Shown here: positions 1 through 64,000 of the stretch, piece after piece
How positions within the stretch are numbered: position 1 is the first letter of the stretch
Layout of the letters: the number at the start of each line of letters is the position of its first letter
Source of the DNA: Chiloscyllium plagiosum
Taxonomy: Eukaryota
Direction of reading: 5' to 3'
Assembly: GCF_004010195.1 (NCBI RefSeq)
Contig: NC_057719.1
Coordinates: 29,632,419-29,696,418 of the forward strand
DNA length: 64,000 nt
The notes under the pieces: generated by a model
Seen by the model: the letters and a program-made list of their open reading frames with translations, nothing else
What the model was told of the DNA's origin: nothing
The model's database searches: none
Translations under genes and position numbers: made by a program

Positions 1-1380
1 GAAGTATACACACTTGAACCCATCTCTGTGTCCGCAAGTATTCCCTGTCAGTGCTACCTTCTCCACAGCCTCCCTACATTTTTGGACATCCTGAAAAACA
101 GCTAACCTACTTGCTGGACTACAAGTCCGGTTCCCATTCCTCTGCCAAATTAGTTTAAACCCCCCCCCGAAGAGTGCTAGGAAACCTACCTCCCAGGATA
201 TTGGTGCCCTTCTGGTTCAGGTGCAACCCGTCCTGCTTGTACAGGTCCCAACTTCCCCAGAATGCAGTCCAATTGTCTAAATACCTGGAGCCCTCTCTCC
301 TACACCATCCTTGCAGCCATGTGTTCAACTGCACTCTCTCCCTATTCCTTGCCTCACTGTCACATGGCACCGGCAACAACCCAGAGATGACGACTCTGTC
401 CATCCTAGCTTTTAGCTTCCAGCCCAACTCCCTGAGCTCCTGAATGACCTCCCCACCCCTCTTCCTACCTATGTCGTTGGTGCCAATGTGCACCACAACT
501 TCTGGCTACACACCCTCCCCCTTAAGGATTCTGAAGGCACAGTCCGAGACGTCTCGGACCCTGGCACCCGGGAGGCAACAAACCAACCGAGAGTCTCCTG
601 GCACCCGGGAGGCAACAAACCAACCGAGAGTCTCGCCCATGTCCACAGAACTGCCTGTCTGTTCCTCTAACTATAGAGTCTCCTATAACTAGCGCTCTCC
701 TCCTCTCCCCCTTTCCCTTCTGAGCCTCAGAGCCAGATCTCGTGCCAGAGACCCGGTCACTGCAGCTTACCCTTGCTAGGCCGTCCCACCTCAACAGTAT
801 CCAAAGCAGTATACTTATTGTTGAGGGGAACGACCACAGGGAATCACTGCACTGCCTGTTTCCTCCCCTTCCCACCTCTAACTGTTACCCAGCTACCTCT
901 GTTCTCTGGCGTAACTATGTCCCTGTAGCTTCCATCTATCACCCTCTCAGCCTCTCAAATAATTCTCAGTTCATCCAACTCCAGCTCCAGTTCCCTAACG
1001 CGGTCTGTGAGGAGCTGGAGCTGGCTGCACTTCCTGCAGATGAAGTCAGCAGGAGCATCGGTGGTCACCCCTACCTCAAATGTCCTGCAGGAGGAACATT
1101 CCACTGCCTGCACTGCCATAACTCTACACTTAGTCTCCAAAACAAGAACACCAAGTAGCTTACCTTTTTTTTAGGTTAGAGGAGGGAGGGTGGGTGTCAC
1201 TACACGTGTAGTGTCTCGGGTTCCTTCTCCACTCAAATAACAATTACTTACCTTCCCGACCGGCTTTGCGCTCCGACTTCACTTCTGCCCAGCTCCCGCC
1301 GCTCTCTGCTGCAAAAAGACCGTTGGCGTCGAGGTACGTTCTTAAATAATAATTACTTACCTTCCTGACCGGCTTTATGA
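1..1380 (-). mobile_element. CR1 LINE 5' portion: leader, frameshifted ORF1 (zinc finger, coiled coil, SGNH esterase) and start of ORF2
   Basis: ATG at 1119: CSSC..CRKC, then LTDRVRELELEL. Esterase blocks GDSIVRG, VHIGTND and DGLHLN in ORFs 522-875 and 155-496. FKCVYF (endonuclease start) at 1-18. Confidence 0.9.
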
Positions 1381-1534
1381 TGGTCCTGTGATACAGCAAT
1401 ATTTTCAATACAATAACTGAATTCTGGATTTTATAAAAGTAAGTAGATACATGGAAACAAAACCAAATAATTATTTTTCTCACTGGCTTGCAAGCATGCA
1501 TCTAGATTGTCTCCTGCCCCCAGTGCAGATAGAG

Positions 1535-1790
1535 GACATAGAGTCATAAAGCACAGACATAGATCCTTCATTCCAACTCATGTGCACCAACCAGAAATCC
1601 CAGTCTGATTTGGTCCCATTTGCCAGCATTTGGCCCATATCCCTCTAAACCCTTCCTATTCATATACTGATCCAGGTATCTTTTAAATGTTGTAATTGTA
1701 CTCGCCTCCACCACTTCCCCTGGCAGCTTGTGTCATACAGGCACCACCCTCTGTGTGAAAAAAAAATCACTCGACATCTGTCCTTCAAAT
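1535..1790 (-). mobile_element. CR1 LINE 3' end fragment
   Basis: Same 3' UTR as copies at 30305 and 45121 (ggcccatatccctctaaacccttcctattcat). Confidence 0.75.
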
Positions 1791-2229
1791 CCATAATCAA
1801 AAAACTTTGGTGTCAGCTCTCTCATATGCCCAGCCTTTCTCCACTCTTCTCAATCAGAGATTCAGTTTGTATAGGATGCTTAGTTTATTTTGCACAATGC
1901 ATATCCCGTTCAAAAGATGCAAGCAGCCTTTAAGTAGCGTTAGCCACTTACAATATTAAATCTGCCTACTGATGCTTGCAGCCAATGGATGACATAGGTA
2001 GCACTATGCTGCACATAGCAAAGGTACAAAAGAGCAGACATTAGAAATTGGAGAAACAATGAGCGGACAAAGGCTAATCATGCACCATGATCTCCCACAC
2101 TCATTTTCAGGTTTTTTGTAAACATCTAAATTAGGAGCAAAAGTAGAATATTTGACCCCTCAAGCCCGCTCTGCCATTCAATGAGATCACGACTGATATT
2201 CCATGGTCATGTCTTCTCACGAGTAAGCT

Positions 2230-3890
2230 GTGATTGGAAGGGTTCAAATTGGATAGATTAGAAGTGTTGGATAGATTATCAGGAGTTAAAGTTGATGAGG
2301 TACCAGGACTGATGAGATGCATACAAGGATATTGATGGAAGTGAAAGGTGAAACAGCAGAGACACTGACCAGAATACAGTCTTTCTAGACTCAGGCAATC
2401 TGCCAGAGGAATGGAGAATTGCAAAAACTATGAACTTGTTCAAAAAGTTTATAAGGATAAACCCAACAATTATATAGATCAGTCAGTTTAACTTATGTAG
2501 ATGGAATAATTCCCAAATATAATTATTTGGCAGGGATATAGTAGTCACATGGAAAAAGAAGAGCTGATTCGGAAGATTATGCAGAGACATACAGTACCAC
2601 ACACACACTTGTGAGAAACTTATAGCCTGTGGAATAATAGGGACAGTAACAACATAGATACAAAATTGGCTGAGTAATAAGAAATAAAGAATAATGATGA
2701 ATTTTCAAGATGGAGAAAAGCTTGTAATTGGAGTTCCCCCAGGGTCAGTATTGGGACCTTTGCTTTCCAAATATCTATTAATCTTGATTTTGACATGCAG
2801 GAAACAGTTTCAAAGTTTGCAAGTGACAAAAAAAAATTGGAAGCATTGCGAACTACGAAGATAGTGAAAAATGGGAGGGACCTGCATGTGTATGTGCATA
2901 TATATTTCAAAGTATGAGAGGTGGAGAGTGCAGTAAATAAAGCATACAGTATCCTGGAACAATAGCAAAGTACTGGAGATGCTAGAGATCTGAAAATAAA
3001 AGCAGAAAATGCTTTGGCAAGTTAGGAGCGGAGTTAGCAATTGTGATAATCTGAGCTTCTGACCTACTCTATAGTATATAGGCAGCACGGTGGCTCAGTG
3101 GTTAGCACTGCTGCCTCACAACGCCAAAGAACCGGGTTCAATTCCAGCCTTGGATCTGTGTGGAGTTTGCATATTCTCCGCATGTCTGCATGGGTTTCCG
3201 CCGGTTGTTCCCACAGTCCAAGTATGTACAGATTAGGTGGATTGGATTTACTAAATTGTCTGCAGTGTCCAGGGAGCAGATGAGATGGATCAGCTTGGTA
3301 AATGTGGGATTATGGGGATAAGGTGAGGCTGAATCTTGGCGAGATGCTCTTTGGAGGGTGCAGACTCATTGGGCTGAATGGTCTCTTGCCACACTGTACA
3401 GAATCTATGATTTTTATGACAAGTCTAGTTTAGTTTCTGATCAATGGCAAACCCCAGGAGGTTATGAAGATAGGTTAAGGCTGTTCTCCTTGGAGAGAAG
3501 GCAGTGTAAAGGAGATCTGATATCAGTTTTTAAAATTGTGAAATAGTTGAATAGGTTAGATATGGATAATTTGTTTCTGCTTGTATAATATTGAGGCTTT
3601 GAGAGCACAGATTTAAAGGGATTTGTAAAAATAGCAAATGTGATATGACAGAAAATATTTTCATACAATTAGTGCTTTAGATCTGGAATACTCCACCTGG
3701 AAATATGGTTGAGATGGTTCCGTTGAGGCAGTCAAGAAGGTGTTAGAGGATTACTTGAACTCCAACAATTCACATGGGTATGGAAAAAAGGCAGAACATT
3801 GGCACTTAGTCATAATGCTCATTTGGAGAGTTGGTAGAAATGGAGATATGACAGGCTGAATGTCCCCCTTCTGCGCCGCAATATATCTGT
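2230..3890 (+). mobile_element. Old degraded CR1 ORF2 and 3' end, interrupted by a SINE
   Basis: Remnants of GVPQGSVLGPLLF, KFA.D and LFSLERR motifs. Confidence 0.65.
3081..3420 (+). mobile_element. tRNA-derived V-SINE (HE1-like)
   Basis: A-box tggctcagtgg, B-box ggttcaattcc, V-core tgtgtggagtttgca...gggtttcc, CR1-like tail. Confidence 0.85.
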
Positions 3891-4166
3891 GATATGTCCA
3901 ATGACATTTGATTCCTTTGCCTAGCAAAAGCTATTCACCTCAGCCTTAAAAATATTCAACAGCTTTATTGCCTCTGGTGCCATCTGAGTTTCAAAATCAC
4001 ACAACCCACTGAAAAAAATCTCATCTGTTTTTATGAATCTTATCCATATTGACTGCCTTTAATGTGTCATTTTGATTGTAGTTCTGTGCTAAAACATTCT
4101 CTTTACATTATACCTAATAACTTATTCTTCCATTTAACTCTCAAACCATTTTATAGAAACAGCTAC

Positions 4167-4925
4167 TGTTATGAAGTTGAAGGCATTTACTGTACCTTTA
4201 AGCAAGAATGAATGCTGTTCTCATCTGAGAGATTACAAGCACCTTTGTATGACTAGATGGCAGTCCCAGAGTGTACTGGAAAATTGAAAAGATGTAACAT
4301 TTGACTGTGAAATGGATACCTCAGTTTTGGTTGCTGTTTTGACAACAATTCAAATTTAACCAGTTTAAATTATCCCCCAGGATACTAAAACCCAATAGAG
4401 TTTGAATTTATTGATTTGCCAACATCCAACCAATGAGACGATCCAATGTTGGGGATATAAAAATGCAGGCATTTTGAAAATTGGAGAGAGAGCAACTGCC
4501 AGCAACACAGATCCAAAAAATTAGGAAACACTCTCTATCAAAGGTACATTTTCATAAGAAACATTCTTGCAGTAAAAAGAAAGAAGAAGCAGGGAATTCC
4601 GGAGCCGGAAGAGTGAAGTCACAGAAAACCACAGCAGTTGTGTGGTTTTGAAATTAAGTTATTGTAATTTTAGTAAGTGTCTGATTGGAACAGCATTTTA
4701 TTATGGAGTTGGAGGCAGATAATAAGCAGATAAGAGAAAGTAGGGCTTAGAATTATGTATAGTTGTTGTTTAATGTTCACTTTTAGAATTAATTAATATT
4801 ATTTTCTTTAAATAGTGGAATTTGGGAGTTCTCGATCACTCGTATTTTAACAGGTTACGAGGCGAGGTAAGCTTTTCTGGGTGTTTGGTTTAATTAACAG
4901 AAGGATTCATTGTCGTGTTATGACA
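4167..4925 (+). mobile_element. Solo LTR (Gypsy-type)
   Basis: TGTTATGA...TTATGACA termini, perfect 4-bp TSD ctac, TATA-like ggatataaaa; a related copy lies at 37292-37762. Confidence 0.8.
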
Positions 4926-5068
4926 CTACTGACTGCCTGACTGTTTTCCTCCAGATACTTAGCTTGAACCTACATCTTAGTTTTGCATTTGAGGTAAAAT
5001 GAGTACCAATTTTAAACATTGTTGCTGCCATGTCGGGGCAACCATGCATTTTTCATATTTGCTTTTTT

Positions 5069-5580
5069 TAGATTAGATTAATTTAGATTACTTACAATGT
5101 GGAAACAGGCCCTTCGGCCCAACAAACTGACTGTGTGGAGTTTGCACATTCTCCCCGTGTCTGCGTGGGTTTCCTCCGGGTGCTCCGGTTTCCTCCCACA
5201 GTCACAAAGATGTGCAGATTAGGTGAATTGGCCATGCTAAATTGCCCGTAGTGTTAGGTTAAAGGGGTAAATGTAGGGGTATGGGTGGGTTGCGCTTCGG
5301 CGGGTCGGTGTGGACTTGTTGGGCCGAAGGGCCTGTTTCCACACTGTAAGTAATCTAATCTAAGATCCACACCGACCTGCCTAAGTGCAACCCATCCAGA
5401 CCCATTCCCCTACATTTACTCCTTCACCTAACACTACAGGCAATTTTGCCTGGCCAATTCACCTAACCTGCACATTTTTGGATTGTGGGAGGAAACCAGA
5501 GCACCCAGAGGAAACCCACGCAGAAACGAGGAGAATGTGCAAACTCCTCACAGAGAGTCGCCTGAGGCAGGATTGAACTA
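5069..5580 (-). mobile_element. V-SINE (HE1-like) with a second, oppositely oriented copy nested at 5127-5363
   Basis: Minus-strand tail, then a plus-strand core ending in (taatc)n, then the minus-strand body resumes at gatccacaccgacc. Confidence 0.85.
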
Positions 5581-5915
5581 GCTACATTCATCACTGAAAA
5601 GGAAACAAAGAACTTCTATATTTTAGGAGCTGTTTTTGCATTTTCCTCCTAAAAGCATCACTCCTTGGCATGGCACAGTTCCCTGAATGCTGTTTTCCCT
5701 CCAATTCCTCGTGAATATTTATATTCAAGCCTTGACGATATGTTTCAATGTGCTATGTGATTACAGGGATAAAACAGCCAGATCCAATCCTGTTCTCACC
5801 CCATGAAATTAGGTAACTCAGTTTACACTGATGAGGTTAAATACTTTCTTAAGTTAAATACTCTAACCCGTGAACATAGACGATTACATGAATATTATAA
5901 AGTATGTTCAACTTA

Positions 5916-6089
<174 letters not shown>

Positions 6090-6992
6090 CTAAAAAAAAA
6101 GAAAAGATCCATTAAGGAAAGTAACACATTTCACAGTTTTAAAGAGATGAATTAATCTTCTACAAATTCACAGCATTTTTATGCTATTGAATGTTCTGCA
6201 AGAAATAATTGTCAAAACTGAAATAACAACTTTTAAAGGCGCATTAATTATAGAATCATAAACATAGGAGGTGCTCATTTGGGCAACTGTGTCCATGTCA
6301 GAAGGCAAAAGGAATTCATCCAATTTGAAAGTTACTATTCAATCGTCATCTGCCACTCTTTCAGGGAGTGCAGTCAGACCATCTTAAGTTACTGCAAATT
6401 TCACCTCCTTTCATCAATCACCTTTTACATCTGTGTCTTCTGATTTCTGACCTTTCTGCTCGCATGAACATTTGTCCTTTATTTAACCAAAACACCCGGA
6501 TAAATTTAAACTTCTCTATTAAAAATCTCCTTATCTTGCTCTGCTCTAAGATGAACAACATTAATTTCTCTAGGATCTCCATGCAATTGAAGTCATTTAT
6601 CCCTGTCACAAACCTATTAAGTCTTCTCTAGATTCTCTCCAAAGACATGACATCGTTCCTAAAATGTGATGATGCAACTTTCGCATTTTCGTACTCTATT
6701 CTGACATCGAAGACCCATCTGTCACTTTCAAAGCTTGGTATACATTAATCCCTTGATCATTCTGATACTTGAACTTTCTTTAAAAGTCTACCACTTCGTT
6801 GATAATACCTCTTCTTGTGGTTTCTTCCAAAGTCCATCATTTCACATTATTTTAAAGAAAATTTTAAAAGATTAGAGTCAAGGATAGCGAATGAGATTGA
6901 TTGGATATTTCTTTCAGAGAATGCAGATGTGGCAGAACACAAGACCAATTTCTGCACTGTAAATTGTCTACCAAAGTATGAAGCATATTTAC

Positions 6993-7213
6993 CTTTAAAT
7001 GGTAGATTTCACAGTTATTAACTATGAGATTGTTTCCCAAGTAGAGTTCTATTAAGGTGTATATTTTCTGTAAACAGCGTAGTGAACAAATGTTGTTGTT
7101 TTCTAGTGACAAATAGTGGAGATGCGTTAACTTGTCTAGACCACAGCCTTCCAAACTTTTCAATTGATTATTTCCAAGATTCAATCGAGTCAGTTTCATC
7201 AGCTTTGAAATCC
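6993..7213 (-). CDS. LRRC9: LRRC9 exon, (G)ISKLMKLTRLNLGNNQL...LIELYLGNNLIVNNCEIYHLK
   Basis: tag acceptor, gtaaat donor, 221 nt, phase 1/0. Completes the split Gly codon from the previous exon. Confidence 0.94.
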
Positions 7214-9174
7214 CTAATTGCAAGAAAAATTAATTAGTTAACAGTAACCCAGCAGGGATCAAGGAGCATCTTTTACACCCACAGGGTGCCCCAAAATCCA
7301 ACTAATTAATTACTAGTATAGTCATCATTGTTATGTAGGCAAATTCAGTAATCAATTCACATAAACTGCCATCAAATAAATTGCCAATTACTGTCTCTAC
7401 AATTGCCCAGACTTGATAGATTTAAAGAATATTATAATATAAGAATGAACCTTTGATTTATCATATAATGATTCAAGTAACACTAGGTAAATTACGTTGA
7501 AGATCTGTGGTTAGAATGTGCCCATCTCACTGGTCAAGCATTTTAAAAGAAAGATTAGCCCTCATAACAAATGATGACATAAGGTCATTAGTGAGAATGG
7601 ATTTTTGCTCAGAAAGTAGAATCAGTTTAGGAATAACACTGATACGGGTAATTTATGTCGGCCCAATCGTAATTACACCACTGAATGGAGCAAAATCTAA
7701 TTGGAGCTTTAAACAAAGACAACAGAATAATCGTTGATATTTAATCTTTGTATATATTGGACAAATCAAATTGGCTAAGGTGGTCTGGAAGATGGGTCTG
7801 TAGAATTATTTTGCAACAGTTTCCTAGAACAATATGTCCTAGAACCAATAGGAAATAGAGCTATTTTAGATCCTTAGATTTCGCATTTTTAATTAGGCAG
7901 TTTTAATTAGCAATCGCATAATAAAAGAGGCTCTGCAATAGGGTTATAGTACAACTGAATTCCATATTAAGTTTGAAAGTGGCACATTCCAATCTCAAAT
8001 AAATTTCTTAAACTTAAAGAAAGAAAATTCCATGGATACGGGAATTTCAAAAAAATTACATTCAATTAGAAAAAAAAACAAAAAAAATCCATCCATTGCT
8101 TCTAGCAAGTTGTTTTATTGACCATCACCATTAACAACCACAACCATGGTTGTGGCAGGACTACAGAGCTTAGATCTGATACAGTGAATGATCACTTGTC
8201 TCTTTGTGTTCTATGCCGTTTGCCCCGTGTTGTGCCTTCACTAGGCTTGCACCTTGTTTCTGTTTGTCTGTGCTGCTCCTGGCATGTTCTCCTGCACTTC
8301 ACTGAATCAGGTCTGGTCCCAGCTTGATGGTAATTGTAGACTGGGGGATATACTGGGTTAATAGGTTACAGATCATGGTTCAATGGAATTCTGCTGCTAC
8401 TGATGGCTCATTGTGCTTTGTATATGCCACTTTAGAGTTGCTGGATAAGTTTAAAATTTATGCTCATTACCATTCAACACAATGGAGAGGATCCTCAATG
8501 TGAAGTTGGTAATTTATCTCCACAAGGTTGATGGTCACTCCTACAAATGCTGTCATGGACAGATGCATCTGTGGTAGGTTGACTGGAAAGGGCTAGGTCA
8601 AGTACGTTTTTGCCTCTTGTTGGTTCTCTCACCATCTGCTGCAGACCTAGAGTATATTCTGTACCCTTACCACTCTGTGTTTCTTTCAGTTGGTGTTCAA
8701 CATGGAGAAGTATTAATAATCAGTTGAGAAGGAAGTGGTAGGTCAAAATCAGCAGATTCTCTTGATCATGTTTAACCTGCCATGAGGCTGTACATGGTCT
8801 GGAGTCAGTGCTGAGGACCTACAAGACAGATGCCAGTTGTGAATCATATTGCTGCCACCTCTGGTGAGTCTGCCATGGTGGTGGGAATGGACATACCCAG
8901 AGATAGGAATCATGAGGTCTGGGATATGGTCAGTTAGGCTCATTGCATCATACATTACTATGTCAGGTTGTTGCTTGACAAGTCCCCAAGAGAGCTATCC
9001 CAATTTTATACATGCCAGACATATAGCAGAGGGATGGTGACAAAAAAGTTATTTAGCATTTAGAAGAATGAGAGCTCATTCCACTGAAACTGAGTTTTGA
9101 AGGGGCTCTCTAAGATAAGATACTGAGAGATTGTTTCCATGACTGGGGAACATAAATCATGTTCCAAACTTAGG

Positions 9175-9460
9175 CTACTGGCTGTATGGAATTTGCACAA
9201 TCTCACCATGTCTGTGTGGGCTTCTGCCAGGTGCTCCAGTTTCCCCCCACAGTCCAAAGATGTGCATGTTAGGTGGATTGGCCATGCTAAATCATTAAGT
9301 GTTCAGGGATGTGTAAGTTAGGTGCATTGGCCATGGGAAATGCAGGGTTATAGAGAAAGGTTGGGTGGGGAGGAATGGGCTGGGTGGGATACTCTTCATA
9401 GGATTGGTGTGGACTTGTTGGGCCACTTGTTTCCACTGCAGGGATTCTATGGACTCTCCT
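9175..9460 (+). mobile_element. 5'-truncated V-SINE
   Basis: V-core ...cccacagtccaaagatgtgcatgttaggtggattggccatgctaaa. Confidence 0.75.
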
Positions 9461-9991
9461 ATGTTGGTGAAGCCTCAAAATGAGGACAACCATTTAGCAC
9501 TGAGTTGAGAGAAATTTCACTCAAAAGGTTGTGAAGTTTTAGAATTAATTTAGCCCAGAAGGTTGTGAGTGACTGATTGTTGAGTATACTTAAGACTAGC
9601 ATCAATTGATTTTTCTCACCGGAAATCAAAGGATCAAGAGGCACAGGCAGAAAAGCAAGTTAAAGTACAAGATCAGGCATGCTCATATTGAATGACAGGA
9701 GCTGGCTTGCAATGGTGTATGGTCTTATGAATATCACAACACCAGAAGAATTGGGCAGTATCCATGGCTCACTACATATCCCAAGAGAATAAAAAAAATG
9801 TTATGTCCGCTTTCAATCAACAAATCAGCAGCTAGTTTTAAATTCTCCTCAGCTGACTGTATGTTCATGTCTAGTTGAGACTTGAACTGCAAACACATGA
9901 TTCTCAACATGCTCGCTTGGAAAAGCTCTTACTTCAGTGTAAAAGCTGCTAATTTGGTTTTGGAATGATAAAGTTTGTTTACCAAGTATTA

Positions 9992-10249
<258 letters not shown>

Positions 10250-10577
10250 TCAAAATATAAAAGGACATATGATTTAGAGATAGGATATAGGTATTGTTAA
10301 CAACTGAGCTACCATTTATAAAACTGCAGTACAAATGAACACTTTAGATAGCTTTGTAATTAACTGGTCATATGAATAAGTCATACGTTTGAATAGGTTG
10401 TATAAATTTCTTGAAGTGTATTAGGACTTTACAGCAAGTCCTGGTTTACCAGGGCACTCAGAAGGTCGGAAGAACACAGAGTAATCTTGGGGTGCTTGTC
10501 CACAAATTTCTGCAAGTGGAAGTTTAAGTTTCTATGGTAGTTAAGGCAGCATATGGGACACTTGCCTTTATCAATGA

Positions 10578-12345
10578 AGTCATGATTTGGAGATGCCGAT
10601 GTTGGACTGGGGTGTACAAAGTTACAAATCACTCAACACTAGGTTATAGTCCAACAGGTTTATTTGGAAGCGCTAGCTTTCGGAGTGCTGTTCCTTCATC
10701 AGGTGATTGTGAGAATAAGATTGCAAGATACAGAATTTATAGCAAAAGTTTTCAGTGTGAGGTAACTGAAATTATGTATTGAAAAAGATTGTTTGTAAAG
10801 TCTCTCATCTTTTAGAATGACCATGTTTTTTCAGTTCTTTCTTATGTAAGCTGCAAAAACTTTTTTAAAAGTTACATTCTCAAGTGCACTTTAACAATTG
10901 GTGTCATGTCGGCCCAGATAAGGTATTGAAGGTGTTAACTCCCTGTGAGGCTGTCTGTACCACAATGGGCAGACTGATTCTAATCTAAAAAACTGATTTA
11001 CAGAGTCTTACATGGATTCATGCAGCTTTTGAGCAAAGTAAAATGCAATTCTGCAAGTACAAATTCACCCCACCTGTCTGTGTGTATAGTGCAATGGGGT
11101 CATTTGTAGTGTGACATGAACCCAAGGTCCCAGTTGAGGCCATCCCCATGGGTACCAAACTTTGCTATCAGCCTGTGCTTGGCCACCTTTCGTTGTTGTC
11201 TGTCCCAAAGTCCGAGATAAACAACGTTGGCTGAGTCGCATGAGTGCCTGCCATGTATATGGTGTGAGATGTCCTCACGTGTAATGGTGGTATCTGTGTC
11301 AACAGTCTGACATATCTTGCAGCGTCTACCATGACAAAGTTGTATGGTATTGTCCTGAAAGCCAGGCAGTTTGCTACAAACAATGATCTGTTTGAGGCTG
11401 TTTAAAGGCGAGAAGTGGAGGTGTGGGGAAGGTCTGAGTGAGGAGCTCATCCTCATTGATGATGTGTTGCAGGCTGCGAAGAACATGGCATAGTTTTTCA
11501 TCTCCTGGGAAGTGCTGGACAACAAAGGGTACCCTGTCGGTTGCAGCTCGTGTCTGTCCCCTGAGGAGATCATTACAGTTCCTCGCTGTGGCAGGTCAGA
11601 ACTGGCAATCGATGAGTTGAGCATCGTACCCTGTTCTTATGAGGGCATCCGAGTACTTCCAGGTGCCCATCATGTTCCACCTCATCTGAACAGATCCTGT
11701 CTACGTGTAGGGCTTGTCCATAGGGAATGGCTGTTTTAATATGTTTCGGGTGGAAGCTGGAAAAGTGTAGCATCGTGAGGTTATCCGTGGGTTTGCGGTA
11801 GTGAAGTGCTGAGGTGTCCATTCTTAATGGAGATTCATGTGTCCAAGAATGGTGAGTTTGATGGTGGGATGCAACTTGTTGATATCACTGTGTAATTTTT
11901 GCAGTGACTCCTCTTCATGGGTCCAGAGGAAGAAAATGTCATCAATGTACCTGGAGTATAGTGTTGGTTGGAGGTCCTGTGTAGAGAAGAAGTCTTGTTC
12001 AAACCTGTGCATGAAAATGTTGGCATATTGGGAGACCATGGGTGTTCCATGTGTCTGAATGAAGAACTGGTTGTCAAAGGTGAAGACGTTGTGATCGAAG
12101 ATAAAGCAGATGAGTTGTAGGACAGTGCTCGGAGATTGGTAGTTGTTGGTGTTGAGTACCAAGGCTGTTGCCGTGATGCTGTCATTGTGGAGGATGCAGG
12201 CATAGAGTGCTGAAACATCCATTGTGATGAGGAATGTTCCTAGTTTGATTGGTCTGTGGGTGCTGAGTTTCTGTAAGAAATCTATATCTGGGGGTCCTCT
12301 GTACAATGGGTTTCAAGATGTCTTCAACATAGCCAGAGAGCTTCT
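10578..12345 (-). mobile_element. Penelope-like retroelement: degraded RT, GIY-YIG endonuclease and 3' pLTR
   Basis: Translations MDVSALY, QTHGTPM..YANIFM, RYIDDIF, YRKPTD..HP.HIK.AIP, C.GRRCKIC, C.SANVVY and LIAKFGTHGDGLN. Hammerhead in the pLTR. Confidence 0.9.
10671..10705 (-). ncRNA. Minimal type I hammerhead ribozyme motif (PLE family A)
   Basis: cac-CUGAUGA-a-GGAacagcacUCC-GAAA-GC-UA-gcg. Palindromic AGCU stem III; stems I and II carry mismatches. Confidence 0.65.
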
Positions 12346-12920
12346 CTGGAGCAAAGAAAGTTAGTGGGGACTTGATAAGATGATTATGGGCCGAATGGAA
12401 GCAGCCATTCTCCTTTGTTAAAGGATCATGAACAAGGTATCATAATTTTAAGATGAAAGGCACAGGGGATTTGAGAAAAAAAATGTTTTAATCTAAAAGG
12501 ATGATGGGGTCTGGAATGGAACTACCTGGGTGGGTGGTTGAGGCAAGTAACCTCATGAGCTTTAAAAAGTACTTGGATAAGCAACTGAAATATCACAACA
12601 TTCAAGGCTATGGGCATAGTGCTGAAAAATGGGATTAATAGGGAATTAGTGTAGAAAAGAAACAATGAACTGCAGATGCTAGAAATTAGAAACAAAAAGA
12701 GAAATTGCTTGAAAAACTCAGCAGGTCTAGCAGTACCTGTGGAGAGAAAGCAGAGTTAACATTTCAGGTCCAGAGTAGCTGGATTTCTTCAGAATCACCA
12801 TCTGAGGCAGACAGTTCCAAAGGCACATAATCCTCAAAGATAAAAATTCCACTTTTTTTTCTTAAAAGGGTGACACCTAATTTCAAAACAGTATCCTCTA
12901 GTTATTCTCACTCACCCTCT

Positions 12921-13742
12921 GCTGAGAGGGATGAGATTTACATATATATATTAATATCAGTTTGGATTTTAAAATAGTGATATGTCTACATAGTAGTTTT
13001 AAAAGAAGAAATAAGTCAGATTGTTCATTTGTAACTGTGACCTGATATAATATGTATTTGAGAGTGAGGACTCTGGAATGTTCATGGAAAATTGTTTATA
13101 CTATGCTGGTTTATGATAGCAATTATAAACATTGAAGGCTGTAAGATTTGTTTTCAATTCTGGATAATCAAGGAATGATTTTAGCTGAAGAAAACCAGAG
13201 ATTAGAATTTTTGGGTAGTGCTGAGGAGACCTGACTAGGTTCAGATGCAAATATAGTTACTTTTTCCTCTAGAAATGAGCCTAGAACAGCTCAATAAAAA
13301 AAAGTGTAACTTCCAGATCAGAAGTGTTTAGTTAGAGATTTGCAGGGTATTAGAAGTTGATAAAGTCAAAGGATTCAGTTTTGAGAGTATTCATGTAAGA
13401 CAACTACATGGGTCACAGGAAAGAACTGCCGAGTTAAGTCAAACATAAAGATTTGATTTTGAGGATAGTTTCTCCAGATTTGAGTCTCTATAATAATGAT
13501 AGTGTCAGGAAACAGGATTTGCTTAAGAGTGTGTTTTAAGACAATTTTAAATAATGTTCTGTACTTAAACAGTTTCGTTTTCATTAATTGTTTCGTGAAC
13601 TTTTGTTCAATTGTTAAAGAAATTCTGCAGTCTTGTATGACCATGTTTTAGTAATTGTTAACTAACCAAAAAAGGATCTATCAAACCATGTTTCATTCTG
13701 AGAACTGACTTCACAATCATAATGTCAGGTAGGATTATACCA
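12921..13742 (+). mobile_element. LTR-like repeat inserted in a CR1 fragment
   Basis: TG...CA ends. Both ends resemble the reverse complement of 18240-18826. Confidence 0.35.
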
Positions 13743-15514
13743 TTAACTCCATCATGTCAAGTTATGTTGATCTTATAAATTTCAATCAAACCACATCTTG
13801 CTCTTCTAATGTGTAGTAAAAACAAGCCCAACTTGTTCAATCTTTCCTTGGAAGGCAATTTGCTCATTCCAGGTATCAATATAGTAAACCCACTCCGAAC
13901 CGCTTCCAGTGCATTTACATTTTTCCTTGGATAAGCACATCAAAACTACATGCAGTATTTGAAAATGTGGTCTTACTGCTGTCCTGTATAACTGAAGTAT
14001 AAAATCTTTACTTTTATATTCAATTCCTCTTGTAAAATGGCTACCATTCCATTATCTTTCTAGATACAATGCTCTACCTGGAGACTAATCTTTTGGTGAT
14101 TCATGCAGTAGAACACCTCGATTCCCCTGCATCTCATCATTCTGCAGTTTTTCACAGCTTAAATAATACTCTAAATTTTTATTCTTTCTGCTGTGAGCAA
14201 AATTTTCCCACATTATACTCTATCTGCCAACCTTTTGCCCAGTCATTTAACATATCTACATCGATCCGCATCTTTGTTAAGTCATCTTCACAACACACTA
14301 CCTTCCCTATCTTTGTGTCATCTGCAAAATTAGCCACTATGCTTTTGATCCTCTTATTTAAGTCAATGTTATAAATTGAAATTAAAGGCTCAGCAAAGAC
14401 CCCACTCATCACATCCTGCCATTCAGAAAACAAAACATTTTTGCATAATCTTTTTTTACCTATCCATGTTAGTATGTTACCCTCTAAATCATAAGGTGCC
14501 ATTTTTCACAGTAGATTTTAATGTATAAGCTTGTCAATAGTCTTCACGAATATGTAGACTCTCTTTCATTCATAGCACAAATGACTCTAAGACCATAAGA
14601 CATAGGAGCATAATTTAGGCCATTCAGCCCATTGAGTCTGCTCCATCATTCAATCATGACTGATAGGTTTTCAACCTCATTTTTCCACTTTCTCCCATAA
14701 CCTTTGATTCTCTTGGAAATCAATAAATTATCTCTCTCAGTCTTAAATATACTCATTGACCTGGCCTCCACAGCCTTCTGTGTGGTAATGAATTCCACAG
14801 ATTCACCACTCTCTGGCTAAAGAAGTTCCTCTTTACCTCCATTCTAAAGGTCTTCCCTTGACTCTAAAGCAGTGCCCTCGGCTCCTCGTCTCTTCTGCCA
14901 ATGGAAACATCTTCCCAACATTCACTCTGTCCAGGCTGTATTCTGAAAGTTTCAATCAGATCCCCCCATCCTTCTAAACTCCACTGAGTATAGTTCCAGA
15001 GGCCTCAAACATTCCTCATATGTTAAGCCTTTCATTCCTGGGATCATTCTTGTGAACCTTCTTCAGTTTGCGGCTGCAATTTGCTCAGTGCATTCTTTGA
15101 ACTTTCTGATTTACCAAAATCACTGGGATGTTTTTGTATCCTTTATAGTTAAGGCTTAAATAAATATCTATTTGTTATTTCTAAAATTTCTTTATCATCT
15201 AATATTAACTCCCCATTCTCACCACATTGAGGACAACAACTTACACTTTGCTTACTCATTTCACTTTCAGATACCTATAGAAACTCGTCTTCCCCGTTTT
15301 TACATTTCTAGCTAGCTTCCCCCATGTTCTAATTTATTTGTCCTGATGAGCAGTCATTCTCTGCTGATTTTTTGTATTCTGGCCAATCATCTAGCCTGCC
15401 ACTATTATTTTCTTAGGTTTGATGGTCTCCTTAATCTCTTTTGTTAACCATGGATGGAAAGTCTTCCCCTTTTCATTTTCTTTATAGTAGAAATGTACTT
15501 TTTTTTTCTTTAAT

Positions 15515-15870
15515 ATTTATTCACAGGATGTGAGTGTCATTGATCAAGCCAGCATTTATTACCTATCCCTAATTGCCCAGAGGGCAGTTAAGTAACACCC
15601 ATATTGCTGTGGGTCTGGAATCACATTAGACCAGACCAAGTGAGAATTCATAGTTTCTCTCAATGAAGGATATTAGTGAACCAAATGGGTTTTTCCTGAC
15701 AAAGGTTTCATGGTCATCGTTAGACTACTAATTCCAGATACTTACTATGTACATTCAAATTCCACCGTCTGCCATGGAACACTTGAACTCAGGTTCCTAG
15801 AACACTACCTGGGTCATGCGATTAATAAATAGTCTAGCAACAATACTACTCGGCCATCACCTCCCCCTTG
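15515..15870 (-). mobile_element. SINE of a second family (Deu/SacSINE-like); related copies near 26270-26510, 59970-60170 and 61690-62055
   Basis: Head gggaggtgatggccgagtagt, core aatttgaat..tatctggaatt, tail gggcaattagggat..aataaatgctggc shared with the 3' end of the LINE at 22125. Confidence 0.5.
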
Positions 15871-16045
15871 TTCTTATACCTATTCAGAATATTGAGATAT
15901 ATGCTCTTAGATGTCTGTTAATGCATCTCTATTGATCACTGAGCCTAATATCCCAGTTCTTATGCTCAGCTTTCATGTTGACATAGTTGCTCTTATTTAA
16001 GTTTAAAATATGAGTCTAAAATACCCAATATAAAATTCAAACATA

Positions 16046-16717
16046 TAATGACAAAGCAACAACCAAATGCCTGTCATATTTGCTATGGACTAGGTCAGAC
16101 CACTCAAAACATTCTTGAGCAGGCAGCCCAGACCATAACTTTGCAATTTGTTTTGGTAAGTGTACAGTGAAAATTACCCGGAGTGGGCTAGCTAGGTTGA
16201 CTACCAGGTTTTAAAAGAGAAAGAAATTTATTCACAAGATTACATAATGAAACACAAAGAACAGAATAAAGAACCCCTTAAGAACTCAGTCTATCCAAAC
16301 TAGACTTAATTATGCTATTCCAAATTCACACAACAGTCCCTATAAGCAAACACTCTTTAAAAAAAAAGTTAAAAATTGGAACAGATGCTTACAGGTTGAA
16401 GTTATAAGGGCAGAAAGAGAAAGAGCCTTCTTCCACACAGCTGAACTCCTAACTAATTCTGGACTGAACCGCTCAGCTAGAGAGCTGACTACTCCCCTTT
16501 CAGTATACAGGTCACTTCTAAAACATGGCTACTTTGGCCTGAAGTCTCATCTGTTTACATATAAACAAAAAGGCCCCTCAATATCCATTAATCTCTGTAC
16601 CAAATCAGTACCAAATCGGAACTGGAAGCTGGTTTATGACCCCTCTGAAAAAACCAAGGACACAGTATCCTTGAGAAAAGGAACAGCTTTTAGAAAGAAG
16701 GGACCAGCTTTGTGACA
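16046..16717 (-). mobile_element. Probable solo LTR
   Basis: Inverted termini acaaagc / gctttgtgaca; interrupts the CR1 remnant; TSD imperfect. Confidence 0.4.
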
Positions 16718-17204
16718 CATTACACAATACCAAATCTAGTTAGCTTCCTCTATGGTCAATTCCAGAACATGCTGCTCAAAGAAACTATCACAAAACCATT
16801 GTATGAACTCCTCATAAAAGCAAATAACTATTTCTAGTTTATATGCAGTATAAAATTACCCATAATTCTCACTATCCCTTTATCAAATGTTGATTATGTG
16901 TGTTCTTATATACTTCTTGCTCATGGTGACTGTTCAGGGGCTTGTAGATCACTCCAAGAGATTTCTTTTCTTGAGTATTTTCCTCTAGCCAAACAAATAC
17001 TGCATGCTGATCTCTTGAACAAAGGTCATTTTCTAACTGTAACACCAATACCATCTTTATTTGAAGTGTTAAAGATCGACCTTCCTCTAGCTTCTTAGTC
17101 TCCTTGAACACCATATACATCTCAATATTCAGAAACCAATCCTTGACATCTTGCAGCCATGTCTCCATAATAGCTATCAGAACATATTTAGTCACTTCAA
17201 TGTG

Positions 17205-17565
17205 AGGAGTGAGAGATAAAATCGTGAAGAGCATGGATAGGGTAAATAGACAAGGTCTATTCCCTGGGTTGGGGGAGTCCAGACTAAAGTGCATAGGTTT
17301 AGGGTGAGGTGGAAAGATTTAAAAGGACCAAAGGGGCAACTTTTTCACGCAAGGGTGGTACATGTATGGAATGAGCTGCCAGAGGAAGTGGTAGAGGCTG
17401 CTACAGTTACAACATTTAAAAGGTATCTGGGTGAGTACATAAATAGGAAGGGATTAGAAGGAGATGGGCCAAGCGCTGGTAAATGGGACTAAATTTATGA
17501 CACGAGGTTGACATGGACTAGATGGATCGAAGGGTCTGTTTTTGTGTTGTACATTTCTATGAGCG
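17205..17565 (+). mobile_element. CR1 LINE 3' end
   Basis: RVVHVWNELPEEVVEA..TTFKRYL motif plus CR1 3' UTR. Confidence 0.85.
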
Positions 17566-18239
17566 CTATCAAATCAGTTGAAAATGCAATGTGCATTCAG
17601 ATACAGAGCTTATGGCTTGGCTTTTTTGTTATCCCTGGAGCATCGATTCTTGTCAACAACCAGGAAGGTTGGCAATCGAGAGAGAAATCAGAGAACTGTA
17701 GAAGCAGCTCCAAAATAGCAACAATTCAGTCATGCAACCCCTTTGTCAGAATCCCCATCAAACAACACTAACACAAAATTCCTGATACAAAAGCAAGCAA
17801 TAACTCTATTAACTGACTGCCAATAAAGTGAATTGAAATAAAATGGGGAAACTGGACATGGTATTATACATCTTACTCTATTACCTTGTTGATCTCAGAT
17901 TTGTGTATAAATATTGTAGATTAAACAGTTTATTAAACTATTGTAAGATAGATTTTCAATTGGACTATTATTCTGCAACAGAACTCTGCACCGTCAGGAA
18001 CTTATAGTAAATGTGCTACTTTTCAACTTTAATGTGATGAAATCCATTCATTACATACGTAATTGTACCAGGGAAGATGGTTTTGGCTGAAAAGTATCAC
18101 ACTTAATTCCAGACTGGTTAGATGATAACATTCAATACTTCCCTACAACAGGTGTGGGCATATTGCAAGATTTTTAACTGGTCACTCAGGACAGTTTCGG
18201 GGCAGGTCACAAAAGAACAGTTCAAAAGAATGCAGACAA

Positions 18240-18826
18240 TGTTGTGATCTCAGCTGATAGCAATATTTGACATGTTTAATCCCAAGAAGCAACCTGGTTT
18301 GAATTTTGCAGTTGGGTTCCATGGTGGCTAGTCACTGAAACACACGTCTCCAGATGTTCTTTAACAACAGCACATTTACTACTTCAAACAAAACACCAAA
18401 TCTATAGAAAAATCTTAACACAAACATCAAAACAAAATTGCACTCCTATTTCAGTTTCTCAAACCTTTAATTAACTGATGTTTTGCAGTTTCTTTCCCTT
18501 AAACTGTTGACAACATTTATCTCAAAACAATTTCTTTCGCAATCTGATGGCATAAACCTTGCACAAATCTGGTGGCCCAACCTTTCTGAAAATGAATAAG
18601 TTGTAGGTTTCAAAAGAAACTCTTCCAGCATGAAAATTCCACATGAAATCACTTCAGCTAAAGTGACTAGTTCTCCTGACTGACTTGATTCTTCTGCCAG
18701 AGCAAACCATTCTACTTTCTGAATTAAACTCCAGGTTATTCTAAGCAAAAACTTTGAACCTTCTATTCAGAAGTCAAACTAAACTAATTTCTTAAATGCA
18801 TATATAATACATCTTTCCTCACAACA
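18240..18826 (-). mobile_element. Probable solo LTR nested in another LTR-like repeat (about 18150-19735)
   Basis: Perfect terminal inverted repeat TGTTGTGA...TCACAACA; no TSD seen. Confidence 0.45.
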
Positions 18827-19758
18827 GGACTGAAGGTCAAGGAGTTGTGAAACAGATAACTGGAGAAATAGACAGGGGCAGGCTCCATGCTGTGAGTACT
18901 GATTTTTAGCTTTCTGGTAGGGAAGGAATCAAGAGCAATGAGATAGCTGTGTTGTTATGACGAACTCAGGAAGAGGTTCTAAGAAGTTGCAGGTAGACAC
19001 AAATTGGCACTAGGACTCAAAAGCAGCCCTAAGAAGGTGAGAATGTGAAGGCTGATGGTTTGTATTAAGAGAAGTGCAGTTGAGACAATGAGAGTCGAAA
19101 AGCCATATGCAGTACTTGCTTGGTGCATCTGAGCTAAATTAAAGCTCAGGCAAAACGTGTGGCAGTTTTTAGTTTGGTGAAGCTGATGTGGGCGAAAAAG
19201 TTGACTCATGCTTGTGAATAAGTGATGGAGTGCATTTTTCAGAGTCTGGGAAAGTATGGACCAAGGAGGGAGTGATTGATTAGAACAGGTGCAAGTCATT
19301 GTGGCAATACAAGATGGATGGCTTTTGAGGGGCAGTCTCAAGGCAGATCAATAAAAGTGAAGAATTATGATTCCTTGTGAAGTCTAATGTGTTTTGATGA
19401 CCATCATGTCATCAATGTTTGGGGGAGTAGCTCAGAAAATCTTTGGGATCTTACTTGATTTCATTTGCTATTTGATGTGCACTGTGGTGTATTCAATCAC
19501 AATATATGATCTATGTTTACCACTTGTTAATTCTGGATGTTAGAAAAAAGTTGCACATGTATTGCAGATAGCACTACTATTCTAACTTTTAAAGTGAAGT
19601 TTATCATTGCTGTTTAAAAACATTGAGTTTTGCAGCTGTATTCTGTTAGGAATATCAGTTCTTTCAACTTTAAAACTTTATTTCGTCCCCAGTCAGATCA
19701 TAAAGTTTGCAGTCTGGTCTGAATCATGACGAGTGACACTATAAACATTTTTACAAAC

Positions 19759-19899
19759 CGTGGAAAACCAGTTGGTGCTTTGGTCGACAGATGGATTTGG
19801 TTTCTTTTTGCTTAACTGAGTCAGATTCTGAGCGCAGTTCAATAAACTGAGGCAACGAGGGCGCTCTTCATCAGTCCGTGAATGGGCTAATAAAGAAAC
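19759..19899 (-). CDS. LRRC9: LRRC9 exon, VSLLAHSRTDEERPRCLSLLNCAQNLTQLSKKKPNPSVDQSTNWFST
   Basis: Pyrimidine tract plus tag acceptor, gtttgt donor, 141 nt, phase 0/0. EERPR motif matches LRRC9. Confidence 0.9.
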
Positions 19900-20179
19900 C
19901 TAGCGGAGAAGAGAAAAGGATTTTAGTTTAATGGTAAAACTTATGTTATATGTGATAACTCCAATCAATGTGTTGCACACATTTAAAATTTTGTGATTCC
20001 ATCCCTTGGGTGAATACCAATATTATGCAATCTTCATATCCTATTTTACTTTGAGCTGTTCATCAAATATTATATACTTTACATCACAAAAATCATCTAT
20101 ATGGATTTTTTAACAACTCTCATTTAAGCCCTTTCTTCAGTTCATTTGTAGGCAAAGTCCTTGACTGTTCCAAACATGA

Positions 20180-20500
20180 GGGGTGGCACGGTGGCTCAGT
20201 GGTTAGCACTGCTGCCTCACAGCACCATGGACCCAGGTTAGATTCCAGCCTTGGGCAACTGTCTGTGTGGAATTTGCACATTCTCCCAGTATCTGCGTGG
20301 GTTTCCTCCGGGTGCTCCAGTTTCCTCCCACAATTCAAAGATGTGCAGGTTAGGTGAATTGGCCATTTTAAATTGCCATTAGTGTTAGGTGCATTAATCG
20401 GAGGGAAATGGATCTGGGTGGGTTTCTCTTTGGAGAGTCGGTGTGGACTTGTTGGGCCAAAGGGCCTGTTTCCACACTGTAGGGAATCTAAACATCTAAA
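20180..20500 (+). mobile_element. Full-length V-SINE (HE1-like)
   Basis: tRNA head with A/B boxes, V-core and tail atctaaacatctaaaca. Confidence 0.88.
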
Positions 20501-22124
20501 CATGTCCTGGTTGGCCTAGTATCCTCCATGATTCATAAACTTCAGCACATCCAAAATTCTGCTGTTCATCATTAATTTATACCAAGTCCCATTCATCTAT
20601 CACTCCTGTGTTCACTGTCCTCGAACTTGCATTTGATTAGAAAATCAAAATACTCGACTCAACACTGCAAGTAAAAACTGAAAATGCTAGAAACACAAAA
20701 GATAGAGAAGGAGAAAAAATAAAATTTTAAGACAATAATCTCTTATCAAAACTGATTTTAAAACAAGGTTCTCAACTTCCAGCCCCTCCACTTTAAAATT
20801 CCCATCCTCACATTCAAACCCTTTGTTGGTATCACCTTTCTATTATTTCTCCAATGTTTCTACAGCACACCAAGAACTAGGAGTTCCAATTTTCATCTTT
20901 TGTTCATCACCTACTCTCTTTACCCCAGTAATGGGAACCATAAGCAGAACTTTTCCACTTCCTAAATGACCTGGGCAATGAGACATTTGGGAAGGTATAG
21001 TGAGAATGGAAAGTGAAATTCTAAACAGCAAGAAAAAAAGTTCAACTTTCCACAAAGTTCCAATGACTACATGAACATCTGATTAATAAGTGGCAAGAAG
21101 CCTATTTGCATCCATTAATAAGTGATTATTTCAGAATCTCACTCATTCATATGTAGGTTGCTATTTTCCCAAGCAGCTGGGAGAAACTTGATGGTTCCAA
21201 TTCCCAATTTGAAAATCAGAACAATTATTTGGAGAAGGATTTGAAGAAGAATCATTCGATTCAAAACAATAACTTAGTTTCCTCTTCACATTTGCTGCCA
21301 GATCTACTAAGTTCTCCAGTAATTTCCATCTTTGTTTCAGATCTCCAGTATCCACAGTCCTTTGTTTTATTTAACCAGTTACCTAGTGGCTGCTGCTCAC
21401 TTGCATCTTCTGTAGCCATCCAACTTGGCTAGCATTCCCCAACATCTTAGGGTATACTCCATAGGTAGCGACTATCTGGATTCTCAATTGTTGGAGGTTG
21501 GCATCAGTAAAGCACCACATCATCATGGCACCATCACCAACTCAATTCTCATAGTTCAGCTCTTCACCTTTGAACTTTGGAACACACTGACACCTTTTAT
21601 TGCAATGCTGCTGCCATGCTGCTTTGTGTGCTGAGACAGGCATCTATCTTATGTCGTACAGAGTGCATCTCAGGGCTCTTCGCTTGCTTTCTTGCATTCA
21701 CTTGCTTTGCGTCTACTTGGATGCTCACAGCATTTCTGCCTTGCCTTTTTGTGCATTACCACTTGAATCAGAACTTGAATATGTGTATTGCCTTGCCTTT
21801 TGGGATAGAAAAAAGCCAAGCAGCTTGGATTAATTTCATTTCAGAGGATGGCCCATGTCAGTTCAGAGGGTTCACAGCAACCAGTCTGGTAGTTTGTGGT
21901 AAGTCATTCAGGGAGATGCACAGAAATCAACCAGAATTCTGGTCAGTTATCAACCAACATGTTGTTCCAAGTTATTTGACAAGATAGACCACATTTAGTC
22001 CTGGGGGTCTGTTCACTAAACATTAAGGGGGCCACAGTTGTGCTTAGGAAGTTGGGGAGGTCAATCTTTAAGATTGGAGGTAGCATGCTATGACTGAGAG
22101 AAGACAATAATTGTGATTTGTTTT

Positions 22125-25100
22125 GTATTCATTTTGTGGGATGTGGGCATCACTGGCTGGCCAGCATTTTTTGCCTATCCCTAGTTGCTCTTGAGGGATA
22201 GGCAATAAATGTTGGTCAATTGTTGTATGGAACTGTTGCAGTCCAACAATGCTTTAGGAATGGAATTCCAGGATTGTGATCCGGGGGGGGGTAACACCAT
22301 TGAATCACAAGGAGCGATGGTTAGATTGCCTTTTATTGGTGATGGTCATAGCCTGGCATTTGTATGGCTTGAATGTTACTTGCCAATTGTCAGCCCAAGC
22401 CTGGATATCGTATTTGGACGTGGACTGCTTCATAGAACATAGAACAATACAGCACAGAACAGGCCCTTCGGCCCACGATGTTGTGCCGAACATTTGTCCT
22501 AGCTTAAGCACCCATCCATGTACCTATCCAATTGCCGCTTAAAGGTCGCCAATGATTCTGACTCTGCCACTCCCACAGGCAGCGCATTCCATGCCCCCAC
22601 CACTCTCTGGGTAAAGAACCTACCCTTGACATCCCCCCTATACCTTCCACCCTTCACCTTAAACTTATGTCCCCTTGTAACACTCTGTTGTACCTGCGGA
22701 AAAAGTTTCTGACTGTCTACTCAATCTATTCCTCTGATCATCTTATAAACCTCTATCAAGTCACCCCTCATCCTTCGCCGTTCCAATGAGAAAAGGCCTA
22801 GCACTCTCAACCTATCCTCGTACGACAGATTCTCCATTCCAGGCAACATCCTGGTAAATCTTCTCTGCACCCTCTCCAAAGCTTCCACATCTTTCCTAAA
22901 GTGAGGTGACCAGAACTGCACACAGTACTCCGAATGTGGCCTTACCAAGGTCCTGTACAGCTGCAACATCACCTCATGACTCTTGAATTCAATCCCTCTG
23001 CTAATGAACGCTAATACACCATAGGCTTTCTTACAAGCTCTATCCACCTGAGTGGCAACTTTCAATGATCTATGAACATAGTCCCCAAGATCCCTCTGCT
23101 CCTCCACCTTACTAAGAACCCTACCGTTAACCCTGTATTCCGCATTCTTATTTGTCCTTCCAAAATGGACAACCTCACACTTGACAGGGTTGAACTCCAT
23201 CTGCCACTCCTCAGCCCAGCTCTGCATCATATCTAAGTCCCTTTGTAGCCGACAACAGCCCTCCTCACTATCCACAACTCCACCAATCTTCATATCATCT
23301 GCAAATTTACTGACCGATCCTTCGACTCCCTCTTCCAAGTCATTAATAAAAATTACAAACAGCAGAGGACCCAGAACTGATCCCTGCGGAACTCCACTTG
23401 TAACTGGGCTCCAGGTTGAATATTTACCATCTACCACCACTCTCTGACTTCGACCGGTTAGCCAGCTTCAGTATCTGAGGAGTCGGGAATGGTACTGAAC
23501 ATTATGCAGTCATTGGTGAACATGCTCACATCTGACCTTATGATCGAGAGGACCATTATTAGGCAAAGTAATTGTATAGGTGGATACGATCATTAGAAGC
23601 TGAAACCACATGTCTCCTATCTCACATATTTGTTAACAGAACCCATGTTGAAGACCAAAGGATTGCAACTGCTGAAGATTGAATTGATGTATACAACTAA
23701 AACTTCATCCTTCACCTTCAAATTCAAAAAAAAGAGAAAAATAGGAGAGTGAAAGGAAAGCAACCAACCAGAGTAAAGCATGGATAGACGTGAAAGTCTT
23801 AAGGTCTCCTCCTCAAAACAGAAGGGAAGTCCTTGTGGAGGATGTCCTTGTTCTAGATCCAAGTAATCGTAGGTCTTGCTAGGTACTTACTCATGATCTT
23901 TGGTGAAGTTCTGCAATGCAACTTGTACACGTGGCTACTACTGAATGTCAATGGTGGAGTGGATGTTTAGTGGATATGGCGCCAGTCAAGTAGGCTGCTT
24001 TGTCCTAGATGGTGTCAAGCTTCTTGAGTGTTGTTGGAGCTGCACCCATCCAGGCAAGCGAGGAGCATTCCATCACACTGTGTCTTGCAAATGTTGGACA
24101 GGCTTTGGGGAGACAGGAGGGGAATTCTTGCCCCACTATTCCTAGCTTCTGATCTGCTCTTCTAGCCACTGAATTTATGTAGTGAGTCGAGTTGAGTTTC
24201 TTATCAATGGTAACCCCAAGGATGTTGTTACTGGGGGATTAAGTGATGGCAACTCATTAGGAGATGCCTGGCACTTGTGAATGTTACTTACATTTGTCAG
24301 CTCAAGCCTGGATAGTGACTAGTTTTTGTCACATTTAAACATGGACTGTTTCAGTATCTGATGTTTTGCTGAACATTGTGCAATCAGCAGCGAACATCCC
24401 CACTTCTGACCTAATGATGGAGGGCACGTCTTTGATGAAGCATTCCTATGTGCTAGGTAAGACTCCAAGACAGTGCAGATTTTGTCCCTGATATCCACTG
24501 ATTCCAGTTTTGTTAGGACTCTTTGATGCCACACTCAGTCAAATGTTTCACTCTCTTCTCACCTCTGGAATTCAGCTGTTTTGTCCATGCTGGAACCAAA
24601 GTTGTAATGAGGTCAGGAGCTGATGGCCCTGGAAGAACACCAAACTTGGCATTACTGAGCAGGTTATTGCTCAGCAGGTGCTGTTTGATGACACGTACCA
24701 TCACTTTACCGACTATTGAGAAATGACTTTTGGCTGGGTTGGATTTGTCCTGCTTTTTATGTGCAGGATATAGCTGGGTAAATTTTCACATTGTTGGATA
24801 GTTGGCAGTGTTGTACCTATTCTGAAAGAGCTTGGTTATGGGAATGGCAATCCTGGAGTACAAATCTTCACTTCTAATACCAGAATGTTGTAAGGGCGTG
24901 GAGCCTTTGCTGTATCCAGTGCCTCCATACATGTCTTGATATCACATGGAGTGAACTGAATTGGCTGAATGCTGATATGTGTTATGCTGGGGATTACCAG
25001 AGGAGGCCAAGATGGATCATCCCCACTTTGTGGCTGAAAGTTGCTGTGAATGCTTCAGCCTTGTCTTTTGTTCTTGTTGGACTCTTACATTGAGGATATT

Positions 25101-26260
25101 TGTGGAGCCTTCTCCTCCAATAAGTTATTTCTCCACCACCATTCATGACTGCTTAGAGCAAAGCTTAGATCTGATCCATTGATTAGGGGATTGCTTAGTT
25201 CTGTCTATCACTTACTGTATAGGCTGTTTGGCTTGCAAGTATCTTGTTTATCACCTCATTTTTAGGTATGCCTGATGCTGCTCATGCCCTCCAGCACTCT
25301 CCACACAGGTCTGACCCTCTGGTTTCCTGGTAATGGAAAATGCTGGGCCATGAGGTTGCAGATTGTGCTGGAGTACAGTTCAGTTGCCATTCATGGCCCA
25401 CAGCACCTCATGGATGCCCAGACTTGAGTTGGTACATCTGTTCAAAGTCTGTCCCATTTAGCATGGTGGTAGTACCAAAGAACACGATTGAGAGTATTCT
25501 CAATGTGAAGGCAGGACTTCATCCCTGCAATAACTGTGCAATGGCCATTCTTGACAGGTGGACAGATGAATTTGCAGCTGGCAGATTGGTAAGGGTGATG
25601 TCAGGTATGTTTTCCCTTTTTGTTGGATGCCTCACCACCAGCCGCAGACACAATCTAGCTGCTATATCCTTTAAGACCTGAGCAACTCAGTCAGTAGTGT
25701 AACTGCTGATATACTCTTGGTTGTGGATATTGAAACTCCCCCACCCAGAGTACCTCTTGCTCTCGTCACCCACAGTATTTCTTCTCGGTGTTGTTCAACA
25801 TGGAGTGGTACGGATTTAACAATTGGGAGACCACCCAATTGTAAACAGCAGGGGGGGGGGTGGTGTTCCGTGCCCATGTTTAACCTGAAGCCATGATGTC
25901 CACAGTCAATGTTGAGCATTCAGAGGCCAAGTCTGCCCCGACTGTGTTCCATTGTGTTGGTACCTCAGCTGAGTATGTCCCTGGGACAGAACGTATCCAG
26001 AGATAGTGATGGTGGTGTATGGGACATTGTCTCTTGGGTACGGTTCTATGAGTATGGCTATGTCAGATTGTTGCCCGACTAGTCTATGAGACAGCTCTCC
26101 CACTTTTGGCACTAGCCCCAGATGTTAGTATGGCGGACATTGCAGGGTCGACAGGGCTGTATCTGCTATTGTCTTTTCCTATGCCTTGGTCAATGCCATG
26201 TGGTCTGTCCAGTTTCATTTCTTTGTTGAGACTTTATAGCAATTGATACAACTGAATGAC
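22125..26260 (-). mobile_element. Near full-length degraded ORF2 LINE (CR1/L2 group) with nested insertions
   Basis: Endonuclease PKVGELSHRLV.QQSDIAIL.E (25906-26112); RT pieces NNLLSNAKFG..SAPDLIT.L and IQAWADNWQVTF.P.KCQAM. Confidence 0.75.
22433..23464 (-). mobile_element. Young 5'-truncated CR1 (RT C-terminal part and 3' UTR)
   Basis: Uninterrupted 239-aa ORF (GVPQGSVLGPLLF, KFADD), (atagaac)n tail, 6-bp TSD gcttca. Confidence 0.92.
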
Positions 26261-28687
26261 ATGTTAGGCCATTTCAAAGGACAGTGAGAATCAACCACAT
26301 TGCTGTGGGTGTGGAATCACATATAGGCCAGAGAAGGTGAGGGTAGCAGATTTCCTTCCCTGAAAGACATTAGTGAACTAGATGGACTTTTCAGACAATT
26401 GACAATGGTTTTTGGTCATCAGCAGATTCTTAATTTCATATATCTTTTGCGGAATTCAAATTCCACCATCTGCCATGGTAGATTGAAACCTGGGTCCCCA
26501 GAATATTAGTCGAGTTGGTCAACGGAGAACTGTTTTGGCTTTTGAAACCAGATTTTCTGCACAGGTGGCCCAATGTCCTTTGGAGCCACGTAATTATGAA
26601 GAAATGCTAGACACTTCAGAATAGGTTCAACAAATGGCATCTAAGATGGATGTTTGGTTCACTTTGCTGACTGTAGCAGTTGTGTTGTATGCACTTAAAT
26701 CATGTAATTGATGTCGATCTGCCACTATGGTTTCATGCTAGCATCACATTCCAGCAGATGTCAGTTGCATGGGTATGGCTTTTTTTCTTCTTGCCCACAA
26801 GATCTTTCTTAAGGCTTTGTTTGAAGTAAAGGCAATTACAAATTTGGTTAGCCTCTCCACAAGTTCTTCTTCGGAGAATTACATTCATGCCGTTTGCTGT
26901 GGCATCTTATGACAAAGTCATTAACGGACTCCTGGGATTTTTGGTGTACAATATTGTTTAGAGCCTGTTAATCTGAAAGTTAATTCATGCCTTGCACAGG
27001 ATTTCTTTTGTAAGTAGTTTTAATTGGATGAGTAGTTAATATTCTTCAACTTTAAATGTGTTGACATTGGAAAGGTAAGCTTCCTCTTTTAATCTCAATT
27101 GCAAAAGTGGTTTTGTGGCTTGTTGTTTTTGCTTTTCTTTTATAAATTAAAGTTACATGGAAGCCTTCATGCCATCTGGTGCTCCCCCATTCAATTATGA
27201 CAAAATTTTATGCTAATATGGGTGCTATGGAAAGATATAACAATATTTCAGACAGGTCTATAAGATTGCATGGTGCTAAAAATGGCTGTCTTCATTCTTG
27301 TAATTACAGCACAAATGATAGTTGATCACAAATAATGATGAAAAATGAATATTACTTACAAATGTGATGTTCTATTTACAATGAAATTTCACCATGATAC
27401 CAAGTGCCCTCTTAGAGGTTTTCTTTTTCCTTCCCACTGAGTCTAGAAACAGTCCTGAGGTCTACATCTGGGATAGATGGAGCCTGGCCTATAATGGATC
27501 CTGTTGGTGTTGGAATTTTAAATGAATGATACAATTGTGGCTAGATGGCCCAGATATGCTGAAAGTCCTGCCCAGATGTAGGCTCACTGTCCTTGGTTTG
27601 AACTTCTGCAGGGTCAAGGGATGCAATCATAATGGAGGTAGAGGGACTGGGCACTTTAGCAGTCTCCTAAGAGCACATTTTTGAGGAGCCTATATATAGC
27701 TCCTCCTATTAGCACTCTTCTATTTCCTTGTGAGGAAGGGGTGTCTGCAGTGAGACCAAGATCCCTGTCACCCTGCCATTGGTGTTAATCACTTATGTGA
27801 GGGAGTGTCGAAGGTGCATCCTCTGTGTGAACTTCTTCCTCAGAGTGAAAAAGTTTATGATGTCAAGATGAGCTGGTCTCTTTATGGCAGAGACTGCATG
27901 GATGCCACTTAAGCCTGTGCAAGATAAGAATAGGAATGATTTGTGGAAGAGGTGCACGGGGCAGAAATTTGGACATATTAACAATATGGCGGTGGTAATG
28001 GGAAAGCAGTGCAACCTTTGGCCACAAGTCTTAGGTCATTAGGATAAGGATAATACTGGTTCTCGGATGAAAGTGTTAAATAAGGGAAAGGCTAATTACA
28101 ACAGGACTAGGCACAAACTGGAGAAATTAGATTGGCCGCAGCCGTGAGAGCCTTTTAAGATCATAAGACATAGGAGCAGAAATTAAACCATTCAGCCCAT
28201 CGAATCTGCTCCACCATTCAATCATGGTCGATAAGTTTCTCAACTCCATTCTCCTGCTTTCTCCTTATATCCTTTGATCCCCTTGACAATCAAGAGACTT
28301 TCTATCTCTGTTTTAAATATACTCAATGACCTGGCCTCCACAGCCTCTGTGGCAGTGAATTCTACAGATTCACCACTCTCTGGCTGAAGAAGTTTCTCCT
28401 TATCTACATTCTAAAAGGTCTTCCCATTACTCTAAGGCTGTGCCCTCAGGTCCTAGTCTCTCTGACCAATGGAAACATCTTCCCAACATCCACTCTGTCC
28501 AGGCCACTCAGTATTCTCTTAAAAGGAAGTTAATCAGAATTCAGGACCAGCACATTCCTGTAAGATTGAAATTAAGCCCAGCAAGATTTGGGAACCATGG
28601 ATGACAAGACATATTCAAAGTTTAGTTAAAAAATTCAAAGGAAACATTTCTGAGGTTTAGGCGACTGAAATCAGACAAGGCCCTTGT

Positions 28688-28719
28688 CTGAGGAAGGGCA
28701 TGTGCCCGAAACGTCGAAT
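28688..28719 (+). ncRNA. Hammerhead core (PLE family B), stem I 5' strand lost
   Basis: CUGAGGA-a-GGGCA-ug-UGCCC-GAAAC-GUC-gaau. Confidence 0.55.
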
Positions 28720-28994
28720 CTTCTGTTCCCTAGATGCTGCCTGACCTGCTGTGCTGTTCCAGCAATAAAGTTTCAGCCTTGTCTGAAGGAAGCAGGAAAA
28801 AACTTAAACAAGGAATTAGGAGGGCTAATAAGGGCCACTGAATGCCCTTGGCAAATAGGATTAAGGACAATACATGCATAAGGAACATGAACGTAGTTAG
28901 GGAAAGGGTAGGCTCACTCAAGGACAAACAGAACATTTATGCATGGAGCCAGAGAAGGTAGGTGAGGTTGTTATTGGTCTTCACCACTGAGAAG

Positions 28995-29176
28995 TTAAAA
29001 AAATCACACAACACCAGGTTATAGTCCAACAGGTTTATTTGGAAGTACTAGATTTAAGAATGCTGCTCCCTCATCTGAAAGCTATTACTTCCAAACAAAC
29101 CTGTTGGATTATAACCTGGTGTTGTGTGATTTTTAACTTCCACCCCAGTCCACACCAGCACCTCTACATCATGGCT
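28995..29176. mobile_element. Palindromic PLE family A pLTR insertion
   Basis: Inverted arms gttaaaa..aacaccaggttatagtccaacagg; 12-bp TSD acca(c/a)tgagaag. Confidence 0.75.
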
Positions 29177-29449
29177 ACCAATGAGAAGGACATGGATGAT
29201 GGCAAGATTAGGAAGGGGTATGTTTCATATTCTAGGCCATGTTGATGTTAAGGAGGTGGTGGTGTTGGATGTCTTGAAAAACATTAAATTCCCAGAGCCT
29301 GGTGGGATCTATTGGAGTATACTGAGTGAGGAAGAGAAGAGATTGTTGCGGCCTTGACAAAGCTCCCTGAAAGTGGCAATACAAGTGGATAGCCTGGTAA
29401 AGACGACATATGGCATGATTTGCCTTCATTGTTCAGGATGAGGTGGTAC

Positions 29450-30197
29450 CGGCGTTGATAGCCAAGTTCGATACCCATGAGGATGGCCTCATGTCACACT
29501 ACAGGTGACCTGACTACACTACACACACTCTTTTATACATACATATCCTCTCTCTCAGACCCACATACACTTCTCACCCACGCACACACCCTTTCACAGG
29601 CATATACTCAGTCACGCTTGGGCACACACACCACCAAACAAGCAAGCAAGTACGTATATATACACACACACACACAAATATAAGCTATGGGGTGAATTTG
29701 GATTTGAAGAATTATATTATATAAAGATATATTCTATTTTGTTTAAAAAACACACAATCTGCAGGCACTCATTGCAGCCAGTCAATCCATGTGACATTTT
29801 ATAAATTCCTACTTTGGAAATAGAACAAGTCTGACTCAACATTGGGATACAGACAGACACTAATTTCACACCTCCAATGCATGGTCTGAGCTGAGATGTC
29901 ACTTTTTAAAATATAAAACCTTAAGTTATCTCAGGAATGTGACTTGAAAGTAGTTCGGGGATTTACATATTAATGAATCGAAACCTGCAACCCATTCTAG
30001 GAGATGAAAGACTAAACAGTAATCTAGGTTTGTTCATTATATCGTATCAGTTGCATGACACTATGATCTTGTGCTGTAATTTCTGTGTGCTATGATCCTG
30101 CCCCAATAGCTACCTGAAGAAGCAGTAGTGCTCTTAAAGCTGGTACCTCCAAATAAACCTGTTGAATTACAACCTGGTGTTGTGCAATTTTTAACTT
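29450..30197 (+). mobile_element. PLE family A 3' end and pLTR
   Basis: LIAKFDTHEDGL, CA-rich segment, degenerate hammerhead near 30115-30145. Confidence 0.75.
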
Positions 30198-30304
30198 CAT
30201 CGGTCAGAGCATCGAGTGTAAAAGTTGGCAAGTCATGCTACAGCTACACAAAACTTCAGTCACCCTACACTTGGATTATTGCATACAATTGTAGTCACCA
30301 CACT

Positions 30305-31199
30305 AGAGTCATAGAGATGTACAGCATGGAAACAGGCCCTTCGGTCCAAATCGTCCATGCTGACCAGATATCCCAACCAAATCTAATCCCACCTGCCAGC
30401 ACCTGGCCCATATCCCTCCAAACACTTCCTATTCATATATCATATATCCATCCAAACGCCTCTTAAATGTTGCAATTGTACCAGCCTCCACCACATCCTC
30501 TGGCAGCTCATTCCATACACGTACCACCCTCTGCGTGAAAAAGTTCCCCCTTAGGTGTCTTTTATACCTTTCCCCTCTCACCCTAAACCTATGGCCTCTA
30601 GTTCTGGACTCCCCGACCCCAGGGAAAATACTTCGTCTATTTACCCTATCCATGCTCCTCATAATTTTGTAAACCTCTATAAGGTCACGCCTCAGCCTCC
30701 AACGCTCCAGGGAAAACAGCCCCAGCTTTAGCGCAAATCCTCCAACCCTGGCAGCATTCTTGTAAATCTTTTCTAAACCCTTTCAAGTTTCACAACATCT
30801 TTCTGATAGGAAGGAGACCAGAACTGCACGCAATATTCCAACAGTGGCCTAACCAATGTCCTGTACAGCTGCAAAATGACCTTCCAACTCCTATACTCAA
30901 TACTCTGACCAATAAAGGAAAGCATACCAAACGCCTTCTTCACTATCCTATCTACCTGCAACTCCACTTTCAAGGAGCTATGAACCTGCACTCCAAGGTC
31001 TCTTTGTTCAGCAACACTCCCTAGGACCTTACCATTAAGTGTATAAGTCCTGCTAAGATTTGCTTTCCCAAAATGCAGCACCTCGCATTTATTGGAATTA
31101 AACTCCATCTGCCACTTCTCAGCCCTTTGGCTCATCTGGTCCAGATCCTGTTGTAATCTGAGGTAACCCTCTTTGCTGTCCACTACACCTCCAATTTTG
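30305..31199 (-). mobile_element. CR1 3' fragment inserted in a plus-strand CR1 (continues 31200-31670)
   Basis: ORFs 30773-31183 and 30429-30662 are CR1 RT C-terminal segments. Confidence 0.9.
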
Positions 31200-32089
31200 G
31201 AGCCTTTGGAGAGAGTGCAAAAGAGTTTTACTGAATGTTGCCTGAATTTTGAGTGTAGTAGCTGTAAGGAGAGGTTGGATAAACATGGATTGTTTTTGCA
31301 AGAAAAAATTGAGGTTGAGGTTGAGGTTGAGGGATGACTTGACAGAAGTATATAAAATTATGAGAGACATGTAAAAGGTGAATAGTTGGAGTCTTTTTCC
31401 CAGGATGGAAATGTTAAACACAACTGGCCATAGGTTTAAGAGATTGAGAAGCAAGCTTTCTTTACACACAGAGTAATGCACTGCCAGGAGAGGTAGTAGA
31501 AGCTGATACATAGCAATGTTTAAGAGGCATTTAGACAGACAAACGAACAGGCAGGGAATAGAGGTATATGGACCATGTGCAGTTAGTTCGGATTGGTTTA
31601 GATGGCATCATGCTCAGCACAGACATGTTAGGCCAAAGGGTCTGTTCCTAAGCTGTACTGTTCTATGTTCTAGTTGCTGATAACTGGAAGTCTCAACATT
31701 ACAACATTGGTTTTAATGTCTTTTCCCAATAAGGTGAAGATTCGCTCCTCACTAGGGGTAAGGAGATGAATGTTGAGTACTCCACCACCTGTCTTGGGCC
31801 TTCTAGCCCTATGGTGTGTTGTTTTCTCCTGAAATGAATGAAATGCAGGGATTGAGTAAGGTGAAAGTGGACAGCACTGCTGTTAGTATTAGTGCTGTTG
31901 TGAGAAAAGTGATGAGGTGTTCCTTCTGAGTAAGAAGAGTCAGAACGAACACCTCATCACTTTTCTCAGCGGGCAAATAGAGTATGTAGTTTGCGGATAG
32001 AGTGGGTGGGAATGATTGAGAGAAGATGACATGAGCCTTGGTGGGACCTACGTGCAGTGATAGAGATAAAGCAAATGGGAAGAAGCAGA

Positions 32090-32320
32090 GAGCAGAAATG
32101 GTGGTACTTACCCTTATGAGTGCAGAACATACTTGTAGCATTGCTGGGAGTTTCTCCAGATCTTGAAAACTGCATTGAGCAAGGTGGCAAATCTGGATCA
32201 AGCTGACAGGGTGTAAGTGGTGTGGTTTCTTGGGCAATTTTGAATCAATATATTGGCTGCCCTCTCTGTCATCAAAGCAGGGTGCTAAATTTCCTCAATC
32301 AGCCATCTCTTGTGCAGCTA
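32090..32320 (-). mobile_element. Possible Harbinger-type Myb/SANT remnant
   Basis: APCFDD...LNAV.SRS...QQCYK followed by gtaag; a similar AVSAIKR motif occurs near 27860-27910. Confidence 0.3.
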
Positions 32321-32789
32321 TTCACACATCGAAACTATGCAGTCTTCTTCTTGACTTGCTGTACTTGAACAGCTCCATATTTGTACTTTATATGTTGTTG
32401 GCAGCAAGAAACCTATAAGATCCTAACAGTGGTAATCATTTTTACTGCTGACTACCATGAAAGTAAACCATGGAGGCATGGTTCATGCTTACTGTGGTGA
32501 GCACGATACAATTACATGAAGAGGCTCAGCAGATCCACAGAGAATAACCCTCCAGACCAGAGCCCATCAAATTATTTTAAGAAGGTAGTTTAGACCCTAA
32601 AGTTTTCTTATTTTAAAGGTAGATGTGAACTATATGTTCCAGATGTGATGAGACTGGTCAAGCCACTTGACATTAAGCAAAACACAATAAATTAAACACT
32701 ACAGTTAAAATACAAACAAAAGAAAGAGGAATTTAAAAACTTGAACATTGGAAATGTTAACCGAATAATAGGTACACTAATTAACTGTT

Positions 32790-32994
32790 CTAGGAGAAAG
32801 TGAGGACTGCAGATGCTGGAGATCAGAGCTGAAAATGTGTTGCTGGAAAAGTGCAGCAGGTCAGGCAGCATCCAAGGAGCAGGAGAATCAATGTTTCGGG
32901 CATTTCCTGAAGAAGGGCTCATGCCCGAAACGTCGATTCTCCTGCTCCTTGGATGCTGCCTAACCTGCTGCGCTTTTCCAGCAACACATTTTCA
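32790..32994. mobile_element. Palindromic PLE family B insertion within an LTR-like repeat (about 32540-33400)
   Basis: 74-bp inverted arms; 16-bp TSD acactaattaactgtt. Confidence 0.85.
32903..32938 (+). ncRNA. Minimal hammerhead motif (PLE family B)
   Basis: uuc-CUGAAGA-a-GGGC-ucau-GCCC-GAAAC-GUC-gauu. Confidence 0.65.
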
Positions 32995-35497
32995 ACACTA
33001 ATTAACTGTTTCAATATAATAACATCCCACAATCACACCCTTAGCAAAAAGGTAAATTCAGACACAGATTCTCACATACAGTTCTCCATTCCAGGAAGAA
33101 ACAACATCAAGGGTGATTTCAGAGAAGGTAGTAGCCAGGGAATCATTCACTGAAGCTCCAACTCGTCTAGGACCCACATAGCTTCTGACTACTAAAGCTA
33201 AGAAAAATTAGAAAGCCTGGTCGGTGAGAACTGGCCACTCCCCTTCCGTTGTTATAACTGTTTTTAAAAAAAAACCTAAATGCCTCCCAAGTTATTTACT
33301 TCAGCCATTTTCATAGCCACTTTGGCACTTCCACCTTTACAATCTCTCTTCAAAAAAAACCAGAATAAAATAACCTTTTGAAAGTGACAGCATCGTCACA
33401 TACTTAGCTCCAAATCCTTCCTCAGGTGTCACCAAATGCAGGAATGCCTCAACTCTGTTTACCTCACTCTTCTTTTTTGAGATCTTCCTTGAAACTTAAT
33501 AAAAGCAAAGCATGACAGATATTATGGATCAAAAAACAAAAACAGAAGTTCTGGAGAAGTTCAACAGATCTGTTAGCATCTGTGGAGAGAGAAACAAAGT
33601 TAACATTTGAGTCTAATAAGACTTCAGAAAAAGTTCTTCAGCTTCTGGTTCTCTGTTCTTCTGTTTTTGTTCTTTGAAAACTACTACTATGACCAAACAT
33701 GATTGTGAACACCATGCAACAAACCATGCTAACTCCTCTGCCGTGTCCCCTCCCCCTACACAGCACTCCCCAAACAACCCTAATCCAAACAATGGCCTGG
33801 AGCAAACAATCATTCCAGCATACATGGGAGTACTGCCGGGCACCTACAGAATCCTAATCATAGTAGACTCGAAGGAACTGTCTGGGAAACTGAAGATTCA
33901 TTTGGACAATTCCACTATGCTTGGATGTTTCCACAAATTTGCATTTTGATTATAAAGTTCAAAATGTTCTGATGAAAGTAAATGAATAGTTACTCAGGAA
34001 ATGTTAGACTATAAATACACAGTCTAACTCCTGTTTAAGTTTTAAACTAAGTTAATACTGACCTCACACACTCCAACTACTCCTCTCAGACCCTGACCTC
34101 ACCTCACCCCACCCCACTCCTATTCCCCCAAGACCTAATATTGCACCAAGTTCTGGACCCAACATCCCTCTTTTCCATGCTGTACCTACCTCCATCCATC
34201 CTCCAATGCATTCCTCTCTCTTTTCCTTCTCCTAATCCACTCCTCCATCACTCTCTAACTTTCAGAGTACAACAGTTGACTGCTGTGCAAAGGAGTGCAG
34301 TTGCCTTTTCCTAACAGTTCTGCACTATGAGCAACCTACCAAGTATACTTCACATTTTCAAAGAAATGCTGATTGGAATCTCTGGTCAAAAATGAGGAGC
34401 CCTTTCATTTTGTAAAATAGAGTGGGAATTTCTTAAAAAGTCTAGCCCAATGTCTGTCTTTGCCTCAGTTATAGTTTTTCCAACTTGTACATTGTGCTAG
34501 TGTTTCTAATGTCAAAGTGTTCAGAAATGTATTTTTAAGAATTAAATTTTTATTAAGGACAATAACACAAAAGACCAGAGCAGCTTGTTTCACAGCAAAA
34601 TAGATTGGAATTTATAATCACTTTATATGTTCAAAATTATTTGACTGTATCAATAGCTAATTAGCCATAGTCCACAAAAGATCATAGCAATCGCTCCCCA
34701 GAGACAGATTATTAGTTACATAGCTTGAGGGATACCATTCCATATCAAACATGGGAAATGTCAAGAAAGCAGGCTTCCATGAATGACTACAGCCAGTAGT
34801 TGTTGAACCCATGCTGCTGGCATCATACTACACCACACTCTTTGCCAACAGAGCCAACTAACCACCACAAATCTAATATTGCTAAGTGTAATTTGTTAAA
34901 AACAAAATGAATCCAAAAAGTAAAGGTAACCTATCAGATGAACAGCTGAATTCTTTATGCCAGTTTCACATTTTGTATTTGGTGTACCTGCAAATTGGAG
35001 GTAGTAACTTGGAGAGTTACTAGCCTGCAAAGCCCATATTCCCTAAATGAATTAAAAGAAGTGTACGTAAGAAGTTTATGTCATACTTCATTTTTAAAAT
35101 AAATTCACTCCATGTCAATAATAATTTGAGATCGTAAGTCTGAACTTAACTGAAATATGGAAATGTGTTAGCATAATAAAAACTGATATTTAAAGTTTTA
35201 CATAGAGGATTAATAAAAAAATATAAAAGTCAGAGAGCAAGCCTTTCTATCAGGTAGCATATCCATCTTAAGTTTGTGTGAAATACCCAATTTTTTAATG
35301 TTGAAAAATAGTATGTCAATTATTAATGTTTTAAGCAGCATGCCAATAAAAAGAATTGAAAAAGTAAGCCTAAGATTTAAAAAAAAGTATACACACAGCT
35401 CAAGTGGAAGAGTCAATTGATTGAAAACAATTTTTTTTCCAATTTTAGTGTATACAGTCAAAGAAATCAGAGAAGTTAACATCAATGTTGATCATAC

Positions 35498-35623
35498 CTG
35501 CGTAATCTTGGATTCAGCAATCATTTGCAGAGCTGCTAGAGTTTCTTCCTCCATTACAATGGACCCATTCAGATAAGTGAGAGTCTTTAATTGGCCAATG
35601 ACAAGCGGACGTAATAAATCAGG
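35498..35623 (-). CDS. LRRC9: LRRC9 exon, PDLLRPLVIGQLKTLTYLNGSIVMEEETLAALQMIAESKITQ (LRR cap)
   Basis: tag acceptor, gtatga donor, 126 nt, phase 0/0, LRRcap motif. Confidence 0.92.
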
Positions 35624-36434
35624 CTATTAAAAAATTTGATATGGGTAAAAACAATGATTAGGCTTATTGGAATCAATTAAGTTAGTTTATTTTAAAGCAG
35701 AACCAAATTGACATCTATAATATAAACCCATTCAATGGAAAATGTGAAATTATGCAAATGAATTAGTATTTAATGAATTAACTTGTCTTTCAGAGTAAGG
35801 ATCGCCTTGCCAATCTCCACCAGTCCAAAGATGCATCATCATATTTGGTGATGTAGAACTTTAGGTTACCCAAGTATAATTGTTTCTTGCATTTGATAAT
35901 CATAAGACAAGCTGGCCTAATATTTTATGAATTGATTATTCAACATAATAAACATAGATTCTGTTCTTTTCTCTAGCAGAGACTGGGAACTCAGCAAAAT
36001 TGAGGCTTGACCCTGCATTGCTGCATTCCACAATGTGATAGATTGTGAACCATCTTTCCAGTTACACATTTTGAAAATGGGAATAGATAATGACATCAAA
36101 CAATAAAGATGGTTCACTATTCATTCTGTAGGTTAATCCACCTAGTTTTAAAACTCGGTATAATGTTGAAGGGTCATTGTGTACGTAATTTTGTTCACAG
36201 CAATGTGTTGTCATTTGACTACATATTTTCACTTCAAAGTAGTTGAAGAAATACTAACTGACTATATAAGCGAAACAATGTATGGAAATGTTTTAAGTAT
36301 TGTAAACAGTTGGATCCATGAATTAATGAAAAATGCTCTTGAAAATGAATTTAAATAAAACTAATTGAAATTTAAAATAATCTAAATCACATTCTGTTGT
36401 TTATCTTTGTCATTTAAACACCAATGAAACATAC

Positions 36435-36626
36435 CTTTTTCCATGGATTGTGACTGAGATCAAGTGTAAGAAGTTCAAATGCATGTTTATGAAGAACTCC
36501 TATTTCTTTCTTGATGTAAGTCAATTGATTCCAACTCAGGTCCAAATAGTTGAGATTCTCCATTCCAGTGAAACCATCTAAAGTTATCAACTGGTTGTGG
36601 CTTGCATCCAAAAATCTTAGATGAGA
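36435..36626 (-). CDS. LRRC9: LRRC9 exon, SHLRFLDASHNQLITLDGF...LDLSWNQL...LDLSHNPWKK
   Basis: cag acceptor, gtatgt donor, 192 nt, phase 0/0. LDASHN/LDLSWNQL/HNPW motifs characteristic of LRRC9. Confidence 0.94.
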
Positions 36627-37291
36627 CTGCAGAAGTTTAAATTACTAGATTCAGAATCAAGGAACAAGGTAAAGGAAATTAACAATGGAAAAAAGAATTT
36701 AGGATTGTCAGTTAGGTTCACAGTGGGGCTGACTTCCCTAAATTTTGCAGATTAAAGGAGCATTTACATTTACTGCATTTGTTTCAACTCAACAAAATAA
36801 GTGACAGCCATTCACTTTTTGACACAACACCCTGCTGAGAGTCACCTGACTGGTTTAAAATGTAAACAAAACCTGATAGTTAACTGTGACTCATGATTAT
36901 CTAGTGTTCTCCATGGCAATATCTCTACCAATCACAGTCCAACTGCCAACTAATCATCCCTCTCCACTCAAATAGCATTAAAATGTTAGTTTCCCCTTAA
37001 ACTGGCAGTCTTGTGAATTGTAATGATGAGGGCAAGCCAAAAAGCTTTGACAAAATCTCTCTCTCTTTTTCAGCAATATTGAAGTTCTGCACTTTAATAT
37101 TGTGAAACATCTCAAGGCTGGACAACTTTCAGATATTGAGACTAACCACATTAACACAGAACATGGAACAATACAGTACAGAAACAGACTCTTTGGCCCA
37201 TCATGTCTGTGCCAACCATGATGCTATTCTAAATTAATTCAATCTGCCTGCACATGGCCCATATCCCATATATTCCTTGTCTGTTCACGTC

Positions 37292-37762
37292 TGTATGAAT
37301 GAGAAATTCCTGGAGAGCTAACTGCCCATCTAACATCTTTCTCTCAAACAAATTAGAAAACACTCTCTATCCTTTTCATGTGAAACATACTTACAGTAAA
37401 GAGAAAGACAATGACCCAGGGAGATCAGTAGCAGAACAGTGAAGACACAGAAGACAACATAGACTATGTGGTTTTGAAATGAAGTTGATGTAATTTTAAT
37501 AAGTATCTCATTGGAACAGCATTTTGTTATAGAGTTGGAGACAGATAGCAAGCAGTTAAGAGAGAGGGAGGCTTAGCTTTATGAATAATTATTTGTTTTG
37601 TTTAATGTTCACTTTTAGATGAGAAAATAAACTGATGTTATTTTCTTTAAATAGTGGAATTTGGGAGTTCTCTGTCACTCATATTTTAAGAGATTATGAG
37701 GTGGCAAGCTTTTCTGTGTGTTTGGTTTAATTAACAGAGGGGTTCGCCTCAGTGTCATAACA
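37292..37762 (+). mobile_element. Internally deleted solo LTR of the 4167-4925 family
   Basis: Colinear similarity to about 4480-4925; ends TCATAACA. Confidence 0.7.
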
Positions 37763-38326
37763 CTAATGAAAAACTGAAACAGATGCAACTTGACTTGCCA
37801 ACTTTTAGATTCAATGCCCTGACCAATGAAGACAAGCACACCACACACATCTTTACCCACCTTATCCACTTGCATTGCTCCTTTCAGGGAGCTATGGACT
37901 GGCACCCCAAACCCCCTCTGTATATCAGTGCTCAGGGCTCAACCATTTTCTGTATATTTTCCTCTTGTAATAGATCTCCTAAGATGCATTACTTCACACC
38001 TGTCCATATTAAACTCCACTTCCTATTTCTCCATCCAACTTTTTACTGGTCTATATCTTGCTGTCTAGAACAGGAGCAAGGATGTTGTTGGAGTTATACA
38101 GGGCCCTGGTGAGGGCACCCGAGAATAGCGTGCGCAATTTTGGTCTCCTTTTCTGAGGAAGGATGCTCATGCTCTCTCTCTCTCTCTCTCGTGCAGCGAA
38201 GGTTTACCAGGCTGATTCAGAGGATAGCGAGACTGACGCATGAGGATTGATTGACGAGGCCTAGGTTAGTTGAAACTTTATTGCTGGAACAGCACAGCAG
38301 GTCAGGCAGCATCCAGGGAACAGGAG

Positions 38327-38362
38327 ATTCGACGTTTCGGGCACAGGCCCTTCTTCAGGAAT
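38327..38362 (-). ncRNA. Minimal type I hammerhead ribozyme, intact
   Basis: AUUC-CUGAAGA-a-GGGC-cugu-GCCC-GAAAC-GUC-GAAU; stem I AUUC/GAAU, palindromic ACGU stem III. Confidence 0.8.
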
Positions 38363-38646
38363 GAGCAGAGAGTGTTCAGCAGGAGAAGATAAAAGGTAGG
38401 GAGGAGGGACTTGGAGGAGGGGAGTTGGCAGAGGAGATGACCTGGGGTGTGCAGTGAGAGAGGGACTCACTGAAATCTTTGTAGAGAGAGGCAGAGAGCT
38501 TCTTCAAGGAAGGCATCCTTGTAAGAGGATTCGCAGTAGGTTGAAATCTTCGAGGAGAAAGTGAGATCTGCAGATGCTGGAGATCAAAGTTGAAACTTTA
38601 TTGCTGGAACAGCACAGCAGGTCAGGCAGCATCCAGGGAACAGGAG

Positions 38647-38682
38647 ATTCGACATTTCGGGCACAGGCCCTTCTTCAGGAAT
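38647..38682 (-). ncRNA. Minimal hammerhead, tandem copy (GAAAU variant)
   Basis: Identical to 38327-38362 except C>U in stem III. Confidence 0.7.
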
Positions 38683-38778
38683 GAGCAGAGAGTGTTAGAT
38701 CTTTGTAGAGAGAGGCAGAGAGCTTCTTCAAGGAAGGCATCCTTGTAAGAGGATTCGCAGTAGGTTGAAATCTTCGAG

Positions 38779-39452
38779 ACACAGTCTGTGATAGACACTG
38801 TCAGCTGCAGGAAGAATGCAGTCTGTGATAGATGCTGTCAACACCGGGAAGGACACAGTTTGTGATAGACACTGTCACCACCATGAAAAACACACTCTGT
38901 GATAGAGGATGTCAGCACCAGGAAGAACACAGTCTGAGATAGACACTGTCAGCACCAGGAAGAACACAGTCTGAGATAGACACTGTCAGCACCAGGAAGA
39001 ACACAGTCTGAGATAGACACTGTCAGCACCAGGAAGAACACAGTCTGAGATAGACACTGTCAGCACCAGGAAGAACACAGTCTGAGATAGACACTGTCAG
39101 CACCAGGAAGAACACAGTCTGAGATAGACACTGTCAGCACCAGGAAGAACACAGTCTGAGATAGACACTGTCAGCACCAGGAAGAACACAGTCTGAGATA
39201 GACACTGTCAGCACCAGGAAGAACACAGTCTGAGATAGACACTGTCAGCACCAGGAAGAACACAGTCTGAGATAGACACTGTCAGCACCAGGAAGAACAC
39301 AGTCTGAGATAGACACTGTCAGCACCAGGAAGAACACAGTCTGAGATAGACACTGTCAGCACCAGGAAGAACACAGTCTGAGATAGACACTGTCAGCACC
39401 AGGAAGAACACATTCTGTGACAGACACTGTCAGCACCAGCATGAACACAGTC
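38779..39452. repeat. 37-bp minisatellite, about 18 units with about 13 perfect (acacagtctgagatagacactgtcagcaccaggaaga)
   Basis: Read directly; degenerate units at both ends, homogeneous core. Confidence 0.95.
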
Positions 39453-39781
39453 GAAGATAAACACAGTCGAAGATACCACAACAACGCGACGGTCGGAGGA
39501 GGAGCGTCTTATCTTCCGACTGGGAACCCTCCAACCACAGGGGATGAACTTGGACTTCACCAGTTTCTTCATCCCCCCTCCCCCCACCTTGTCTCAGCCG
39601 AATCCCTCCAGCCCGGCTCCGCCTTCCTGACCTGCAGTCTTCTTGTTGACCTCTCCGCCTCCATCCTACTCCGACCTATCACCCTCACCTTGACCTCTTT
39701 CCACCTATCACATTTCCAACGCCCCTCCTCCAAGTCCCTCCTCCCTACCTTTTATCTTCTCCTGCTGAACACTCTCTGCTC

Positions 39782-39817
39782 ATTCCTGAAGAAGGGCCTG
39801 TGCCCGAAACGTCGAAT
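39782..39817 (+). ncRNA. Minimal type I hammerhead ribozyme, intact
   Basis: AUUC-CUGAAGA-a-GGGC-cugu-GCCC-GAAAC-GUC-GAAU; predicted cleavage after 39813. Confidence 0.8.
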
Positions 39818-39914
39818 CTCCTGTTCCCTGGATGCTGCCTGACCTGCTGTGCTGTTCCAGCAATAAAGTTTCAACTTTGATCTCCAGCATCTGCAGACCT
39901 CACTTTCTCCTCGA

Positions 39915-40880
39915 GGCCTAGGTTAGGCCTAGATTATATTTGCTGGCGTTCAGACGAATGAGGGGGGAATCTCAGAGACTTATAAAATTCTAACAGGACT
40001 AAGTAGGGTGGATGCAGGGAGGATGTTCCTAATGTTGGGTGTGTCCAGAACTAGGGGTCACAGTCTGAGGATTTGGGATCGACCATTTAGGATGGAGATG
40101 AGGGGACATTTCTTCACTCAAAGAGTAGTGAGCCTGTGGAATTCATTATCCATTTATATTGCCACAGGAAATAGTTGATGCCAAAACATTGAATGTATTC
40201 GAGAGGCAGCTAGATATACCACTTGGGATGAATGGGATCAAAGGTTATGGGGAGAAAGCAGGATTAGACTATTGAGTTGGATGGTCAGCCATGATTGTGA
40301 TGAATAGCGGAGTAGGCTCAAAGGGCTGGTTTGGCCTCCTCCTGCTCCTATTTTCTATGTATCCTTTGATAACCTTCCTGACTATCCACAACTCCAACTT
40401 TCATTTTGGCTGAAAACTTATTAATTAAACTACCTACATTTTCATCCAAAGCATTTCGGTATATATTATATATTAATATACATATCACAAGCAACAGAGA
40501 TCCCAGCACTAATCCTTGTGGAACACCACTGGTCATAGACCTCCAGTTAGGAAAACACCCTTCCACAGCCACCCTCTGTCTTATAAGACCAACCCAATGT
40601 TGTGTCCAATTTGCCAACATACTGTTGATCCTATATGACAATCTTCTGGACCAACCTACCATGAGGCATCTTGTCAAATGCTTTTGTAAAGCCCATGCAG
40701 ACAATATCCACTGGCCTACCCTCATCAATCATCTTTGTTACGTTCTCAAAAGACACCAAGTTTGAGACAAGATCTCCCTGGCATTTAGCATGCTTTCCCA
40801 AATAAGACCATTCTTTTCCAAATGCTAATAAATCGTGTATCTAAGAATCTTCTCCAATAATCTTCCAAACTACTGATATT
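39915..40880. mobile_element. CR1 fragments (plus-strand 3' end to about 40360, then minus-strand RT)
   Basis: SGVPQGLVLGSLL in ORF 40348-40728; CR1 3' UTR. Confidence 0.75.
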
Positions 40881-43236
40881 ATACCCAATGCCTTCTTGAT
40901 ATCATATGGAATGAATAAAACTGATTGAAGACCATCTGTGTTTTTGGGGACTTCGAGAGGAGCAGAAACGGTTCATTCACTTGGCATATTTGACTGGACA
41001 CTTTTGAAAATCCTCCAGTCTTGGCTTTTGTACTGATGTACTAAACTATCTCATCATTGAGGAGGAAGATATTTATGGAAATTCTCTCTGGTACCTGTCA
41101 AGGTTTACAACTGGATGTGGCAGGACCACAGGTCCAATCCGTTGCTTTTGGAATTACTTAACTCCATCTATTGTATGATGCTTCTGTGTGTGGCATGCAA
41201 ACAACGTGAATTGGAGTATTAGTAAACATTAGGCCTGATGATTAGAAACTTGGCCAAAGAAGTAGGTTGTTGTGAATGTCAAAAAATGTTAGCTCTGCAT
41301 ACTATCCATAAATGCTACCAGACCTGCTTAGTTTCTCCAGCAATTTCTGTTTTTGTTTCAATAAAAACATGGTGAGGTTAATGCAAAAACCTCCAGAGCC
41401 TAAACCTAGATCATCAAAGGAATGGTTGCTAATGCAATGCCTACGAGCCAGAATTGGAGGAGTAAAGAGATATTGGAGGGTTATAGAAGATAAGAGATAG
41501 GATGGGATGAGGCTGGATATGAAATTGAAAAACAGAGTCAAAAATTTTAAAATCAAATGCTGGACCAGGAGAAAATGCAGGACAGTGAACAAAGTAGGAC
41601 AAAGTTAGGATACAAGCATATTGTTTTGGTAAGTTCAAGTATATGAAAGTTGCAAGATTGGGAGGTCAGCGAGCATTACATTGAAATTGTCACATCTAGT
41701 AGTAACAAAAATATGGATAAGGGTTTAGAGATAAATATAGTCATTTATTTATTAGCATACATATTGATGCTAGGATAAAATGGTATCACAGAAAGGATGA
41801 AGAATTCTCTTTAGCAGGATGGAGTAAGCCAGAAGTCATAATACATGCCACCAATCACATTTTCAGATTCTCAGGAGTTGGGGTTGAGAAAAGTACAATT
41901 TTGGAGAAACGAATCTCTGGACTAATCCTACTGACACTACTTATTGCAAACAGAAATAGATGGAAGGATGAAAAGTGACCTGACGCAAGTTGCAGGAGGG
42001 CGTGCTTAAGATTCTTCAGACATTGGAATCAGTTCTGGGTCAGGAAGCATTTATTCAAAAAAGAAAGGTTGCACTTCAACAAGTCTTGGACAACTTTCAT
42101 TAATGCTGGAGAAGGGAAACTAAACTGGAAGAGGTGATGAGAGCCAACATATAAAAGTGGGAAAGAGGAACGAGGTACATTAAGTACTGAAAGTTTTGGA
42201 TGGTAACAGAAAGGAAACAGTCCGATAATAAATAGGAACAGACTCAGGAGGATTAATAAAGTTGCTATAGTCTCAGAGGGCCAAAGGGCTGCTTTCTCAT
42301 TAGAAAGAGATGACTGATGGTGAATTTGAACTGAGGATCACCATACTTTGAGTAAGGGGTAAGTTTGAGAAGAAGGGATCTTCATGGTAACCTGATTTAA
42401 AAATAGTAAGAACTTTAATATTCAAAGATCCAAAGTACTCAGAACGAATAGGTAAGGAAAATACAGAGGGGAGATAGCAGAATAGAACGGGGAGGATATT
42501 GGTCCAGATCTTCAGTGGTGCAATAATCATCGGATTGCCATTCTGCACAAACTTCGTCTTGCCTCAACATTACTTCACACTTGTTGCATGGTCTTCTGAA
42601 CCTAGTTTCTCCAAAAAATTGGACTGCAGCATCCCTTAAAAGGGCTGTAGGATTGGGAACAAACAGGACAGAGCCGCATGCCTCCTTTTCTTTCTTTAGA
42701 GCTCCAATATTTGGAATTTAAAGTGAAAAGCAAACGATACATCAGATCTTACCAAAGGTTTTGCAAGATAGCCAAACAGAAAGACAAAGTATTGTATTGT
42801 GCAATTCAGTCACAGTTGTTTGAATAACAGTTAAAGAGGTCTGTGTTTCCATTATGCTTTCTAAAATGTTGTTCGGCCAACCTCAATAGTTGACACTTAA
42901 ATAACTTGTTTTCTTTATGCAATATAAAAACACATGCACTACCCCCTTCACCGTGTCAAGCTGTTTATTTCACTGTGTTACTGAAATCAGCGTCTTATCA
43001 ACTGCTGGACAATGTGTTGGCCTAAAGTGATCATGTAATCAAACATGAATGGGGAATTTGTCAATCCTCGCCCTACTTGGTTGTTAACACTGATTTTGCC
43101 CTACCACTACAAGCGTAAAGAAACAGAAAATTTTCCATATTGCCACCAATACCTTTCAAGCATCAGATTGCATAGCCATCGGTTCATTTCATCCTGAAAA
43201 CAATTAGGGCTTGGAAGTGGATCTTAAAGTTCTTAC

Positions 43237-43356
43237 CAGGTTTGAAAGGTCATTTAGCTGTGTGAGTTCATTAAAGCTGATAACTAGTTTCTGTAAATTT
43301 GAGAGTCTGGAGATACCTTTTAGCTTACGCAGACCATTTCCATGTAAGTTCAAAAT
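43237..43356 (-). CDS. LRRC9: LRRC9 exon, ILNLHGNGLRKLKGISRLSNLQKLVISFNELTQLNDLSNL
   Basis: cag acceptor, gtaaga donor, 120 nt, phase 0/0, LxxLxLxxN repeats. Confidence 0.93.
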
Positions 43357-43606
43357 CTGCATTGGACCAAACATAAATATAAACAAAATACATTTCAAAT
43401 TAAATCTCTTAGCATGAATTTATATCTATTTTGCATATTGTTCTCATGAAGTACAGATTCCTATGTTTTCATATACTGTCTCAAAAGACAACACTTTTTG
43501 TTACCATATGATTATAAACTCCAGTAACTACTCAGATCATCATTTTAGAAGATAATATTTTCAACTGAATAGTTTTTATTGCAAATTTTGGAAATGTCTA
43601 TACAAC

Positions 43607-44790
43607 TGAGTTCTTTGAGGCTGTGACGAGACAAGTTGATGAAGGTCGAGCAGTGGATGTAGTGTATATGGATTTCAGTAAGGCATTTGATAAGGTTCCC
43701 CACAATAGGCTCATTCAGAAAGTTAGGAAGTATGGGATACACAGAAATTTGGCTGTCTGGATACAAAATTGGCTAGCCAAAAGAAGGCAGCGAATAGTAG
43801 TGGATAGAAAGCATTCTGCCTGGAGGTCAGTGACCACTGGTGACCCACAGGGATCTGTTCTTGGGTCTCTGCTCTTTGTGGTTTTTATAAATGACTTGTA
43901 TGAAGAAGTGGAAAGGTAGATTAGCAAGTCTGCCAATGACACAAAAGTCGGTGGTGTTTTAGATAATGTTGAGGGCTGATGCAGTCTATATCAAGACATT
44001 GACAGGATGCAGAGCTGGGCTGAGAATTGGCAGATGGAGTTCAAACTGGATTCATTTTGGAACGTCAAATTTGAATGCTGAATATAGGGTTAAAGACAGG
44101 ATTCTTGACAGTGTGGAGGAACAACAGAGTCTTGGGGTTCACGTGCATACATCCCTCAAAGTTGCCACTCAAACTGCTGGGGTTAAGTTGTATGGTGTTT
44201 TGGCTTTCATTAACAGAGGGATTGAGTTTAAGAGCCATGAGGTTTTGCTGCAGCTCTATAAAACCCTGGTTAGACCACATGTGGAATATTGTGTCCAGTT
44301 CTGGTTGCCTTATTATATGAACCATGGAGATGCTTTAGAGAGAGAGCAGAGGAGATTTACCAGGATGCTGCCTGGATTGGAGGGCATGTCTTAGGAACAG
44401 AGGTTGAATGAGCTAGGGCTTTTCACATTAGAGAGAAGGAGGAAGGGAAGTGACTTGTTAGAGGTGTACAAGGTAATAAGACGCATAGATAGAGCAGATA
44501 GCCAGAGAGTTTTCCCCAGGGCAGAATTGGCTGTCATGTGGGGTCATAATAGTAAGGTGATTGGAGGAAGGAAAAGGGGAGATGTCAGAGGTAGGGTCTT
44601 TACACAGAATGGTGGGTGCGTGGAATTCACTGCCAGCAGTGGTAGTAGAGTCAGAGACATTAGGGACATTTAAGAAACTAATGAATAAGCACATGGACGG
44701 CATGATGTGCAAGTTGGTTTGATCTTAGATTAAGATAAATGCTCAGCACAACATCATGGGCTGAAGGGCTTGTACCATGCTGTTCTATGT
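43607..44790 (+). mobile_element. CR1 RT and 3' end
   Basis: YMDFSKAFDKVPH, PQGSVLG, LYKTLVRPH.EYCVQFW. Confidence 0.9.
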
Positions 44791-45120
44791 TGTCAAACTT
44801 ATTAACACTCACTTGTCAATTGAATAAATTGTTTGTAATATGATAATTGAAAATAATTAAGAGTCACATAGTAATGGAGTTGAAAAAAAACAAATTAATA
44901 CAAATCATCAAAGATTCTTTCTAATTTACATATTATTCTTCAATTTTTCATGTTCCAGATTCTGCAAGAATAGCCCACACTGTCAAGAGAATTCGTGACA
45001 AGATTATGTATGCTCCATTCTATGTGCTGTAATTTTGTCTACTAACCCCTTTTAAAAGGGAACTCAACAAAAATCTACTGAAAATTCAAATTTATTACAT
45101 CTACTGGTTCTCCCTTTCTT

Positions 45121-47560
45121 AGAGTCACAGAGATGTACAGCATGGAAACAGACCCTTCGGTCCAACCTGTCCATGCCGACCAGATATCCCAACCCAATCG
45201 AGTCCACCTGCCAGCACCCGGCCCATATCCCTCCAAACCCTTCCTATTCATATACCCATCCAAATGCCTCTTAAATGTTGCAATTGTACCAGCCTCCACC
45301 ACATCCTCTGGCAGCTCATTCCATACACGTACCATCCTCTGCGTGAAAAGGTTGCCCCTTAGGTCTCTTTTATATCTTTCCACTCGCACCCTAAACCTAT
45401 GCCCTCTAGTTCTGGACTCTCCGACCCCAGGGAAAATACTTCATCTATTTATCCTATCCATGCCCCTCATAATTTTGTAAACCTCTATAAGGTCACGCCT
45501 CAGCCTCCAACGCTCCAGGGAAAACAGCCCCATCTGTAGCGCAAATCCTCCAAGCCTGGCAGCATCCTTGTAAATCTTTTCTGAACCCTTTCAAGTTTCA
45601 CAACATCTTTCTGATAGGAAGGAAACCAGAACTGCACGCAATATTCCAACAGTGGACTAACCAATGTCCTGTACAGCTGCAACATGACCTCCCAACTCCT
45701 ATACTCAATACTCTGACCAATAAAGGAAAGCATACCAAATGCCTTCTTCACTATCCTCTCTACCTGCATCTCCACTTTCATGGAGCTATGAACCTGCACT
45801 CCAAGGTCTCTCTGTTCAGCAACACTCCCTAGGACCTTAACATTAAGATATACAAGTCCTGCTAAGATTTGCTTTCCCAAAATGCAGCACCTCGCATTTA
45901 TCTGAATTAAACTCCATCTGCCACTTCTCAGCCCATTGGCCCATCTGGTCCAGATTCTGTTGTAATCTGAGGTTAACCTCTTTGCTGTCTGCTACACTTC
46001 CAATTTTGGTGTCATCTGCAAACTTACTAACTGTACCTCTTATGCTCACATCCAAATCATTTATGGCCCTCTGTCTTCTACCTTTGAGCCAGTTCTGTAT
46101 CCAAATGGCTAGTTCTCCCTGTATTCTGTGGGATCTAACCTTGCTAACCAGTCTCTCATGGGGAACCTTGTAGAACGCCTTATTGAAGTCCATATAGTTC
46201 ACATCTACTGCTCTGCCCTCATCAATCCTCTTTGTTACTTCTTCAAAAAACTCAATCAAGTTTGTGAGACATGAGTTCCCACGCACAAAGCCATGTTGAC
46301 TATCACTAATCAGTCCTTGCCTTTCCAAATACATGTACATCCTGTCCCTCAGGATTCCCTCCAACAACTTGCCCACCACCGAGGTCAGGCTCACCGATCT
46401 ATAGTTCCCTGGCTTGTCTTTACTACTTTTCTTAAACAGTGGCACCACGTTTGCCAACCTCCAGTCTTCCAGCACCTCCCCTGTGACTATCGATGAGACA
46501 AATATCTCAGCAAGAGGCTCGGAAATCACTTCTCTGGTTCCCACAGAGTTCTCGGGTACACCTGATCAGGTCCTGGGGATTTATCCACTTTTACCCGTTT
46601 CAAGACATCCAGCACTTCCTCCTCTGTAATCTGGACATTTTGCAAGATGTCACAATCTATTTCCCGACATTCTATATCTTCCATATCCTTTTGCATAGTA
46701 AATACTGATACAAAATATTCATTTAGTATCTCCCCCATTTTCTGCGGCTCCACACAAAGGCTGCCTTGCTGATCTTTGAAGGGCCCTATTCTCTCCCTAG
46801 TTACCCTATTGTCCTTAATATATTTGTAAAAACTCTTTGTATTCTCCTCAATTCTATTTGCCAACGATATCTCATGTCCCCTTTTTGCCCTCCTGATTTC
46901 CCTCTTAAGTATACTCCTACTTTCTTTATACTCTTCTAAGGATTCACTCGATCTATCCTGTCTATACCTGACTTACGCTTCCTTCTTTTTCTGAACCAAA
47001 CCCTCAATTTCTTTAGTCATCTAGCATTCCTTATACCTACTAGCCTTCCCTTTCACCCTGACAGGAATATACTTTCTCTGGATTCTTGCTATCTCATTTC
47101 TGAATCTTCCCATTTTCCAACCGTCCCTTTATCTGAGAACATCTGCCTCCAATCAGCTTTTGAAAGTTCTTGCCTAATACTNNNNNNNNNNNNNNNNNNN
47201 NNNNNNNNNNNNNNNNNNNNNNNNNNNNNNNNNNNNNNNNNNNNNNNNNNNNNNNNNNNNNNNNNNNNNNNNNNNNNNNNNNNNNNNNNNNNNNNNNNNN
47301 NNNNNNNNNNNNNNNNNNNNNNNNNNNNNNNNNNNNNNNNNNNNNNNNNNNNNNNNNNNNNNNNNNNNNNNCCCTACCATAACTACCCTATTCTTCTTAC
47401 AGATAGCTGAGATCTCCTTACAAGTTTGTTTCTCAATTTCCCTCTGACTATTGGGGGGTCTATAATACAATCCCAATAAGGTGATCATCCCTTTCTTATT
47501 TCTCAGTTCCACCCAAATAACTTCCCTGGATGTATTTCCAGGAATATCCTCCCTCAGCAA
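45121..47560 (-). mobile_element. CR1 ORF2 (endonuclease end, RT, 3' UTR) spanning the assembly gap, inside an older CR1 (to about 48450)
   Basis: ORFs 47174-47569 (YYRPPN), 46526-46864, 45843-46544 (QHGF, FADDTK) and 45500-45880. Confidence 0.92.
47182..47371. other. Assembly gap (190 N)
   Basis: Run of N. Confidence 1.
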
Positions 47561-48599
47561 ACTAAGCACAGCTTATTCTACTATTTACATTCTCAAAAAC
47601 TCCAGTAGATTCGTCAAGTGTGATTTGCCTATCATAAAACTCATGCTGGCTTTATCGAATTCCATTAATACTTTTCAAATATTTTGTTATTGCAGACTCC
47701 AACATTGTAACAGACTCCAACATTTTCCTCACTCCTGATGTTAGAGTAGCTGGTCTGTAATTCTCTTCCTACCTGCTTAAATGGTGGGATTATACTTGCT
47801 GAGCCCCACAATCTGTGGGAACTGCTTCAGAATCTATACAATTTTAGAAGTGACCACCGATACATCCAATATTTTTAGGACCACTTCTTTTAGTATGTTG
47901 GGATGTAGATTATCAGGACCTTATGATTTGTCAGCCTTTAATCCCATTAATTTCCCAAGCACAATTTTTTTTACTAATACTGATCTGCTTAAATTTTGCA
48001 TTCTCACTAGACTTTTTCCTTCCCCAATATTTCTGAGAGGTTATTTTGCCAACTTTTGAGGACAGAACCAAAATGCGTACACAATTCTTCTGCCATTTCT
48101 TTATTCCTCATTAATAATTCCCCACTTCTGACTGTAAAGGATCTATATTTATCTTTGCTAATCTTTTTCTTTCTATGTATTTGTAGAAGCATTTAAGTTT
48201 CTACATTCCCTACAATTTTACTGTAATGCTCTATTTTCCCTTTGTTGACCAAACATTTGCTGAATTCAAAAGTTCCTAATCCTTCGAGCTTGCTGCTTTC
48301 TCTGGTGATTTTATATCTCCTCTTTGAATCTAATACTGTCCATAACTTAATTTATAAGTTATGGTTGAGCTACCTTTCCTCTTTTCATTTGTGCCAGACA
48401 AGAATAATTGATCCATGTAATTTATGCATATATTCATTCAACCTATATACATTTTGTTCCAGTTATGAAAAAAATGGGAGTTATTTTTACATCGTTTGTA
48501 GATTTCACTCTCTAATTTTTTTTATTGGCTTGAAAAATATTTGAAGAACTAGACTACTTTGAAAAAAGGCTCTGCAACAAAGCCATCAGATCCTCGTCC

Positions 48600-49480
48600 T
48601 CATTGAAAGCTCAAGGATCCCAAGAGAAATTTACAAAACTGGGATACTATAGCAAGCCAACAAACTCACAATTATCTCATATAGGATTAATAAAATCATT
48701 CATCTGGAGTTCAAGAATGCCATGACGGTTCATACAAACAAAGAGAAAGGACAAAAATGTACATGTGACAAACACAGAGGAATGCCACAGCTCATGCTCG
48801 CAGGCAAAGCAAATGTCCTGCCCAAAAGACTGCTAAACCACAGAGGATAAGTGCACTGCTGGAAAGCCAAAGTGGGATTCAGGAAAGGCAGATGTACATG
48901 TGTCATGATCTTCACCTTTCGCAAATAAAAAAAATGATTCTTCTGTGCCTTTGTCAACCTAACAAAGGCCTCTGACAGTGAGATGGAAAACAAAATTGAC
49001 AGAGCAAGCTTGGCAATGTTGGTCTGTGCAAGAGGCTGTGGAGGAAACAAGATTTCCTTATTATACTCAACTTACAACAAAACTTGATGTATACAAAGCT
49101 ATGGTTATATATATCTGAGACCTGGACTACCCATTCCCAAGATATTAAGCAGCTCGACAATTTTGCATGAGATGCATTCAGATCAAATGAGAGAACAAAG
49201 TGTCCAACATTGAGATATGTCAAAGAAAAAAAAACGTCTGGAATTGAAGCATTCATTATCAGATGGAGTGGGCTCATAAAACATATGACGGATGATAAAA
49301 TCCCTAATGTTCATTTCTTAAGTTTGGGCACCACTTGCAGTGATGTTAAGATTTAAGAACATCTTGAAGCCAAACTTCAAGAAATAGGACATGTCTATAA
49401 TAGAATGGGAGAATACACAAGAAAGAACAATGTGAAACAGTTGGTGTTGTTTCCTTCAACAGCAAAGAATATGGTAACAA
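48600..49480 (+). mobile_element. Old RTE-like LINE remnant
   Basis: YKAMV..ETWTT...IKQLDNF-like and RW.G remnants. Confidence 0.4.
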
Positions 49481-49544
49481 AGGACGAAAGCCAAACTAGA
49501 AAAATTGGGCAAGACCATAATTTAAAAAAAGACAACTCTTCCTT

Positions 49545-50023
49545 GCCTACTCTATGGAATGCATTCTAGCTCTGCAGTTGGGTTTTGCAACCGCACTTAG
49601 AATACATAACCGAAGACCACAAGAAATTATGGAGAGTTGTGAACACAGCCCAGTCCATCACGAAAACCAGCCTTCCTTCCCTTGACTCAGTCTACACTTC
49701 CTGCTACCTCGGGAAAGTGGGCAACATAATCAAAGACCCCTCCCACCCTGGGTACACTCTCTTCCACCTTCTATCAGGCAGAAGATACAAAAATTTGAAA
49801 ACTAAGAATAGTTTCTTCCCTGCTGTTATCAGACATATGAACAGACCTTTCATATTAAAGTTGATCTTTCTCTGAGCCTTCTCTGTAGCTGTAACACTAT
49901 ATTCTGCAATCTGTTCTATCACCCTGTTGTACTTAAGTAAAGTATGATTTGTCTGACAGCACACAATACAATATTTTACACTGCATCTCAGTAAATGACA
50001 ATAATAAGTCAAATCAAATCAAA
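49545..50023 (+). mobile_element. Rex1/Babar LINE 3' end
   Basis: RVVNTAQSIT..LPSL..IIKDPSHPG..LF.LLSGRRY..KNSFFP.VIR plus (aaatc)n tail. Confidence 0.85.
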
Positions 50024-50376
50024 CTGATTATACATGCAACAAATGACCATTTATAGTAACAAAGGGAAGCTGACGACTTGCAACTAGAATTTAATCTTGG
50101 TTCTTTTAAGACAAGAACAAAATCATTATCATTGGATAAATTTCCTTCATAGGACAAAGAAACTATATGGATAATATATCAAATGAAATATCTTCACTGT
50201 AATAGCATCTTAAAATGGTAATGCCAATCATGACTTGGTTTTACATTTGGAAGAGTTTGAAAATGTTTCAATATGAAGAATGATGAGCATCCTTAGGGCA
50301 ATCTCTGACAGTTAGTGAGATAAGCAAATTGCCTTCACTAAGCATCTTTTTTTACATGTACATGACTGGAACTTAC

Positions 50377-50592
50377 TGTGATTTGACTCAATATTGAAGC
50401 TCCAGAAGCAGAAAGTAAAGTAATCTCCTCCAGATTTGGAATTTTATGACTTTGTGTCACAATTGGATCCATTTTTAACACTTCTTCGTCAAATGCCATG
50501 GCTCGCTGTATGATCAATATTTCTGCTTTACTCTGCTTCCTTGGATGTATTTTGTTTTCAGAAAAAGCAGAATAAAATGTCTGCCCATCATT
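50377..50592 (-). CDS. LRRC9: LRRC9 internal coding exon (first in window), 72 codons NDGQTFY...FDEEVLKMDPIV...SILSQIT
   Basis: ttag acceptor, gtaagt donor, 216 nt open, phase 0/0. Resembles the vertebrate LRRC9 segment FDDEVIKMEPRIK...SVYSHIV as I recall it. Splices in frame to 43356. Confidence 0.88.
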
Positions 50593-50909
50593 CTAAATAA
50601 ATTCAATTCGGACAAAAAATGATTAAGTACATTCATTGTAAACTTTGAAAATGCTATCTTTATTTTTATTACATTTTCCTACTTCCCTCCATTATTGACC
50701 AAACTTGAAATGAAAAGATGGCTGAATCTGTTATTTGCACCATGAGCTACAATGCAAAGTCAGAGTTATATCAGATATAACATATAAAATATATTATTGC
50801 AAGCTAAATACAGGAAATGTCATAAGAGTTTTTTTTTCCATCCACTCGTTTCAATTATTAATATTGGTTACCAATCTCTTGAGAAAGGACTTGGGTCTTT
50901 TTTCTAAGA

Positions 50910-51138
50910 GCTGAAAGTGTGTTGCTGGAAAAGCGCAGCAGGTCAGGCAGCATCCAAGGAGCAGGAGAAAGAAGTCTGAGTACATCCCTTGTGGTTGGAG
51001 GGTTCCTAGGCGGAAGATGAGGCGCTCTTCCTCCAACTGTCGTGTTGCTACGGTCTGGCGATGGAGGAGTCCAAAGACCTGCATGTCCTTGGTGGAGTGG
51101 GAGGGGGAGTTGAAGTGTTGAGCCATGACCTCACTTCC
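50910..51138 (-). mobile_element. Internally deleted PLE family B fragment
   Basis: AQHFNSPSH...EEERLIFRLGTLQPQGM; 14-bp TSD tcttttttctaaga. Confidence 0.85.
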
Positions 51139-52774
51139 TCTTTTTTCTAAGATCCATGTATTGATCAAGTGTTTATTTTAATTTTAAGATTTTTAACCAG
51201 GTATATCTACTACTATATTTTGTCATTATCTTGAATTCACTTGTTTCAACGATATCTCCACATATTTATAGTGGAAACTGAACTCTGAGGAGGCATGCAC
51301 TCTGTGTAGAAGTTAAGACTTTAGAAAAGGGCTCCAGAAAGATAAAATAAGTATAGCTGAAAATTAAATATTAAAATTGTTATTTATCTATTGGCTTATT
51401 TGAAGTCTATATGAAGTTATAGCTTCCAATAAATCCAATGAATTTAAAAGGGGTGAATGGCCTATAATGTTATTTTTCCACCCATGAGGGAAGAATAAAG
51501 TTTACAGCAGATATCTCACATTAACTGTAAAGTCTCCTACCTTCCTGCAGGGACAGATTCTCAGTTCTAAAACAACATAACATGGTTACTTCTTGTACAA
51601 GATAAACAATTTTACATCATAGATGGGGTAGACCAGAACACATCATGGTATGGTAAGCATGAATAATAGGTGTCGGGCAAAAGGCTGAACACTAAACATC
51701 AAAACTTGAATTTTCCTTTCGAGGTTGGAAAGCAAAAGCTGAAACTGTGTTCAGGTCATCTTCCATTGAAGATGGCGTGCAGGCTCTCTTGGTTGGAGGG
51801 CTAATTGGAAACCTTGCTGTTTGAGACAAGGAGCAGGGTGTTATGGAAGGTAACAGAAATGGTGCTTCTTTCCAACTACTTAAAGTGTTTAATTTAAAAA
51901 TGACATTCTCATTAGCCACCGCCATGCTGCAATAGAGATTTCCTCGAAAGGACAAGTTGGCTCCAGCAGCCAAGAAGGAATGCCTCCAGAAGAAAACTTT
52001 TCACAGCAGCCTTAGGAAATACATTTCAACACCAAAATATGTAAGGGGATGCTAGGTTAGATTATCAAAAGCATAACCAAAGAGGCAGGTTTTAAAAAGT
52101 CTTTTTTTTTTTACTATTCACTCATGGGACATGGACATCACTGGTTGGGCCAGTATTTATTGCCAAATCCTATTTGCCTTTGAATAAATCGTGACGAGTA
52201 TCCTTCTTGAACTGGTAGACCCATAATGCCATGAGGGAGAGAATTCAATGACATTGACCCAATGCCAGTAAAGGAATGGTGATATGAGAACAAATTGCAG
52301 GTGGCGATGTTCCCATGTATATGCTACCCATATCCTTGTAAATGGAAGTAGTTATGAGTTTGGAAGGTGCGGTCTATGGACCTTTGATGAATTTCTGCAG
52401 AGATACAGACTGCCGTCTAAGCATCGGTGACAGAGTGACTGAATGTGGAGGAAATAGCAAAACACCGGTAGTGAGATGGGCAGGGAGGGCATTCAAGAAA
52501 TTAGTATTGCCTGGAGTGATGTTTCACCTCCCCTAACCCAGCTGTTATTTTCTTACCTCCAGAAACCTAAACTGGTCTCCATCAATGTAGAATACTAGAG
52601 AATAAATGGAAAATAGTGTCTGCTATAACTGGACTATATTAGGCCCCTAAAAAGCCAAATTGTAAACCTGTCACATATAAGTAGGCAACCCTGCCAACAT
52701 CTATCCTGACTTGGCAAAAATAGCCTGGCTAAGTGCTGTTAATCTTTGGCTTTCATTACAGTAATCGTATTATT

Positions 52775-53100
52775 TCCACAGTAATGAAGCAGGCCATTTC
52801 GCCTATCAAGTCCACACTGATCCTCTGAAGAGCATTCCACCCATTTCCAATGGCTAATCCAACTAGTCTGCACATCCCTGGAAATTTAGCCTGGCCAATC
52901 CACCTAATCTGCACATCCCTGGAAATTTAGCCTGACCAATCCACCTAACCTGCACATCTTTGGACTGTGGAGGAAACTGCAGCACCTGGAGGAAAACCAT
53001 GCACATGTGGTAAGAACATGAAATCTCTACACAGATAGTTGCCCCAGGCTGGATTCAAGCCCAGGTCCCTGGTGTTGTGAGGGAGCAGTACTAACCACGG
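52775..53100 (-). mobile_element. V-SINE with internal 41-bp tandem repeat
   Basis: V-core on minus strand; aatcc..ctgcacatc repeated at 52856, 52897 and 52938. Confidence 0.75.
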
Positions 53101-53181
53101 AGCCTGCTTTGGGCCAAACCTCCAGCTCATGGCTTCAACTGCCAAAATAACACCATTTAAAAAGTGGCCCTACGACATATT

Positions 53182-56168
53182 TGTAATGATTGGAATGAGG
53201 TCAGCCATGAATATGAGTTCCCTGATTGGGACTATTAACTTGGTCCAATCAGGGAATCCTGGCTGACAGATATAAACACAATTGTTTCCCCTTCACTGTT
53301 TTGATCACACAGCACTGCCCTTTGATGTGAAGGGCAGTGTTTGTCACTGGCCACCCGGGTGTTTTCCTATCTTCCTGGTGGTGGAAATTGAATAAAGATT
53401 GTTGCACTTTGTGTCTTTCACTGTGTCTCACACCTGCACACACACACAATGGGTGCTGGGGATAAAATAAGCACTACCGCACTAGGTGGTAGTGTGGGGG
53501 TTAAAAAAGAAAGGGGAAAAGAAAAAAAGAAAAAAAGAAAAAAAAAGAAGAAAAAAAGAAATAAGAATAAAGAGGGGAATTTCATTGCATTCTGCAAAGT
53601 AACTTTGCAAAAAAAAAAAAAAATAAAGGATAAAATAAGCACTACCGCACTTAGGTGGTAGTGTGGGGGTTAAAAAAGAAAGGGGAAAAGAAAAAAAGAA
53701 AAAAAGAAAAAAAAGAAATAAGAATAAAGAGGGGAATTTCATTGCATTCTGCAAAGTAATTTTGCAAAAAAAAAGAAAAAAAAAATAAACACAATTGTTT
53801 CCCCTTCACTGTTTTGATCACACAGCACTGTCCTTTGATATGAAGGGCAGTGTTTGTCACTGGCCACCCGGGTGTTTTCCTGTCTTCCTGGTGGTGGAAA
53901 TTGAATAAAGATTTGTGCACTTTGTGTCTTTCACTGTGTCTCACACCTGCACACACACACACCATGGGTGCTGGGGATAAAATAAGCACTACCGCACTTA
54001 GGTGGTAGTGTGGGGGTTAAAATAAAAAAAAGAAAAAAAAAAAGAAAAAAAAAATAAACAACAGTGTTTCCCTACCCTCCCCTTCACTGTTCTGATCACT
54101 CAGCACTGCCCTTTGAAAAAAAAATAAACACAATTGTGTGTCTCACACCTGCGCACACACCATGGGTGCTGGGGATAAAATAAGCACTACCGCACTTAGG
54201 TAGTAGTGTAAGAAAAAAATAAATAAAAAGGGGAGTGTCCAATTCTATTTTGAAAAAAAAGAGAAATAAACACAATTGTTTCAGGGAGAGGTGGACCCCG
54301 CAGGGAGTGGAGTGCATTATTTCTCCCTCCAACTCTATTTTGATTTAGTCCCTGCCCTCCACCTCACTGTTTTGATCATACGGCATTGCCCTTTGATGTG
54401 AAGGGCACTGCTTGTCACTGGCCACTCGGGTGTTTTCCTATCTTCCTTGTGATGGAAATTGAATAAAGATTCGTGCACCTTGTGTCTCTCACTGTGTCTC
54501 ACACGTAAATACACATACCATGGGTGCTAGGGAAAAAATAAGCACCACCGCACTTAGGTGGTAGTGCGGGGGTTAGATTTTTAAAAAATTTTTAAAAAAT
54601 AAACAGGGAATTATAAAAAAAAAAGAAAAAATATAACCAGAGGATTTGATGTGAAGGGCAGTGCTTGTCACTGGCCACTCGGGTGAGAAAAAAAATTTAA
54701 AAAAACACAATTGTCACACAGCACTGTCCTTTGATGTGAAGGGCAGTGCTTGTCACTGGCCACTCGGGTGTGTTCCTATCTTCCTGGTGGTGGAAATTGA
54801 ATAAAGATTTGTGCACTTTGTGTCTTTCACTGTGTCTCACATCTACACACACACCATGGGTGCTGGGGAAATGTAAGCACTACCGCAGTTAAGCGGTAGT
54901 GTGGGGGTTTAATAAAACAAAAAAAAGAGATAAACAGGAGATTTGGGTGCTGGGAAAAAAATAAGCACTACTGCAACTAGGCGGTAGCAAAAAAGAAAAA
55001 AAAAGTGTTGAACATCCTGTTCACTCTGAGGGAGCTAAAAAAAATAAACACAATTGTGCCAAACTGGCCATAAATAGGTCCAGACAGCGGGCCGTGGAGG
55101 GGGTCGTTAGGGCCGACTGCCTGCCCCTCTTCGGCAGTTACATTAGAGCCCGGGTGTCCTTAGAGAAGGAGCACGCGGTGTCCACCAACACCCTGAAGTT
55201 GTTCAGGGAGAGGTGGGCGCCGCAGGGAGTGGAGTGCATTATTTCCCCCTCCAACTCTATTTTGATTTAGTCCCTACCCTCCCCTTCACTGTTTTGATCA
55301 CACAGCACTGCCCTTTTGATGTGAAAGGCAGTGCTTGTCACTGGCCACTTGGGTGTTTTCCTTTCTACCTGGTGGTGGAAATTGAATAAAGATTCGTGCA
55401 CCTTGTGTCTCTCACTGTGTCTCACACCTGCACACACACACCATGGGTGCTGGGGAAAACAAAAAGCACTACCACAGTTAGGCGGTTGTGTGGGGGTTAG
55501 AAAAAAAAGAAAAAAAAGAATAGCAATCTAAAAAAAAAGAAATAGGAGGGTCTCCCCTTCACTGTAAAAAAAAAAGCATGAGTGTCCAATTCTATATAAA
55601 AAAATAAACACAATTGTGCCAAAATGGCCATAAATAGGTCCAGGCAGTGGGCCGTGGGGGGGGTCATTAGGGCCGACTGCCTGCCCCTCTTCCACGGTTA
55701 CGTTAGGGCCCGGGTGTCCTTGGGGAAGGAGCACGCGGTGCCCACCAACACCCTGGAGTTGTTCAGGGAGAGGTGGGCGCCGCAGGGAGTGGAGTGCATT
55801 ATTTCCCCCTCCAACTCTATTTTGATTTAGTCCCTGCCCTCCCCTTCACTGTTTGATCACACAGCATTGCCTTTTGTGAAGGGCAGTGCTTGTCACTGGC
55901 CACTCGGGTGTTTTCCTATCCTCCTCGTGGTGGAAATTGAATAAAGATTCGTGCACCTTGTGTCTCTCACTGTGTCTCACATCTGCACACACACAAAAAA
56001 GAAAAGAAAAAAACAGGAGTGTTAGAAAAAACAAACAAAAAGGAGTGTCAATCATCATGTTTACTCTGAGAGCTGGCTCTGAGGGAGCCAGACCAGTGTC
56101 AAAGACACTCCACGTGTAAATAAAAGGTGACTTGGTGGTGGGATACTGGCCTCTGTGGAGTTATTTCA
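53182..56168 (+). mobile_element. Gypsy LTR split at its TATA region by a Tx1-derived array
   Basis: TGTAAT start, ttccctgattgg..ccaatcagggaa hairpin, gatataaaca. Resumes aggagtgtc near 56041 and ends gttatttCA, like the LTR end at 57195. Confidence 0.75.
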
Positions 56169-57065
56169 GTTCCTTTATTAAATGCATCTCTAATTCCCTT
56201 TATATTCCCATTCCAAATCCCAACATCACCCTCTAGTTTAAGGGTCTATATTAACACCAATTAATATTTTTTGTCCCTGGGATTTTCTCAGCTTTGCCTA
56301 TACAGATTCTATATCATTGGAGCTAATATCCTTCCTGTCTGTTGTGTTAATTTCTTCTTTAACTAACAATGCAACTCCTGTGCTATTTCCTTTATGTCAG
56401 TCCTTCCAAAATACGGAATACCCCAGGATATTCAGTTCCCATCTCTGGTCAGCTGGCAGCCATGTCTCTATAATTCCAATTACATCCTGCCTATCTACAT
56501 CTATTTGTATAATTCATTCATTCACACTACTGCAAATGCATAAAACCTGAAGGTGTGTCTTTGTAACAGAAAAATAAACACAATTGTGCCAAACTGGCCA
56601 TAAATAGGTCCAGGCAGCAGGCCGTGGAGGGGGTCGTTAGTGCTGACTGCCTGCCTCTTCCGCGGTTACGTTAGGGCCCAGGTGTCTCTGGAGAAGGAGC
56701 ATGCAGTGTCCACCAACACCCTGGAGTTGTTCAGGGAGAGGTGGGCGCTGCAGGGAGTGGAGTGCATTATTTCCCCCCTCCAACTCTATTTTGATTTAAT
56801 CCCTGCCCTCCCCTTCACTGTTTGATCACACAGCATTGCCCTTTGATGTGAATGGCACTGCCTGTTACTGGCCACTCGGGTGTTTTCTTTCTTCCTGGTG
56901 GTGGAAATTTGAATAAAGATTCGTGCATCGTGTCTCTCACCTGCACACACACATGGGTGCTGGGGAAAAAATAAGCACTACTGCAGTTAGGCGGTAGTGT
57001 GGGGGTAAAAACAAAGAAAAAAAAAACAGGAGTGTGAAAAAAACAAAAGAAAAAATAAAAAATAA
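53279..57065 (+). mobile_element. Array of short Tx1-clade non-LTR retroposon 3' derivatives
   Basis: AKLAINRSRQ.AV.G...DCL.LFRGYVRARVSLEKEHAVSTNTLE.FRERWAPQGVECIISPSNSILI* resembles a Tx1 ORF2 C-terminus; AATAAA, 3' hairpin and A-rich tails are repeated. Confidence 0.8.
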
Positions 57066-59940
57066 ACACAAGTGTCAGGGATTCGCTTCACTCTAGAAGC
57101 CAACTCTGAGCTAGCTCAATCCATGTCATGTACTTTGCACATGTAAACAAAGAGTGACTTAGTGACAGGGCATTGGCCTTTGTGGAGTTATTTCAGTGGC
57201 AACAAGAGAACAAAAATGCCCCTGAAGAAATTTGCTCAAAACTGTCGTCTTTAATATTTCTACTACCATGCCACTATTTGGGAAGCTTGACTCATTTGAT
57301 CTTATTATTGAAGATTTGGCCCAGTATGTGGAAAGAATGCACTATTTTTTCTGTACAAATAATAGCGGGACATGCGAAGGGTAACAAGTAATTCCCCTGA
57401 CAGTTTGTGGACCTGCAGCTTTTTCAGTTGTTAGGAGCCTAATGCTTTCTGAGGCACCAGACTGAAACTTTTCAAGAGTTGATGAATTTAGCAATAGACT
57501 CCAAGCATAGTATCTAAATTCTGAGATGCTATTGGTTTTACTCAGTGGCTTGAGAAACAGGGAAATCTGTATCAGCATTTCTGTTGAGGTAAAGATGACT
57601 GCAGATGCATGTGATTTTGGTTTAATCCAAATGAGATGCTGAGAGGCCATTTGGTATATAGGATTAATGAGGTCAAAAGGAGCTGAAGCGCAACTGGACT
57701 TCAAACAGGCACCAGCACTGGCTTTGTCACTAGAAAATGCAGCAAGTGGAGCTTATGAGTTACAGGGTATTCCGATAAAAGTGAACACCCTCGCCAGGCT
57801 GACTGAGCTTAGGGAACAGCACTTGAGTGTAGTCAATTGTAGAGCCTCGCTCACGACATATCCTGAGCAGAGTAGGTCAGTCCACAGCAATACCCCAAAG
57901 CAAAACCAAGCCCTGGCCAAACGGTTAAAAGTTTCTCAAGGATCCAGGCTGGCAGGCCATTGTAGTTGCTGCTTGTATGCGGGCTTGAGACAGCAAAACA
58001 GTCCCAATAGGCCTGAATTGAGTAATAGAATTCATAGGCCAGTATCCAGAGCAGTGCACATCCTGGAAAGCCCATCTGCAGCTGGTTTGGAACAGCTAAA
58101 TGACTTGGCAACATCCAAATCAGTGCCAATAAAAATAAATGTCTAGTTAAATTGTCATCCAGTTTTAATGGAGTTTGATACCGACACAGCTGTATCAGTG
58201 ATTGAGCAAACAGTTTTCCCCAAAATATGATCTGGCTTCCAAACCTTAAGTTTGCATAGGACCTCAGCTAGTTTGAGAACCTATACCAGGGAGCCTTTAC
58301 TGATTAAGGGTCCAACTTCGGGTTCCAATCTCTTATATAAAAACACAGTTAGTTGTTACCACTGATTGTAATAAAAGGATCAGGTCCCAAGCTTGATGGG
58401 GTGGAATTGGTGGAGAAAGATTCAATTTTATTGGCTCAACATTTCTCAATTAGAAAATATCTGCCCGAGTGAAGTCCTAATTAAATACCTGGAAGTTTTT
58501 CAGGAAGGTCTATGGACTATCAAAGGAGCCAAGGTCATCTTATATATTGACCAGGATGCAATTTCACAGTTCTGCAAGGCCCGCCCAGTGTCATTTGCCT
58601 CATGGGCAAAACTAAATGTACATATCAGGTGGCTGGAAAACAAACAAAGTTTGTGGCATGAGTAGCACCAGTTGTACTGATAGTGAACCCTGACAGGTTG
58701 GTCCACCTTTGTGGGGATTTCAATCAAATGGTAAACCGCTTTTTGCAGCTAGATAAACACCCAATACCTTACATAGAAGACTTATACAAAATTGGTGAAG
58801 CTGGGCATGAGCCAAGTATGCTTGCAATGAAGGGTAGATGAGGATTACCAGAAGTATACTGCAATGAATACCCACAGAGGTTTGTACCAATGAATGAAAC
58901 TGCCATTTGGGTATCATCAGTCTGTGCCATTTTTCAGCGGATGATGGAGAACATGTACAAGATCTACCCCAGGTTGCCATTCATCTAGATAACCTGCTAA
59001 TAGCAGGGAAGACCAAATGTAGCACTTACAGAACTTGGCTATAGTGCTTGAAAGGTTTCTTCAAACCAGGCATATGCCTTAGGAGGGAAAAATGTATGTT
59101 CCTGGCACCCCAAGTGACCTGCTTGGGTTACAGAATCCACAAGACTGAGTTACACCCACTGGAAGATAAAATAAGGGTAATCAAAGGAGCGCTGTCTCTC
59201 TCATGTTTTTGTATCAGAGCTTAGGTCTTTCCTTGGGTTGATGAATTACTACAGAAAATACATAGGTAACCTAGCCACTGTCCTGGTACTTTTACAGCTG
59301 CTATTGAAAAACAGTCAGTCCTAGAGATGATCTTGTAGCCAAGACGTAACCCAGACAAGGCCCTATAGGCAGGGGTGGTGAAGTATCGGCCTAGTGGCAA
59401 AGATGGCTCCTAAGGATCACCAACTTCAATATTCATTGGGTCTAGTGGAAACAGCTGCATATGGTGTGGAAGGATGACACAGGCACCAATGATGGTGATG
59501 AGCTGGCTCAAGACTGTTGGACCTCTTCAAGCTATACCTTTTTTCACTTATTAATAAATTATTCAAACTGGCGCTATATTGTGGCACCAAATGAAAGCTT
59601 TTCTCTATATTTTATTGTATTATTACAGTAAAACATACATGACAATAAGATCAAACTTAAAACATTTATGGATATAAATTTATAAAAGTAATGGACCACA
59701 AGCCCCTGTTCAGGCTACTTAAAAAAGACAAGGTGGTGCCACCCATAGCTTCAGGTTGAATTCAGTTTGCACTCTTATTCTGTGCATATAATTACAAGTT
59801 GGAATACAATCCAAGTGGCAAATGTGGATGCCTCAAACTGCCTCCAAATGGCAGATACACTACCAGTACTGCTGCCACAAGAACAATTTTCTGAAAAATT
59901 TTCTAAACACTCTTCTGGTCACCACTGACAATATCAGAGC
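57066..59940 (+). mobile_element. Decayed Gypsy LTR retrotransposon (LTR 3' half, PBS-like TGG, gag-pol)
   Basis: MPLFGKLDSFD gag start at 57268; protease MEFDTDTAVSVI; RT CGDF, NTHRGLYQ and LPFG; RNase H DHKPL. Many stops; no 3' LTR seen. Confidence 0.85.
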
Positions 59941-60519
59941 TTGTTGTTGGCAACTTTTTAAAAATTTAAATTTGTGAAATCTGAACATCACTGAATGCAC
60001 ATCTATAATTGCCTAGAAGACAGTTGAGAGTCAACCACATTGTTGTGGGTCTGGAGTCACATGTAGGCCAGATCAGGGGAGGATGGCAGATGTCCTTCCC
60101 TTAAGGACATTAGTGAATGGGTTTTTTACGACAATCAACAATGATTACATGGCCTTTACTCCAGATTTTACTGAAACCAAATTCAGAGAATGCATTAGAT
60201 AGCAAATATGAGGTAATGGAAGGATCTAAAAATAAGGATGAGAATTTTAAAACTGAGCATTGCTTAACTGGAACACAGTGTAGGTCATCAAGCAGAAAGG
60301 GGGTGAATACAATGCTAAGTTAGTACACTGTTGCAATGCAAGGTTAAAAAGATTACTGCACTTTTGGGAATGTATCTTTAAATTACAATTAAAAGGTGGT
60401 CATGTGACCTGTTCTTCAGTCTGCCTAACAGCAGGCCTGAGGTATCTGGCTGATAAAATTAAAGAGAAGCTTGGGTTGTTTTGTCAGGAAAAAGGCTTAT
60501 GGTATTATACTTAGAGACA

Positions 60520-61110
60520 ATGGCTACAGTTTTGAGAAGATTTGTAGCTCAGGTTGAGGTTCTGAATGTAGGTTTGATCACTGAGCTGGAAGGCTCATTT
60601 CTAGATGTTTTGTTACCGTACTGGGTAACATCTTCAGTGGGCCTCAGGTGAAGCACTGCTGATAGTTCCTGCTTTCTGTTTATATGTTTGGGTTGGTGAT
60701 GTAATTTCCTGTGGTGAAGTGACTTCCTGTTCTTTTTCTCAGGGGGTGGTAGATGGGGTCTAACTCGACGTGTTTGTTGAGAGAATTCTGGTTGGAATGC
60801 TATGCCTCTAGGAATTCTCGTGCGTGTCTTTGTTTGGCTTGTCCTAGGATGGATGTGTTGTCCCTCCTTATCTGTATGTATGTAAGGATACTAGTGAGAG
60901 GGGGTTATTTCTTTTTGTGGCTAGTTGGTGTTCATGTATCTTTGTGCCGGTTTTCTGCCTATTTGTTCAATGTAGTGTTTGTTACAGTCCTTGCGCAGTA
61001 TTTTGTAAATGACATTAATTTTGCTTGTTGTCTGTATAGGGTCTTTCAAGTTCATTAGCTGCTGTTTTAGTGTGTTGGTGGGTGTGTGGGCTACCATGAT
61101 GCCAAGGAGT
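60520..61110 (-). mobile_element. PLE family C 3' end (GIY-YIG and pLTR, degenerate hammerhead at 60601-60640)
   Basis: ILGQAKQRHAREFLEA.HS..NS.NKH.ELDPIY.PL; CUGAAGA-u-GUUACC..GGUAAC-aAAAC. Confidence 0.8.
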
Positions 61111-61503
61111 CTGAGTGTACCTAAGATAGAGATAGATAAGTTCTTGATTAGTAATTGGAATGAAGGTTATAGGGAAAAACAGGAGAATGGAGTTGAGAAA
61201 CAGATCAGGAAAGACTGAATGGCAGAGCAGACTCAATGGGCCAAATGACCTAATTCTGGTCCTATTTCTAATGGTCTTGTGATCAAAAGTCTTACCATGT
61301 CACTCTATCATTTTTCAACTAGAGGTTCAAATCTTTTTTAAAAACTTTCTAGGCTCTACAATATAGATGGCAGAGGTGTGTTTGATCTGAAGTTTACCAA
61401 AGGTTAGTCAGGGAGGCCAGTCAAGTGTGTCAAGATTAGAGTTAACAAAGGTAACAAATAAGAACTGGATGTAGGTTTTCTAGTTGAGCTGTAAGGTTCG
61501 TTT

Positions 61504-61543
61504 TCAGACGTTTCATCACCATACTAAGAAACATCATCAGTGA
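61504..61543 (-). ncRNA. Minimal hammerhead motif (PLE family C), decayed stem II
   Basis: UCA-CUGAUGA-...-GAAAC-GUC-UGA. Confidence 0.55.
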
Positions 61544-62030
61544 GCGTCCGGATGAATAAAGAACTTCAACAGCAGATGATCTGAAGCAGAAACAGAATTA
61601 AGTGATGCCAAGAGGTGAAAGTAGACATTCATAGTGATAATACAGATAAATGGTTAAAAGGAGTAAGGTAACATAGTGGATACATGGAGTAGCAGGTTAA
61701 AGGCTTGGATTAATGATCCAGAGACACATACCATACTATGGCAACTTAGGAATTTAAATTCATTTAATTAAATACATTCTAGAACAAAGAAATACAATCT
61801 GCAGTAATGGTAGCCATTAAAGTACTAAATTGTCTAGTTCACTGATGTACTTTAATGGAGGAAATCTGCTGTACTTATCCAGTCTGGCCAAATAGGACTC
61901 TGAACCCACAGCAATATGGATACATTTTAACTGCCCTCTCAAGTACTGAAAAAGCCACCCAGTACTTTCAAAAAGGTGGCTCACCACCATGTTCTCAAGG
62001 CCAATTTGGTATAGTCAATAAATACTGGTC

Positions 62031-62430
62031 TTCCCAGCAATGTCAACATCTCCTGAATGAATAATAAAATAATGTCTCCAGGTCAAATAGTTCAGCCCGA
62101 GCAGTGAAGAGTAAATCAAGTTAGGATTGCTGAAGTGATTGTGTGTAACAAGTGTCGGAACAAACTATGGGCATAGTTGAACACCATAGGGAAAAGTATG
62201 GACTGCAGATGGAATCAAAAGTGTGGTGCTTTCCCAGCAATGTCAACATCTCCTGAATGAATAATAAAATAATGTCTCCAGGTCAAATAGTTCAGCCCGA
62301 GCAGTGAAGAGTAAATCAAGTTAGGATTGCTGAAGTGAATGTGTGTAACAAGTGTCGAAACAAACTATGGGCATAGTTGAACACCATAGGGGAAAGTAAG
62401 GACTGCAGATGGAATCAAGAGTGTGGTGCT
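62031..62430. repeat. 200-bp tandem duplication
   Basis: 62031-62230 versus 62231-62430, 5 mismatches counted. Confidence 0.95.
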
Positions 62431-62705
62431 GGAAAAGCACAGGAGGTCAGACAGCATCTGAGGAGCAGGAGAGTCAACATTTCAGGCAAAAGCACTTTAT
62501 CAAGAATCTGATACATAATGGCAATATGAATACTAAAGTGGCTAAGAGACAGAAAGCAGATTATTTTGTACAGGTTTTCCTGAGTTGTTGGTATTAGATC
62601 ACTTCTCTTTCTGATGTAAATAAATAACCTGGATTTGGGTACACAAGACATAATTTCAAAGTTTTCAGCTGACTTAAAACTCTGAAATCTACTAACAATG
62701 GGAAT

Positions 62706-62903
62706 AAAGTTAAAAATCACATAAAACACCAGGTTATAGTCCAACAGGTTTAATTGAAAGCACACTAGCATTCAGAGTGCTGCACCTGCTCCGGCTCCGA
62801 AAGCTAGTGTGCTTCCAATTAAACCTGTTGGACAATTACCTGGTGTTGTGTAATTTTTAACTTTGCACACCCCAGTCCAACACCAGCATCTCCAAATCAT
62901 GAC
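62706..62903. mobile_element. Palindromic PLE family A pLTR insertion
   Basis: Inverted arms; 12-bp TSD aacaatgggaat at 62694 and 62904. Confidence 0.82.
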
Positions 62904-64000
62904 AACAATGGGAATGGCAGTAACAAACTCCAAAAGAACATTATCAGAAAGGGAAAATGTGAAGGACACATGGCAGATGAAGGGAATATGTCAGCACAGG
63001 TTGCACATTAAAGCAGAAAAAGAAAGCATTAGTTAATAGATCTGTTTCTGACTAGAGGAAGGTAAATGGTGGAGGCTTCTCAATGTCCACTGATTGGAAC
63101 ACTGTGCTTCTTAATACATATAAATGAATTTGATTCCAATCAACTAACAGAAAAGTAAATCTCAAGATAAATGAAAACACTACCTTGAATATATCCAGAG
63201 GCATTCAGCAGTGAAACAGCTCGGAAAATAAGAGGCCAAAAATATATTTCATCATTTTAAGCGGTGGTGGGACAGAAAGAGATGCAGTAAACATCCCTCC
63301 CACAATTACTAGATATTCCCTTCTTTGTAAATATAACAAAATATACAGACAATACCAAAAAAAAGAACAAAGGTAAATGCCAAAGTATTTATGAGAACAC
63401 AGACATATCAGTAGATTAGTCAAATAGAGGCCAAATTAATATAGAGAAAAAAGTCAAGGGGACGATATACACACTGAAAAGTTAACTTTCTTTGTGCCAA
63501 CGGAGCAGAAATTAAAAGGGAAAGACAAAAATATATCCAAAATTGAAAGGACAAAATCAGGAGACCTTGTACATGAAGATCTGAAATAAAATTTATGGGA
63601 TAAAGTATAAAGCACAAGACAAGGAGATAATGCTAAACAGATAAATCATTGTTTAGATCATAATTAGAAAATAACATTTAGTTTAGATATCTTTCTTCAG
63701 AAAACAAAAGCCATGGAGCGAGTGCAGAAAAGATAAAAGCTGGGCTTTTATTTATATGCAGAGATGGAAATTTGATCTCTTTTCATTAGAACAAAGCTGG
63801 TTAGGATAAGATCTGAAATTTGTTCCAAGTTATGAAGGAATTAGAGAAATACTTCAAAAAATACTTCTATTACATAATCCTGGTCCTGTTAGAATTCTTG
63901 ACCTGCCTAGATCTGGAGTTGAGAGAGTCATAAAATTAAGAAATTTTCACCTCACCACATTTCTATACTTCAACAGAAATAAAAATCAGAGAGATATAAA

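What the first reader, a model, noticed from the sequence alone, without database searches (positions are those of the whole stretch)
38255..39926. TSD-flanked composite of Penelope pLTRs enclosing a minisatellite
Seen: a 15-bp direct repeat brackets two minus-strand pLTR units, about 18 x 37-bp repeats, and a plus-strand endonuclease tail with pLTR. The host CR1 resumes on both sides. Known: PLE insertions often carry tandem and inverted pLTRs. Inference: the minisatellite arrived with the element in one event (capture, template switch or trans-mobilisation), giving an SVA-like VNTR composite that could disperse satellites.
Basis: partly seen in the sequence, partly recalled or inferred. Interest (0 to 1): 0.7.

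Follow-up and report, generated by a model that had tools for sequence, protein, structure and literature searches.

The report
Minisatellite trapped between Penelope retroelement arms
A young insertion of a Penelope-like jumping gene in a shark-type genome trapped a short piece of a minisatellite that exists elsewhere in the genome, and that piece then grew in place into a new repeat locus; it looks like a one-off event of a known kind, not a spreading composite element.

Summary
The structure is real. A perfect 15-bp target duplication brackets two head-to-head Penelope-like (PLE) arms, about 99.5% alike, around 18.6 x 37-bp units, and the host LINE resumes in register. The arms follow the textbook PLE pattern (partial tandem, inverted copy, one-sided 38-bp tail, minimal hammerheads); a cargo-free twin lies 5 kb away.

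Public reads add three rough estimates. (1) The 37-bp family exists elsewhere: about 850-2,000 units in this species, few in two relatives. (2) All five diverged edge units carry the family's majority base; the 13 identical core units carry a private base whose depth fits this locus alone. (3) The unit beside the right junction has single-copy depth.

Best reading (0.6): both target ends primed PLE cDNA, a piece of about 230 bp or more of the minisatellite bridged the two cDNA ends, and it later expanded locally. Capture is supported; an SVA-like mobile family is not. Not seen: the empty site, the donor locus, read support for the left half. Non-coding capture between pLTRs is already described. 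Whether PLEs caused this species' apparent amplification of the 37-bp family is open.

The parts
38038..38254 (+). Host LINE (CR1-type, recalled name), part left of the target
   Evidence: Aligns to the paralog at 22985-22797, 128 of 185 identical; paralog ORF has RVT_1, E 1.2e-15
38255..38269 (+). Target-site duplication, left copy; its last 2 nt also fit the left arm's natural continuation
38268..38428 (-). Left arm, outer unit: 3' part of pLTR with minimal hammerhead core (38358), ending at the inner of the two family 3' ends (no tail)
   Evidence: 160 of 161 identical to 39716-39876, the one difference at the jump junction
38429..38554 (-). Left arm: 126 nt that follow the tail (X, probably the ORF start), joined to the pLTR through a 5-nt microhomology
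   Evidence: 'ORF start' is inferred from PLE anatomy (PMC3846280, PMC11167929)
38550..38696 (-). Left arm, inner unit: hammerhead-bearing pLTR end plus tail (core at 38678, one C>T change in the core)
   Evidence: 145 of 147 identical to 39768-39914
38699..38778 (-). Left arm: first 80 nt of X; its 5' end coincides with the position where the right arm's 3' end lies
   Evidence: 80 of 80 identical to 38475-38554
38779..38926 (.). Four diverged 37-bp units (3, 8, 5, 5 differences from the core), all with the family-majority T at unit position 11: captured donor material
38927..39407 (.). Thirteen identical 37-bp core units with a locus-private A at unit position 11: local expansion (inferred)
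   Evidence: depth of the A allele 157.8 against baseline 15.8 in X1; 72 of 75 raw reads read T
39408..39444 (.). Diverged last unit (5 differences, T at position 11)
   Evidence: window base at 39442 has depth 15.9 in X1
39444..39475 (+). 16-bp tandem duplication spanning the right junction: start of a minisatellite unit joined to the 8-mer from the tail/X boundary, twice
39475..39630 (+). Right arm: C-terminal end of the GIY-YIG endonuclease reading frame with its stop codon
39631..39876 (+). Right arm: 3' region / pLTR with minimal hammerhead core at 39786
   Evidence: no Rfam match
39877..39914 (+). 38-bp tail, present at the right outer end only
   Evidence: loose ends with mixed flanks (agreement 0.32-0.34) pile behind 39911-39912 in all 4 of 4 runs
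39912..39926 (+). Target-site duplication, right copy; its first 3 nt overlap the tail end
39927..40360 (+). Host LINE resumes; the orthologous copy is present in relative B at about 96% identity
   Evidence: records 9 and 16 and rows 40153, 40157

Best explanation
A single, young, dead-on-arrival PLE insertion with filler captured at its inversion joint, followed by local growth of the filler. (1) The PLE endonuclease nicked both strands 15 nt apart inside an old LINE (TSD shown; nicking inferred). (2) Each free 3' end primed reverse transcription, one at each of the family's two usual start points 38 nt apart, giving head-to-head arms with a tail on one side only (anatomy shown; mechanism by analogy with the anole PLE, which cuts and extends both strands and starts at two sites in vitro, PMC11167929). 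(3) The RT stopped early and jumped three times to the stretch just past the tail (+126, +80, about +5), making the partial tandems (junctions shown; jumping inferred). (4) Both cDNAs ended at the tail/ORF boundary and were bridged by a piece of at least about 6 units (about 230 bp) copied from a pre-existing 37-bp minisatellite family elsewhere in the genome, by an RT template jump or by host synthesis-dependent end joining; the imperfect microhomology and 16-bp duplication at the right joint fit repeated priming (inferred; enzyme unknown). (5) Afterwards one unit acquired a T>A change and expanded to 13 identical copies, founding a new VNTR locus (inferred). It works like twin priming with a templated insert. 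It is not shown to be mobile as a unit.
For: TSD 15 of 15 and arm copies differing at 2 positions outside junctions in about 400 compared, against edge units 3-8 of 37 from the core and 6-11 from each other: the edge divergence is older than the insertion. Host LINE in register. Family elsewhere: 72 of 75 raw reads at 39381 read T; X1 depth 13,383-32,063 against a single-copy contig at 15.8, about 850-2,030 units; B and C hold only the T form at low depth. All 5 of 5 edge units carry T, all 13 of 13 core units A. A-allele depth about 10 units, and 1-3 raw reads expected from one core against at most 3 seen. Window base at 39442 has depth 15.9, one copy. Arm base G39645 is about 85 copies in X1 and absent from B and C contigs, so the arm subfamily looks younger than the split. 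Family 3' ends pile at 39911-39912; in-window copies end at either point (3 near 39876, 2 near 39912). A cargo-free head-to-head insertion with a 16-bp TSD lies at 32774-33010. The left arm ends with the base its natural template predicts, one nt past the shared TCGA, which weakly favours no earlier palindromic joint.
Against: The empty site was not displayed in any of 4 runs; B's nearest piece stops at 39952. The left arm, left junction and most of the array were never laid against reads. The tool warns that summed contig depth is no copy number; 84% of X1 was read, a filter drops records, X1 may be the assembly's own sample, and the baseline is one contig (other listed X1 pieces range 10.8-20.8). 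In raw run X19, 7 of 57 reads at 39442, 6 of 82 at 39421 and 4 of 85 at 39413 lack the majority base, more than one locus would give, so last-unit-like sequence may occur several times. No X1 contig showed the window's base at 39421. TCGA flanks the block on both sides, which also fits a later insertion. The right arm's end is the family's normal end, so its coincidence with the left arm's start does not prove a shared RNA.
Confidence: 0.6

Rival explanations
1. Two steps. The head-to-head PLE arms inserted first and were joined through a short palindrome centred on the self-complementary TCGA. A later break at that centre was patched with a copy of the minisatellite (templated sequence insertion), which then expanded.
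For: TCGA stands on both sides of the block and the two inward-facing 8-mers would form a 12-bp palindrome without it. Palindromes at inverted PLE junctions are common (PMC3846280, passages). The 16-bp duplication resembles end-joining scars.
Against: The base after the left TCGA follows the natural PLE template, not the palindrome (1 in 4 by chance). The insertion is very young, leaving little time for a second hit at exactly the joint. Earlier notes list several fillers exactly at such joints (e1-7789820, e1-7789279, e1-7858368; unchecked), which suggests capture during integration.
Confidence: 0.2
2. One reading: a PLE-mobilised composite that carries the 37-bp repeat as standing cargo (SVA-like) and has spread it; this locus is one derived copy.
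For: Both the arm variant (about 85 copies) and the bulk of the 37-bp family (about 850-2,000 units) look specific to this species, and the ratio would allow 10-24 units per copy. 4-7 raw reads carry non-majority bases at last-unit positions. PLEs mobilise host DNA in trans (PMC3846280).
Against: Total X1 depth at 39442, next to the right junction, is only 59.3, of which 15.9 is this locus's base; the core variant fits one locus. Opposite-facing arms are not a simple copy of one transcript. No second copy in 64 kb.
Confidence: 0.12
3. The minisatellite arose in place from junction sequence after the PLE inserted.
For: The unit start resembles the PLE 8-mer at the right junction (7 of 9 positions with the core unit). 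The core is perfectly homogeneous.
Against: The family occurs in relatives B and C and far more abundantly elsewhere in this species, in the T form. Edge units are far more diverged than the arms. The unit has no match in the arms.
Confidence: 0.03
4. Misassembly joined two PLE copies through a collapsed repeat.
For: No listed contig spans the laid stretch, and the left half was not checked against reads.
Against: A perfect 15-bp TSD and an in-register host LINE on both sides are not expected from a mis-join. X1 holds the locus-specific bases at 39381 and 39442 at depths that fit the assembled structure.
Confidence: 0.05

Closest known systems
Complex tandem/inverted insertions of endonuclease-positive Penelope-like elements (Craig et al. 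2021, PMC8557442, passages; Frangieh et al. 2024, PMC11167929, parts 1-2 of 4)
   Same: Partial tandem, inverted 5'-truncated copy, 30-40-bp tail at one end only, hammerhead in the pLTR, two RT start points, TSD.
   Different: No full ORF; three jumps into the stretch after the tail; foreign DNA at the inversion joint. The target here is not AT-rich and shows 2-3 nt overlap with the template, whereas the anole enzyme starts without homology in vitro.
Host DNA captured between Penelope pLTRs in Adineta vaga (Arkhipova et al. 2013, PMC3846280, abstract and passages)
   Same: Unrelated sequence framed by pLTRs and one TSD; the paper also mentions a few non-coding captures between solo pLTRs.
   Different: Their proven case lies between two direct pLTRs, is a whole gene and has a shown empty site. 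Here the cargo lies between inverted arms, is a minisatellite, and appears to have expanded after arrival; the empty site is not shown.
L1 twin priming with template switching or templated insertions (Mendez-Dorantes et al., PMC11702581, passages; Zumalave et al., 10.1101/2024.08.27.596794, passages)
   Same: Head-to-head cDNAs with intact TSD, breakpoints a few nt apart on the template, extra sequence at the inversion junction; templated inserts are usually under 250 bp, like the inferred original piece.
   Different: Different element class, no poly(A); the reported L1 templates mostly lie within 15 bp of the site, while no donor was found within this 64-kb window.
SVA composite retrotransposons (composition as stated in PMC13174262, passage; other features recalled)
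   Same: A VNTR between retroelement-derived parts inside one TSD.
   Different: SVA is a multi-copy family copied from one poly(A) transcript with shared junctions; this block has opposed arms, no poly(A), and single-copy depth next to the one junction tested.
Non-LTR retrozymes (10.64898/2026.07.22.740005, part 1 of 5) and PLE minimal hammerheads (Cervera and de la Pena 2014, PMC4209133, passages)
   Same: Two consecutive hammerhead-bearing pLTR-derived units in the left arm.
   Different: The units are unequal jump products, not a tandem family; the real tandem array (37 bp) has no hammerhead.

Membership tests
EN+ Penelope-like element insertion | Derives from an ORF with RT and C-terminal GIY-YIG endonuclease | tested here: met
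   Only the last ~50 codons are present; 32 of 47 identical to the C-terminus of P0006, which has RVT_1 and GIY-YIG hits. The peptide alone hits no relevant Pfam family.
EN+ Penelope-like element insertion | pLTR with minimal hammerhead motif | tested here: met
   Core motif in all 3 of 3 pLTR copies by a pattern I wrote from recall, read against PMC4209133; Rfam gave no hammerhead match; cleavage not tested.
EN+ Penelope-like element insertion | 30-40-bp tail at one end; inverted 5'-truncated copy; partial tandem; TSD | tested here: met
   38-bp tail at the right outer end only, inverted arms, two units on the left, 15-bp TSD; family ends pile at the tail end.
EN+ Penelope-like element insertion | Clade (Penelope/Poseidon, Neptune, Nematis) | not tested
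   No tree built; no RT in the insertion.
PLE capture of host DNA (A. vaga type) | Cargo unrelated to the element and present elsewhere in the host genome | tested here: met
   No match of the unit in the arms; family abundant in reads and present in relatives. Donor locus itself not located.
PLE capture of host DNA (A. vaga type) | Empty site with a single copy of the TSD | tested here: inconclusive
   B holds the host LINE but no displayed piece reaches the target.
PLE capture of host DNA (A. vaga type) | Cargo between direct pLTRs, copied in trans as one unit | tested here: not met
   Cargo lies between inverted arms.
SVA-like composite retrotransposon | Many copies sharing internal junctions | tested here: not met
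   Single-copy depth next to the right junction and one-locus depth of the core variant. Left junction untested; copies with other junctions are not excluded.
SVA-like composite retrotransposon | Parts co-oriented on one transcript ending in poly(A) | tested here: not met
   Opposed arms, no poly(A) at either end.
SVA-like composite retrotransposon | Transcribed and re-mobilised as a unit | not tested
Non-LTR retrozyme | Tandem repeat whose consecutive units each carry a type I hammerhead | tested here: not met
   TRF reports no such tandem here; the two left units are unequal and the 37-bp array lacks the motif.
Twin-primed insertion (L1 model) | Both cDNAs from one RNA, breakpoints adjacent on the template | tested here: inconclusive
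   Right arm 3' end and left arm 5' end overlap by 4-5 nt on the template, but the right end is also the family's usual start point.

The most novel reading that the evidence does not exclude
The inversion joint of PLE insertions is a routine seeding point for minisatellites, and the apparent amplification of this 37-bp family in this species (roughly 850-2,000 units against about 2-20 in two relatives) was driven by a young PLE subfamily of about 85-100 copies that carried or repeatedly captured it, each seed then expanding on its own. This locus would be one caught example of retroelement-driven birth of VNTR loci.
Probability: 0.15. Interest if true: 0.6.

Novelty: new variant of a known kind. 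Interest (0 to 1): 0.33.

Why it matters
It is a well-preserved, datable example of how a minisatellite reaches a new chromosomal site: captured as a short piece at a retroelement's inversion joint, then expanded from a single marked unit. The junctions also record the PLE copying steps (two start points, jumps to the stretch after the tail, both cDNAs ending at one template position), which remain unresolved in vivo. As one dead insertion it changes little. It would matter more if many copies of the 37-bp family turn out to sit inside PLE arms, because PLE-rich genomes would then have a route for dispersing tandem repeats. I found no paper describing minisatellite capture by a PLE in searches of the open library (listings and abstract starts only for most hits; subscription papers and supplements not seen).

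Tried and rejected
Donor in the window: best matches outside the array (17 of 20, 21 of 30, 24 of 37) equal shuffled-unit controls (16, 19-22, 22-24; 4 shuffles each); the N gap at 47182-47371 has no repeat on its flanks. Metagenome scan with a 27-base piece of the first unit: 0 matches, uninformative for a shark repeat. Earlier-findings look-ups by sequence or relatives were blank, but so was a control with the very common PLE arm, so the blanks carry no weight; word and near look-ups were also blank. Rfam: one chance lncRNA match, no hammerhead. Protein atlas on the 52-aa EN piece: nothing usable. Folding of the 37-bp unit and of the monomeric hammerhead region: no better than shuffles (z 0.86-1.04), so no structural role is claimed for the repeat. 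Run shares of 0.18-0.21 for B and C were not used as evidence. Empty site: the joint and loose-end tables were filled by repeat reads (15 of 848 joints, 24 of 3,495 loose ends and 40 of 630 differing positions shown), so absence from them means nothing; 4 of 21 listed runs were laid, on 1,500 bases covering two array units, the right arm and the right flank. The idea that the hammerhead cut site defines the central junctions was dropped: the shared position is the tail/X boundary, about 100 nt downstream of the motif. The idea that the 8-mer at 39467 is ordinary endonuclease sequence was weakened, not excluded: the in-window relative has other bases there and raw depth is 48 in bin 39421-39470 against about 3,900 in the next bin, but the arm's own small subfamily would be hidden in those numbers.

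Full report
Observation. The block is as described. A 15-bp direct repeat, identical in both copies, lies at 38255-38269 and 39912-39926. Between them are a minus-strand arm (38268-38778), a 37-bp array of 18.6 copies (38779-39468), a 16-bp duplication (39444-39475) and a plus-strand arm (39475-39914). The host is an old LINE: the two flanks align to consecutive parts of one in-window paralog with a 10-nt excess between them, about what an 11-bp near-duplication overlapping the target would give. The paralog's ORF has an RT domain; the name CR1 is my recall.

The arms are Penelope-like. The right arm encodes the last ~50 residues of a protein whose closest named relatives come from carpet sharks and carry RT and GIY-YIG domains (13 hits among 15 candidates for a longer in-window copy; Pfam; 32 of 47 identical). 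All 3 pLTR copies hold a minimal hammerhead core (compared with PMC4209133, passages). The left arm ends 38 nt before the right arm's end. In-window relatives end at one or the other point, and loose ends with mixed flanks pile at the outer one in all 4 runs laid. This is the one-sided tail of PLEs (PMC8557442, passages), which the anole enzyme explains by two RT start sites and extension of both strands (PMC11167929, parts 1-2 of 4). A second head-to-head insertion with a 16-bp TSD and no cargo lies at 32774-33010, so the frame is ordinary for this genome; earlier notes say the same (unchecked).

Internal joints. Read in the direction of synthesis, the left cDNA copies 161 nt of pLTR, jumps to +126 of the stretch after the tail (5-nt microhomology), copies back through tail and pLTR, jumps to +80, and stops at the tail boundary. 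The right cDNA starts at that same boundary, copies tail, pLTR and endonuclease end, then carries 8 nt from the boundary. That 8-mer occurs 5 times in the window on both strands, 4 of them inside the insertion. So both cDNAs end at one template position, facing the array. The right joint repeats 16 bp made of a unit start plus the 8-mer, which resembles the unit's own continuation at 7 of 9 positions. I infer repeated priming on the repeat; the enzyme is unknown.

Age and origin of the array. Outside junctions the arm copies differ at 2 positions in about 400 compared, TSD included, while relative B differs from this locus by about 4% (records 9 and 16). The five edge units differ from the core at 3-8 of 37 and from each other at 6-11, so their divergence predates the insertion. 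laid 4 of 21 listed runs on 39371-40870. At unit position 11, 72 of 75 raw reads read T where the core has A. In X1 contigs the T form has summed depth 13,383-32,063 against 15.8 for a zero-difference flank contig, about 850-2,030 units; the A form has 157.8, about 10 units. One 481-bp core should give 1-3 raw reads for genome sizes of 2.5-7 Gb, which I assumed; at most 3 were seen. B and C hold only the T form, at depths 37-330 and 35-68, by my hand estimate 2-20 units, a lower bound because only contigs at least 88% alike were laid. All 5 edge units carry T and all 13 core units A. The simplest history is capture of about six units from an existing family, one substitution, then local expansion. 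No donor lies in the window.

One copy or a family. Next to the right junction (39442) total X1 depth is 59.3, of which 15.9 is this locus's base: one copy. B shows only the other base, C has no cover. The arm base G39645 has about 85 copies in X1 and none in B or C, so the insertion probably postdates the split. Against this: the tool warns that summed depth is no copy number; 84% of X1 was read and it may be the assembly's sample; 4-7 raw reads carry non-majority bases at three last-unit positions, more than one locus predicts; no X1 contig showed the window's base at 39421; the left junction was not tested; copies with other junctions would be missed; and only a small part of each table was shown. 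The empty site was not displayed. The match between about 85 arm copies and about 850-2,000 units keeps a dispersal scenario alive, and an earlier unchecked note reports PLE-spread host DNA in this genome.

Mechanism and rivals. Best (0.6): dual-primed PLE insertion, filler captured at the joint in the same event, later expansion. Two-step repair patch (0.2): TCGA flanks the block and the two 8-mers would form a short palindrome, but the left arm follows its natural template one base further and the insertion is young. Mobile SVA-like composite (0.12). Origin in place (0.03). Misassembly (0.05).

Comparison with what is known. Arkhipova et al. 2013 (PMC3846280, abstract and passages) showed host DNA framed by pLTRs and a TSD and mention non-coding cases. 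L1 studies (PMC11702581 and 10.1101/2024.08.27.596794, passages) describe twin priming with switches and templated inserts mostly under 250 bp. Earlier notes on this genome list 143-236-bp fillers at PLE joints (unchecked). The block therefore works like a twin-primed insertion with a templated insert, belongs to the PLE insertion class, and fails the tested features of SVA and of retrozymes. What is new is the cargo and its fate: a minisatellite seed with a private marker that shows growth after arrival. My searches found no report of this for PLEs; the library lacks most subscription papers, and I opened no supplements.

Verdict. Real, clean, probably single-copy; a new variant of a known kind. 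Interest 0.33. The boldest open reading, PLE-driven seeding of this minisatellite across the genome, has probability about 0.15 and needs only a genome BLASTN to settle.

Noticed in passing
window 32774-33010: Head-to-head pLTR insertion of a related PLE subfamily with a 16-bp TSD, tail on one side and no filler; a direct control for the finding.
   Followed up: yes
window 50896-51152 (minus strand): PLE copy with a longer endonuclease end joined by an internal deletion to the pLTR end, 14-bp TSD; used to identify the protein.
   Followed up: partly
window 28682-28786: Solo pLTR end that starts right at the hammerhead core, with a 10-bp TSD whose last four bases double as the start of the core.
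   Followed up: partly
window 39914-39935: 11-bp near-tandem duplication (10 of 11) in the host LINE overlapping the target, rich in short palindromes; it may be an older scar at the same spot.
   Followed up: partly
bins 39371-39470: The 37-bp family appears tens of times more abundant in this species than in relatives B and C; whether in one large array or dispersed is unknown.
   Followed up: partly
window 6867-7229 (minus strand): Exon-like leucine-rich-repeat coding stretch (Pfam LRR_4, E 2e-7); the window may lie in or beside an LRR gene.
   Followed up: no
window 11100-12312 (minus strand): Decayed RT and downstream coding remains (RVT_1, E 4e-4) that look by eye like a different PLE family.
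   Followed up: no
window 62031-62430, 53460-53785, 52851-52958, 560-634: Two- to three-copy tandem duplications of 200, 157, 41 and 37 bp; the 37-bp one is unrelated to the array's unit.
   Followed up: no
window 47182-47371: Assembly gap of 190 N inside LINE-like sequence; no minisatellite on its flanks.
   Followed up: partly
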